From Takakia lepidozioides (Eukaryota; Plantae; Bryophyta): DNA of 64,000 nt. Below are positions 1 through 64,000 of this stretch, in pieces; the stretch's first letter is position 1; every line of letters begins with the position of its first letter. The notes beneath the pieces are model-generated. The model ran no database searches and had not been told where the DNA came from. It worked only from the letters and a program-made list of their open reading frames with translations. The stretch lies in NCBI GenBank assembly GCA_030704615.1, contig CM060733.1, positions 38,440,001 to 38,504,000 on the forward strand. The letters run 5' to 3'. A program made the translations under genes and the position numbers.

Positions 1-311
1 GCTTAAATATATGCAATTTAAATTAGGTAATTAGATATGTTATATAGTTTATTTTGTAAACTTTTAGTATCATTTTAAGAATGATATAGTATACAACATA
101 CAAAACATCTAGAAAAATAATAAATTTGTAACATGACTTATATAAACATATACATCCACGAGCTTAATTACATGTAATTTAAAGTGAGTAATATAAATAT
201 TTATACTATAAATGTGATATATACGTATTTGACCAAATATAATAAACTCTGAGAATCACTATTTTGTGAGATTATAAAAATAAAAATACACTGATGAAGA
301 TTCTTCCTTAC

Positions 312-3300
312 CAGTGTGTACCCCATCTAAGACAAAATGCAGTTGATTTCGTGCTTTTATAGTTTGTTTTCCAGCCTCCGCCTGCCAACGAAAGCAAAAT
401 TTGAATCTCATGGCATGGATATGTGCATTGTGGAGCCAGTGAAGGCTGTGCATAAGCAGAGACACGGCTTAAGGACGGTTAGATGCCCAATCTACCGAGT
501 TGCGTCCTTTTCTCATTTGAGGACAAGAGGTCTAATGTTGGGCCTTTGACAAAGGGCATCCAAAACATGAATATGTCCGTCAATTGAACGGCACCCATAA
601 TTCTTTCGAATCGCATACAATATATCACAGATCTTCATTAAGATGTTGCCTTGATTTGTTTTCCAGTTTGTCATTGAAAATCGCAGGGTGCATTCTGCCA
701 TTTGTTTGTTAGATCATTAGTACAATTATTAGTTCCAATTTAATGAAAGGAGAACAACCAGTTAACCCACCCTTCAAAATAAAATAAAAACTTTATTGAC
801 ACTATGTACCTGTTAATCTCCTCTAGTTCGTTGAGCCAATGAACAATGCTACAATATTTGTTGAAATGTTAACTTACAGTTCATTTCTTTCTGCATGCCG
901 CGGTATGAGTAGCCCTCCCCACCTGGTACTTTTTCACACCAACAACAAAATCCCTGCAGTTTTAAATTAATTATTGAAATAATTTATCATATGAAAATTG
1001 CCACATATTGAAAGTTACGCGTACTTTGACTAGTTGCATTGTGGACAGTGGCACTACCAAAACCTTATCAACCTCTGCCTGTTTTCCCTTGTCATTTCCT
1101 CCACCCCTTGTCTAGCACTGGGGTGGCGGTACTGCTAAATTTTGCTCTAAACAATGAAGGAAATTTTTAGTAGTTCGAGCTAAAATATCTGGAGCAGGGC
1201 AGTATGGCTGACTCTGGCTAGCAGTAGTTAGCACTAGCATTAGCAAGGCGGTGCGGCCGGGGCCTTAGCAGAGTTGTCACTATTTCTTTTATTTTTTTAT
1301 TTTTTTAAAGGGATGAGAGGCCCTGTCACTATTGTTAACTGTTAGGTGTGGTCAAATACAAGCTAAATGGTGGCAGCTAAACCTAACAGGTATGGGGTAC
1401 CAAAATGAAAAGTTAACAGAGAATGGGGTACCAAAATAGATCAGAACAAAGTGTATGATTGGGAAAAAACAAAAAAACAAACTGAGGGAATATCTGTGAA
1501 CTAAAATATTTGCTTATATTTACAAAGTTGGACCTAGTGAAGTGCAATAGCTTCATCACTTATTATTACCTTAATAAGCAGACCAGTCCGTATTACTTCA
1601 ACTTTTACTGCCAATATGCAAGGAATAATAATTAATATATATATTTTATATTTTATATTTTAAAACATAAGCGAATTCAGTGGCCCTTTTTCTTAGAAAC
1701 AAATTTTACCTTAGTACGATATTATGCAATTGTGATCCAAAGCCCACTAGTTTTAGCAACAGAGTAAGTGTACCTGACTATCAACTATTCTTGTGTTTTC
1801 TGTTTTGCCGGTCTCGTAATTATAGAAAGCCCTGGAGTATGTGTCAAAAGACAGGAAAATTATTTTTCATCATATGCCCAACTTTTTTTTTTTTAAACAA
1901 AAAACATTTAGGCGTCAAATATATGTGTTCAAGAAACAAAAAAATTATACGGTGGAAAGGAACCAAAAAAATAAATACGCTTTCCTTCAGTAGCGCCTAC
2001 CTTTGGACATATAGATAGCCCAGTTTCCCAAGAGGTTGTGGATTCAAATGTGCTGGATGTCATAAAGGTAGTCCTTTGGGGTCCAGTAACACCATAAGTT
2101 ACACTTGCTTTGGCAAGAGTCCACATTTTATTTTATTTCTTTATTAGGTTCATCTTTGGGATAGAAACAACGAGTAAATTTTCATTTTGGACGCCGTCTA
2201 ACAACAGCTAACAACGTAATTTGTTTCGAACTATATGAACTAATTATTTACCCAACGGTCATCTTTCTAAATAAGGTTAAGGAAGTGAATGTTTTAAAAA
2301 CTCGAGTAATATCTGTTCTTGCTTAACCCTTAAGTTCCCAAGCGACCTGAACCGGGTCACTTTGAATTTGCAGTTCGACCTAATTTTTGCAGATCTAATC
2401 TGATGGGCCCCACTCCTGAAGCTTTAATGACAAGGGATTTGTCTCGAGTATGATGCAAAAAAAAAAATTAAGAAAAAACAAAAGCTACGACCTACAAAAA
2501 ATATCTTAGGTCTCTCATTTACGTTTTGGGGCCTGAAAAGGGCTTGTTGACCGCTGACGTGGCAGGTAAACAAGCCCAAAACAGATTGCACTCCAAAGGC
2601 CATTTTTCGCAGAAAATTAGCAATTTTGGAAAAGGCGCTTCACCTTGTGGTATGTGAGCATTACATACACACATCCACTGTTGGCTTTTAAAAAATTTGT
2701 AGAAAAAAAAGTACTTCATTTGGAGGCACATTTTCTCTTGTCAATTTTGAGATTTCAACCCCCATGTAATTGCATGCAAAGCAACCATAGGTGAGAAAAT
2801 CAGTTGGACCTGCAATTTAGTGGGGTCATAGCCACTCCACTATTGATTTGGAAATGGTGGGTCTTGGGGCAAGCAAAATTGGATAAAGCTAGGTTTTGAT
2901 TTGGTCAAACCAATTTCTTTCTCACTTTTTCTTTGGGACCTGATATTTGAGGTCCGGGCCAACGCTATAATCTCACAATTTCCATAGTGGACTTGGGCTC
3001 ATTTTTTGGTATGTCATGCATAAATGAGCTGGGCCCATTGCTATAAGACTGGAATCTCCGGATGATTTTTGGTAGGTTTCTAGGGGCAATTTACTGCAGC
3101 TGGGTACCCAAAATTGGTAAAAAGTCAAAAAAGGGCTTGGGAACTTGAGGGTTAAAAGAAGAAAAGAAAAAGTGAAGAACTCTACTAAAGTTATGAGATT
3201 TGGTGCTTTTTGACCGTGCATCTCAACAGCAAACAAATTGCTTTTGTTGCTTTAGAGAAAGCTATTAGGAAACTCCATATAAATGAAAGAGTCAAGCTTG

Positions 3301-5157
3301 GGGTGAAATAGAAGCCTATGTTGTTATGAAGCAATTAAACGGAAGAAACATTTATCCATGTACAATTAAAAAAATGTGAAAAACATGGAAAAATATTAGA
3401 GCAATTTGTATGAAACTTTCTGGTTACAATCAAAATTACATTTTCAAAAAAAAAAAAAAAAAGAACTTACATGTAGTAAGTTAAGACAATTCTGAGTAAT
3501 TTGGTGGAAAAAATAAATTATCCATAGTAATATCAATTAACTTAGCACGTTCCTAGATAACATACCTAACTAAAATTGTAAATAAGTTTTTCTCCTATAG
3601 GAAATAAACCCAATCCTGTTTGTTAATGATTTTGCGAGAAATGTGAGGAGAGAAAAGCAATGGTACCAGCCACAAGTCACGTCTATCGGATTTTGAATAT
3701 AATCATCTTTGCAATCATCTGGTCCCCCCGCCACTATAGGCACTTCATATGGGTCTCCATTGTATGTCTGTCCATGCATTGCCCCACCACCAGCTTGCCA
3801 CAACAAGTTTACACATTGCTTGCTTTGTGTAGTTTCCAAGAGGACTGTACATTCTATAACACCCATAGATTTCTCACTTTGCTGCCACCAACTTGTGGAG
3901 AATGTGATCCATAGTTCCCAGATGTTTTTGAAGTAAATGGTTTTCCGAAGGTAGTTCTCACCCGTGTATAATACAGGGGATACACTGCATACCCTGCGCC
4001 CTTCGTTATACTGATTCTGTAGCCGGTGTCGAGCTCAAGCTTTGTGCGATTAACAGCGTCTGTCACTGTAAAGAGGTCGAGCGAACCTGTGGCAAACTGC
4101 AGCCGTCACGCAGCACATATATGACCCCCAGATCATGCTGAACTACCCTGTCAGTTTAGAGCTAAAGCCTGAAGTCTAGTCCCCTCTCAAGTGATTATAC
4201 CAGCCACGTTATATCACACACATACTTGAACGACACAATAAGAGCCACTGATGGCACATCCATATCCTCTGGAAAGCTGGCTTAGTTGTGCAATGTAACG
4301 TCTGTCTCTCCGCATAGACGTCAACCAGAATCATTAACCTTCAACCCGATTTTTGTGAAGGATGTGGGCAAGTGGACTAAGACATTAAAATGTTACTGCG
4401 GTGGTGGTGGGGCAAGTGCTAGCAGAGTTTCATGGGGGATACGTTCAACGGTCTGTCTCTCTCACACAGACACTACTGCTACGTGGAACATCACACATTG
4501 CTGGCCACCAATTGTCAAGCTAGCTCGTAATTTCCATACTCACGTCTAATCAAGAGTATGGAAATGACGTACCGATTTAAATCAAATATAAAAGTAAATT
4601 CATTGGTGGATTCAGATATTTCCAGCACTTATTCCTCATAGCTCATTCATGGTTAGTACTTTCAAGTCTCATACGCCCTTGAATTAAAACGCAAACTTCC
4701 AAACGAGACAAACTTCCAAACGCAATTTACACGAATTTTTTAAAGTACCAGCCAAAGGCTTAAGAGTACGTAATTCGTGCAACCCTAAACACCTCGAAGG
4801 CTGTTGTGGTGGGAGTCAGCATGGGAGGGAAAATTCCCAAGCACTTATACTTTCCAGATCCACAGATCGACGTCCAAAATCATCAGCACAATGAGTTCCG
4901 AAAACAGCCCGATCTCATACATGTAACGTTCCTACCTCTTGATTATTAGTAACAGTCAGCTGGATGAGCAGCTTGCTGTCGCAGTTCAAATCTTTTTCAT
5001 GCACCGATGTCCTGTCGCATTTCTGGAGCTCACTCTTGGATTCAACGCTAAAAGCCCATCCAGGCCGCATGCAACAGCCCAACAGTAGATGCAACGTCAT
5101 AATTTCTCCCACAAATCGCAGGTTCCTTCTACTCCTGTGATCTTCCATCAACAACAT
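312..5157 (-). CDS. HAP2: HAP2/GCS1 gamete fusogen, 5' six exons; gene continues off the left edge
   Basis: Manually spliced GT-AG exons with consistent phases: 5157(or 5148/5100)-4936, 4096-3962, 3767-3667, 1831-1774, 953-878, 381-312. Product: hydrophobic leader, then SVESKSELQKCDRTSVHEKDLNCDSKLLIQLTVTNNQE|FATGSLDLF..RISITKGAGYAVYPLYYTR|TYNGDPYE..CKDD..VTCGW|AFYNYETGKTENTRIVDSQ|GFCCWCEK..YRGMQKEMNC|GGWKTNYKSTKSTAFCLRWGTHW. This matches HAP2 motifs (SxLEKC..LNC..K; TK..YAxYxLxY; TCGW..SQGFCCxC; TAHCLRF). Confidence 0.9.
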
Positions 5158-5370
5158 ACTCGCCTCACAACATCTGCTTCCTGTTCGAGCTTCCCAGTGT
5201 TGTGCATCCCCCTCGGCCTGCAGGAAGCGTGCAGGAATTGAGATAAGGATAGTTCCGCACGCGCCCCTTCAGATCCAGAGATGCATGCAGGTTTCTATAT
5301 ATATATATATACCTAGTTTGTGGTTAAATTATAACAATGCAATTCATATTCATAATATTAGTAATAGCGT

Positions 5371-5561
5371 TAACATTCTCATCCGCGGGATAGGATGTTT
5401 CATCCATGTAATACCTGGAGACAAAAGTGGATAGGGGAAAAGCGGAAATGGAACACGGGCGCAAGGAATGGGTGGACGCCACGTGGTGAAGTACTCGATT
5501 TGTTGGTTGTGGATGTTATCGATTTTGCAGACGTGGCAGCCCGGCCGCCTTCATTAAGTTT
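5371..5561 (+). promoter_or_regulatory. Duplicated copy of the EF-G promoter (5' piece of the EF-G pseudogene)
   Basis: Near-identical to 29805-29999, including GCCACGTGG and GACGTGGC boxes; the match resumes at 14919 after the Mutator-like insertion. Confidence 0.9.
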
Positions 5562-5811
5562 GCCAAGTAATAGATGGGGCCTTGGAGTTGAATGCGAGGG
5601 GGCCGGTTCAGCCAGCGTGGACCCTCCGCCGCCCGCGTACCGTGCGGCAGCCCCTCCCGCGCCTCATCTACCCTGCCAGGACATGACACATGTCCTCTCA
5701 CCCATCCCCATCCCGCCTCCCATCCTCACCTCATGCATGGCATCGTCCCCCATCCCCCTCGCATGCTTTCATCCTCCTCATGCCACATGCTTGCGTCCAT
5801 TGCATGTAAAA

Positions 5812-8800
5812 TGATGAGGGTAGGTGGAATAGACGTACAAGATGAGACAGGACGTTGCGTTGTTGGCAGGCATCGCGAAATGTCGCTATCGTTGCGCTTG
5901 ATGGCGTTGGCGTACCGCGTCCCGTCATGCAGGTCGAGTTTGTGGATAGGAATGGAGAACCGGCATACGAAGCAGGATGTTGTGGCCGTCTTCAATGGTT
6001 GCACCGCTTCCGCTCCAAATCTGAATTGCGTGCAGGTCCTTATTATCGCTCCACAACCTCAATCTTGCTCTTCTGTGTTATCCGAATTGTCATTGTGCTC
6101 TTCTCCCAGGATTTACCTTGCGGGTGAGTGAGTTTTGCATCGAGCATCCGAAACCCAATCATCTTCGCAGGTTCCCTTCTGTGTGGGTACTTTCACATAT
6201 ACTGTATGCATAGGTTTAGAAATGTGGGACATTCCCGAAGTACAAATACTGAAAAAGAGGGAATAGATCAATCAGGGCAATAGCAGTGGTAAATGAGTGA
6301 ACTAGAGAAGTACGTGTGTGCTAGCCTTAATGCACACTACCCGAGTTCTTGTATCGTTTTCTCACTACAGTACTTAGGAAACTGCAAAAGTGGGGCTGTT
6401 TGGTACTTATGGGCACTTCATGCAAGCATTGACATGAAGCTGAGGTGAACAGTTTGTTTCATATGGAGTTTAGGGTACGACGTTTGTTACTTTTGTGTGT
6501 TACAAAATTGTAGGTGAGGACAACTTATTGCATGTTTCATTTGCTTGGTATTTGAAAGAGCAAACCCGGATAAAGTGTTGTTTCCATAGTTTAGTTGCGA
6601 GCTGCAGGGACGTGCACATATGCAGCCATGAACACTTCCATACAGAGATATTTCATATTATATGAAGTCCTTTCATTTTGTTTTGGTGTTTACGGTTTAG
6701 GGTTTAGGCTCATGCACTCCATTGTTAGAGGTTTTAGGGGGTTCAATGCTCATGCATGCAATTTCAGGGTTCAAAAAGTGTCGTTGCTGTGGATTTATGC
6801 TAGGCATTGTCTGTGTAGGTTTGCACGCTAGCGCTGCAATTGTTGGGAGACTGCGCATTCACGATGAAGGAGAGCAAAATAATAGAGAACCAGAGGGAAT
6901 ACCGCGAGACATATGATACTGATGAATTCGAGTCCCTCATATGCGAGGCCTACACGAGGGCAAGGGTCCATGAACCTGGTGTGTCTAATAGACGACAATA
7001 CAGATGCATACACTGTGATCTGTTTTTTGCCGATAAAAAGAAACTGAACTTGCATAGGATGGATGGTTGTATGAAGCATGGGGAATGGGAAGGTGTCCTC
7101 AAAATGTACCCTGTTTTTGCATACCTGCCAGTTAATCTGATGCATGAGACGAACAGATGCGTGGAGGACTTGTTGCATTCGGACCCGAGCCGGGCAGATG
7201 GTGTGAACAAGGATATGCAAGAATTCATAGACATGACTCGATGGAGAGCTTTGGGGGATTTTGCCATCTGCAATCCAAAGGGTTTTGACACGTTGTGGTG
7301 TATTGACACAAGCACCCTTTCTGAGAGACATGAAGCAATCGGGAACTTCCAGAATACCCTGAAACACCGTGAAGACATTGACATGGGCTGGATTTTCAGC
7401 GCGGAAGGTGATATTGTTCCCATCTTTGCCTGAATGCATTTGCCTTGCATCATCATGCCGTGCATTGTTTACATAGAGCCATTATACTCATTGTTTGTTT
7501 TGTTCATTTTGTAGGTGATGTGGACCATGGGAATGAAGCATTGCAGGCTGCGTACATGGTTGCAATTGCTGATGTGCAACGGGTGGGGGATATTAGACAC
7601 AACCTCGATCATTCCCGAATGAACGGTTTTGACTTCCAGTATGGTGAAGTCACAACACCCCCTCAGGCTTTGCCTTCTCATGAAGTAGATGTGGTGTCGT
7701 GCAGCGTGCTCACAATCAGCCCCTTCCAGTCACGCCTACTTCTCCGATGTTCGGGTCACCAACAAAGCTGTTGCAAGACGCTGAGCCCACACCTAGAGTG
7801 GAAGGGAAGCTTGCACACGAACGCATTGGGGCCGATGATGCAGCAAAGCCCGACCATGTACATGACGGTCGTCTGTGTAACCATGACACCGCCGCCACAG
7901 TACCCTCCTTGGCATTAATGCCACTGAACCAGGTGCTCTTACTCAAATGGAAATCGAATTGCATTCAAGCGAGGTTGTGACTAACAGGTGCACTTGCCTG
8001 CAGTGCATGCGCCCAACAACGCTACACATGCATGTTTTCTCAACCCCGCCCCCTTGGGCATTAGGGATCCTTCTGACAAACGCTTCGTTGTGCCTGTTAT
8101 GGTGCCTGCAGTAACACGAATGGTGTCGTCCAGACCCCCTATACAGCATGCGAACCCTTTGCTCGGTTTTGGAGGAAGGAACGCCCTCGGAGCTCCTTCA
8201 CCCAGAGCTCTGCCTTGGCTACATTGACAAGTGTCCGTGGCAGTGAGGTGGGCACTATGGGAGCATCAACGAGTGCGTGTGCGGATATTGTTTCATGGCG
8301 CACAGTCCACAGAACAGAAGAGAAGATGGAGTCGGAGCCTCCTCATTTACACACATCCCCGTTAGTACTGAATGCCCTCTTTTTGCATCTGACAATTCTA
8401 CATATCCTACCTATGCTTGGGCAACCCCTTTGTCGGCATACTTTTTCTGACATGAACGTGTTGTATGTCGTTGCAGGCTTCATGAAGGGCTGAAAAAAGC
8501 GCAGTGAGTCAACAATCGTCTTATTTCCGTTGAATTCAAATGGTAATCTTTTGCATTATGCACTTTACTTGCCACTGTGCATGCGTTAGACATGTATCGT
8601 GATGGTGTATGTCTCCAGGATATCAGCTGGTGCAGAAGTAAAATAGAGATCAAACGTCTGGTTTTTCCAGAACTGTGTAGGCCCCAATATCGCCCTTAGA
8701 CTAGACGACGCAGATCTCCTGATTAACCCCAAGGGGTAGACAAGTGACAGAGTCATGGATTTCTATTTGCGAATGAAATTACTGTCCGTTCCCGTCCATG

Positions 8801-9720
8801 TAAGAAATAAGATACGTCCTCTTGACAATTTTACCTGGATATGCCTTCGTGACCACTACAAGGAATCCGGTGCGGGCGCTCATTCTATTCTGCAGTGGAT
8901 GCAAGAATGCTTTCCTTACCTTCAGTGTGATGGGGTGGAGGCCATGATTATTCATGTTATATATGCGTACGTACTCTGCTGCATGCTACCTTATATCACA
9001 CATCGGTGTTGTATTCTCAGTTATGAGTGCATTCATGTTCTAATGTCGTTGTTTGCAATTGTCATGTGCAGATCGCACTTGAGTGCCGTCATTCTGGAAG
9101 GGAAGCGGTACCTCCATTTAAATAGTGTCAAAAGGTCACATACTCACAGTATGCTGAAGCCTTTGTTTGCACGTTTCTGGGCACTTTCCAGAGGATGTCT
9201 ACCCCCGAGCCTTCAATGGAAAAACGCCACTGCCCCCCGCCTGTGGTTGTATCCCCCTGTCCCCCAACAGGTCTCTACTTGGGAGTGTGGTTGTTTTATG
9301 GCACATTACATAGATGTTTACGTGAATCAAACATTTGTACAACCACGAGCAGGAGATGCTGGGCCGGTACGTTTCTCACTTTTCATCTACATTTGTTCTC
9401 TTTCCTACTGGCTTGCACTTAATCACATGCTCATTACTTTTGAGTAAACGGTACCCTTGTCCACTGGGTTTGTTTCTGCAGCTGAACAAGCATTGGTTTC
9501 CGGTGAATGAGGCTGTCATGAAGAAGAGGGAAATATGCCATACTGTTTCACTCGAAGTGCAAAGCGCCTGCCATGGCCAACCATACTATGTTGTGAAAGA
9601 TGAGCCTGTCCCGGATGTATTCCATGGCTATGCCACAAGACCCGCATGCTGGCGAATGCACACAAGAAAGACCACAGTGGAGGGGAGAGGACTTCCATGC
9701 AGGGACATGAGACTGTAGCA
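5812..9720 (+). pseudogene. MULE cargo gene: C2H2 zinc finger exon plus ULP1-like (peptidase C48) protease domain; decayed, boundaries approximate
   Basis: ORF 6840-7433 has YRCIHCDLFF..KKLNLHRMDGC (C2H2/C2HC-like). 9070-9310 has SHLSAVIL..HLNS..PVPQQVSTWECGCFMAHY, matching ULP1 His / Asp(here Asn) / QQ..DCG motifs. Introns and in-frame stops are present. Confidence 0.6.
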
Positions 9721-10319
9721 TGATCCCTTTTATGTCAAGGGTGTTGGTGGCCGCCTTCTCTGCCCCTTTAGGAAGTTGTCTACAACATTTGTGAGCATTA
9801 TGATGTACACTCTATTTTTTCACTCTACAAAGTAAAGTTTTATGAATGAGCCAATCAATGTATGTAGGTTGGCACATGGCAGTCTGCACACAGAACAGAG
9901 GAGGCCAAATCTGTTGTAACTCATGAAAATCTTGCTTTGATGTGTTCCTTCATTATAATGTAAGTGCATACTCATAATCTTCCTAGGTCCAGTGAAAAGA
10001 AGTGGTATGTAACATGGGATAGTACTTCCCCTGAATGGGGTCACATTGATGGTGTCGCCCATAAGCCCAGGGTCCTTGCCTTACCCTTCCTGCAAGGGAA
10101 CTATCTCCGATCGCTGCCAAAGATCGGGGCTCACTTTCATATATCGGGTCCATGAATGTTGTGGATCCTATTGAGCTGGAGCCTCGATTATCTTTCACAT
10201 CGGGGCCTTACCCTGGTGGAATGGTGAATGCCCTTGCACAGTGGTGGATGCCCTTACCCTATAGAGTGCCCACAACAGTTCTTCACTTCATGCAGTGCAT
10301 CCACAGTTTTCTTCTCACG

Positions 10320-10770
10320 GGATGAATGGGATGAATGGTGACGACGAAAGGATAGGGTTGGAATGGATGGGATGAATGCTGACATCGAATACGACTGATA
10401 ACATGGATAGGATGATATGAATGTGCTGAATTGGATGAATGGTGATGGCGCAATATGGATGAAATATGGATAGGGTTGAGATGGATGGGATGAATGTGGT
10501 GAATGGTGATGTCGAATACGGATGAAAGCATGGATAGGATGATATGAATGTGCTGAATTGGATGAATGGTGATGGCGCAATATGGATGAAATATGGATAG
10601 GGTTGAGATGGATGGGATGAATGTGGTGAATGGTGATGTCAAATACGGATGATAACATGGATAGGGATGAATGGGATGAATGGTGACGACGAAATATCAC
10701 ATGATAACATGCATAGGATTCCTATGCATTTCCAGAATGGGATGAATGGTGACGGCCTGAATACGGGATG
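10320..10770. repeat. 127-bp tandem repeat built from GATGAATG/GGAT submotifs, between the convergent MULE genes
   Basis: CATGGATAG anchor recurs at 10402, 10529 and 10656; the His-rich ORFs here are its translations. Confidence 0.85.
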
Positions 10771-11360
10771 GTAATATGCATATGCTTGATATGGATGAAA
10801 GGTTTTAGGGTTCCTCTTCTCATGTACATTGCATTGTATGCATGTCCCTGTTTCCATGGCTGAAATGCGTGTGAGCAGCCGTCTATCAGCCAGCCTTCGA
10901 GGTGGCCACTCTACCACTACGCAGGATGCATATGGAACAATGTAATGTACATGGTTTCAGGATGGTTGAGGCAAATTATGTCTTGTATCCCGGCTATTTT
11001 TGCAATGTGGTTGCATGTGCCAAAGTCTGCAAGGCAATATCCATTGTTGAGGCTTATGACGAGCATGGAATGAATGAATGAAATGAATGCAACACCCTAT
11101 GGGAAGAACACATTAGACATGCCATGACATGCAAAATTAACACCAAACATAGTCCAGAATCCATGCAATTTCATATCAACACGCCTTCATGATTCAGCAC
11201 TAACCACTTCATACATGAATGGTAATTGTAGCCTGCATATCCACACAATTTCGGAAGACAAATTCATAGCATTGAGAACGAAACATATACATGAAGCATG
11301 GCACGTCATGGGAACATTAGGATTGCAAATGTTAGGACCAATGTCATTGTGGTCCAATAT

Positions 11361-11386
11361 CTCCAGGGCCCCATCTATTACTTGGC
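11361..11386. repeat. Internal copy of the right TIR terminus
   Basis: CTCCAGGGCCCCATCTATTACTTGGC versus CTCCAAGGCCCCATCTATTACTTGGC at 14893-14918 (1 mismatch in 26). Confidence 0.9.
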
Positions 11387-11551
11387 ATAACAAACAGGGT
11401 ATTGCACACTAGGAGCATGATGAACCCCCCCCCCCCCCCCACCTTCATGTGCATCAAGATGCGTACAATTGTCTCTTTGCTGCATTCTGCCGTTCAGGCA
11501 GGTTTGCCACATGACGCTTTCTACCGCGCGCTTCCAAAAAATCTTTCCATC

Positions 11552-14360
11552 TCACAAGGGAGTTGGTTGCTCCATCATCAACCTCAGTGAAAGTGGGGTC
11601 TTTTGGGGATGATGAATACCCTCGTCCATGCTGCACGTCAAGTCACAAATTTTCCCTTTGGCTGCTCTAACCATAGCAAGGAGATGTTGCTGCAAGACCC
11701 TATTATGTCTTGTCATGTCTAGAACCCGCTCGAACACATTGGATATTAATGGCAGTAATTCCAGTGCTGGACTTTTCTGGGCGGAATATGGTGATGCGTT
11801 TTGGGTAGGACGCATGGGTGCTTTGGAAGGCATGTCAGCTGGTGATTGAGGTGGTGCAAACAAGCTATGAAGGCCACCTCTACTGCTCCCAATAAGGCTT
11901 CCACAGAATTTGGCTATGGTGCCATCTTCTAAGTTGGGGTGCAACATTTGCAACACCTTCACCTGATGCGCACACATATTACCTTTGCGGGCATGCCGAC
12001 AATCACAACATCCCCAGTTGGACTATGGATTGTGAACCGTATATGTAGTCCCCTCATCCCAAATACATTTGACAGTGGCGATGCCCCCTTCTGTCTGCAG
12101 AAGGTTCACATTGCAATCGAGAATCTGTTTGGCAAGCAAAATAGAGCTGCACACAAAGCCTTCAAGTCGCTTCTTGCGGATGAAGCCATAAGTTTTGGCA
12201 TACGACATATACCAGTAATGAGTAAGCAAATCACCTGTGAATTCATGAATGAGCCAATCGACTCGTCTGCTGACCAGTTTGCTCTTTGTGCATTTCAGTT
12301 GTGCCTTTAGATTGCCATGATAAGCTTCAATGGTGGCGTTTGTGTCTTGTCCTTCGTGTGGAATGTTGCGAGAACCCATTGTCCACATCTTAGCTTTGGG
12401 AACCTACTCCTGCTCCAAGTAGTCACAAAATTCACTTACGGTGGGGTACTTGAAACGCAAATTCACAAGTTCGCACACTGCCCATGCTTCACCTGCGTCA
12501 CCCTCGCTTTTTGCATCACTAAACATGATTTTTGACATATCTTGCATGACACATGCACGCAAATCTGCATCTTTGATCTTAGACACGACATTCTTTTGCC
12601 ATGCTCTCCTCACATGCCAAAGGCATAGAAAAATTGCAGACTGCCCCCACACGGCCCTGACATAGAAAGACATGTCAACATTATAATGTGGAGATTTGCA
12701 GAAAAACCAAAAAATTCCAGAGAGTTGCGAATCGGGATTCACCTGATTGCTTTTATTTCAGCATCTGCATCATCAACAATGAAAGCATGTGGGCACCATC
12801 CTGCCTGGTTCGCCTGAAGCTTCCCGTTCAGTGCGGACATCCATGGCTCCAAATCGATTGCCTTTGATCTTGCTGTGATGATGAATGCAACTGGGATTCC
12901 ATTCAACCACTCGTCGAATACCATCATGGTGTATAGCGGGTACTACATAAACAACAATCAATGTACAACAATTGAGGCAGATTTGTATGGAGAAAGCAGT
13001 GAGTATGAGATTTGTACGATGTGGGGATGCAGTATGGCAAGTACACCTTAAACCTGGCTTCAACGATTGCAATGAAGTAAAAAGACAGATCCCACCTTCT
13101 TCTCATTGGTTCCGAAGGTGGCGTCGCATGCGACAATTCGGTGATGGCCAAATTTCAACATTTGATCTTGCTGCCACACTGTTTGTATGCCAAGAACGAA
13201 TGGAAGATCAAGTTTGATGTCACTGGATGTCCAAGCCTTGTGGTTCTTTTCTTCTTGGTAGTAGAAAACACTAGCTATATTTTCATGCACCCACATGCGG
13301 ACACTTTGTGCATCATTTGGGTGTTTTTTTAATGTCTCTTCATCGCATAGCTTCGCAATATTCCGTATGTCATGGGAGAGGAGAAAAGTGTCACGGCTGA
13401 CGTCCAGCCCTTGCTCCATCAACTCCTTCACTCGCATGGTGTGCTTGGCCATTATCTTGTTTATGCTCAGCCCAAGACGCAAATTGTGCAAAATCCATGA
13501 TTTCATGTCATCGCTAAGATGGGGAGCCATTGCACATTGGTTCAAGTGACATGAAGGTCCGTGGCATATCTGACCTCTTCCATTTACATGTTGTTTCTCA
13601 TAATAAATTATCTCTGCCATAGCAGGGTCCAGGTAGCATTGCTTGACAGCAAATCGGCACATGCATCCTCTTTTGATGCTTCTCCTGTTTTGTTGTTTGT
13701 AATCCTTTTTTATTTAGGTTTTTTTTCCTGTGGATGCTGGCCCCACTGTAGGCTTTCTCCCCCTTTGGTGGACCTGCACGCCATTTCTTCGCACACATAG
13801 CCTCTGTTACCTCGACAGTGTTCAGGGTATTGTCTTGTGGGCCATAGGCCACGCAGTGATACTCACGCCAAAAACATGAGTGGCCTTTTAGAACCGCTCT
13901 TATGAAAGCATAAGTGCATGGCTAGTGGGATTGGACAAAACCTATGTAGTGGCAGCATTCATTTCATTTTTCATGAATCATGGCATGCTCAAGTTGAATT
14001 CATACCTTGTAATGTTCATGGCACTATTGATGCGTGGTGCCTCTGGAGAGTCCCAGCAGGGGTGCTTTTCTATCGATGAGTGCGGAACGTGCATGGGGCT
14101 TCCTTCTGGGAGGACTCACCAGCAATGAAGTCCGCCACCCGATTCCAAGGAATATATGCAATTTCAGTTGTGTTCTCATCAGGTATCTGTCCGTGCCATT
14201 GGGACCTCCAGTGCAAGTCATGGTGTGTGAAAGTACCTGTCTTTGGTGTCTGTAGTTGACTTTGCATATTAGAAAGAAGGTGGGGCAAAATCTTGCCATA
14301 TTCAACCTCTTCAGCCATGCTTACAGAAATAAGACGCTTCTGAGTTGCTGATGTCTTCTT
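11552..14360 (-). pseudogene. MULE DDE transposase with SWIM finger, AT4G13970/AT1G60560-like; inactivated
   Basis: IAYIPWNRVADFIAGES, AYGPQD, CHGP, PFVLGIQTVWQ, ACDATFGTN (D1), FIVDDADAEI (D2), LCLWHVRRAW, TNATIEAYH (E), CCDC..GNMCAH (SWIM). Premature TAG stops at 12404-12406 and 12023-12025; introns present. Confidence 0.85.
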
Positions 14361-14918
14361 TCGTTGCCGTATCCTCACACGCGCCTTTTTGCATTCATAT
14401 TCTAGGCATGTATAATGGAATGCTGTCAATTCATGTGGGCAAGCTAGAAACGCATGGAGAGAACTGCTCTACTAGGAAATGCACGATGAGGGTAGCAAAA
14501 CCCTCCATTGGGGTGGCAGTGTATGTGACGACGTGGCATATATCCCAACGTCCATTCTCTTTCTTCAGATTTGCCATTTCAAAATTTGAAAAGATGTCAT
14601 AACGAATTTGAATTGAGGGCATGATGTATGTTTGGGGATACCATGTATGCAATGGACGCAAGCATGTGGCATGGGGAGGATGAAGGCATGCACGGGGGAT
14701 GGGGGACGATGCCATGCATGAGGTGAGGATGGGAGGCGGGATGGGGATGGGTGAGAGAACATGTGTCATGTCCTGGCAGAGGGTACATGAGGCGCGGGAG
14801 GGGCTGCCGCGCGGTACGCGGGCGGCGGACGCGAGGGTGGGCGGAGGGTGGCGGGGGGTCCACTCTGGCTGAACCGGCTCCCTCGCATTCAACTCCAAGG
14901 CCCCATCTATTACTTGGC

Positions 14919-16505
14919 ATTAAGTTTAGCCATAGCCGATAACTCTTTTGGCGAAACCCAGTGAGGGTGGCGAAACTGGTGGGCGTGCGCTCCACCACGA
15001 GCGCTCTACCTTTTGCAGCGGGAGGAAGGCCATGGCGGCCTCAATGGCACCGGCTAGCCAGCTTGGTCGGATCTGCTCACTTTACTGTCCAGGTTTGTTG
15101 CAGGCCTTGAAGCGGCTCAGAATTTTGTGTGGCCTCGTCATTATGAGGCTGGTCAGACGACCGTCAGGCTGTTGAGCAAACTACCTTCATGCGTCAAGGA
15201 CTTAGAATTTTTTTGGCATATGAATTTTACAACTACCTCCATGCAGGTAATTTTAGGGTTTTCTACATGAAGGTAGTTGCAAAACTAAGCTGAACTACCT
15301 GCATGAGAGTAGTTGCATACCACCTCTGTGGAGGTAGTTATAGTAAGCGCCAACCACCGGAACTACGTTCAAGGAATGGAACCCGAGACCTGCATCGCCA
15401 CAACGCCATCGACCTACCACCTAACCACAACCTCTACCATGCCAACAATTCGACGTTTTTTCGATATATAAGAGAAACAGGGGAATAGGGATCCTTTTAA
15501 TGTAGCGGGGCCGCTGTCAGGACCTGTCCCCTCTGCACCCTGTGGCCTCATTACGACGAGGCCACACAAAATTCTAAGGCCCTTAAAGCTATACACTTTC
15601 CCATCAGTTTCAATGGAGGATTCAGGAGGCAGGGAGGCAGGGAGGCAGGAAGGCAGGGATAGAGAAAAATTGAAGAGATTTATGGGTGGGACCCCACCAT
15701 TGGCTGGAAGGCTACTGGATAAAGCCATTCCCAACAGCTCTCGAAAGTTTGTATGGATGCCATTGGGAGTTCCACTCTGAGAAAGTTGGTGCCACCAAGC
15801 CTATTTTGAGTTATGGCTTTCGGGCGAAATTTGAGGACAGAGACATAATGGACTTGGTTGATATTGCAAATGACTACAGGTCTGGATTGTGTTGCCAATC
15901 GATTGCTTTCTTTCTGTGACTTATGTCCGGCCAGCTGAAGTGCAACTTATGAGGGTGTCGGCGCCTCAGCTTATGACCATGGCTTTTTGTTTCACAGGAG
16001 TGTTATCTAGTGACACGAGGTTTAAGGTGTCTTTTGACTTTTGCAACGTAAGTAAGACAATCAATTAAACATCAATGCAGAAGGATGAATTGTAATGGTA
16101 TCTTCAGCCGAGGGACCTTCCTACTCCAGTCCCGCCCGAATATAGGACTAAACAATGTTGGATTGTGGCAGTGCAGATGCCTCACCCTACCAGGAAATAG
16201 TACTTCTCCCTGCAAGGTCCCTTTGCCTATCTCTCCGTTCTCTCCGTTCTGTCTTCTGTTCACTGCTTTGGCCTCAACCTCTTTGTATGCTGACGTGGTT
16301 AAGTTGATGGCTTGAATCTGTAGGGCTCAGATGATCGAAACCATTGTGGAGCAGGATGATGCTGCCATGGAGCAATACTTAGAAGGTGTGGAACCCGATG
16401 AAGCAACCGTGCAGAACACAGCAATCATTTGGCAGATCTATAGGAAAAGGGCCAGTTTCCTTGCAAATACACATGAGATCTCCGTATCTCCTTGGCTTCG
16501 GCCGG

Positions 16506-16554
<49 letters not shown>

Positions 16555-16929
16555 AAGGTGTCCAACCCCTGCTTGATGCAGTAGTTACCTACCTTCCATC
16601 TCCCATGGACCTACCTCCAATGAAGGGCTGTGACTTTGAAGATCCGGAGGTTGCAATTGACAGAAACCAAACGACTCTGAACCCTTCTCAGGGCTGGCCT
16701 TTAAGATTATGACTGACTCATTTGTCGGGTCACTCAGGACGTTTGTCCGGGTGTATTCTGGATATCTGACTGCGGGCACCTATGTTCTCAATTCCAACAA
16801 GAACAAGAAGGAGAGGATAGGGCGGCTGTTGGAGATGCATGCAAACAGTCGAGAGGATGTGCAAGTTTCCAGGACTAGAGACATTGTTGCTCTTGCAGGT
16901 TTGGTCTCTAGCCTTCTCTCTCTCTCTCT
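14919..16929 (+). pseudogene. Partial, rearranged duplicate of the plastid EF-G gene
   Basis: Matches the intact gene's 5' UTR and start ([16 protein letters not shown]), then jumps to intron 3, partial exon 4, intron 4 and exon 5 with frameshifts. Introns are retained. It ends in the intron-5 (TC)n tract. Confidence 0.92.
15114..15580. mobile_element. Non-autonomous MULE-type MITE, about 467 bp
   Basis: TIR GGCTCAGAATTTTGTGTGGCCTCGTC.../...GACGAGGCCACACAAAATTCTAAGGC. 9-bp TSD CCTTGAAGC/CCTTAAAGC (1 mismatch). Absent from the intact paralog at about 31880. Internal AACTACCT/AGGTAGTT repeats. Confidence 0.8.
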
Positions 16930-18206
16930 AAACACTACCCACTCTCGTCGAGTGGAATCTCGCGAGAGGAGGGCGGAGCGCCTCCCTCCTTAGGGTCTCT
17001 CGGCTATCCTCTCCGCTACTTACTACTTCAGGGAACCCGCCTATTTTCCTCCTTACTTTAACCGGTATTCTGACTTTAATTAGCGGCCCCACTACCCTAG
17101 TCAGGACTACCGATGAACTAGTGAGGTTCACCGCCATAGCCTCCCAATCCACCATGCTTTCGCTTTGCACTCTCTCAAACATCTCCCCTTGGATCTATCA
17201 GTCACACCAAGGTCCACATTCAAAAATGGACACAATCCACCGTTCTCCACCATAAGCTATCAAACTACTTTTGTCATACCAAAGCTGCTACTGATGCACA
17301 AATAAGACATACACTCATATTCAGGTATGTTCAACATATGGGCCACCAACGCAAACACATCTTCCTAACCACGTCTTTTTCCATCCCCACATTGCTCACA
17401 TACCCACCAATGGCCTCACCTTCTCAGTAAGTGTATCCATCATGTCATCCACGGACTCGGCATAACTCGCCACAACCATGCAGTCTGGCACATTCATAAA
17501 CTTCTCATGCACCGCACTGAAACAAAATGGTTCTCACTCATTAATGTCGGCACCTACCAGGGTAGACTCCCAGATTAGACTGTCCGGCCACCGTGATTAC
17601 TTCCCTATATTTGCCCCAATTCACTCTATACCTATTCTGTCGGACTCTGCCTAAACATCTTGCTTGTCCAGGACTTACCCATAAAACCCCCCCCCCCCTC
17701 TACCCCGTCCCCAAACCTCACCGTCCACTTTATCGAATTTACTTACTGCCATGATCGTTACCTCAGTTCCTCCACCCTCGACAAAAAACGGAAATACTCC
17801 CCGCTCATCCTCGCAATCCGGCAACAAGGCTGGAACACCAACCCACTAATTGTCCTCACTGTTGGTACTAGAGGTGGAATTCACAACGCCTGTATTACCA
17901 CATTACACAAAAACTTTAATATCCCTCTCCTCCCCATTCATAAATGCTTCAAGGCTATCCACCTCACGGCGCTCCGCTCCCTCACATGTATTATCACTAA
18001 TAAACGGAAACTTGAATCCACCCTCCCCTCGGTTCCTTAGGCTCTCCTACCCACAGGTTCCCTAGACACCCCTGCCCCAGCTGGTTATCCGGTGCCCCCT
18101 TGGCACCTGCAGGCTCAGCCGGCTGTCTTTATTAGGCCCCACCCTCGAAAGGGGGCAATAGCCGTGAGGCAAAGTGGCTCTTAGTTACGCCGCTTCGGCC
18201 GGAGTC
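16930..18206 (+). mobile_element. Truncated non-LTR retrotransposon encoding a restriction-like endonuclease (RLE; R2/NeSL/RandI-type)
   Basis: WPHLLSKC..TRHNHAVWHIHKLL (zinc-knuckle remnant plus RHN motif), then VHFIEFTYCHD..KKRKYSPL..GW..LIVLTVGTRGGI (17660-18040). Begins directly at a (TC)n tract; no RT core seen. Confidence 0.7.
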
Positions 18207-19006
18207 TTATCTTTCTCTTGGAAACGCCCATAGTGTAATTTGATATTTAATGGTAGTAATCAAAAGTAGCAATAATGCATATGTACCAATGCATCCAAAC
18301 AGCTCTTCAAGATCTACTACATCTTTTTGCTACTGGAGATCTTCAGACGTCTTCCCATCGTCACGAATAATTGTGAGATCCAACAATATTCCATCAAATC
18401 TTATAAATACTCACATTTGGGAAACTTTTTCGCACTTAACCTATTGATGAATCTTCAGCTTATGATTCTACTGTTGCTGCTCATGTACTTTAAGAGCCAT
18501 ATGTTTGAGGTCTTTGCAGCATGTGGTCATTGGCTCCAATTTTGATGTTTTAAATCAAAACTAGCTCAGACCCAGATAAAAGAATACTAAAAGAGAAACG
18601 TCTACATTCCCATTCAATTCCTTTTTCAAATGCTCAATTTATGTATATTGTGGATTGTAAAGAAGAAGATAGATCTAGATTTTGAATTGAAAATGGATGA
18701 TTCTTTGCTCGTCTTCCATCCAGTCCTCATTGGGAGAGAGATGAAGACTTACCTCTCAAGGTCTAACACTTGATTAAGTGTACATAAGTTGAAAAGATTT
18801 TTCACAGATTATAGTGTTTGACATTTATAAAAAAAATCTTTCATTATGTGGATTGAAAGCTTGTAAATAACAAGAACGTTTCTTCCAAGTCAAATCATAA
18901 TATGTTACAATACTAGGCCGCACAATTTTGAAAAACTGAACTGTGTCTTGTTTTTGTGTTGTTTCGAAATCTCTGTACTATGACCTTTACAAATATTGAT
19001 GACTTT

Positions 19007-19820
19007 CACTACAACAGATCGCAGTAATTATGACTGCCAAACCGTAGTAGTCATGGTTTGGCAGACTATGACCACGACTGCACCATGTTTTTATATGAAA
19101 TTGACCTCCCGCAGTCGTTCATACGACTGTAGTCATATAAACGACTATCTAAGTAGTCGTCTGTATGACTACATGGCTCCGGAATGGGCGGAAGGCTAGT
19201 CAACAGCAATTGACCAGATTTAGCTCACCGCTGATAGTCATTTCCATGACTAGAGTGTACATGGATGAGGTTACATAGTCATGATGACTACTGGGGATTT
19301 TGTAATTTGGTGTGTATAATACAAATAAAAGACCATATAATCACATGAATGACTAATGGGTGTATTGATTAGCAAGTAGTGAACTATAACTCTTATAGTA
19401 AAGAGGTTGGAGGTTCAAACTCCTCTAAGTACAATCAAATGGATAAGATGGCCCTAGAGTTAGTAAGCGAGCTAGGGATAGCACGTGGCACCTAAGATGG
19501 GCTGCCACGTGGTTTTTTTCATTGTTCTAAAATGCATTATACCACGTGGCACAACGCAGTACGACGCGACGTCTTTCATATTTTTATTTTTTAAATCAAT
19601 TGTGCCTCGCCATGTGGCGCGGCAGCGGCGACTGCAGTATGGTATATATGACTGCAGTGAGAGAGATCACTTGGTTTATCTGACTGTAGTCATCCGGACC
19701 GTACCATCCTGTACTCATTGCATTCACTTGGTTTGCACGACTTACAGTCATAGAAGTCATATGTACCGTACTACAGAATAGTCATATATACAGTCATAAA
19801 TACCACGATCTGTTGTAGTT
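19007..19820. mobile_element. Non-autonomous CACTA element, about 814 bp
   Basis: CACTACAACAGATCG.../...CGATCTGTTGTAGT(T), terminal G mutated. 3-bp TSD TTT. Many TATGACT/AGTCATA subterminal repeats. Confidence 0.85.
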
Positions 19821-20723
19821 TTTGCACTGTAAACATGATGTCTCACATGAGAGTGAGTCCCAACCGTAATTCAAACACTTCTTTGATCCTACCAAAAAAA
19901 TTGGAGGGTAAGGTTGTGATCTGTAAGAAGGATTTTTAGACACACCAGCTTGTAGAGTTTTACTAGGTCTACTACGACATAAAGCTGCAAAAATTACAGT
20001 CGTAATGTTAACTATGTTGGTGACTTGACATGTCTATATAGAGTAGTGTGCAAGTCATTTTGACCCCTAATGATTACATACGTTCTCAGTAATTGAACCG
20101 ATTTGTAATGTCATTTTTATTCCTAATTCAGTTTTGTAGGTAGGCTGGTATGATTGGAAGGGTACAACACCTTTTCGAGTCAAAAGGGTGTGTGGGAGTA
20201 AGCACTATATCCTTTGGCGATGACTATTTGATATTATAGTGCCAATGTGATACTACGATGATAGGGAACCATCATAGATAGCTTGAATATAAAAGCTTAA
20301 TGAGCGTAAGATGATAACATGGGTCTTTGTTAATTGCAATGCATTCCAGCATGACTTCTCTCGAATATAATAGCGCCCAACACAATACATAAGTGTTGAG
20401 GGCTACATACGTGTATTCATTTGAACATCATTCTTTGATTTAACATGCTTCAAATTATAACGAAACTAAGATGGACACATTGATGAAATGTATCAAAACT
20501 CGACTATAAAAACATCATGCGATTTGCTTTGAATTCTACTCACGAGCCAGATAATTTCCAAATATGATGCAACATTTAAAGTAATCATTTTTTATTTTCC
20601 ACTAAATTGTTCATAGAGAGTAGACTCAAAACATCACATTTTTCTACTCTTCATGACCAAGATAGTCTTGTCAAAGAACGAGAACTCTGAGATCATTTCT
20701 ATTCTCATTTCAAACTAACGGTA

Positions 20724-21317
20724 ATGGACCCAAATAAGTGGCAGGATCGTGATCCAAACGACTTAACCTACCCCGGCAGAGTTATTGACTCCGCCATATT
20801 GAATGCAAACTTGATAAAGTGTGGTGACCATGTGTACGTCTTACGAGGTAACCATGGTCCTACTAGGAGGGTCATGGTGGCTCGAGTAGAATCAATAAGG
20901 TTGTTTACGGGGGAATATAACAGACGACTATATAATTTCCGGCTTCATCTCTATGTTCGACCAGAGGATACTCTTGAAGGGAGAGGGCCTCATCACGGCA
21001 TACGTGAGTTGTTGTTGTCTGATCACCATAAGACAGTAACAAATAAAAGAAAAATACTGGGAAAATGTTTTGTCTGCAATCTCGAAGAATACAAATGGCT
21101 ACAAAATACTGGTCCCAATATCTACATCCAGCGCTATAATTTTAATACTCGATTTAACGAAGTCTCGCATGGTGACAACCCATTACATTGTGTATGCAGG
21201 ATGCCTGAAAACCCCGACATTCGAATGATGAAATGTCAGCGTTGTCGTTGTTTGTATCACGCAAATTGTCTTAGAATTCCAGCAACAACGTTTCCATTTA
21301 GATGTCCTCATTGCTGA
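20724..21317 (+). CDS. Intronless BAH-PHD protein, divergent EBS/SHL-like (197 aa)
   Basis: GDHV..VARVE..RPEDT..GRGPHHGIRELLLSDH..GKC (BAH) followed by CVC..MPENPD..CQRC..YHANC..CPHC (C4HC3 PHD); collinear with EBS/SHL. Confidence 0.8.
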   Translation: MDPNKWQDRDPNDLTYPGRVIDSAILNANLIKCGDHVYVLRGNHGPTRRVMVARVESIRLFTGEYNRRLYNFRLHLYVRPEDTLEGRGPHHGIRELLLSDHHKTVTNKRKILGKCFVCNLEEYKWLQNTGPNIYIQRYNFNTRFNEVSHGDNPLHCVCRMPENPDIRMMKCQRCRCLYHANCLRIPATTFPFRCPHC

Positions 21318-22639
21318 ATTCTTCATCAAAGTCTTACATGAATTAATTGGTATGAAACTTGTATATCATGCTTCCAATTTAAACCGAAACTTCGTGGGAT
21401 AGATTCCAAAGATAGTATGTTTGGGTTTGGCTAACTGGAGGAGATAGCATGAAGAGGATTGCACTCACCAAACCTCTGGGTCCGGCCCCTTTATAACTAC
21501 GATAAAATTTAGTTTTTAGAAATTAGGGAATATTATTTTTTATATTATTAAAATTAAAGCTGAGATTTAATCCGTAGTTTTTCTCTTAAAAACCAGGGAA
21601 TAAAGGCTAGGAGATTCCGTACATTAGTTTCAAAAATAAATTATAGATATACATTATGATTTATTTTAGGACATTTGATCTGAAATTACATGTAACTTCA
21701 TCTAGGAACTTAAGCTATAAATGTTATGTATTGTAAAACTAATTAGATGATTCCGTCCCTCACAAAAATTGTGTTGTTGTGAAATTGAACAAAGATGAAG
21801 ATCAATCTGACGACTATAAACTCACATTTTTCATACTCTACATGTAGACACCAAATTGGGTCATTTTTTTTTTATACTACATTGAATGCTAGAACATTCT
21901 TGTTATTTCGCGTTCTCCAAATTCATATTTCAGAATCTTCTCTCAATTGGTGTATAGGAAAACTCTTGAAAAATAAATACCATGTAAGTTTGCACAAATG
22001 GAACCCGGACTTATAATTACGAGGACTTTGAAACCATCACAGGTGTATCACCTAATTAGTAATGTAATACCAAGGTAAGTTGGGCAAAATAGGACTAGAC
22101 ATGATTTTTTTATGGGTCTCAAAAAATATGTCATATAGTATCATATGACAAGGATTCAATTCCATGATACTAGGGAGAGCTTAAATATTCAATTGACATT
22201 GAATTAGAGACGAAAGAAAGAAAGAAAGAACTTGTATGGCCTTCCTAAAACGTTGCAAAACTACAAACTATGGGGGACCACGGAGTATTTTTTGTTTACA
22301 TATTATTAAGGAGATGTAAGTACCAAATTTTGGAGATATAGTGTAACATGACCTATCATCACCTCCTGTCAACCATTAATGTACCCCATTAACGATTACA
22401 TATTTAAATTAGGTTTGGGTTAGAAAGACCTAGGTTACGTCCTGAAGGTGCCATCTGACTCCAGGGTGCTGCTACTGATGTGTTATAAATTTCAAGTCTT
22501 ATATACTTTCATAAGTTTCGTGTTTGTCATTTGTATCCAACGGGTAGTACTAATTTACGTCTTCAAGAAAGCAATATTATAGTGATAATTGATGTGAATG
22601 AATAATTACTCTTGATATAAAATGTTTATTTTTATTTTT

Positions 22640-23460
22640 ATTTTTTTTACAGAACAGGGAACAGAGGCCCTGGGGTAAGTGGCAAAAGGAAAACAAGGAG
22701 GAAAAAATAACCCCCATAGAGGGTGCCATAGAGGCTGACCCAAGATGACAATGCATCGTAACTAATCAAAAGCAGAGGCACCTAATTGCTAAGGCAAGAG
22801 CAGCAGAGAGCTGAGTGAAAAAACATAAAACATTAGCCAAAGAGAACCAGGAGTAGCTAACTGTTAAGGGAGGAGCAGCAGAGAGCTGAGTGAAGAAACA
22901 TAAAACATCAGCCAAAGAGAACTAGGTGGAAGTAGCTAACTGCTAAGGGAGGAGCAGCAGATAGCTGATTAAAGAAACATAAAACCACAACCAAAGAAAT
23001 CCTGGCTGAGCAGGCGTAACTGTTTTGGTGGAGAAAGTTAAGCATGCTTAAGTACCATGGCTCAGAAAGCAAATGACATCCTACGCTACTTGAAAGCTTC
23101 GCCATGAACACATGTGGGCTCAGAAATCAGATCAGAGACTATAGAACTTAGAAGCTTCATCTTTTCCTCTTCTGGGTCTCTGAGGAGAACTGAGTCCTTG
23201 ACTTTGTCTTCCTTACAGAGCGATGGCGATGCCTCCAATTTGCATCGAATTCCTCCCCATCTGCCGGAGAGTGCAAAGCATGACTAGCTGAGCTCCGAGC
23301 TTGTCGGGATGGAGTCAACCCATTGAACACTAGTGTCCAAGGATCTGGAGCAGATAAAGTTTCCACTGGCCCAAGTGGAGTCAAATTGAGAAAGCAGTTG
23401 TTGTTCCCTTCGAGAGCTACACCTGCAAACAGCTTCACATAGCAACAACCATGCCTTCCT
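22640..23460 (-). mobile_element. LINE 3' fragment with poly(A) and a 75-79-bp triple tandem repeat
   Basis: T-tract then AGAACAGGG..AGGCCCT..GGAGGAAAAAATAACC, shared with 43905-44000. Repeats start at 22800, 22875 and 22954. It truncates the copia ORF. Confidence 0.5.
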
Positions 23461-24618
23461 GGTCTCAGAAGACACATTCTAGAGTCAAAGATTGCTAGCA
23501 GACCCTTATCTGTCAAAAATCCCACTGAAATCAAATTCTTTTTGAGTCCTGGCACGTAAAGAACATTGGTGAGCTTCTTTATTTCTCCACGTGGATTACA
23601 TGGGCCTCTCCCCTTGCTGCCTTGACACTCTGAGATTCTATGACTGGTTGAACTTGATCTATGATACTTGCATTGTCTGTCACATGTTTTGTAGCCTGGC
23701 AGTATCAAGGAACCATGGTTCTCTATTGAAATCTGTCGAGAGATCAGCTGCAAGTGTCTCATCAAACATCTCTACTCCAGTCATTGAATCAGTAGTTGTT
23801 GTTGCTTGCTTGAAGCTATCTTCAGCGATGAAGGCTTGTGCAGATCCTGAAAAAAGTTGGGCAAGTTCCATAAAGGTTTGTGATGGTCCTGCAACATCGC
23901 GTCCAGACGATACATACATTCCTCTCCCATTACTAGGGCATTGCCTCCAGAAATGACCCGTTTTGCCACATTTGTGACAGGTGCCTCGAAACCGCCCGCC
24001 TCCTGAACGAGAGTTCCGTCTGAAGCAGGGATCGGAATTGACCACCAAAGCCTCCTCATCACGTAGTCCTTTGTTCTGACTCATGTACCTTGATTCCTCC
24101 AGAACTGAAGTCTGCAGCTCAACTCCTCGAAGGTTGGAAAATCTTTCTCAGCTGAGATGATCCGAACCAGCGTTCCAAAGCTCTCAGGAAGAACATTGAT
24201 AATCTGTTCGACTATCATGTGTTCTTCTGGAGTGTCTCCAAATTCTGCCAGTTGGTTGAGCTGATTTTTCACTTCGTGCAGAAAACTTCTCACAGTGGCA
24301 CCTTCCTCCATCTTGAGCTGCGAAAACTTGTTGCGCACCATGAGCCGCTTGGCGTTGTTTTTGATGTCATAGAACTTCATCAGAATCTCCCAACATTCTT
24401 TTGGGTCAGAAACATTGAGAATAAAAAAAATGACATGATCTTTGACAGAGAGTTTGATAATGGCAAGAGCCTTTCTCTTCATCTTTCTGAGGCGACCTGC
24501 ATCTTCAATACTCTCCTCATCTTCACCTTCTGAGTCGGTGGGAGGATCAGGATATCCCACAAGTCCTCATTCTCAAGGATAGTTTGGACTTTGAACTTCC
24601 AGAGAGAATTATAGTTAT

Positions 24619-25353
24619 GGGTGATTGCAGGCTACTATGGCTCAGAAAGGTCCCAGGGTGGCCTACACAAGAAGTCCCAAGGTTTTTTACAATTTTGATT
24701 TAATGATTATGAAAAATTTATGATCGCTAGATTCATCCATGCTGAAAGATACGGACCATCTAAAGTTGACAGTAACAGATATTATGGCATTATTTCTATT
24801 TTTCCTAGTAGCAGACATTATTTCTATTTTCTTGTTTTATTTCTTATTTTTCATATTTTCATTATATTGCATAGTGGGACTCAAACAACTCTTCATCTAC
24901 ATGAAATGTACCTTTTAGTGAAGCAAGTCCATTGTTTTATTTTGTTTCATGCGTTCATGTGCTTTGGCAAAAGTTAGTTTTTCGAGGCTCACAATAATAT
25001 ATAGAAGTAAGAATTTTTGATGGTCTCTATAGGACTTTAGTATCTTTAAGAGTAGAGCAATACTAATATGATCCCTTTTATTATATTTATTTTCTATAGT
25101 GAGTGCAAAAAGTCCATAACACCTTTGTTTATGGACTGTGACACTGTCATATGCACTTTTCTAAAGTCCAAATCAACTTAATTTCTTGGTGAGAATTTAA
25201 AGATTAGATTTTGTAGTAGTTGGAAACATAAGAGTGAGTCCCATTTCATCATTGTAATAAAAATTTGTCTCTAAGGTACAATTGAATCAAACTATGTAAT
25301 GTAAAACACGTGTTGTGACATAAAAATATAGTCACCATAACCTGCAATCACCC
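24619..25353. mobile_element. MITE, about 735 bp, inserted in copia gag
   Basis: TIR GGGTGATTGCAGG/CCTGCAATCACCC, flanked by TTAT on both sides; removal restores the gag frame. Confidence 0.8.
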
Positions 25354-25736
25354 TTATTCATCCCATCGAGCTTGTTGTGTTCAGACAGGGAGAATTCAAG
25401 GTTAGACATTGTAAGTCAAGATTAAAAAAATCTATAAGATAAGATCTGTGTTCTAAAACAAAATTCTAAAATGACAAGAATGAAATCAAGTTTCATAAAA
25501 AAAATGATCAAGATCTGCTTCAAAAAAAAAGATCGGAATAAGAGTTTCTCTGCTCGGCACGTTACTAGTTTATTGGAGACTTCTCAGCGATATCTGAACT
25601 TCTAGCGCAGTCATGGACTATTCTCACAAAATCAACCAGAGCACCGTGGAGCAATGCTCACACTATCATCAACCCACCAAGTGCAGTAGCGCTCACACTA
25701 AACAAGAGGACCCTTTGGGTGTGAACCCCTAACAAT

Positions 25737-25748
25737 GCTTTGATACCA
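25737..25748 (-). other. Primer-binding site (tRNA-iMet type)
   Basis: Minus strand reads TGGTATCAAAGC immediately after the LTR-terminal CA. Confidence 0.8.
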
Positions 25749-25879
25749 TGATAAAACACTGCACTACCAATCTACGCTATGTACTACTATGTTATCTAAC
25801 AGATTCCGAGAGAAGAAGTAATCAAACTCTAGAGGCAAAAGAATATATACTAATGCTAGTAATTCTAGGAAGACCCAAT

Positions 25880-28800
25880 AGCTCTGAAACCATTGGCTTC
25901 ATCAATATCTACGCACCTAACGATTCTATGGAGAGATAGATAATCTCTGGATCAAGCTCTAGTGTTATCACATGTCGCTGCACCAGGACATCAATAACTG
26001 GAACTTGGCTAGAGATTTTAACATGGTAGAGTTTGAAAGCGACAAATTGGGCAGAGGTTCGCATCACTCCGAGGAAGAGAAATCATGGTTGTGTCTAGCC
26101 CAGACTCACAGCTTGCTTGCCTGAAATCGACAGGCCTCCGCTTGATCCATCCGGCCCCAATTCTTTCTTCACCTGGACTAACAACAGAGATGTCAGCGAC
26201 CTTTGCATGGCTAGATTGGATCCATTCTATCTCCCTCTCACCTGCCACCTCCTCCTGCCCTCAAGAGCTTATCCCTCTGGGGTTTGATCATGCCCTGGTC
26301 TCTGCAACCTTGAAGCTACCTAACTCCCATCCCAGAGGACGGGGTATCTACAAGCTTAACTTGTTTAGCGATGCCCCAACGACCTCCAACCACCGCGATT
26401 AGCGATGGAAATACTCTAAGGCGCCGCCCGGTGCGTGCGGGGGGAATTTTGCGATCTCGGGAAGTCGCAGAGACGTTACTCTCGGAACGCCGCTAATTAG
26501 CGTCGTCGGGGAATCGCAAACCCCCCGGGACCCCCCCCCCCCCCCCCCCCCCACGACCTGCGACGCTGCGGCGCCGGCGCGACTTGCGACGTCTGGGCAT
26601 CGCAAAAATAATAAATAATAATAAAAATCTGCGACGTCGCAGTTTAGGGGGGTACATTTGATTTTAGGTGGGGAAAATTTGAATTTGAATTTGAAATTTG
26701 AAATTCAAAAACTAGTTGACCATTGACTTGGCGTTGACCATTGACTTCGGTTTTGTCCAATGGCAGTTCATACATTGTTCTACATATATTAGACAATGCA
26801 TACTTGAACCTAAGACCTCCATGTTATAGAACTTTTAAAACATTACACACTAACCAACACATCTACAATACATCTATGTATCACAAAAGCAGTCCAAGTA
26901 TATATATACATATCAAAAGTTAGCTCCTGGTGACTACCACTATCTCAATCCTATCATTGTGTTGTAGATTATGAGTACTCTGCAGGAGCTCTCACAGTTG
27001 GAACTTGCACCGATACTTGTCCCCAGAGTTCTTAAAAAACAAATATCTATCAAGGACCTAAGTTTTGCGAAGTTGCATTGCAACTTATTGTTGGACAATG
27101 GCTGTAGTCTAGGATGCCAAGCCCATTATGCTCTATAATCTATTCCCAGAACCAATTTTCTTCGACGCCCCCAGGATGCTGCGACGTTGGGGAATCGCAA
27201 CGGAGCGTCGCAGTGCCGCAGCCCCAGCGACGATGAAAAATCATTTTTTAAAAAATTATTTTAATTCCCCGTCGTCGCAGCAGCGCCCGACCGTCGCAAA
27301 AGCGCCACCGGGGCTGCAGCGTTGCAAAGCCTCATTGCGATTCCCAGCGTCGCAGCGAATTGGTGCGACGCCCTGACACCAAGGCGTCGCAACCCCCCAG
27401 CGTGCTGGTGGGGAAATGGGGTTAGGCCCCTTTCCGACGACGGCGTAGCATCGCAAGATGCCACAACGTCGTCCGAGCGTCGGCGTTGCTACGTCCCGAT
27501 ATTGCAATTCCCATGCCAGATGCCTATGCGACGCTGCAGTCGGAAGGGGGGTCGGCGCGCCCGGGGTCCCGACGTCGCTAACCCCCCTAAACGTAGTAGT
27601 GTCAGCTCTTTTGGGCCCAGATCTGCCTCCCTAAAAAGATGGGCGGTTTGGGAGTGTTGGACCCGGAGACACAAATCAAAGCACTTCTAGGAAGTGGCTT
27701 CTAATATACCTTGGCCTAGAAGGTGGCTGGTGGAAACTAATGGTATCCTCCACTATCTCCTCCTCCTCCCCTCTGCAACGCATTCTCTGGCCTGCCTCAA
27801 ATCGGTGGATACTTCAAGGTTTTAAATATAAATCTCCAGGCTCCCTCCTATGGAGATCATGGAACTGCCTCCGACCATTTCAAAAAACAAGAGCCCACCA
27901 CATTTCATAAAGTTCTGAGACAACATGTGTTTCTCAATTCTCCATCCCCCTCTTTGAAAGAACGAGGAGCTGCTAAGAGATGGACAGCATGGGAAACCAG
28001 AAGGTTCTCCACTGTTAAATATTTATGGGATAGCACTCCCCAATCCCTTCAGCTCGCTTTGGGTTCTATCCGCCTCCGCTCTGGAATTTCAGTCATCATC
28101 CAGTCCATCCCGGATTCTTGGAAACTGCTGGTTAAAGAAGGCCCAGCGTCTGAGTTTTTGCCAATGGATTCTTCCTCATGAACTCCCCATCCCTGCAGAT
28201 TCTCTATACATCGGAAGTCACTCAATCCTCCCATCTCAGGCTACTATTTCCAGGTAGATGACCTCTCAGACCACCTCTCTCTCGTAAGCCTCGAAACTAT
28301 ATCGCTGCCATTGGCCAATGCCACCCCAACTTGCATCTGCCACTAGTCCTCCCCGGAAAAGTTGTTCAACCCCACAGCTCCCAGAGGGACTCCAACTCTT
28401 TCCTGGCTGAAAAAAGAAACCTTAAATCCCTTCTTGGCAATACCAACATTGCATCTTTGCAGCTGGACCCGGCAGAATGGATGTGGGATTTCCAGGAGGA
28501 ATCCCTTCATTTTTTCTCCTACTATGCCAAAAGAGGTTATAGAGCAATGTTACGTGCTAGACCCCTCAGCTCAAAATGGAATGACAAATGGAGTCATGAA
28601 AACTTCAGGGAAGAGAATTGGAAAGTAATCTAGTCCCTTATACGGCAGAAAGCAAAACCAGCGAAGATTAGTGCATTTTTATGGCAGGTAGCCAACAGGG
28701 TTCTCAAGGTGGGCCAATATCTGATTTTTGATGAGGCTCTTCTCTGCCAATGCTGCTCTGTCCAGATCACATAATCTCTTGAGCACTGTTTTATCCACTT

Positions 28801-29800
28801 TGGGGCACCCCGTGTCATTTGGCCCTTGGATCAAGGTTTCTACAGAGTTTGGGATATCATGCTTTTTACCTCGGTAGCGATCCTCCTCAACTACAGTCAA
28901 GGTCTCAGACTGCCATGTTTTTGAAACTCCTAGAAGTTCTGTTCTTTGGAACCTGTGGAAAGGGAGATGTGCATGGGTCCTCAATAATGAAAACACCTCT
29001 GCAACAGCTCTCATGTCTATGGTTTTCTTTGATCTTACTGTGGCAGCTAAAAATGAGTGGGCTTCTCTGTGTGCAGCAGTTGTAAGAAAACCAGAACGCC
29101 AGCCTGCTCTTTTCCATGCCTTCCGAGCATCCTGGGGCAAGCATGGGATCATTTGTAGCTGCTCTAGAGATCTCACATGTTTATGGGCGGACAGAACCCC
29201 CACCTGCTGGCAGGGACACAGAGGTCACCTCTTCGGCTTCCCCAGAATTTGAGCGCTTCGATATTAATTGGAAGCACGTCGGGTCATCTTTGGCTGCGCG
29301 CCTTCACTTCCATCGCTGATCTTTCATTCTTTAATACCCACTGCATGCTCCAACCCCTTCTCTCTTCTTCTATTCACCCTTGCCCTTCTCCCTCCTACCT
29401 CCCGGTTCAGGCTACCCTTCGCCCTTCTTCGCTAGGGCTCACCGTTGCTCCGTTCCATCCGCCCTATGTTCCTGGCTCTTTCAAGGGCCCTAGCTTGTTT
29501 CTAGCATCCTAAGGTTATTGTGGGGTATTATCAATGCCCCTGTATGGCAGCATCCTGATTCAATAGGTTGCGGGCCCCTAGGTATTTCTTGTGATATCAG
29601 TTTTGCCTCCATCGTGTCTTCTTCTCAGTTACCGTTCATGAGTTATCCAGCACGGTCTGCCGTGAGAACATGGCTTATGGCAGCCCACGGGGAAGCAAGG
29701 GTTTTAATTTTTTTCCCTTCAATAATCTTGTTCATCCAGGCGGGCATCTCCCCTTCCCCCCCCCCCCCCCCAACAAAAAAAATAAAAAAAATAAAAAAAA
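25880..29800 (+). mobile_element. L1/Tx1-like LINE remnant: APE endonuclease and C-terminal region, RT deleted
   Basis: INIYAPN, W..ARDFNMVE, FTWTNNR, FDHALV; after 27602 WAQICLPKKMGGLGVLDP, AFLWQV..SLEHCF. A-rich tail at 29773-29800. Confidence 0.8.
26361..27601. mobile_element. CACTA remnant with only the right end
   Basis: Ends ..CGTAGTAGTG at 27601; dense GCGAC/GTCGC subterminal repeats; no left CACTA terminus. Confidence 0.65.
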
Positions 29801-29804
29801 TCTC

Positions 29805-30361
29805 TAACATTGAGTCTCATCCGCGGGATAGGATGTTTCATCCATGTAATACCTGGAGACAAAAGTGGATAGGGGAAAAGCGGAAATGGAACACGGGCGC
29901 AAGGAATGGGTGGACGCCACGTGGTGAAGTACTCGATTTGTTGGTTGTGGATGTTATCGATTTTGCAGACGTGGCAGCCCGGCCGCCTTCATTAAGTTTA
30001 GCCATAGCCGATAACTCTCTTGGCGAAACCCAGCGAGGGTGGCGAAACTGGGCGGGCGTGCGCTCCACCACGAGCGCTCTACCCCTCGTCTCTCTTGCTC
30101 TGTTGCTCACTAAACATTCTGCGCTTGCAGCTGTTGCTGCCTCACACCACAGCAGCTACAAGGGCGAGAAGGGGCGTCAGAGAGAGAGTGAGAGGGAGAG
30201 AGGACGTCTCTCATCCAACTCTTCTCTTTTTTTTCTTCTTTTTTTTCTTCTTTTTTTTCCCTTTGCCTTCTTCTGCTTCCCATGTTTTATAGTTTGGCAT
30301 AGTGTTGACCGTTGTGTCCAGAGAACTGGTTGCGAGGGAATTTTGCAGCGGGAGGAAGGCC
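29805..30361 (+). promoter_or_regulatory. EF-G promoter/5' UTR with G-box (29918-29923) and GACGTGGC (29968-29975)
   Basis: ACGT-core elements typical of light-regulated plastid-protein genes; function is inferred. Confidence 0.5.
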
Positions 30362-33300
30362 ATGGCGGCCTCAATGGCGCCGGCTAGCCAGCTTGGTCGG
30401 ATCTGCTCACCTTCTCATCCGTGCAGTCCCAGAGATGCGTCAGAAACATCTCGAAGGAGTAGTTCGGCGGCATCCTTTTCAGGCCTCAAGAGCGTCAAAG
30501 GCCTGCCTCTTTTATCTTCATTGGATTGCTTCCAGAAAATGGATGCATTGCGGAGGTCGGCGTTCTCAAGCTCATCGGTTGCGGGGGGCGGCCGGAAGGC
30601 TGTTGTTTGTATGGCCGCAGATGGTACGAGTTTGCTTTCGTTCATTTCACGTTTCTTAACTTCTCCGTTCCCGTTGGTAAATTTATTGTTGGGAAGATGG
30701 ATTCTTTTGAAAAGTAGCCCTGTAATCATCTACGGTCACTTGGTCATACACTTGGATAGCTTGGGGTTCCATGGTGCTCTGAGGTCACCTTCTACTCTCA
30801 TCTTTTAAGTTGCAAGATTATGTTTGTTTGGGAAAGGAAATTCGTGTAATTACACTTATTAGAAGTCAGGGAAAACAGTTGGGGTGGTAAGATTATGAGT
30901 GCCAGTAGAGTCCTGTATATACGACAGGGTTGATTCTGGCCAAAATACGAGCTGGAAATGGTTCAATGCGGGAACATCTGTGGAGATTCCTAGGCGATAT
31001 CCGTTGTTCAATGCACTCCGGTGACTGGATAACGTTTAATTGCGCATGTGTCCCAGATAGTTAACGCTGGGTGCTGGTCTGTGATGGCGATGTCCAGAAA
31101 AGAGGGAGGTGCCCTTGAAGGACTATCGCAATATAGGAATTATGGCGCACATTGATGCTGGAAAAACCACCACCACAGAACGCATTCTCTTTTACACTGG
31201 GAGAAACTATAAAATCGGTGAGGTCCATGAAGGCACTGCGACAATGGACTGGATGGAGCAGGTATTGCCTGTAGCGCTTCTGTTGTGAGGTTCAAGCAAT
31301 CCCTTCCGAGAGTCCTTGTTTTATAGCAGAAATCTCTGGTTTCTGTTTTCCATGGCAGGTCAGTTTGCCTTGCAATGTGATGCAAACCAGAAATTGCTGT
31401 GAAGTCAACCTATTTACGAGCACATCTCAAGTGAGCATGTATGTGTGGATGCCCAGGAGCAAGAGAGAGGCATCACAATTACATCTGCTGCAACCACAGC
31501 TAAATGGAAGGACCATCGCATTAACATCATCGACACGCCTGGCCATGTTGATTTTACATTAGAAGTCGAAAGGGCATTGCGAGTGCTTGATGGAGCCATC
31601 TGCCTATTTGATAGTGTGGCTGGAGTTGAGCCTCAGTCAGAGACTGTGTGGCGGCAGGCAGACAAGTATGGGGTGCCTCGCATTTGTTTTGTTAACAAAA
31701 TGGACCGCTTGGGTGCCAATTTCTTCAGAACCATAGACATGATCATCAGTAATCTGGGTGCAAAGCCACTTGTGCTTCAGGTAAGGGTTTTTATGTGTAT
31801 GCAGCATTTGCTATAGGGGTGAGGGAGGCTCCTGGAGGAGATTGAGAGGATATCTTTTTCTGTCCAGGTTTGTTGCAGGCCTTGAAGCTATATACTTTCC
31901 CATCAGTATCAATGGGGGATTCAGGAGGGAGGGAGGGAGGGAGGAAAAATGAAGAGGTTTGTCGGTGGGACCCCACCCTTAGCTGGAAGCCTACTGGATA
32001 AAGGCCCCAACAGCGTTCGAAAGTTTGTATATTAAGATGGATGTCATTGGAACTTCCACTCTGAGGAAGTTGGTGCCACCAAGCCTATTTTGAGCTATGG
32101 TTAATGTTGTAGATTCCGATTGGAGCTGAGGACTTGTTCCAGGGTGTGATCGATCTGGTGAGGATGAAGGCCATAATCTGGACTGGTGAGGAGCTTGGGG
32201 CGAAATTTGAGGACAGAGACATACCTGAGGACTTGGTTGATATTGCAAATGACTACAGGTCTGGATGGTGTTGCCAATCTATTGCTTTCTTTCTGTGACT
32301 TATGTCCGGCCAGCTGAAGTGCAACTTATGAGGGTCCGAGTCCTCGCATTTCAAGTCTTCACTCAAGTCGCGTCAGCTTATGGCCAGGGCTTTTGTTTCA
32401 TACGAGTGTTATCTAGTGACACGAGGTTTATGGTGTCTTTTGACTTTTGCAATGTAAGTAAGATAATCAATCAGTGCAGAAGGATGAATTGTAATTATTT
32501 CTTCAGCCGAGTGACCTTCCTACTCCAGTCCCGCCCGAACTTAGGACTAAACAATGCTGGATTGTGGCAGTCCAGATGCCTCACCCTACCAGGAAATAGT
32601 ACTTCTTCCTGCAAGGTCCTTTGCCTGTCTCTCCGTTCTGTCTTCTGTTCACTGCTTTGGCCTAAGCCTCTTTGTATGCTGACATGGTTAAGTTGATGGC
32701 CTGAATCTGTAGGGCTCAGATGATCGAAACCATTGTGGAGCAGGATGATGCTGCCATGGAGCAATACTTGGAAGGTGTGGAACCTGATGAAGCAACCGTG
32801 CAGAAACTGATTAGAATGGGAACAATCTCCCTCTCATTTGTGCCAGTGCTATGCGGGTCTGCTTTCAAGAATAAAGGTGTCCAACCCCTGCTCGATGCAG
32901 TAGTTGCCTACCTTCCATCTCCCCTGGACCTGCCTCCAATGAAGGGCTGTGACTTTGAAGATCCGGAGATTGCAATCGACAGGAAACCAAGCGACTCTGA
33001 ACCCTTCTCAGGGCTGGCCTTTAAGATTATGACTGACTCATTTGTCGGGTCACTGACGTTTGTCCGGGTGTATTCTGGATATCTGACTGCGGGCACCTAT
33101 GTTCTCAATTCCAACAAGAACAAGAAGGAGAGGATAGGGCGGCTGTTGGAGATGCATGCAAACAGTCGAGAGGATGTGAAAGTTGCCAGGACTGGAGACA
33201 TTGTTGCTCTTGCAGGTGTGATCTCTAGCCTTCTGTTTTTTTTCTCTCTCTCTCTCCAAACAAATTTAGGCACAAAACTTCCCTGAACTTACCCGGACCT

Positions 33301-36018
33301 GAAGAATGGTTAGGAAGGCCTACCTACCCTCGGCAATGCCTGATGTGCCGGCGGCCTGACTATCCATTTTCTGACAGTGTCCCTGGTATTCTCATCAGAG
33401 AACGACCCTCTTTAGGACCATCAAGAGGGACTCACTCTGGAGTATTGGATTATTTTGTCCTTGCAGGCCTGAAAGATACCATCACGGGGGAGACTCTCTG
33501 TGACCCAGAGAAGCCGGTGGTGTTAGAGCGTATGGATTTCCCAGATCCGGTTATCAAGGTGGCCATTGAACCAAAGACGAAGGCCGACGTGGACAAAATG
33601 TCAGCTGGGCTCATCAAGCTGGCGCAGGAGGACCCCTCATTCCACTTCTCAAGGGATGAGGAGACAAACCAAACAGTCATTGAAGGCATGGGCGAGTTAC
33701 ATTTAGAGATCATTGTCGACCGATTGAAGAGAGAGTTCAAGGTGGCTCCATAAATTCTCTGCACTTACATTCTTAATGTCTGTGTGTGTGAGGGAGAGAG
33801 AGAGAATGTACTCATGCCGTTCCCTGCGAGCAGTGGCTTGCCATAGCCTTATGGTCATTGACCCCGTGGGAAATTAACCCTCCCGGAGCCTTTTGTTGGG
33901 TTCACACCCACCAGACTTAGAGAGAGAGAGAGAATGTACTCATAAGATGCTGTTTGAGAGAGAGAGTAAGAGAGAGAGAGAAAGACTGTACTCATAATAC
34001 GTTGTTTTCCATAGCCTTCAGGCCATAGACCCGGCGCCCAGTTGGGTTTTTGAGAGAGAGAGAGGGAGATTATTTAACAAAGGTCTACTACTGAGTAAAT
34101 AGACAAGGACAATGAGACCACTACAAGTACTTCCTGGGACAGGTGTTTGTGCTCTCTTCTCTTGTCAAGGAATTTGTTTGTGGGTTTGCAAGTGGAGTAG
34201 GCTTGAACATTATTACATATGTACATACTGCGGCTTTTTTGGGGTATCTAGAGACAAACTGCTGTTCTGTTTCATTGTAAATCATGCAAGAACCTATCCT
34301 GCAGGTGGAGGCAAATGTTGGAGCTCCTCAAGTGAATTACAGAGAGAGCATTTCAAAGTTGTCGCAGATCAAGTACACCCACAAGAAGCAGTCTGGTGGC
34401 CAGGGTCAGTTTGCTGAGATTGAAGTTCGTTTTGAACCCTTGGAAGCTGGCAGTGGGTATGAATTCAAAAGTGAGATTAAAGGTGGCAGTGTGCCTCGGG
34501 AGTATGTGCCTGGTGTCGTCAAGGGGTTGGAGGAATGCATGAGCAATGGGGTATTGGCAGGATACCCTGTGGTGGACGTGCGAGCAGTGTTGGTTGATGG
34601 CTCCTACCATGAGGTTGATTCGAGTGTGCTGGCTTTCCAGCTTGCAGCCCGGGGGGCATTCAGGGAGGGTATGTCAAAGGCAGGACCGAGGCTGTTGGAG
34701 CCCATCATGAAGGTGATGTTATGTAACTTTGTTCACATCTTAATTACTTTAGTTTCTTCTTAGACATTGACAGCAGATTAGCTCATTAGTTCCATTGCAT
34801 GCTGGTCCTGCCAATGTCTCTCGTGTGTCGAACAATGGAATTTCCTAATATATTCCCAGGTGCATTTATGTGTCACAAATCCATGTCTACCGGATCTCAA
34901 TCTCTTAAGTTAATGTCTTTGCATGCAAGTATAGATGCTTCCTTCCACTTTTACAGCCTTCAATGATTATTACCTTACACAAACTCTTCTTGATCTGGAA
35001 TGCAGGTGGAGGTGGTGACACCTGAGGACCACATGGGCGATGTGATTGGTGACCTAAATTCAAGGCGAGGACAGATTAACAGCTTTGGGGACAAGCCTGG
35101 TGGCATGAAGGTAAGCCAGTCACGTGTTTCTCTCATGCTCTGACAAGAATGTCAGCGAATAGTGCAACTTAAGGTGTGTTGTAATAGTGCAAAAGGCTCT
35201 GTTGCCAGGCAGTTTATCTTTGCCTTCAATAGTAACCTGATCCGGCCATTAGTGGCAATAGGCTCATCCCCATGTTTCACTGAATGTCTAAGCGCTGGCA
35301 GCCAATGATTAGCAGTTTGAGTTTTTGGCACCAATAAAGATTGGTAGATTTGACTGTAGCTCTGGGCCCCATTTTACTTGCGTGGGGGAGTATATCAAAA
35401 TTGGAGTGTGGTGCTAGAACAAAGAAACCAGGGTCCTTGCTTTTAAGAACTTAGTGTCTGTTCAAGCGTATAAGGGTACAGAAAGAGGTTAGCCTCTGCT
35501 TTTCTAGCCTTGTGCCCAGGACCAGATTGCACCAAAAGAAAGGGAGAGAGGGTGGTACGTTCAGCAAGAGTCTTTAATTTGGAGAGCTTGACCTGTTGAG
35601 TTTATACTTGGTTTGGGACTCTGGATTCAATGCAGCCAAGGGACTAAATGAGTGCTAGCTCTTATCACCAGGGCAGGAGCTATCTAAGTGACAGGTCGCA
35701 GTTTGTATTTCACTTAGCACCAGTGTTTTGAGGTCTTTTCAGATTGTGGATGGTTTCGTATTTCAACCCCACTAGAACCTCGCAATGAGAGAGGAAGTTA
35801 TTGTGCAAGATTTTTTGAATAAGACATCTTGGTGTTCGTGGATTTGGCAGGTGGTGGATGCATTGGTACCACTGTCAGAGATGTTTCAGTATGTGAGCAA
35901 CTTGCGGGGCATGACAAAGGGCCGAGCCCAGTACACCATGCAGCTTTCCAAATTTGAAGTTGTTCCTCAACATATTCAGAACCAAATTGCTGCCAAGAAT
36001 CAAGCTGTTGCTGCATAA
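30362..36018 (+). CDS. fusA: Plastid translation elongation factor G (cpEF-G, SCO1-like), 784 aa, 9 exons
   Basis: Exons 30362-30623, 31098-31261, 31457-31780, 32113-32258, 32713-33215, 33467-33741, 34305-34712, 35006-35110, 35851-36018; all GT-AG, 2355 nt in frame. Ser/Ala-rich transit peptide, [31 protein letters not shown]. Confidence 0.97.
33790..34068 (-). repeat. Three short 3'-end copies of a (GA)n-associated LINE in EF-G intron 6
   Basis: (GA)n-ATGTACTCAT..GCCATAGCCTT..GACCCC units, same family as 40450-41910. Confidence 0.75.
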
Positions 36019-37126
36019 ACGACTCAGGTCATTCTACTTGTAGTGAGAAAGTTAGTTTGCCATGACATTATTTGATCCCGAATCTAAAGTCTAAGATGAT
36101 TGAGTCTCTCATGCCCTTTTCAAAGTTCTTTGGATTTCCCAAGGCAGACATGCTTTAGAATGAGTTGTAGTGCCTACTCTATAGACGTCACCCTGTGGGC
36201 AGTTGAGATTACGTGGCGGGTGTCAAACTGAATGCGACATTTCTCTCTAACTCAGATTTTGCAGCTGATCCAGTCTGGACTTGAGTGGTAGTAAGGAAGA
36301 GACCTTCCAGTAATTTATTCGGCAAACAAAATGGTCTAAAGCATTTGTCAGCCGTGTTCAGGCATGTACAGAGGGCGCAATAGTTGGCCCATCTTCTCAG
36401 AGTGCATGACTGGGAGGTATTGTAATTTTATGACTTCTACTCCATTGTTCACTGTTGCAGTGAAAAAAGAAAGAAACCTGGTTGTCTAGATGGTAGAAAA
36501 CTGAAATGTTTTTGTAAGTTATAGTTCAAAAACTAAAACTAAACAAGGTGACAATTTCATTGGCAATTTTGTTGTCCGTTGTCCACCTCGCATGAATCAC
36601 AGAAGACTGTATGCATGTAGTTTTGCATGGAAAAATGCCCAACGTGGGCATTGGCTCCAAAATCAAGGCAAGGTTCCTCATCACCTGCCAGGCCTTTTGG
36701 ACTGTTGGAGTTGTGATGCTGGTTAGATACAAATTTCACTTTATCTCAAAGCTAATACTTCATAACACTTGTACATTTGAAGTTATGCTCTGACATGAAC
36801 CTCAACTCAACTCTGACATAACTTTTGAACAAGTAATGTTCATAAAAATACTTCTGCTTTTGTAGGACAGCAAATGCTTTGAGGTAGGGGATTGGGAAAG
36901 CACCTGTGTTAAGATACCTCCTGGAAAACAGGTCTGTGCACATAAGGGACAAGAAACAGACTGCCATGATGACAATGCAAACACCCAAAGTTGAGAAGAT
37001 TTGTTCAGCATTCTCTGTAAGAGGAAGATCTGGAATATCAACTTTGCCAAAGTTAATTGTCGAGTTCCCCAATTAGTCTGGAGAAGGTGCTTGGTTTAAG
37101 CAAGGAAGAGTCATTCATTTCGTATT

Positions 37127-39667
37127 TTACCAATAGTCTCCACAGGAACAAACTCCATCTTTGAAGTGGTGAAAGCGGTTAACATCCCGTACGACAACCG
37201 GTCGCCCAACAATCTTTGAGATAAACTGGGTGGCGGAGTGGCAGTCACCACACACTCGAAGGTTCTTGATAATGCGGACAGTTGTCCCGGGGGGCGTGCT
37301 GATCAGCCCAAAAGCGATGGCCAGTCTCTCACTGTGGAGGCAAATGGATACTCGCTTTTTCTCCTCTTCCACATCATGCAATACAAAGCGTGTGTCAGGC
37401 ACGTACCCAGCCTCCTTCATCTGCCGCGACAATATCTTCAGCACAGCATGGATTTCCTCAATTTGTGGATGCAATTTGTCATCCACGACAAATGTATGCA
37501 CGTAATTCGCGACCTCAATGCAGCAGCAACCTGGATCCTTTCTGACACCTCTGTCCTTCATCATTTTTCTCACCTTTGCAGTATCATCCCACCTGCCAAC
37601 CGCCGCATAGATGTTCGATAGCAGCACATAAGTTGAGGCATTCTGTGGATCCCACTTGAGAAGGCATTTTGCTACACGTTCTGCTACCTCCACATTGCCA
37701 TGGTTTCTGCACGCACCAAGCAACACCCCCCACACTGCAGCACTCGATTCAATTGGCAACTTTTTAACGAAGTCCTCGGCGTCATCCAATTGCCCTGCAC
37801 GGCCAAGAAGGTCCACCATACAGCCAAAATGCGGGAGTGTCGGAGTGAGACTATGATCTTGACTCATTGAATCAAAGTAGTGTCTGCCTTCATCCACTAG
37901 GCCCACATGGCTACATGCAGAGAGAACACATATAAAAGTGATACAGTTTGGCTTCTCCTGCATACAGTCAAATAAACGCAGGGCCTCCCCACTGCACCCA
38001 TGCTGAGAATATCCTGCGATCATTGTGTTCCATGAGATTACATCTCGCTCAGCTATATTGTCAAACACTTGGCGTGCATCCTCTATGCTCCCACATTTGG
38101 CATACATGTCCACAAGGGTATTCTCCAGAATAATATTTGGCTGAATTCCAGCCTTGATGATATCCACATGCACCGCTTTCCCTTTTTCGAGGGCTGCCAG
38201 GCTGGCGCATGCATTGAGGACGCAAATGAATGTGACTTGGTTGGGCATCACCCCTTGCCGGATCATTTGCTCATAGATCTCAAAAGCCTCCCCACCACGT
38301 CCATGCTGGGCATATCCTGCAATCATTGCATTCCATGAGACTACATCGTGCTTAGTCATATTGTCAAACACTTGCTGGGCATCCTTTATGCGACCGCATT
38401 TAGCATACATGTCGATGAGGGTATTCTCTAGAGGGATATCTTGTGCAATTCCCGCTTTGTTGATAGCAGCATGAACCTCCATGCCTTTTTCCAGGGCCGC
38501 CAGGCTGGCACACGCCTTGAGAATACAAATGAATGTGACCCTGTTGGGGGATACCCCTTCCAGTATCATTTGCTCATAGGTCTCCACAGCCTCTCTACCA
38601 CACCCATGCTTCGCATGTCCAGCAATCAATGCGTTCCACGAGACCACATCTCGCTTAGCCATATTATCAAACACTTGACAGGCGTCCCTCATGCTCCCAC
38701 ATTTGGCATACATATCAGCAAGGGCAGTCTCCATAATGATATCTCCTGCAATTCTAACTTTCTTTATCTCAGCATGTATTCTTCTTCCCTGTTCCAGGTC
38801 TCCCAGGCTGCCACACGCATTGAGGGCACAAGCGAATGTGACTTTGTCTGGGGTCACCCCCTCCTGTATCATTTGCTCATAGATCTCCAAAGCCTCCCTA
38901 CCACACCCATGTTGTGCATATCCTGTGATCATAGTGTTCCAAGAGACTAGGTTTCGGTGAGTCATAATGTCAAATACCTCACGCCCATCCTTCATGCTCC
39001 CACATTTGGCATACATGTCAATGAGGGCTGTCTCCAGGATTATATCCGGCACAATCCTGGCTTTTAATATGTCAGCATGAACCTCTTTGCCCTTTTCCAG
39101 AGCTGCCAGTTTGGCACACGCCTTGAGAACACAAATGAACGTGACCCTGTTGGGTGTCACCCCTTCCCACCTCATTTGCTCATATATCTTCATTGCATCC
39201 TTACCACACCCATACTTGGCATATCCTGCTATCATTATATTCCATGTACACATATCCCGTTCAGGCATTTGGCCAAACACTACATTTGCATCCACCACAC
39301 TGCCACACTTGGCATACATGTTGACGAGGGTGTTGAGTAGAAAGATATTCGGCTTGAATCCACTGTGAATAATGTGGGCATGTACCTGTTTTCCCTCTGC
39401 CAGGCCTCGTATCTTGATGCACTCCTGCAAGAGACAGACATAAGTACTGAAGTCTGCCATCATGCCTCCCTGTTTCAAAATGTGGAGGGCCTCTTTCAGT
39501 TGTCCTGCCTTACATAACATTCTCACATCCCCACAAGTGCCAGGAGAGTTCCCGTTGAGTCCCTCTCTAAATCCTCCACTGACCGTAGCGGACATGCTTG
39601 GTTCAAACCTCTGTGCTTGATTCAACCCTGCCCTCCTGCATGACTCCAGACTCTTAGCTACAAACAT
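37127..39667 (-). CDS. PLS-E-DYW pentatricopeptide repeat protein (organellar C-to-U RNA editing factor), intronless, about 846 aa
   Basis: Repeated PLS triplets (VSWNAMIAGYAQHG, PNxVTF..LxAC, LIDMYAKCG), E domains, PG box (DPGCCCIEV), HSERLA..CGDCH deaminase signature, terminal CSCGDYW. First ATG at 39667. Confidence 0.96.
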   Translation of the reverse strand: MFVAKSLESCRRAGLNQAQRFEPSMSATVSGGFREGLNGNSPGTCGDVRMLCKAGQLKEALHILKQGGMMADFSTYVCLLQECIKIRGLAEGKQVHAHIIHSGFKPNIFLLNTLVNMYAKCGSVVDANVVFGQMPERDMCTWNIMIAGYAKYGCGKDAMKIYEQMRWEGVTPNRVTFICVLKACAKLAALEKGKEVHADILKARIVPDIILETALIDMYAKCGSMKDGREVFDIMTHRNLVSWNTMITGYAQHGCGREALEIYEQMIQEGVTPDKVTFACALNACGSLGDLEQGRRIHAEIKKVRIAGDIIMETALADMYAKCGSMRDACQVFDNMAKRDVVSWNALIAGHAKHGCGREAVETYEQMILEGVSPNRVTFICILKACASLAALEKGMEVHAAINKAGIAQDIPLENTLIDMYAKCGRIKDAQQVFDNMTKHDVVSWNAMIAGYAQHGRGGEAFEIYEQMIRQGVMPNQVTFICVLNACASLAALEKGKAVHVDIIKAGIQPNIILENTLVDMYAKCGSIEDARQVFDNIAERDVISWNTMIAGYSQHGCSGEALRLFDCMQEKPNCITFICVLSACSHVGLVDEGRHYFDSMSQDHSLTPTLPHFGCMVDLLGRAGQLDDAEDFVKKLPIESSAAVWGVLLGACRNHGNVEVAERVAKCLLKWDPQNASTYVLLSNIYAAVGRWDDTAKVRKMMKDRGVRKDPGCCCIEVANYVHTFVVDDKLHPQIEEIHAVLKILSRQMKEAGYVPDTRFVLHDVEEEKKRVSICLHSERLAIAFGLISTPPGTTVRIIKNLRVCGDCHSATQFISKIVGRPVVVRDVNRFHHFKDGVCSCGDYW

Positions 39668-40084
39668 TGACACTCAAACTTGAAGGATCTTAAAGCTTGT
39701 ACCTAGGTCCTACTAAGATCTCTTCATGAGGATAGATGCCTTCAAAGCTTGTGTGGGTTACCTCCCAGATCACAGCATGGAAGTGCATTCTTGATAAAAT
39801 ACCAACTCAGAAACCATTTTGTCCTTTTATGGAGGGATAGCTAGTATCACTTCTAAAAATTGTGGTCACCTCCACACTGACAAATGTTATAACATAACAT
39901 AATTTGTGTAATACTTTCCCACAAAAATTTCTTGCTCCATTTCTGTCCAAAGGGAGAGAAGCAATTAGCCCTTAATTCAAAGTACATAAGATTTTGCTCC
40001 TTGGAATATGCAGTGGGTGGCTCACTGTCTCCCCTCATCAAACTGTATGATGGGAGTACTTAGACAAACGCCCCATCCAGCTAA

Positions 40085-42395
40085 CTAGAAAGAGCAAATA
40101 TCCAGCAGGTCTGCAAAAGAAGAGGAGCTGTCATACTGGAAATGCCCCCACGATCCCTGCCAACCAGGGTTTGCCCCTGGATATTTCCCAGCTGCTTCCA
40201 ACACCATTTCTCCATCGACCAATAAATCAATCCACAGTGCCTCATTGTTGCTGTTGTGCTTCATATCCAGTGCTCTAGGATGGATCTGTACCCACACTCC
40301 ATCCCTGGCTCCATCAGCTATCCCTGCCTCCACAACCATACCACTTACATACTCCCCTAAGGCAGCTGAAAAGGAAAAACCAGATTACATAGCAACAACC
40401 CACCCTCCCTATCAGACACTGGTTCATCTCTGGAGTGGGACGAGGACAAGGGGGAGAGAATGTACTCATAAACCATTGTTTGCTGCAGCCTCGTGGTCAT
40501 AGACCCCACGCCCAGTTTGGATGGAAATATAGAAAAAAGGTACTACCTTCATGAGGGGCTCACTCCAGTAGTGTGGTATAAACAATTAGTTCGGGCTTTC
40601 CAGATATCCTCTAGAAAGCCCTTCACACAAGCATCAATCTGCTTTGTGTGGGAGAGAGATTGTACTCATAAGACATTGTTTGCCATAGCCTTGTGGCCAT
40701 TGACCCCGCGCCCAGTTTGAGCGGGAACAAAAGGGACAGAACCTACCTCTGTCAGGGGCTGACATTGGTAGTAAGACTTACCCTTCATATAAAGAATTAA
40801 TCCGGGTTTTTCCAGATATCCTCTAGAAATCCCTTCACACAAGCATCAATCTGCTGTGTGTGATTTGCCCAAAAACTAGGCCTCAGGAGGGCCTGGGCTT
40901 TTGGCTCAGCCTCGAGACTTTCAAAGTAGGTAAACAGGGGTACAGGCACAATTCCCTTGATAGAGTTGAAGAGAGCGTCTCTTTGTGTGGGAGAGAGAGA
41001 GAGAGAGAAAGGGTATCCTTGCAAGCATTGGCTATGGCCACCTGGAGGCTATCCTATGAATGTTACATCCTCAGAGGTAGGTTGTGGGGGATTCAACTCA
41101 TCGTAAGTGTGGATACCTAGGCCAAAACCGTCATATCTGCTAGCACACTGTCAGTGAAACAAATGCACTACAGGGGATTGAGAATAAGATGAGATAATAA
41201 TGTCAAGCACATTGTTCATATTGCAACTGCAACATCAGCCCTATACTTAAGAGGGCTGTGGTAGGCAGTCGCCACGGAATGATCCTTCTCTAGAAACCAC
41301 ATTCGAGAGGGAGAGAATGTACTCATTAAACATCGTTATCGTAGCCTTGTGGCCATTGACCCCGTGCTTATTTTAAGCGGAACACAAAGGGACAGAAACT
41401 AGTCAGGGGCTGACACCAGTAGTATGACTCACCTAGGAGCAGACAATTGATCCGAGTTTTCCAGATATCCTCTAGAAATCCCTTTACACAAGCATCAATC
41501 TGCTGTGTGTAGTTTGCCCAATAACTATGCCCCAAAAGGGCCTGAGCTTTTGGCTCAGCCCCGAGAAGGTTGGTACAGAGGTACAGGCACAATTCCCTAG
41601 ATGGATTTGAAGAGGACTCCTCTCTGGTGAGAGTACCCAGGACAATGAATCAGAAAGTGAATGTTGTCTTCAGGTTGCCCACACAACGGGCATTTGCAAT
41701 CCCCCTTTCCTCTCTGCTTTTGTTTGCTGTTCAAAGGTAGGCTTCCCGCCCTCAGTCTAGTGCCGAGGGTGGGTAAACCCTTAAACCCTCTTGAGAGAAT
41801 GTACTCATAAGACGTTGTTTGCCGTAGCCTTGTGGCCATTGACCCCGTGCCCAGTTTGAGCGGAACCCTCTTGAGAGAGAGAGAGAGGGAGAGAGGGAGA
41901 GAGAGAGAGAGTGCTATCATTACTCTGGGAGAAAATTATGCAATGCATCCGGTTGTCTGCTTCTGCTGTAACATAAAAGGCAGTCACCTTGTTGCCTCCA
42001 TTCTCCCACCATTGACTGGGGTTTGAAAAATCTTCGATCAAAAGCTTCTCCTTGTTTGTACTTTGGCTTTTTGAACATTTGTCGGTGCCGCCGACCGTGA
42101 TCATGGGCATATCTGGCCACTCATATTTCTCCGTCTCTAGGTGGCCTTGAACGTTGTCCTTCTCTCCTGTTCTCCACTGCCCCACGAGTGGCTTCAAACT
42201 GTTTGAAACAAATTTTAACACAATGAGGTTTGGGAAATAGAGAGGACAGTACAGCAAACACCTTCTTGAAACTTTCAGTCCATTGTTGGACTTGCAAGCA
42301 GAGTAGATTTGTGGAGGCATGTGGGGCCCTGTACAACATGCAGAGATGGCAGCCACGTTCCCCTTCCATGCCATGCATATTGTAACTGCTGCCAT
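40085..42395 (-). CDS. Putative two-exon ORF with one degenerate PDF (OSB-type ssDNA-binding) motif, upstream of the PPR gene
   Basis: Exon ending at 41988 (..DFSNPSQWWENGGNK, GT donor) splices in phase 0 to the AG acceptor at 40285 (IHPRALDMKHNSNNEALWID), giving a match to the F.NP..WWDNR..K.NPRAPDFKHK....ALW pattern. Confidence 0.5.
40450..41910 (-). mobile_element. Cluster of 5'-truncated RTE-X/L2-like LINE copies with (TC)n tails
   Basis: C-terminal CPLCGQPEDNIHFLIHCPGY..R knuckle and AQALL..WAN..QIDACVKGFLEDIWK in several copies. TSDs CTTTGTGTGGGAGAGAGA (40642/40981) and AACCCTCTTGAGAGA (41784/41864). Confidence 0.75.
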
Positions 42396-43899
42396 GGCTG
42401 CTCCTTCTCAAACTCTTTTGCCATTGGTCTCAAGAGGGCCATGGCCGCTACTTCTCCAACTTCTCCAACGCTTAAGCTTTTGCCATTGTTCTGAGTGTGT
42501 GGTATCAAGAACACTCCCAGACATCAGTATAGCAGACAAGAAAGTGATTTTGCATCTATGCTAGATCGCAAACAAGAGCATATTGAAATCATAGTTGGTC
42601 AGGGAGAGCCCAGTATGTCCAGTCCAGGGTCAATTTTGAAGCTGTCAACACCACATTCTCGACTAACTCACACCACCACACAGCAGGAGGTCAGGGTTTA
42701 GAGATTCCCCACAACAAGACCCAAATCCATATAATTGTGTATGTCTGTGTAGAGAGAGAATACACGAGAGTACAGAGACACAGCTCACACATCTGAAGCA
42801 AAGCTTGAGAACTCTGAACATCAGGCCTTTCGAGTGAGTAAGGCTTCCAGAGTCACAGAGAGAGATGCATATTCACATGCGTTGAACTCTTTGAAAGGAA
42901 GACCTCTTGCGCACCTTTTATAACTCAACCATGCAACTAGAAGGGGACTAGAAGGCAGTTTGAATTCTCTGTAAAGGATTGTGTGTCGTTGCTAGAGACT
43001 TCCCCTCCGTGTGCCGTGCCCTGGTCATTTGTAAGAGATTATTTCCAAAAGATGCTCTTGTGCCGCCCATCCTGCCTCCCTCTAATGCAAGTATCTTGCA
43101 TCGTCAACATGTTTTGTGTAGAGGGCTGGAGGACAGAGGCGCCTCTGGCAACGACTGCATCCCATGAACGGCCAAATTCCACCAGAGTCGGTATTCACCC
43201 CAAAGGCAACACGGAACCTGATATATAGAGATTTCAAGTAAGGTTTATGGCATTTGCTTGTGATGTGTGTGTTTTAAGAGGGAGAGATCACCTGGTGAAT
43301 GGCACATCGCAGATAAGTTGGAGGTGTGACGCACATTTCACACAGAGCGCTCCCGGACCTTCGATAGCGAAAATTCTTCCCATTCAGAGAAACAAAGAGA
43401 GGCTTCTGTAGTGAACTGCTGAGAGCAAGACCCATTGCAGTTCACGGCGGGCAAATTAATCCTGCCTCCTACCAGCACCATCCCGGGCTTGACAGGGAAG
43501 ACAGGTTTCCCTTGTGACTCTTTGAGACTGTTTTGCTTAGTGGGCATATGTATCAACGAACTCTAGCTCCTTGCACCACCATCCCGGGCTTTAGGAGACA
43601 CTAGGCAACCAAAAGCGGAACAATTGATTGACAGGAATCGTGCCCCATCCAAGAACCTTCTTGAGAACAAATTATAGAAGATACACGAGTACGTGACACT
43701 ACCCTATGGAGAGTGTGGAGAGTTTCTAGTGTTGATGAAGAGTCATTCCACAGCCTGTCCGTTAGCCTTCAGGATTTATGGACTTATTAGCAAAGGAGAG
43801 CTACATACCATTCTTTTTTCTTTTTTTTAAATTAAAAAAAAATCTACGTACCATTCTATTGCAAGACAAGACCTGTCATGTACAAACAACACCACCTTT

Positions 43900-44160
43900 T
43901 TTTCTTTTTTTTAATAATAAAGAACAGGGGACAAAGGCCCTTGGAAATTTATATATAATCGCGGAAATCACGGTACAAATGGGGGGAGGAAAAAATAACC
44001 TCATGGAAGGCCGGAAAGACGTAACACATGGGGAACACCCAAGGCTTAAAAGGGACGAGGGGGAAGAAGGGACTTTAGAGGCCGAAACATAGACCCAGAA
44101 TATTGGAAAAAAAAACCCTAAGGGAGCTTAGAACAGACTCCTCATTAACAACAAACAGGA
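43900..44160 (-). mobile_element. LINE 3' end fragment
   Basis: T-tract plus motifs shared with 22645-22720. Confidence 0.45.
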
Positions 44161-44629
44161 TAATGTCTACAGTTTGAGCTAGATGTCGTGCGCATACATA
44201 TCGCTACACAACTACATCAGTGTCCAAAACCACACAACACATGTGCACACCAAACACTAGTCTATCACTAGTCTATCACTAGTTCATCACTAGTGTAGCC
44301 ACTAGTCCAACCATTAGGCTGCCACTAGCCACCACTAGTGCAGCCACTAGTCCATCACAATCGCCCCCCTAACTAGCGCTTAGGTCCCTCTAAATCCAGG
44401 TAGCCACAAGATGTGATAGTAGCCATAGCCTCATTAAGTCCTCCATCACTGTCCCTACTACACTCAAACTCGACAAATCAAGAGGCCGAGTACAAGAGTT
44501 GCCCCATCGTTAGTTGTCGTCTTGCAACCTCTGAACTTGAGCCTGAGATCTCGGGTATTGACGCGTATGAATTTGGCCTCCCATGTCTTGTTAGCTGCCA
44601 CTAGTCCTATCCACTGCCGCTATCCCAAG

Positions 44630-45928
44630 CAGCAACGCAACCCTGCAGGTACCACCGCAAGGTTGGGATCTATCCTCCCATCCACATGTGGAAGGTGACA
44701 TGGCGCACAATTGCGCACATGGTCCTTCCATACCATGCCATCTCGATCCTCTTGAATCAACACTCCTGAAGGCAACACCTCCCTGACCCTTAGAATCACA
44801 CGTCATGCTGTGACATCCAAGGTCGTAGGCGCTGTCTGTTACAGATACACATAGTCCCCCAAGGTGGAAACGCTGAACACCTGGCCGATATCCCCCTCCA
44901 CGTATAGTGGTATATCTCAATGTGTCTCGGTGTTGGGCAATAGCAAGATTCTCAAAAGCCATAGACATGACTCTCTTGAACAACTTTGCCCGTTGGGTAC
45001 ATGCTTGTGTCCACACATCCGAATCATCCAGGTTGAGGACTACTGCAGCCTCCTTGTGAATAGATGCAGGCAAATCTGGCTCTCGGCCAAAGAGAAGGAA
45101 ATATGGTGAGAAGGAGGCAAGTGATGCTTGCTTGCTAAACCTGTAGCCCATGGCTAACCAAGGTACCTGAAGATCCCAATATCCTAGGTGTCCCTTTTGC
45201 AAGTCATACTTGCGCAAACCCCTCTTCACCGTCTGCACCACTCTCTCTGCCAAGCCATCGGCCTCAGGATGATCCCGAGAAGTGGTACGGTGGTCTATCA
45301 AGGTTTTATCACACAAAGCTTGAAACTCCCCCAAGAACTCTCTCCCTTAGTCCGTGAGTGCCTCAGCTGGAGCACCGAATCGGCTAAGCACATGATCCAA
45401 GAATGCATACGCAACCCCCTCACTAGCCTTGTAAGGCAATGGAACCAACTCAATCCACTTGGAGAAGTGCTGCACCATCACCAACACATATCTGTGGTGG
45501 CGCATCGTCAGTGGCAACGGCCCTGCGAAGTCAAGACTCCACATGTAGCCCAATCCCATGATGGGTAAAGGATGCAACTATGGTGTAGGGGCGTTGAATG
45601 AAGCACGCACCTTGTCACACACCATGCACCTAGCCACGAACTGTTGCACCTCTGTGTGCATATCACGCCACCAATACTGCCCCTGCAGTAAACTATGAGT
45701 GCGTCGCACTCCAAACTGCCCCAACTCCTCATGGGCATGCCGCACTAACCGTGCACGCTGTATTGGGTGAGGCACGATCCTCACCCGACCATTCTCCCAT
45801 ACTCGAAGCAGGTGTATCCCCTCCCACTTGAACCTCTTGGCTCGTTGCAGGATCCGATCCCTCTCCTTGGCAGTCACACTAGTTGTCGTGTCTCCAGTGC
45901 GGAGGTAGTCCAACACAACAGCACACAT
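44630..45928 (-). pseudogene. Gypsy integrase
   Basis: AHEELG..YWW..CMVC (H2C2), WSLDFAGPLP, ALTD, DHPEADGLAERVVQTVK, PYFLLFGREP, C-terminal KDHVRNCAPCHLP; stops and frameshifts present. Confidence 0.92.
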
Positions 45929-46680
45929 CCGTGGGGTGTGGAATCTGTGCGATGGCCTCTACCTTAGTCTGCTGCACCCTCAATCCTCTAGGATATATCA
46001 TGTGGCCCAGATACTCAATCTGGTTGTGAAAGAAGTTGCACTTTCCTGGATGTAATTTCAATCTATGCGCTCTCAAGCGCTCAAACACCACTTGAAGGTG
46101 TCTCTCGTGCTCCTCCACCGTAGCACTAAAGATGATGATGTCATCTATGTAGCACCGAGCAAAGTCCACCCCTACTAGAATCATGTCCGTGACTCTCTGG
46201 AACTCTGCATGAGCGTTCTTAAGCCCGAATGGTAAGAACCGCCACTGATATAGGCAATCCTTCCCGTGCTCATTGATCCCCCAGAATGTCGTCTTCTGCT
46301 TGTCTACCTCCTTGATCGGCAACTGGTGATATTCGGACCGTAAGTCCAGAGTGCTAAAGTGGCATCAAAGATCTCATCCGGTGTGGGCATGGCATACTTA
46401 TCGGACTTGGTCTGACGATTTACAGGCCGATAATCACCGCACATACGTCTCTCCGTCCAATTGCCATAGACATCCTCCTTGGCTGGCATCACCGTGGCTA
46501 AAGCATACTCTCCACCAGAGAGCTCCACCAAACCAGCCTCCCAGAGATCTTGAGTCCTCATCTGAATCAAAGACCTCTCCATGTCACTGTATCTATAGGG
46601 TCTCCGAAAGATTGGCGTGTCCGTGGCCAACTCAATACGAATCTCCTGACCCTTCAGTGCTCCCAAATCCCTCAAACTGA
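45929..46680 (-). pseudogene. Gypsy reverse transcriptase; RNase H missing
   Basis: PIFRRPYRYS, RRMCGDYRPVN, KTTFW, LPFGLKNA, CYIDDIIIFS, KLHPGKC, YLGH; joins straight to the integrase at about 45928. Confidence 0.93.
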
Positions 46681-47132
46681 AGGCAAAGCAATTCTTGTAA
46701 GCCCTCAGGAACCGCCGTATACGTCGTCTCTCTCCTCCAGTGACAATGGGTCCAATGTCAGGCTCCCAATTGTCCTCCGTAACTGCAACCTTAAGTCCAG
46801 CAGACTTAGAGGTAGGAGACGCGTCCCGTGGTTGCTATGCCGCAACCTCATGAGCAGTACTCCCTGCCTACTCAATCAATGACAAGGCCTCATCCTGCCC
46901 CATTATCTCATCCTTGAGAACCTCCTCAACCCGAGAAGAATCCCCAACCTCATCCATCACAGCCGCCTTGGCTACCAACTCCCTCTGAACCTCGAGCACC
47001 TCCCACGTGTGCCATGGATGTCTACACCCCATGGTCCTCACCGGCTCACCCCCACTCACTGCCTGTACCGTCTCGGTAGGCAGAGAGACCGTAAAGGGAA
47101 GTGCACTCTGCACTCTACGTTGCCAAGCTGGT

Positions 47133-48071
47133 AATCCAGGTCAAGCAATTGAGATCCATTGTTTGCCCCAATACCTGACGACGTGATGCCTCAGAAAGAG
47201 AAGGCACCGCCATGGTCCCAGTGGAAAAACCCACAGCCCGCTCTCGCTTGTCGGCATTAGGCAATACTAACTGCTGCAGCTGAACATCCTACAGGAGGCC
47301 TGGTCCACTATCCCGGAAAGCATGCGATCTTGGGAAGCTGAGCAGTGTAGGTAGTGCTGCTTGTGATTGACCCACCTTGTTGACCACTGCCAAAGACGGA
47401 CGATCGTCGTGTCTCACACCCTGAGACTGTCTCCCCGTGTCCAAGATGTTATCCACTGTGAGGTGTGTTGGCCGCTGCACCCCATCAAATGCACGCTTGA
47501 GTAGTGCGGGTGGCATCAAGTTAGTCCACCATAGCCGTGGACGATGAGCCCGTGACCCCACTGCAGCTGCATCCATCAATACTGCTGACCCAAGCCATGA
47601 CCGGACTTGATGCACACCGGCCATCACCCTGGCCCAAGAATCGCCCATCAGTGGCACATTCTCCAAGATGTATGCTGGAGATATAGCCTGATGAAGCTGT
47701 AAGTGACGCAAAAGCCGCATCATCTCCCAAAACAGACCCGACCTCAAGTCTCGCAATCCATTGTCATGCTCGGCTGATGAATGCCATTGGCAGGGCCAAC
47801 CTGCCACTACCAAATGATTGGAGCCAACCCGCTCCAAATCCTACGCCCCGGGCAACGAAATGTCTGCTGGCAAAGCCTGCTGATATCCACGAACTGCAGA
47901 CACCGGCAACAACTCAGGGTACTGCTGCACCAACTGAGTAACATGGCGTAGAGAGACGCGTCGTGCGGTCTCATCCCTCTCCACATACAGGTAACGCCGA
48001 ACTCGTACACCTGCATGTAGAACAACAGCCAACCCGGTGCTGATCCCGCCAAACAAGTCTAGAAGGCAAAT
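47133..48071 (-). pseudogene. Retrotransposon-encoded C5 DNA cytosine methyltransferase domain (DNMT3-like)
   Basis: One frame with two TAG stops (47841, 47289): motif I ICLLDLFGGISTG, II YVERD, III ADI, IV VVAGWPCQ, RSGLFW, VI ILENV, VIII SRAHRPRLWWTN, IX RERAVGF, X RRQVLGQTMD. Confidence 0.92.
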
Positions 48072-48454
48072 GTCTTCATCCAGACACTGTCACATGATTG
48101 GTGTGGTGTCCAATGGTGACAACTGAGGTGGTCCTAGTGCAATCCCTGCACTGTCCTCCTCTCCTGACGGTACAAAAGCCTCTACCTAGGCTTGTTGCAC
48201 ACGACAATCAGCAACCCACTGCAAATCCTTGCTCGAGCCCCACAATGGAGTGTGAGCAACCATGGCAGGCAACTCCCGCATACCATATATGTCATCCTGC
48301 TCTCCTGGAGGTGACACATCCTCTGAATGAGCGTTGCCCTCAAGCAACTCTCCAGGCCAACTCACTGCAGCTGTGAATGCTGTCAGTGTCGGCATCTTGC
48401 CTCGATGGGCAACAGCAACTCCTCCTATGAACATCACAGGGAATTGCACACGTC

Positions 48455-48795
48455 AGCCCTCCCCTGACTGCCATCCAGGCCTATATGAAGCTGACTCCTC
48501 CCAAAAATCCAGGGTGAAGCCCATGGGGTACAACACTGCCCCACCAATAAGGACATCGTACAAGACCGCGTCTGTCACAATGGCCTTGGCTCTCATCACT
48601 GAGCCATCTGTAGGATGATCTGGCTGTAGTCGGATAGCCAACTCACACCGTGTCATGCCCCGAGCCTGCTCTGATCATCCCAGAGATGTCTATATCTGGA
48701 AAGGGCATGGCTCTATATCCGCCTCCGTGAGGCCCAAGCCTGCTATAGCAGCTCTGCCCAGCATCAATGGTTGAGCTCCCAAGTCCAACAAGACT
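48455..48795 (-). pseudogene. Gypsy aspartic protease
   Basis: VLLDLGAQPLML (probable DSG, TCG>TTG) and YDVLIGG. Confidence 0.75.
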
Positions 48796-50560
48796 CACAG
48801 TGGCCGGTACCTCTTGCCTGCCAGTCCACTCAAACAGAAAATGTCATCCTGGTTGTCTAACATGACAACTTCATGTGTCACCATGGCGCACTCAATGGTT
48901 GGCCTAGCTGGCAGCTCCATCAACCTGGCAGTTGCAACTTGCGAAGGAGCCGTCGTGGCAGTCTTGACCCTCACATCCGATGATCCCTCCGGCACTATAC
49001 CTCCCACTATCTCCGCAGAAGATGAAGTAACCTCCCCACTCTCACAGAGTGTAGCTGCCAGCCTGAAACCTCAGCTGCTCTTACCCCGGTGTCGCAATCA
49101 TGGTAGCCGAGAACAATGGAGCCTGGCACACAGATGTGGCCCCCCCCAGCAGCACACTAATTGCCGTAGCCTTGGCAACACTAGGTAGTGGTGTTGCCTG
49201 TGTAGCTCTCCCCAGTCGGGCAAGAACTAGGTGACATGGACGGCGTCGACGCTGTCTCCGCCAATGTGAATGACTGAGGAAGCCTGGCCTGACGGCTTGC
49301 CTTCCCACGTTGTGGATCCAACTCCACCTCCGCACCCCATGGCTCGGGAACTCATGCTGCTCCTCGAGTCACTGCCGCAGCTTACTTCACTTGCACTAGT
49401 GGTAGTCCTGCCCTGCACATAGTGGTAGTGGTAGTGTTGCCCGGCACTAGTGGTAGTGGTGCCCCACCCACAATGGTAGTGGTAGTGGCACCCCTCACTA
49501 GTGGTAGTGCCTCCCCATGCATGAATCCCATGTCTCCCATGTCTCCTCCCTCAGGAGCAGGAGGTGGACCATCCAGCCTTGGAGCCGGTACCACCTGAGC
49601 TGTGGCCATGGCAGCGAGCCTCTGCTCTAGCTGTTGAAGCCGGTTGGCCATGCGAGGTTTACTATTTCATGAGCAGAAACCATGAGCCATGAGCCATGAG
49701 CCGCATGAGCCGCATGAGCGGTGAGCCGAAGTCTAAGATACGCGGTTTTCATGAGCGGACTTCTCCAAATTTGGAAATGCGGCAGATTAAAAAAAAAATT
49801 AAAATAATAGTTTTTAATTTGACATTGCTGTTTTTGGAAGTCCCATATCCTATAATGCGGCAAAGATATGTCGTGAGTAACAATTCCGCTCATGGTTTTG
49901 TAAATCTGCTCATGGAAAAAACTGACCTTGCAATGAGAAATCCAGTATACCACAGCAAAAGGACGCTGCATACTGGCGTGTATAGAGTATTCCGCGGTTT
50001 TATATGCCCTAACATTGGAATGAAGCTGACCCTTCTGTCACGATTGTATGATCCCCATGCAACAACACAGTCTGCAGTGCTTGAAAATTCTTGCTTCTTC
50101 CTGCATTCTGCGGGAAAGGTTTGCCACTCCACTAGGAAATGCGGTGCCGCATTACGGTTCGCACGTGCGAGAATTCTGAGGGGTTCAGTGTTCTCGACGG
50201 TCGGCGCCCTGAAGACTCGGTGCGATTATCTTACTATGACCAAGGCTGCAACTACTAGTACCTACTACGTTACTTGGAACTGCGGCGCCGCATTTTCTTG
50301 CCGGGGGTCGAATGAGATAAGCAAAGTTTGGGAGAGCAGAAAAACAAGAACCCCCAAAAAAAAACAAAATCCAGGCACGTGGAAACAGAAGGTAATGACA
50401 TAGTATTATCTTAGTTTGACCAAAATAGGTTACTGGTAGACAAGACATAAGTCAAACCTTTCTGTAGCCAAAGTTAGAGGTACTTGCAGTAGTACAGTTC
50501 TACTATAACTGAAACCGAAAAGGATGGGCGTAACATTGTCTTGTGCCCCGCAAGCCAAGC

Positions 50561-51400
50561 TCACTGGTCCCCTGGATCCATATTCAGAAGAGTGTACATC
50601 TCGTCGGGGCTCAACGCTAGTGCATGTATGAAGTGATGAGTTGTGGAATTACACCAGAGGCTCTTTAGGTACACGTAGTACAAATGCTTGCAAGGGCAGT
50701 ATGATGCCCCCCTTCTTCGCCATGATCTGGAAGTCGGTGCAATTGCAGGTGGGTAATTCTGAAATGGTGATGGTGTACACCTCATTGCGGACAACTGAGC
50801 CTGCCGTGGCCATCTGATACACACGCCCGAAGCCTGGTGGGGGCATTTATGTTGAGCTCTGGATTGTATAGTTCATCCCAAGTGCATTCCCCATCCTTGT
50901 CTCGTTCACTTTTGAGGGAGGTCGCCGTCTCTTCGGTTTTCCCCAACGGTGTGTAGGATGCTTAGAGTTGTCACATACATTTGTTCTTGCTCTCATAGGG
51001 CCGGTGGTGGAGGCTGTGGAACCGGAAATGGTTGTCTGGGGACGTCAGTGCGCTGCACCATCCAAAATCCTGCTGCAGTAAGGGCGTCGGCCTCAACCTG
51101 ACTCATATTGTATCCCGGTTCCACCAGCCACACCGGGGGAGCCTCTGGCACTGCTTGTATGCCGTACTTGGGCTTTCCATAGACACAAGTCATAATGTCA
51201 TGCCTACAGAACCAGAACTGGGTCGTCGTCGCCTCCGCAAACTTTGCATGGACAAATCTTCCCCGTGAAAGTAGGACAGGGACAACCCCAACTGGGTTCC
51301 TTCTTATCATCTATCCACAATGTTGTCGTGTATCACTCGAATTGCAGAACACTTGCCTCATATGGGGTGCCGCAGACTGACACCGAATTTGATCCACTGA
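50561..51400 (-). pseudogene. C-terminal remnant of a SWIM-finger MULE-like transposase
   Basis: FWFCRHDIMTCVYGKPKYG, YTITISELPTCNC..PCKHLYYV; frameshifted homolog of 62640-63400. Confidence 0.8.
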
Positions 51401-51564
51401 GGAGCGAGTATGGGTGGATGTCAAGGGGACGGAACTCCGACGATGCATTTTCGTCCAGGCTGCCATCAACATGTACCCCTTCAGTGGATTTTGGGCGGAC
51501 TGCCATTCGAGCTTGCGGTGGGGACGGTCGTCCCCACTACCACTTACCGTGCCTTCATGACAAT

Positions 51565-53232
51565 GGGACAGAAATGCCGCACCGCATATCCGTTCGGACA
51601 GCCATACACCCTTGCCTTCATGACAGAGGGACAGAAATGCGGTGCCGCATTTCCGTCCGGACTGCCATTAGACCTTGCCTTCATGACAATGGGGACGGAT
51701 ATGCGGTGCCGCATTTCAGTCCCCACTACCAGTTACCCTTGCCTCCATAATAGTAGGACGGAAATGTGGCACAACATTTCCGTCCCACCTACTATACACC
51801 CTTGCCTTCATGACAGTAGGGACGGAAAATCGGTTTCGCATTTCCGTCCAGACTGCCCTGAGACCCTTCCTTCATGACATTGGGGACGGAAATGCGGTGC
51901 CGCATTTCCGTCCGGACTGCCATTGGACCTTGCCTTCATGACAGTGGGGACGGATGGAAATGCGGTGTCGCATTTCCGTCCTGACTGCCATTGGACCTTG
52001 CCATCATTACAGTGGGGACGGACGGAAATGCTGCATTTCCGTCCGGACTGCCATTGGACCTTGCCTTCACTACAGTGGGGACGGAAACGCAGTGCCGCTT
52101 TTCCGTCCGGACTGCCGGAAGACCTTGCATTCATAACAGTGGGGACGCAAATGCGGTGCCGCATTTCGGCCGTCCCCACTACCAGTTACCCTGCCTCCAT
52201 AACAGTGGGATGGAAATGCGGTGCCGCATTTCAGTCGCCACTACCAGTTACCCTTGCCTCCATGACAGTGTTCCGTCCCACCTGCCATACACCCATTGCC
52301 TTCTGGAAATGCGGCGCCGCATTTCTATCCAACGACGATGACTATAGAGAAAAAAAAAATTAGGGTTCTGGTTTTTCTTACCCGCCACCCCCTGTGGTCG
52401 GAAATGCGGCACCGCATTTCCATCCAACGGGTAGAGCTAGAAAAAACAAGGAAATTTTTTTTTTGGATTTTTTTTTCTCTACCCCCTATAGGCCGAAATG
52501 TGGCGCCGCATTTCAATCCAGCGGCGATGAGAAGAGAAAAGAAAAATTTTACGGTTATTTTTTTCCCCCCCTCTACCCCCTGTTGTTGGAAATGCGGCAT
52601 CGCATTTCGATCCTGCGGGGATGACTAGAGAGGGCAAAAAAAAACAAAAAAACAAACTTCATTTATTTATTTTTTGCCTTTCACCCCTATGGACGCAAAT
52701 GCGGCGCCGCATTTCAATCCAGCGGCGATGACAAGAGGAAAAAAAGGTTAGGGTTATTGTTTTTCCTCTCTATTCCCCCTTTGTTGGAAATGCGGCGCCG
52801 CATTCCATCCAGCGGGGATGACTAGAGAACAACCAAGAAAAAAAAAAACCCCACAATTTTTATTTTTTATTTTTTTTTTCCCCCCACAGCCCCCCCCACC
52901 GTATGGACGGAAATGCGGCGCCGCATTTCAATCCAGCGGCGATGACAAGAGGAAGAAAAACGGTTAGGGTTATTTTTTTCCCCCTTCTACCCCTTGTTGT
53001 TGGAAATGCGGCACCGCATTTCCATCCAGCGGGGATGACTAAAAAAGCTGGGGGGGGGGGGGGGGATTTTTTTTGTCCCCACCCCTATGGACGGAAATGC
53101 GGCACCGCATTTCAATCCAGCGACGATGACAAGAGGAAAAAAAATGGTTAGGATTATTTTTTTTCCCCCCTTCTATCCCCTGTTGTTGGAAATGCGGCGC
53201 CGCATTTCCATCCAGCGGGGATGACTAAGGGC

Positions 53233-53266
<34 letters not shown>

Positions 53267-55025
53267 TTTTTTGTCCCCACCCCTATGGGCGGAAATGCGG
53301 CGCCGCATTTCAATACAGCGGCGATGACAAGAGGAAAAAAACGGTTAGGGTTATTTTTTTTTCCCCCTTCCATCCCTGTTGTTGGAAATGTGGCGCCGGG
53401 GGGGGAAAAAACAAACAAAGAAAAAAAAAAAAAAACTTTTTTTGTCCCCACCCCTATGGACGGAAATGCGGCGCCGCATTTCAATTTAGTGGCGATGACA
53501 AGAAAAAATAAAGTTAGGGTTGCTTTTTCCACCCCCCCCCCCCCCCCCTACCCTCTGTTGTTGGAAATGCGGCGCCGCATTTCCATCTAGCGGATGACAA
53601 GAAAAAAAAAAGAAAAAAGAAAAACTGAGAATTTTTTATTTCTTGTTTTCACCCCCTTCGGATGGAAATGCGGCACCGCATTTCAATCCAGCGGCGATGA
53701 CTAGAGGAAAAACAATCAGGGGTTATTTCCCCCCTCCCCCCTGTGGTTGAAAATGCGGCGCCGCAATTACCATCCAGCGGAATGACTAGAGGGGAAAAAA
53801 AAAAAAACACCGTCAAACGACTTTCAAAGAGCACGGGTGGATGGCAGTCGAGACGGAAATGCGGCACCGCATTTCCGTCCTGACTCACATCCCCCTTTGC
53901 ACAATGATCATCATTTGGGGAAAAGAGGTGGGCGGGATGAACCTGGCGACGGAAATGCGCTGCCGCATTTTTGTCCGGACTGACACCTACCATCACTTTA
54001 TACCTAGTGGGACGGAAATGCGGCACCGCATTTCCATCCGGGTTCCCACTGGACCATGCCTTCCTACCATTGTGGATGGATATGTGGTGCCGCATTTTTC
54101 CGTCCTAACTGACACCTAAGCATCCTTGACACATGGTGGGATGATAATCCGGTGCCGCATTTCCGTCCGGGCTCCCATTCCACCATGCATTTTTAACAGT
54201 CTGGACGGAAATGCGTTGCCGCATTTTCGTCCGGACTGACACCTAAGCATCCCTTAACACCTGGTGGGACGGAAATACGGCGCCGCATTTCCGTTTGGGG
54301 TCCCACTGGACCATGCCTTTCTACCATTGTGGATGGAAATGCGGTGCCGCATTTCCTAACTCACACCTAAGTATCCTTGATACATGGTGGGATGATAATC
54401 CGGTGCCGCATTTCCGTCCGGGCTCCCATTCCACCATGCATTTTTAACAGTCTGGACGGAAATGCGGTGCAGCATTTCCGTCTGGGCTCCAACTGTACGA
54501 TCCCTAAACAGGTGGTCAGATGGAAATGCCCGCATTCCCGTCCAGACATTGCTTTCCCGAGAGTCTGGACGGAAACGCGCCACCGTATTTCCGTCCGGAC
54601 TGATAGTGGACCATCCCTTCATTTTTGGTGGGACGGAAATGCGGTGCCGCATTTCCGTCTAGAAGACCACTTCAGTTTGCGTACTTGGCAGTTGAAGGGA
54701 AATGCGGCGCCGCATTTCCGTCCGGACTGTCATTGTACATTTTCTTAATGACAGCTTCGACGGAATTGCGGTGCCGCATTCCAGGCCCGCTACCACTTAC
54801 TGGCAGACAGGACAGCGAAACGGAAGTGTGGCCCGCATTCCCGTCGAACTTGCCAAACAACCTTTTCTTCATGATAGGATGGCCGCAAATCCAGCCATCC
54901 AGCCTTACCATCCTGAGAATAGGGACGGAAAAGCGGTGCCGTATTTCCGTCCCAGCTGCCCTCCACGCTTGCCTTCAGTAAAGAGGGTTCACGAAGGGGA
55001 CGGAAATGCGGTACCGCATTTACCA
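51565..55025. repeat. Array of about 45 palindromes GGAAATGCGGCGCCGCATTTCC with related spacers
   Basis: Manual count. About 64-bp period at 51570-52230 and 53950-55020; alternating 90-120-bp units with A/T tracts at 52300-53870. Confidence 0.95.
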
Positions 55026-58000
55026 CTGACTGCCATCCTCCCTGGCATCTTTATCCTCTTTCGTGATGCAGTAGGGAGGTATCCTGATCGAACGGCCACT
55101 AATGCCGCATCGCATTTGGTCTGTTGACTCATAGAGGCTGAAATGGCAGTTGAAGGGGTCATTGCCAACACATATTCGGAGGCGGTAATGCCGGACCGTT
55201 GCATCATCATCACTGACTGTCCAACAGACACTAGACCTCTATTTCTTCGAATTCAATTTTCCAGCGACGTAGGGGCCACCTGCCTCACGAGGAGACACGT
55301 AGGCCCTGACCTTTCGAATCCATACGGTGCATCTCCGCCGTTTGATGTCATCTTTCGCTGGTGACTCTTTCACTGCTCTAACACCCCTTCCAACACCATT
55401 CTTTGCCTCATTTCTTCTCTTTAGTTTCTCTTATGTTGCACAGCCTCATAGTGAGGTGGTGGAGGGATCGTAGGGCTCTGAAGACCCGCAGGACGAAAAG
55501 GAGGAAGCTACTGCAGCCCGCACACACCCTCGACCTTCTAGCATGGGTCCTCCTGTCGGGCCTAACCTTGTGCGCTTCAAGGACGTGCTTTGGAAAGGTA
55601 AAGGTTTCAAGTCGAAAGCAGCAGAGAAAGAGGCAATTTGACGATGAAGATGATGGAGAGTCGCCAACATGGGTCGTCCCCTTCTCCAAAAAATTAAAGA
55701 GCATGAAGCATCAGGCGGTTGTTGAGGAATATACTACCCCATCGGATCAGTCCCCTTCCCCTACGAAGAGCAGACGGGGCGGTGGAGAATCGGACGAGAA
55801 CGGAGGAGTCCCCTTCCCTTGCAAAGAGTAAGAAGCAGAAGGGGGCGAAAGCAAGGGCAGAGCAGTCTCCAGCAGCAAACCCCTCCACATGTTGAAGCTC
55901 AGTTCTTGCAGGAGTTTCAAAAGGAAACCGGGGGCAACTCTGCAGAAGCTCGGGCAGCTGCTCCGACGACGATCTCTAGCACTCCTGTCCTGGTCGCTCT
56001 TTCAGCGGATGTGTAGTGTGAAAAGAAGGGGCGTGAATCCCCTTCTGTATAATTCTAATTGTGCTTCCTTCCATTCTAAGCGGAGCAAAAGAAAGAAGGT
56101 TCTTCTAATCTGTCCAACTGTCGTCACTTGGCTGTGGGTTTCCCTCAGCTCCTTCGTGATCAGAGTTCAAGCAATCCTCATCCACGCCGCAGCGGAAGAG
56201 AAGACATGGATGGGGAGTCAAATTGTTGTTCACTCTTGGTTCTACTTTTACACAACATCCTCTACCTGCAGGTACAGCACCAACTATGCTGCCACGATGT
56301 ATTCAGTGATGCAATCAGCCCTATGTCAGTGATAAACACTGCCCTTGTGGGCAGTTCCCTTGGTCTGCAACACGTCGGAAGCCCCTTTTTGTAATGAGAT
56401 CACGGTCTAGGTGGGTGGACAGCTCAGATCTGCCATGAACTGCAGGCCCACTAGTTTGATCATTCAGGGTTCATGTCTTCTTGACCTTGCCTCTCCATTT
56501 GTCCATCCCTCATCAACCCTTTCTCCTTTTCACTTTTTCTTTCTCTCACACTCCTTTTCCTTGGTGTGTGGATTCCTCACTTTTTTCACAACAGCATGGC
56601 TATGATGCAATGCAAATGCACATCCAGCCAGGCATCCAGTGCATCCATCATTGAAGTCAACCTTGGTTACAAGACATGATCTGCCCCTCTGTCGGTCTTT
56701 CTCTTTTCTCTCTCTCCAGTGACTGGTCCTTGCACTATCTTTCCCCAAGTGGATCCTATTTGGCCAAGGTGCTTCACAACCCTTCTACAGATCTCAAATC
56801 ACACACCCTGACAGCTCTCTTTTTCTCCTCAAATGCAAACCTCAGTCATTCACATGTTGAGAACACTTCTATAAATCAGATCCAAACCCCAAAACAGTAT
56901 TGACTTTTCTTCCCCATCCACGTCATCCCTCTCAGTTCTTCAAATCCGTTTCTGTCTGACCATCCCTGTTCTCCTTTATCCACCAAGCTAGTTCTACACT
57001 GGCTCCACTGTTTTAACATCCAGGGCTGTTTTGCCGCTTATGCTGGCTGAAGACATTGAAAATAAAGAAAAGGAACACAACAACAGCAACCATTCTGACC
57101 CTGATGTGAGCTATCCTTGTCCCCTCTCTCTTTTTCCTAATGACAGTGTAACAACAGGTGCATCCATCTCCACCCTATCTGGTTTGAATTCCAGTGTCTT
57201 CATTCCATTTTCAAGGGCTTTTCTCCTCACATTTCTGTCCCCTTCAGCAGATACAAGAGACAGTTCCAAAAACTTCACAAAGTCATCCTAAGTGCCCAAA
57301 AAGAGAAGCCAACACTCTTAGAACTTATCTGTCTTATACTCGTGTGAAGCGGTGGTTCTGCCTGCTAAGCTGGCACCTCACCATCGCTGTCATCAGCCAT
57401 ATTCAAACGCTTCTTCTCATCTTGATTCCAGTTCTCATCATGTCATGACGGCTTGCTTCATCAGCTGCCAACATCCTTGTGCTTGCCAAACCTCTACCCT
57501 ATCCTTCTACATGTGTACTTCTGCCCTAAGGATTGATGTGTGCTCCTACAGCTCTAAAGACAGAAGGCAACTACAAGTCTTTAATTACAGATAACCTGAG
57601 TCGCATCCACACCAGCCTGCACTTCTCATTCCCCAACAGCTGTTGCTGCGCTCCATCTCCTCATAACTGTACTCTTCAAGACAATGGCGGCAGCGGTAGT
57701 GCACCGCTCTTAGCACCTGCTCAGCTTTCAAAATTGATTATTACCACGCAGAAGAGGCACCGCTTCTCTTTGCACAAAATGCCAAGCAGATCCCTTAACG
57801 TCGCGCTTTAAGGCAAGCTGATTCACATGGCGCAGGTGTAAGTTCCCAAGCCAGCCTGCCTGACAACTCCACGGCAGCAGCTGTGAAGAGTTGCCCGTCG
57901 TCTTCCTCCTCGTTTTCCTCAGCTCGAGTTTCTAGGTTAAACATACGCGACGAAAATCATTCATTCCAAGGATGAAAAATGCGCATGTTATGACTTAGCC

Positions 58001-58241
58001 ATATTTTGTCCTGGCAGAGCAAGAGCATAGTGTTCCCATGGAATTACCTGTAGGCCTGGGTAATTCCCTCCCGACATTAGTACCAGGCACTCCCTTTTTC
58101 ATCAATGCCGTAATTTGATGCCCAACAAAATTTTCAATGTTACTCCCCTGCATTCACACTACAGATGAAGGTGTTGTTTCTTAACATGGGGAGCTCGACT
58201 TCTCCTACCTAGAATAGGACTTTCGTGATAATAGGGGAGGT

Positions 58242-59626
58242 ATGGACGACTACATTCTCCCACATGATCTGCCCGGCTACATTCCCAAGAATACAGGCAC
58301 GGCTCTGGGTGGTCCATCTGAACAACCCCTTCCCCCACCCCCAAAAATGTCGCAAGAGGATTTTCAGAGACTCTGTCGAATGGTCTCCCTCCTGATAGTG
58401 AGGCTTGCTCTCGCAAGGGATGTGGATAAGATGAAGTTCGCATTCCAAGAAGGCTATTGGCTGGGGTCTGCCGCCTTCTATGTTTCCATTGAGGATGAGG
58501 AAGGTGGATCGCATGCCCGACAACAGAAGAGTTAGCAGCCTAGGGTCCCCACTACCACACTCGCAACACGGAATTCAAAAAAATGCTGAAGGATGATGGC
58601 GGTGTTTGGTGGCCAGCCAAAATCCCCTCTAACCCCTCTTACTATGAAAGCTGTGAAAACTGGCTCAGCAAAAAAGACACTCTTCAACCTCCGGGGGGGG
58701 CACCCGTGCGAGCTAGTGGAAATGAAGGGCAGGCCAAAGTTGGAGCCAAAAACAGTGATTCAGTGTGCGAATGAGAGTTTTTTGAGGGCATTGGATGGCC
58801 GGCCGGCCGCCAAGTTAGCACACATCAAGCAAATGGAAGGCCTGAAAGCCAAAGCTCTAAGGAAGGCGACTGCAGAAGAGCCTGTAGACACTCCAAGATT
58901 TGTAGCCATGATGGATTTCTTTGCAATGACAAGTGAAGGGAAGAATTGCATGAGGCGTGGAAAACGGACCGACTGGTCATTGATTTGATCATCTTTGGAT
59001 ATTCCAGATGGAGAGCCTCTGGAAGGACTGGATATTGTGCCCTCTTGGAGCAAGTATTTCTGAGGACTTTTGGAAGAAAGGGTTTGGGCTAGCCTGCATG
59101 GTATTGGATGACAAAGGTTGTGTGGTGGTCCTTGCCAGCAAAGGCCAAAACACAGAGGCGGGAATTGCCAAGTGGACCCGTAAGAGTGGCGTCCCAATTC
59201 TGAAGAAGATGTGGACCTGCATCAACTCAATGGGCCTTCGCTCCAAGGGAAACCAGATAATTACCGTACTGCCAAACAGAAACCGGTTGGCATTTGTAAC
59301 TGTGGATTGGAATGCGGTGCCAAATTCTGCTTATGAATGGGGTCCATTGGATTTCGGCGGCACGGCATCCTTGCAAAGGATTGCGGACGATGCTACAGGA
59401 ACAGTATTTCAACACTCAGGAGACTATGTATGGAGATGAGAATGAGTTTGCAGACATTGCCCTTCATTGCTTATACTCCACAAGATATTTGATTTCCCCC
59501 CTTACAGGGACTTGCACGGATGAAGATTGGCGGCTCTATGAATGGAGCCGTTTTCAGTTTCCATCTGTGCCATGGAAACCATGCGCCGCTTTTCTCATCG
59601 GACTGTACGTACCCGGTGGAAAATAA
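58242..59626 (+). pseudogene. Decayed transposon accessory gene: ParB/Srx-like N-terminal segment plus amino-methyltransferase-like segment
   Basis: LCRMV..VRLAL..DVDKMK..F..GY..GSAAFYVS..DEEG..W..H...N.EF..ML.DD; then across frameshifts VIDLIIxDIPDG..VPSW..EDFWKKGFGLACMVLDDKGCVVVL. The family call is recalled pattern similarity only. Confidence 0.4.
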
Positions 59627-59797
59627 GGTGCGCAATTGCTTTCACGGATCCTATGACCGCGGATAAGTACCCTATTCCTGTGGACAATCATTTCTGAAAA
59701 AAATTACTGCTCATGATTTTTTCGGCAGTTACGAGTCTGCTCATGGCTCATGCCGCTCATGGCTCATGGCTCATGAAATAGCAGCCCCCGGCCATGC

Positions 59798-60780
59798 CTT
59801 GGTCAAAACCCTGACCTCCACGTCCTTGGCCATGTTGAGCTTGCCCTTGGCCTGCACCTCGTGCCTGGCCACCTCGTCCTCTCTGGGCTGCTCCACCTCG
59901 CCCCCGGCCACCATTGTTCCCTTGGAACTGGCCTGGTCGCAACTCAGGATGCAAACCATAGCACTGGGCCTCTCCATGCCCATACTTGCCACAATGCCCA
60001 CACTGCAACTGTGCAGGCTATGCCAGTGCCAAACCATTGTCTCCCTTTGGGCAATCCTTCTTGACATGGGGTCCTCCATATGTCCAACACACCACATCCG
60101 CCCGTTGTTGGCTTGCAAATGAAGGGAGAGACCCCTACATCTGAGGTCCTCTCTGCCCTTCCCTGGGCTTCACCTGAGCCCCCTTGTTGCCTTGAGCACG
60201 TTGAGGTAATGGCTGGCTAGGAGCACCACTACCCCGTGGTGCCTCCTTAGCAAATCCCACCATGACCACTCGTTCCTCCTCCATGTTGAGCTCTATCCAC
60301 TCTGCCAGCAAAAATACATTTGCTAAGGTAGGTTGGGCCGGTTGTAGGAGAGTTGCATCCCACACCCTTCTCATCAGCTCCTTGTCCAATATCCTGTACC
60401 AGAATTGGACTGCCTCAGCTTCCGTAACCCCTTGGGTTACATTTATCAAGCGCCTCATGTGAGTAAAAGCCTCCCTCAAGCTCTCAATAGACTTCCTCTG
60501 GAACTCTTGCAAGCTCCTCAACTTCTCTATCCTCACCCCTTGGTAGTTCCTTCTCAACTCTTCGAAGAACTCCACAACAGGGTTGAAGGCAGGCACCGCC
60601 GGTGTGAGTCCTCCCGATTCACAATCCGAATCAGAACCTTCCGTAGAAGACACAGGAGGTGAAGGTGGCCTAAACCGCACACCTTGTCTCGTATACCTGT
60701 TAGTATCGTTAGTGCTCGTACCGGCACTTTCCCCAGTAACTAGTGGCACCTCCGTGTTGACAAACTGTCACTCAATCGGT
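59798..60780 (-). pseudogene. Gypsy gag (N-terminal part; continues at 49653-49000)
   Basis: EFFEELRRNYQG..LQEFQRK..ESLREAF..FWY (retrotransposon gag) and CGHCGKYGHGEAQC knuckle. Confidence 0.85.
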
Positions 60781-61047
60781 CATGCACATGTCTCTAACCG
60801 GGGGTTGCTATTCCATGAGCTCATGAGCGGTGAGCTCATGAGCTCATGAGCGGGCATGGCTAACCCATGAGCCGCAAAGTAACACTTCGAATTTCGGCAG
60901 ATTTTTTTCGGGCCAAAAACTATAAAATCGAAGATTTCCGCGCTCATGCTGGAAGCACTCCGCTCATGAGTACCAGTGTACGCTCATGACTTGGAGCCCA
61001 GGCTCATGGACCGCCAGGCCAGGTCATAGAATAACAGAATTCTGGGC

Positions 61048-61520
61048 AATAACGGCACCGAAATTATCCCAGAGGGCAGAGACGCAAGCGGAATTAGGAT
61101 CCGGGTTTGCAGACTCCGAAAACGCAATGGCGACCTATAACCGTGGATAGTACTATTGCAGAAGTGCAGGATGGTTGGGTATAACGACGCCGTAATTGGG
61201 CACAGGAAAAGAAATAGCGCGCTGAAGGCTCGGGAGTGAAGCCAACAACGGTGAAAGTAATTGGGCTCTGCCAACCAAATACCCGGCTGCATCCTCCGGA
61301 GTGCAGGCGATAACGGCGCCGAAATGGGCCCCGGAAACCAAATACTCGGCTGAAGCCACCGGAGTGCAGCCGATAACGGCGCCGAAATTGGGTCGGAAAC
61401 CAAATACCCGGCTGAAGGCTGGGGATTGCAACAATAACGGCGCCGAAATTGACCTGCGGAAACAAAATTCTCGGCTGAAGCTTCCGCACTCCATGTAATA
61501 ACGGCGCCGAAATTGGGCGT
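61048..61520. repeat. Short array of ATAACGGCGCCGAAATT units, period 61-64 bp
   Basis: Copies at 61049, 61181, 61310, 61373, 61434 and 61498, plus degenerate ones. Confidence 0.85.
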
Positions 61521-61633
61521 CGGAGAGCAAATACCCGCCTTACGGTGAGGGAGGCCTTGCTCTCATTTTGCTCTTCACTTCTCTGTTGTGCCCATCTCCT
61601 CCCTGCTTTGAGTTCGTGCTGTGTCGTGAGGCC

Positions 61634-62185
61634 ATGTCGTGCCCGAATCACATCTATCGACGCCAGACGGGAGTCATTTTCCCGAAAGCAGACGACATCA
61701 TTGTCTTCCTGGATGTTTACAGGGACGATCCTCGACTTGTCCAGCTGAGAGCAATGGAGTTTCTTCCAGGATTGCACGATTCTCCTGGACCCCGGCTGGG
61801 GAGCAGGTGGTTCCTACGCATCATGGACCTGGACTTTCCGCATGTGTGGGAGCCGAACAGATCACGCACAGCGTTGCTGTATCGCTGGAATTGTTGCGAG
61901 TGGACGTATGATGAGTGCATAGGTGAAAACTTTACGCGTGGACGGACTGGCTCGGAAAGTGGGGACATTCTCTTCAGTTATGAGGATGAGGAGGAGGGGA
62001 ACACAGGGCCCACTGTGAAAATGTCCTTCTACCAAGGGGGCGCTATCGATAAACACGACATCCTCGTTAGTTTCAACCGGGCGACAGAAACCACTGACAT
62101 TTTGTTCAAATATAGGCACCCGGTCACTGAGGAGGTCCTTGAGAGGCCAGTTCGAGTTCCTTCTTCTTGGGCGAGGGGACCATAG
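61634..62185 (+). CDS. Unknown 183-aa ORF in the TIR element, convergent with the transposase
   Basis: Uninterrupted ORF from GCCATG with globular-looking composition; no recognised motif. Confidence 0.45.
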   Translation: MSCPNHIYRRQTGVIFPKADDIIVFLDVYRDDPRLVQLRAMEFLPGLHDSPGPRLGSRWFLRIMDLDFPHVWEPNRSRTALLYRWNCCEWTYDECIGENFTRGRTGSESGDILFSYEDEEEGNTGPTVKMSFYQGGAIDKHDILVSFNRATETTDILFKYRHPVTEEVLERPVRVPSSWARGP

Positions 62186-62639
62186 GTCTTGCATGCTAGA
62201 GTAGACATGTTTCAACTGCTGACACTCATGGCACATACATTTTCATTCAGAAATCAAGCAGCTTCCCTGTGCCATATGGGGAATATACAGGCTTCGATAA
62301 TCTTCTGTTAATGTTATTTGCAATTCACTGCCAGTATGCTGGGACGTGTCCTTTGTCGTATGGATTGCTGTTTGCACAAGGTGCAGTATGCAAATGCTGG
62401 AATGTGCAGTAGGACCCTTCCCACTGGGACACAGAACTAGCAATCTTGTAAAGGCATCACATTTGCAGAACAGTAACAATGTATTTGTAGCAAATTGGAG
62501 TCTTTCATAAAGGTGGACGAAATTCACATGTAGCCATGGCGATGCGGCACCACCAAGTGTATAATTCCTCACAAAAAAATAGGGTGCAAGAAGATGAATG
62601 TAATATAATTGCCACTTTCTCTTTCCCGAATGTGGAATG

Positions 62640-64000
62640 TCAAGCAGTCCGACCAGTATCCTGCCGTAGGGCCTTGTGCAGCTCGTTGAAACTCAGTGTT
62701 GGAGCATGGATGAAGACGTCCACTGCGGATATGCAACTCATGCGCTTCATAAAAATGTAATAAAGGTGTTTGCAGGGGACGTATGCTGCATTCCTCGATT
62801 CCATAACAAGGAAGTCCTCACAGTTGCAAGCTGGGTACTGTGAAACCGTGATTGCATACACGACACTGCGCGCAGCAGACCCGGCTGTTGACAACTGAAA
62901 TATGCGCCCCATCCCGGGGTGAGGAACATCCCTGCAACCTTGCACTATGCAGGGCATTGCAAGAGCGTTGGCCATCCTGGTGTCGTTCGCCTTTGTTGGT
63001 GGCCGCCGTCTTTTCAGTTTACCCCACCGATGGGTGGGCCAAGCTGCGGGGTCACCCACCGGTATGCGGGGCGAAGAGCTTCTCGTGGGAGGAGGATGAC
63101 GATTGGGAATTGGATTTCGTGGAACGTCTGTCCTCTCCACCAGTCGAAACCCTGCACTTCCTAGAGCGTCTGCCTCCTCCAGGGTAAGATCTGTACCACT
63201 TGCCACAGGCCAGACTGCCGGTGGTTCAGGCATGCCTTGTACACCATACTTGGGCTTGCCGAACACACACGACATGATGTCGTGCCTGCAGAACCAAAAC
63301 TCCTTCAGTGTGGCCTCCACAAACTTTGCGCACACAAATCTCCCTGTGAAGCAAGGGGCAGGCACACCGCCCTGCGGGCTCCTCCGAATCATCTCATTGC
63401 ATCTCTGGTTGGTGTCGACACGAACAGCACAACATTTGCCACGAAATGTCGGACGGGTCCGTGCAATTCCACTGCGAGGCCGACACATCTCGCTCCACGA
63501 TTGGAATGTTGTATTGGGTAACGAAAACAGGAGCAACATGCCCATCCTCGGCATGTTGTCCCGAGTCTGGCAGCGATTCCATGGATGCTGCAGGAGAGGG
63601 GGTACGAGTCCTGCTTCGTGGAGGCGTGGGACGCAACATCGTTGCGCCCCGAGTTGAGTGCGGATGTTCATATCTGATCTCCATGAATCCCCATCCCCTC
63701 CGGGCATGTCCTCAATTCTTCTCTTCACCGGCCGGCTGCGGACATCGCCCTCCAGGCAGTTCCCCGACTGTGTAACGGCGTTGACCTTATAGTTTCCCGC
63801 AATGCAGCAGTCCATTTTTTGGGGATCGGTCGAACGATGCGCCGCCCTCATCAGCATCTCCTGCCTGTCTGGTCCGATACCCCATTGCTTTCCTCCCAGA
63901 AACTGGTAGTAATGAGATTGTTGCATGATGGCCCTCACAATATCTTCTGTTGTTGCTGTCAACATGTCAACGAGATGTGCTGCAGAGGAAGCACGCCAGG
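62640..64000 (-). CDS. C-terminal part of a MULE-like transposase with SWIM finger (possibly frameshifted internally); DDE core off-window
   Basis: WRASS..VDMLTATTEDIVRA..GIGP, FWFC..SC, YAITVSQYPACNCEDF..PCKHLYYIF. Confidence 0.7.
   Translation of the reverse strand, partial: WRASSAAHLVDMLTATTEDIVRAIMQQSHYYQFLGGKQWGIGPDRQEMLMRAAHRSTDPQKMDCCIAGNYKVNAVTQSGNCLEGDVRSRPVKRRIEDMPGGDGDSWRSDMNIRTQLGAQRCCVPRLHEAGLVPPLLQHPWNRCQTRDNMPRMGMLLLFSLPNTTFQSWSEMCRPRSGIARTRPTFRGKCCAVRVDTNQRCNEMIRRSPQGGVPAPCFTGRFVCAKFVEATLKEFWFCRHDIMSCVFGKPKYGVQGMPEPPAVWPVASGTDLTLEEADALGSAGFRLVERTDVPRNPIPNRHPPPTRSSSPRIPVGDPAAWPTHRWGKLKRRRPPTKANDTRMANALAMPCIVQGCRDVPHPGMGRIFQLSTAGSAARSVVYAITVSQYPACNCEDFLVMESRNAAYVPCKHLYYIFMKRMSCISAVDVFIHAPTLSFNELHKALRQDTGRTA

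Follow-up and report, generated by a model that had tools for sequence, protein, structure and literature searches.

A DNMT3-like methyltransferase domain ahead of a conserved UAG in a Ty3/gypsy retrotransposon family of mosses and liverworts

Retroelements with a DNMT3-type cytosine methyltransferase (DNMT) have been described as SymbioDIRS-Dnmt3 in Symbiodinium and as KnitGypsy-Dnmt3 in Klebsormidium nitens, and the Gypsy-type element was reported from K. nitens only (de Mendoza et al., 2018; PMC5890265). The SymbioDIRS-Dnmt3 domains carried out de novo CG methylation in yeast; the KnitGypsy-Dnmt3 domain gave no methylation there, a result its authors regard as inconclusive (PMC5890265). What such element-borne DNMTs are for has been a standing question since 2018, and neither Symbiodinium nor Klebsormidium, the hosts known so far, is easily manipulated. 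Marchantia is absent from the text of PMC5890265 and from the three of its supplementary files that we searched, and the available parts of PMC6453930, 10.1101/363937, PMC6317226, PMC10952607, and PMC11982613 make no mention of such elements. No description of bryophyte or chlorophyte members, or of the UAG readthrough considered below, came up in our literature search. Sarre et al. (2025; PMC12344493) and a 2026 preprint use the wording “streptophytes” in the parts available, a term that includes land plants, so that their supplements may already list bryophyte copies.

Here we analyze a window of 64,000 nucleotides from Takakia lepidozioides that holds a decayed element of this kind. Its family represents the KnitGypsy-Dnmt3 lineage among mosses and liverworts; the expression layout differs, and chlorophytes have a sister arrangement.

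The host locus and the anatomy of the element

The host is a moss. The window contains an intron-rich gene for plastid elongation factor G (EF-G; 30362-36019, forward strand; identified from protein relatives and a tree), which shares 93% identity with Sphagnum and 89% with both Ceratodon and Marchantia; in an EF-G tree of 23 rows it falls inside a moss clade of seven rows (support 98/96), apart from Sphagnum and from the Physcomitrium/Ceratodon branches. A PLS-E-DYW PPR gene of the land-plant type lies at 37127-39673 (reverse strand; Pfam and protein search), and a protein search with it placed the host no more closely than land plants, the best listed identities being at most 70%. The initial annotation had placed the host among land plants from the DYW-PPR gene, and the position of EF-G among mosses agrees; this grouping rules out an algal or contaminant contig. 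Several other features were seen around these genes. A partial EF-G duplicate at 16071-16917 is 93-97% identical to pieces of 32470-33234, and 185 bp of the EF-G upstream region (29815-29999) are copied exactly at 5377-5561. An open frame of 208 amino acids with BAH and PHD domains, which we take to be SHL/EBS-like, is located at 20691-21317 (forward strand) and is possibly a retrocopy, and a remnant of a Ty1/copia gag, zinc knuckle, and protease occupies 23160-24566 (reverse strand). A short dispersed repeat family beside (GA)n tracts occurs at 33788-34071, in an EF-G intron, and at 40442-41884, between the PPR gene and the retroelement. The search for tRNA genes in the window found none.

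Mapping relatives onto the window revealed a decayed Ty3/gypsy copy on the reverse strand with the order gag, protease, DNMT, reverse transcriptase (RT), a deleted RNase H, integrase, and a cut PHD finger. The N-proximal part of gag, with degenerate CCHC knuckles, lies at 59790-60758 (identified by knuckle positions and by tblastn with Marchantia ORF1, which gave 50-52% identity over 60647-59931), and the C-proximal part, located by mapped relatives, at 49226-49651. They are separated by a 10.1-kb insertion (49654-59788), which has terminal inverted repeats that match imperfectly and a target duplication of 9 bp (8/9 match), and which we take to be Mutator-like from its MULE features; its scanned ORFs had no Pfam match. 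A second, related insertion (about 60779-64000) also interrupts gag, and both have CATGAGC-rich ends; the first contains long arrays of a palindromic repeat with a 64-bp period (51.5-55 kb), and the second a Cys/His motif near 62.8 kb, presumably SWIM-like, with no Pfam match. Since the second insertion cuts off the start of gag, that start and the 5′ LTR lie outside the window.

Upstream of the DNMT, the aspartic protease region (48456-48806, reverse strand) was recognized by homology to relatives; it is decayed, with an altered catalytic motif (48791), and a Pfam search of the window copy gave no protease match, while relative P0035 matches Asp_protease_2. The RT (45924-46771, reverse strand; PF00078, E 5e-25) has its YIDD at 46151 and a frameshift near 46360, and just downstream of it the RNase H is deleted (59 nt in the window vs. 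304 amino acids in the related element L001). We thus found the gag-protease-RT-RNase H-integrase order with an RVT_1-type RT, the RNase H being present in relatives L001 and P0007. A contig of sequencing run X5 runs on for 871 letters at the deletion point, so other copies have sequence at the RNase H position. The integrase (44626-45916, reverse strand; HHCC and core, PF17921 and PF00665) has a frameshift near 44860: the integrase proper spans 45916-44861, and the stretch down to 44626 breaks off in the first part of a PHD finger, a domain that relatives possess. A candidate polypurine tract (44370-44361) and a candidate 3′ LTR of 176 bp (44359-44184; TGT...ACA) follow on the same strand, both read from the sequence. 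No second LTR copy was found in the window, and no LTR pair was found in one locus. A candidate 439-bp 5′ LTR was seen in a relative (L004 8838-9300; L001 1-140), followed by a conserved stretch; the TG...CA ends of the candidate LTRs thus come from different loci, the 3′ in the window and the 5′ in L004. No TGG-type tRNA primer-binding site was seen after the candidate 5′ LTR, and since the conserved stretch lacks an initial TGG, priming may bypass the standard tRNA 3′ end. Overall, the matched frames of the window copy contain 18 in-frame stops and several frameshifts; the copy is dead, as the initial annotation had it, although the damage goes well beyond the two TAG stops that it had counted.

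The methyltransferase domain

The C5 cytosine methyltransferase domain occupies 47133-48083 (reverse strand) in one frame interrupted by two TAG stops (47843 and 47291), and was identified from its motifs, PF00145, its relatives, and its fold. All the motifs quoted in the initial annotation are found in order in this frame of the minus strand: I, LDLFGGISTG (48062-48033); IV, AGWPCQ (47804-47787); VI, ILENV (47669-47655); VIII, AHRPRLWWTN (47549-47520); IX, RERAVGF (47246-47226); and X, RRQVLGQTMD (47183-47154). This is the canonical, non-DRM order of motifs I-X, which rules out a DRM-type methyltransferase. The translation, with X placed at both stops, matches PF00145 above the gathering score (E 2.2e-7, 31.1 bits vs. 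a cut-off of 22). The three best relatives share 69-71% identity with the window domain over 99% of its length and are all uninterrupted.

Comparison with DNMT3A/B was made on the intact relatives P0003 and L001. P0003 (71% identical to the window) matched DNMT3A in PDB with E 4e-11, DRM2 with 4e-3, and M.HhaI with 1e-2. The natural DNMT domain of L001 was modeled with pLDDT 93 from a 20-row alignment, used in place of a single-sequence fold that reached only pLDDT 34, and the Foldseek matches listed for it were all DNMT3A/B/C (best E 1.2e-20, TM 0.74). The window domain is DNMT3-like by motifs, sequence, and predicted fold, in line with the earlier reading, with DNMT3A/B as the best PDB matches in sequence and fold. 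Language-model features of the L001 domain were equally similar (0.96) to a streptophyte cluster and to two mostly phage DNMT clusters, and the phage matches may be a lead on the donor of the DNMT.

The bryophyte clade (see below) keeps FGG, PC, ENV, and RxR. The DNMT of the family is probably catalytically active. It is conceivable that the domain is kept instead because its role is not catalytic or is directed at RNA, for instance the binding of nucleic acids in packaging; the inactivity of the Klebsormidium domain in yeast, inconclusive per its authors (PMC5890265), would fit such a role, as would motif IV, which reads WEC in many algal relatives rather than WPC (58 vs. 40 of the best 150 representatives). 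With the residues above retained across the bryophyte clade and a full DNMT3 fold predicted, we regard this role as very unlikely.

The DNMT has also been under constraint. Between the window and L001, pS is saturated (0.71-0.94; DNMT 0.78) and pN is 0.23 in the DNMT, 0.16 in the RT, 0.12 in the integrase, and 0.30 in the protease; the saturated pS together with the low pN shows, at the level of codon comparison, that the DNMT has been under purifying selection. As to base composition, CpG observed/expected is 0.51 in the window element, 0.43-0.47 in host genes, and 0.27-0.28 in L001; depletion in the window element does not go beyond that of host genes, although it is stronger in L001, so that composition carries no mark of self-methylation. 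Neither CpG nor CHG depletion was discriminating.

Distribution and ancestry of the family

Among 36 longer relatives of the window DNMT, 17 are from Marchantia polymorpha, one from Calypogeia fissa, and two from Sphagnum; one is labeled Klebsormidium nitens and one Haematococcus, and none carries a vascular-plant label (14 of the 36 have no label). The proposed extension of these elements into embryophytes is thus confirmed by 20 named bryophyte proteins. One Marchantia cluster at 90% identity has 18 members, several of which are Gag-protease-DNMT frames of about 1280 amino acids; such uninterrupted M. polymorpha frames are annotated merely as hypothetical proteins. In sequencing runs of the host species, 46,740 contigs in X1 and 23,026 in X3 lie on the element, and the summed depth in X1, which is not a copy number, is 0.49-0.95 million for the DNMT bins, comparable to the 0.54-1.31 million of the RT/integrase bins. 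Within this very abundant family, the DNMT is a fixed component. Depth over the DNMT in these runs and relatives with the domain rule out a one-off insertion. A scan of IMG/VR with Marchantia ORF1 gave no match.

A representative protein search returned 192 proteins at E 1e-30 or better. The best 150 of them comprise 57 with the DNMT alone, 16 of type A (DNMT after the protease or before the RT), and 77 of type B (DNMT after RT/RNase H and/or directly before the integrase). Type B includes P0246 and P0033, and its named members are from Scenedesmus sp. PABB004 and Haematococcus lacustris, so that the same DNMT lineage is present in chlorophytes, where it occupies a second position; this arrangement widens the lineage beyond streptophytes. 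We built a DNMT tree of 108 rows, leaving out DNMT-only fragments, partial domains, and host DNMT3, and an RT tree of 52 rows without reference RTs (both midpoint-rooted, with quick and FastTree supports). In the DNMT tree the window falls in a clade of nine rows with Marchantia, Calypogeia, and Sphagnum (100), which lies inside a type A group of 26 rows together with the K. nitens protein KFL_009030040, presumed to be KnitGypsy-Dnmt3 (98); one row labeled type A is placed with type B. In the RT tree the eight type A rows, again including the window and the K. nitens protein, form one side of a branch (93). Since both trees group the window with the Klebsormidium element, the window element belongs to the KnitGypsy-Dnmt3 lineage and is not a new capture: the trees show that its DNMT and RT share ancestry with the Klebsormidium element, and they speak to shared descent, not to the donor or to vertical inheritance. 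An independent capture of the DNMT is ruled out by the same groupings.

In the Klebsormidium model and in P0255, by contrast with the window and L001 (see below), one frame runs through both the DNMT and the RT. Most called ORFs of chlorophyte-type elements start shortly before the RT, which suggests that a break between gag-protease and RT is general in these elements; contig truncation is an alternative. We tentatively suggest, as a scenario with less than an even chance, that one ancient Gypsy lineage of green plants has carried a DNMT since before the chlorophyte/streptophyte split, and that the domain moved across the gag/pol boundary, to the RNase H-integrase position in chlorophytes and ahead of a leaky stop in CARYYA context in bryophytes; the DNMT of mosses and liverworts would then be a capsid-level component that supplies each particle with a de novo methylase, and its very many copies might make it a second source of de novo methylation in hosts, Marchantia included.

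A candidate readthrough stop and comparison with known systems

In both the window and L001, the DNMT ends the Gag-protease-DNMT ORF (ORF1), and the RT is not in the same ORF. The initial annotation had the DNMT between protease and RT on the pol strand; the order holds, with the correction that the DNMT is part of the Gag-protease ORF, a stop common to a relative separating it from RT-integrase. The conserved ORF1/ORF2 junction (46829-46848, reverse strand) holds an in-frame UAG (46837-46835) followed by CAA-CCA. ORF1 of L001, itself interrupted by a single stop ahead of the DNMT, also ends in UAG-CAA-CCA; past this UAG, RT-RNase H-integrase stays in frame over 766 codons or more. The 20 nt of the junction do not differ between the window and L001. 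Of the exact matches that the two elements share, only one of 23 nt in the integrase zinc finger is longer, and the linker around the junction is otherwise poorly conserved (38% amino-acid identity). A further TAG of the window, 11 codons upstream of the junction, is absent from L001.

UAG-CAR-YYA is the Type I readthrough consensus of tobamoviruses, benyviruses, and pomoviruses (PMC3542737). Of the 18 in-frame stops of the window copy, the one at the junction has the CARYYA context and the 17 others lack it (chance frequency 0.13-0.4% per site), and UAG-CAR-YYA, a downstream ORF in frame, and local nucleotide conservation are found together in two sequences. The first in-frame ATG after the stop is at codon 48 in L001 and codon 85 in the window, inside the conserved N-terminal stretch of the RT. 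The stop is covered by a 6-bp hairpin in the folds of both elements; these folds do not surpass shuffled sequences in stability (z -0.96 and -0.64), so we claim no 3′ stimulatory structure. The junction DNA comes from two elements (window and L001), and Marchantia contributes protein ends: 21 of 30 bryophyte-clade proteins end 67-110 amino acids past motif X, two more have the same C-terminus, two end earlier, and five (P0007, P0010, P0014, P0016, and P0023) run on into pol. From these features, we judge the chance that the junction UAG is read through as moderately better than even.

If pol were expressed instead through splicing or through a sub-genomic RNA of its own, in the manner of Ogre-like elements, the conserved block would be a splice or structural signal, and DNMT abundance would still be tied to Gag. 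The block begins with AG|GT and holds a YAG, its small hairpin covers the stop, and some database gene models join ORF1 to the RT; the three pol-continuing models that we inspected lack part of the junction, which fits gene-model introns and also real splicing. On the other hand, inspection by eye found no in-frame acceptor common to both elements downstream, and no U-rich sequence on the upstream side. ORF2 keeps the exact frame in the window as in L001, and a contig of run X5 (which may be DNA) crosses the junction unspliced. We consider splicing or a sub-genomic RNA unlikely. What appears new here, as read from the two elements, is a DNMT that ends the Gag-protease ORF before a conserved UAG-CAA-CCA, apart from the RT frame.

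A DNMT placed ahead of the conserved stop is probably produced in large amounts together with the capsid protein. With readthrough as the preferred reading, one genomic RNA would give abundant Gag-protease-DNMT, and occasional readthrough of the UAG a small share of full polyprotein, so that RT-integrase would stay rare. Inside the particle, the protease would free the domains, the DNMT included, and newly made cDNA would be methylated by the DNMT ahead of its integration. The copy inserted by the integrase-PHD would then already carry the mark, and the PHD finger probably guides where it goes. That the DNMT reaches capsid-level abundance through a leaky UAG, is packaged, and methylates new cDNA before integration seems to us slightly favored as a whole, and we take the cDNA to be the substrate of the element DNMT with the same slight preference; the inactivity of the Klebsormidium domain in yeast, inconclusive per its authors, and a CpG depletion no greater in the window element than in host genes speak against this reading. 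The enzyme might instead act in the nucleus in trans, on genomic copies or host DNA, where it would control copy number or serve as an additional de novo methylase: enzyme produced in bulk with Gag would exceed the need of one cDNA, the family is very abundant, and a benefit to the host was raised by de Mendoza et al. (PMC5890265). However, the DNMT itself lacks a domain for chromatin targeting, the PHD belonging to ORF2, and fusion to Gag puts it in the particle by default, as is established for retroelements; we therefore think nuclear action in trans improbable.

Frameshifting and spliced short-gag RNAs are the two main strategies for Gag excess in a 2025 review (PMC12786077). If our reading is true, readthrough joins the ways in which plant LTR elements keep Gag in excess, and a leaky stop after the DNMT would imply selection on DNMT dose. 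In SIRE1, readthrough links pol and env. The purpose of the DNMT is testable in Marchantia, a genetic model for which methylation mutants exist; in addition, hidden element DNMTs may confound bryophyte methyltransferase inventories.

The domain shares the canonical DNMT3 motif order with host plant DNMT3 (PpDNMT3b), which is present in non-flowering plants (PMC6453930), whereas host DNMT3 genes have an additional conserved domain (PMC12344493). The EpiLTRs found in Cymbomonas and Euglena are likewise LTR elements with a cytosine DNMT, but theirs is the sister of DNMT4 and is accompanied by DAM and a chromodomain (bioRxiv 10.64898/2026.05.21.726589). The REXdb chromovirus clades Chlamyvir and Tcn1 are recognized by a C-terminal chromodomain and by RT clade; of the 27 relatives in our Pfam scan, seven showed a PHD finger and none a chromodomain. 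PHD fingers in retrotransposons were already known (PMC6673714), and the available passages of PMC6317226 do not mention PHD or methyltransferase. Like the Type I readthrough viruses, the family has UAG followed by a CAA-CCA that fits CARYYA, with the downstream ORF in frame; unlike in the viral cases, the UAG would part Gag-protease-DNMT from RT-RNase H-integrase. SymbioDIRS-Dnmt3 is similar in having a DNMT3-type domain in a retroelement, and differs in being of the DIRS class with a tyrosine recombinase, in its reported independent capture, and in having the DNMT in the RT ORF (PMC5890265). The closest system is KnitGypsy-Dnmt3, likewise of the Gypsy type, whose DNMT3-like domain is not rearranged and also lies between the protease and the RT (PMC5890265). 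Its host is an alga, while the window family is found in a moss, with relatives in liverworts and Sphagnum; its DNMT shares one Pol ORF with the RT, whereas here the DNMT ends the Gag-protease ORF before a UAG; its repeats are described as DIRS-like (PMC5890265), and the ends seen here, a candidate 3′ LTR in the window and a candidate 5′ LTR in L004, look like those of ordinary TG...CA LTRs. As a further difference from KnitGypsy-Dnmt3, relatives of the window element carry a C-terminal PHD finger.
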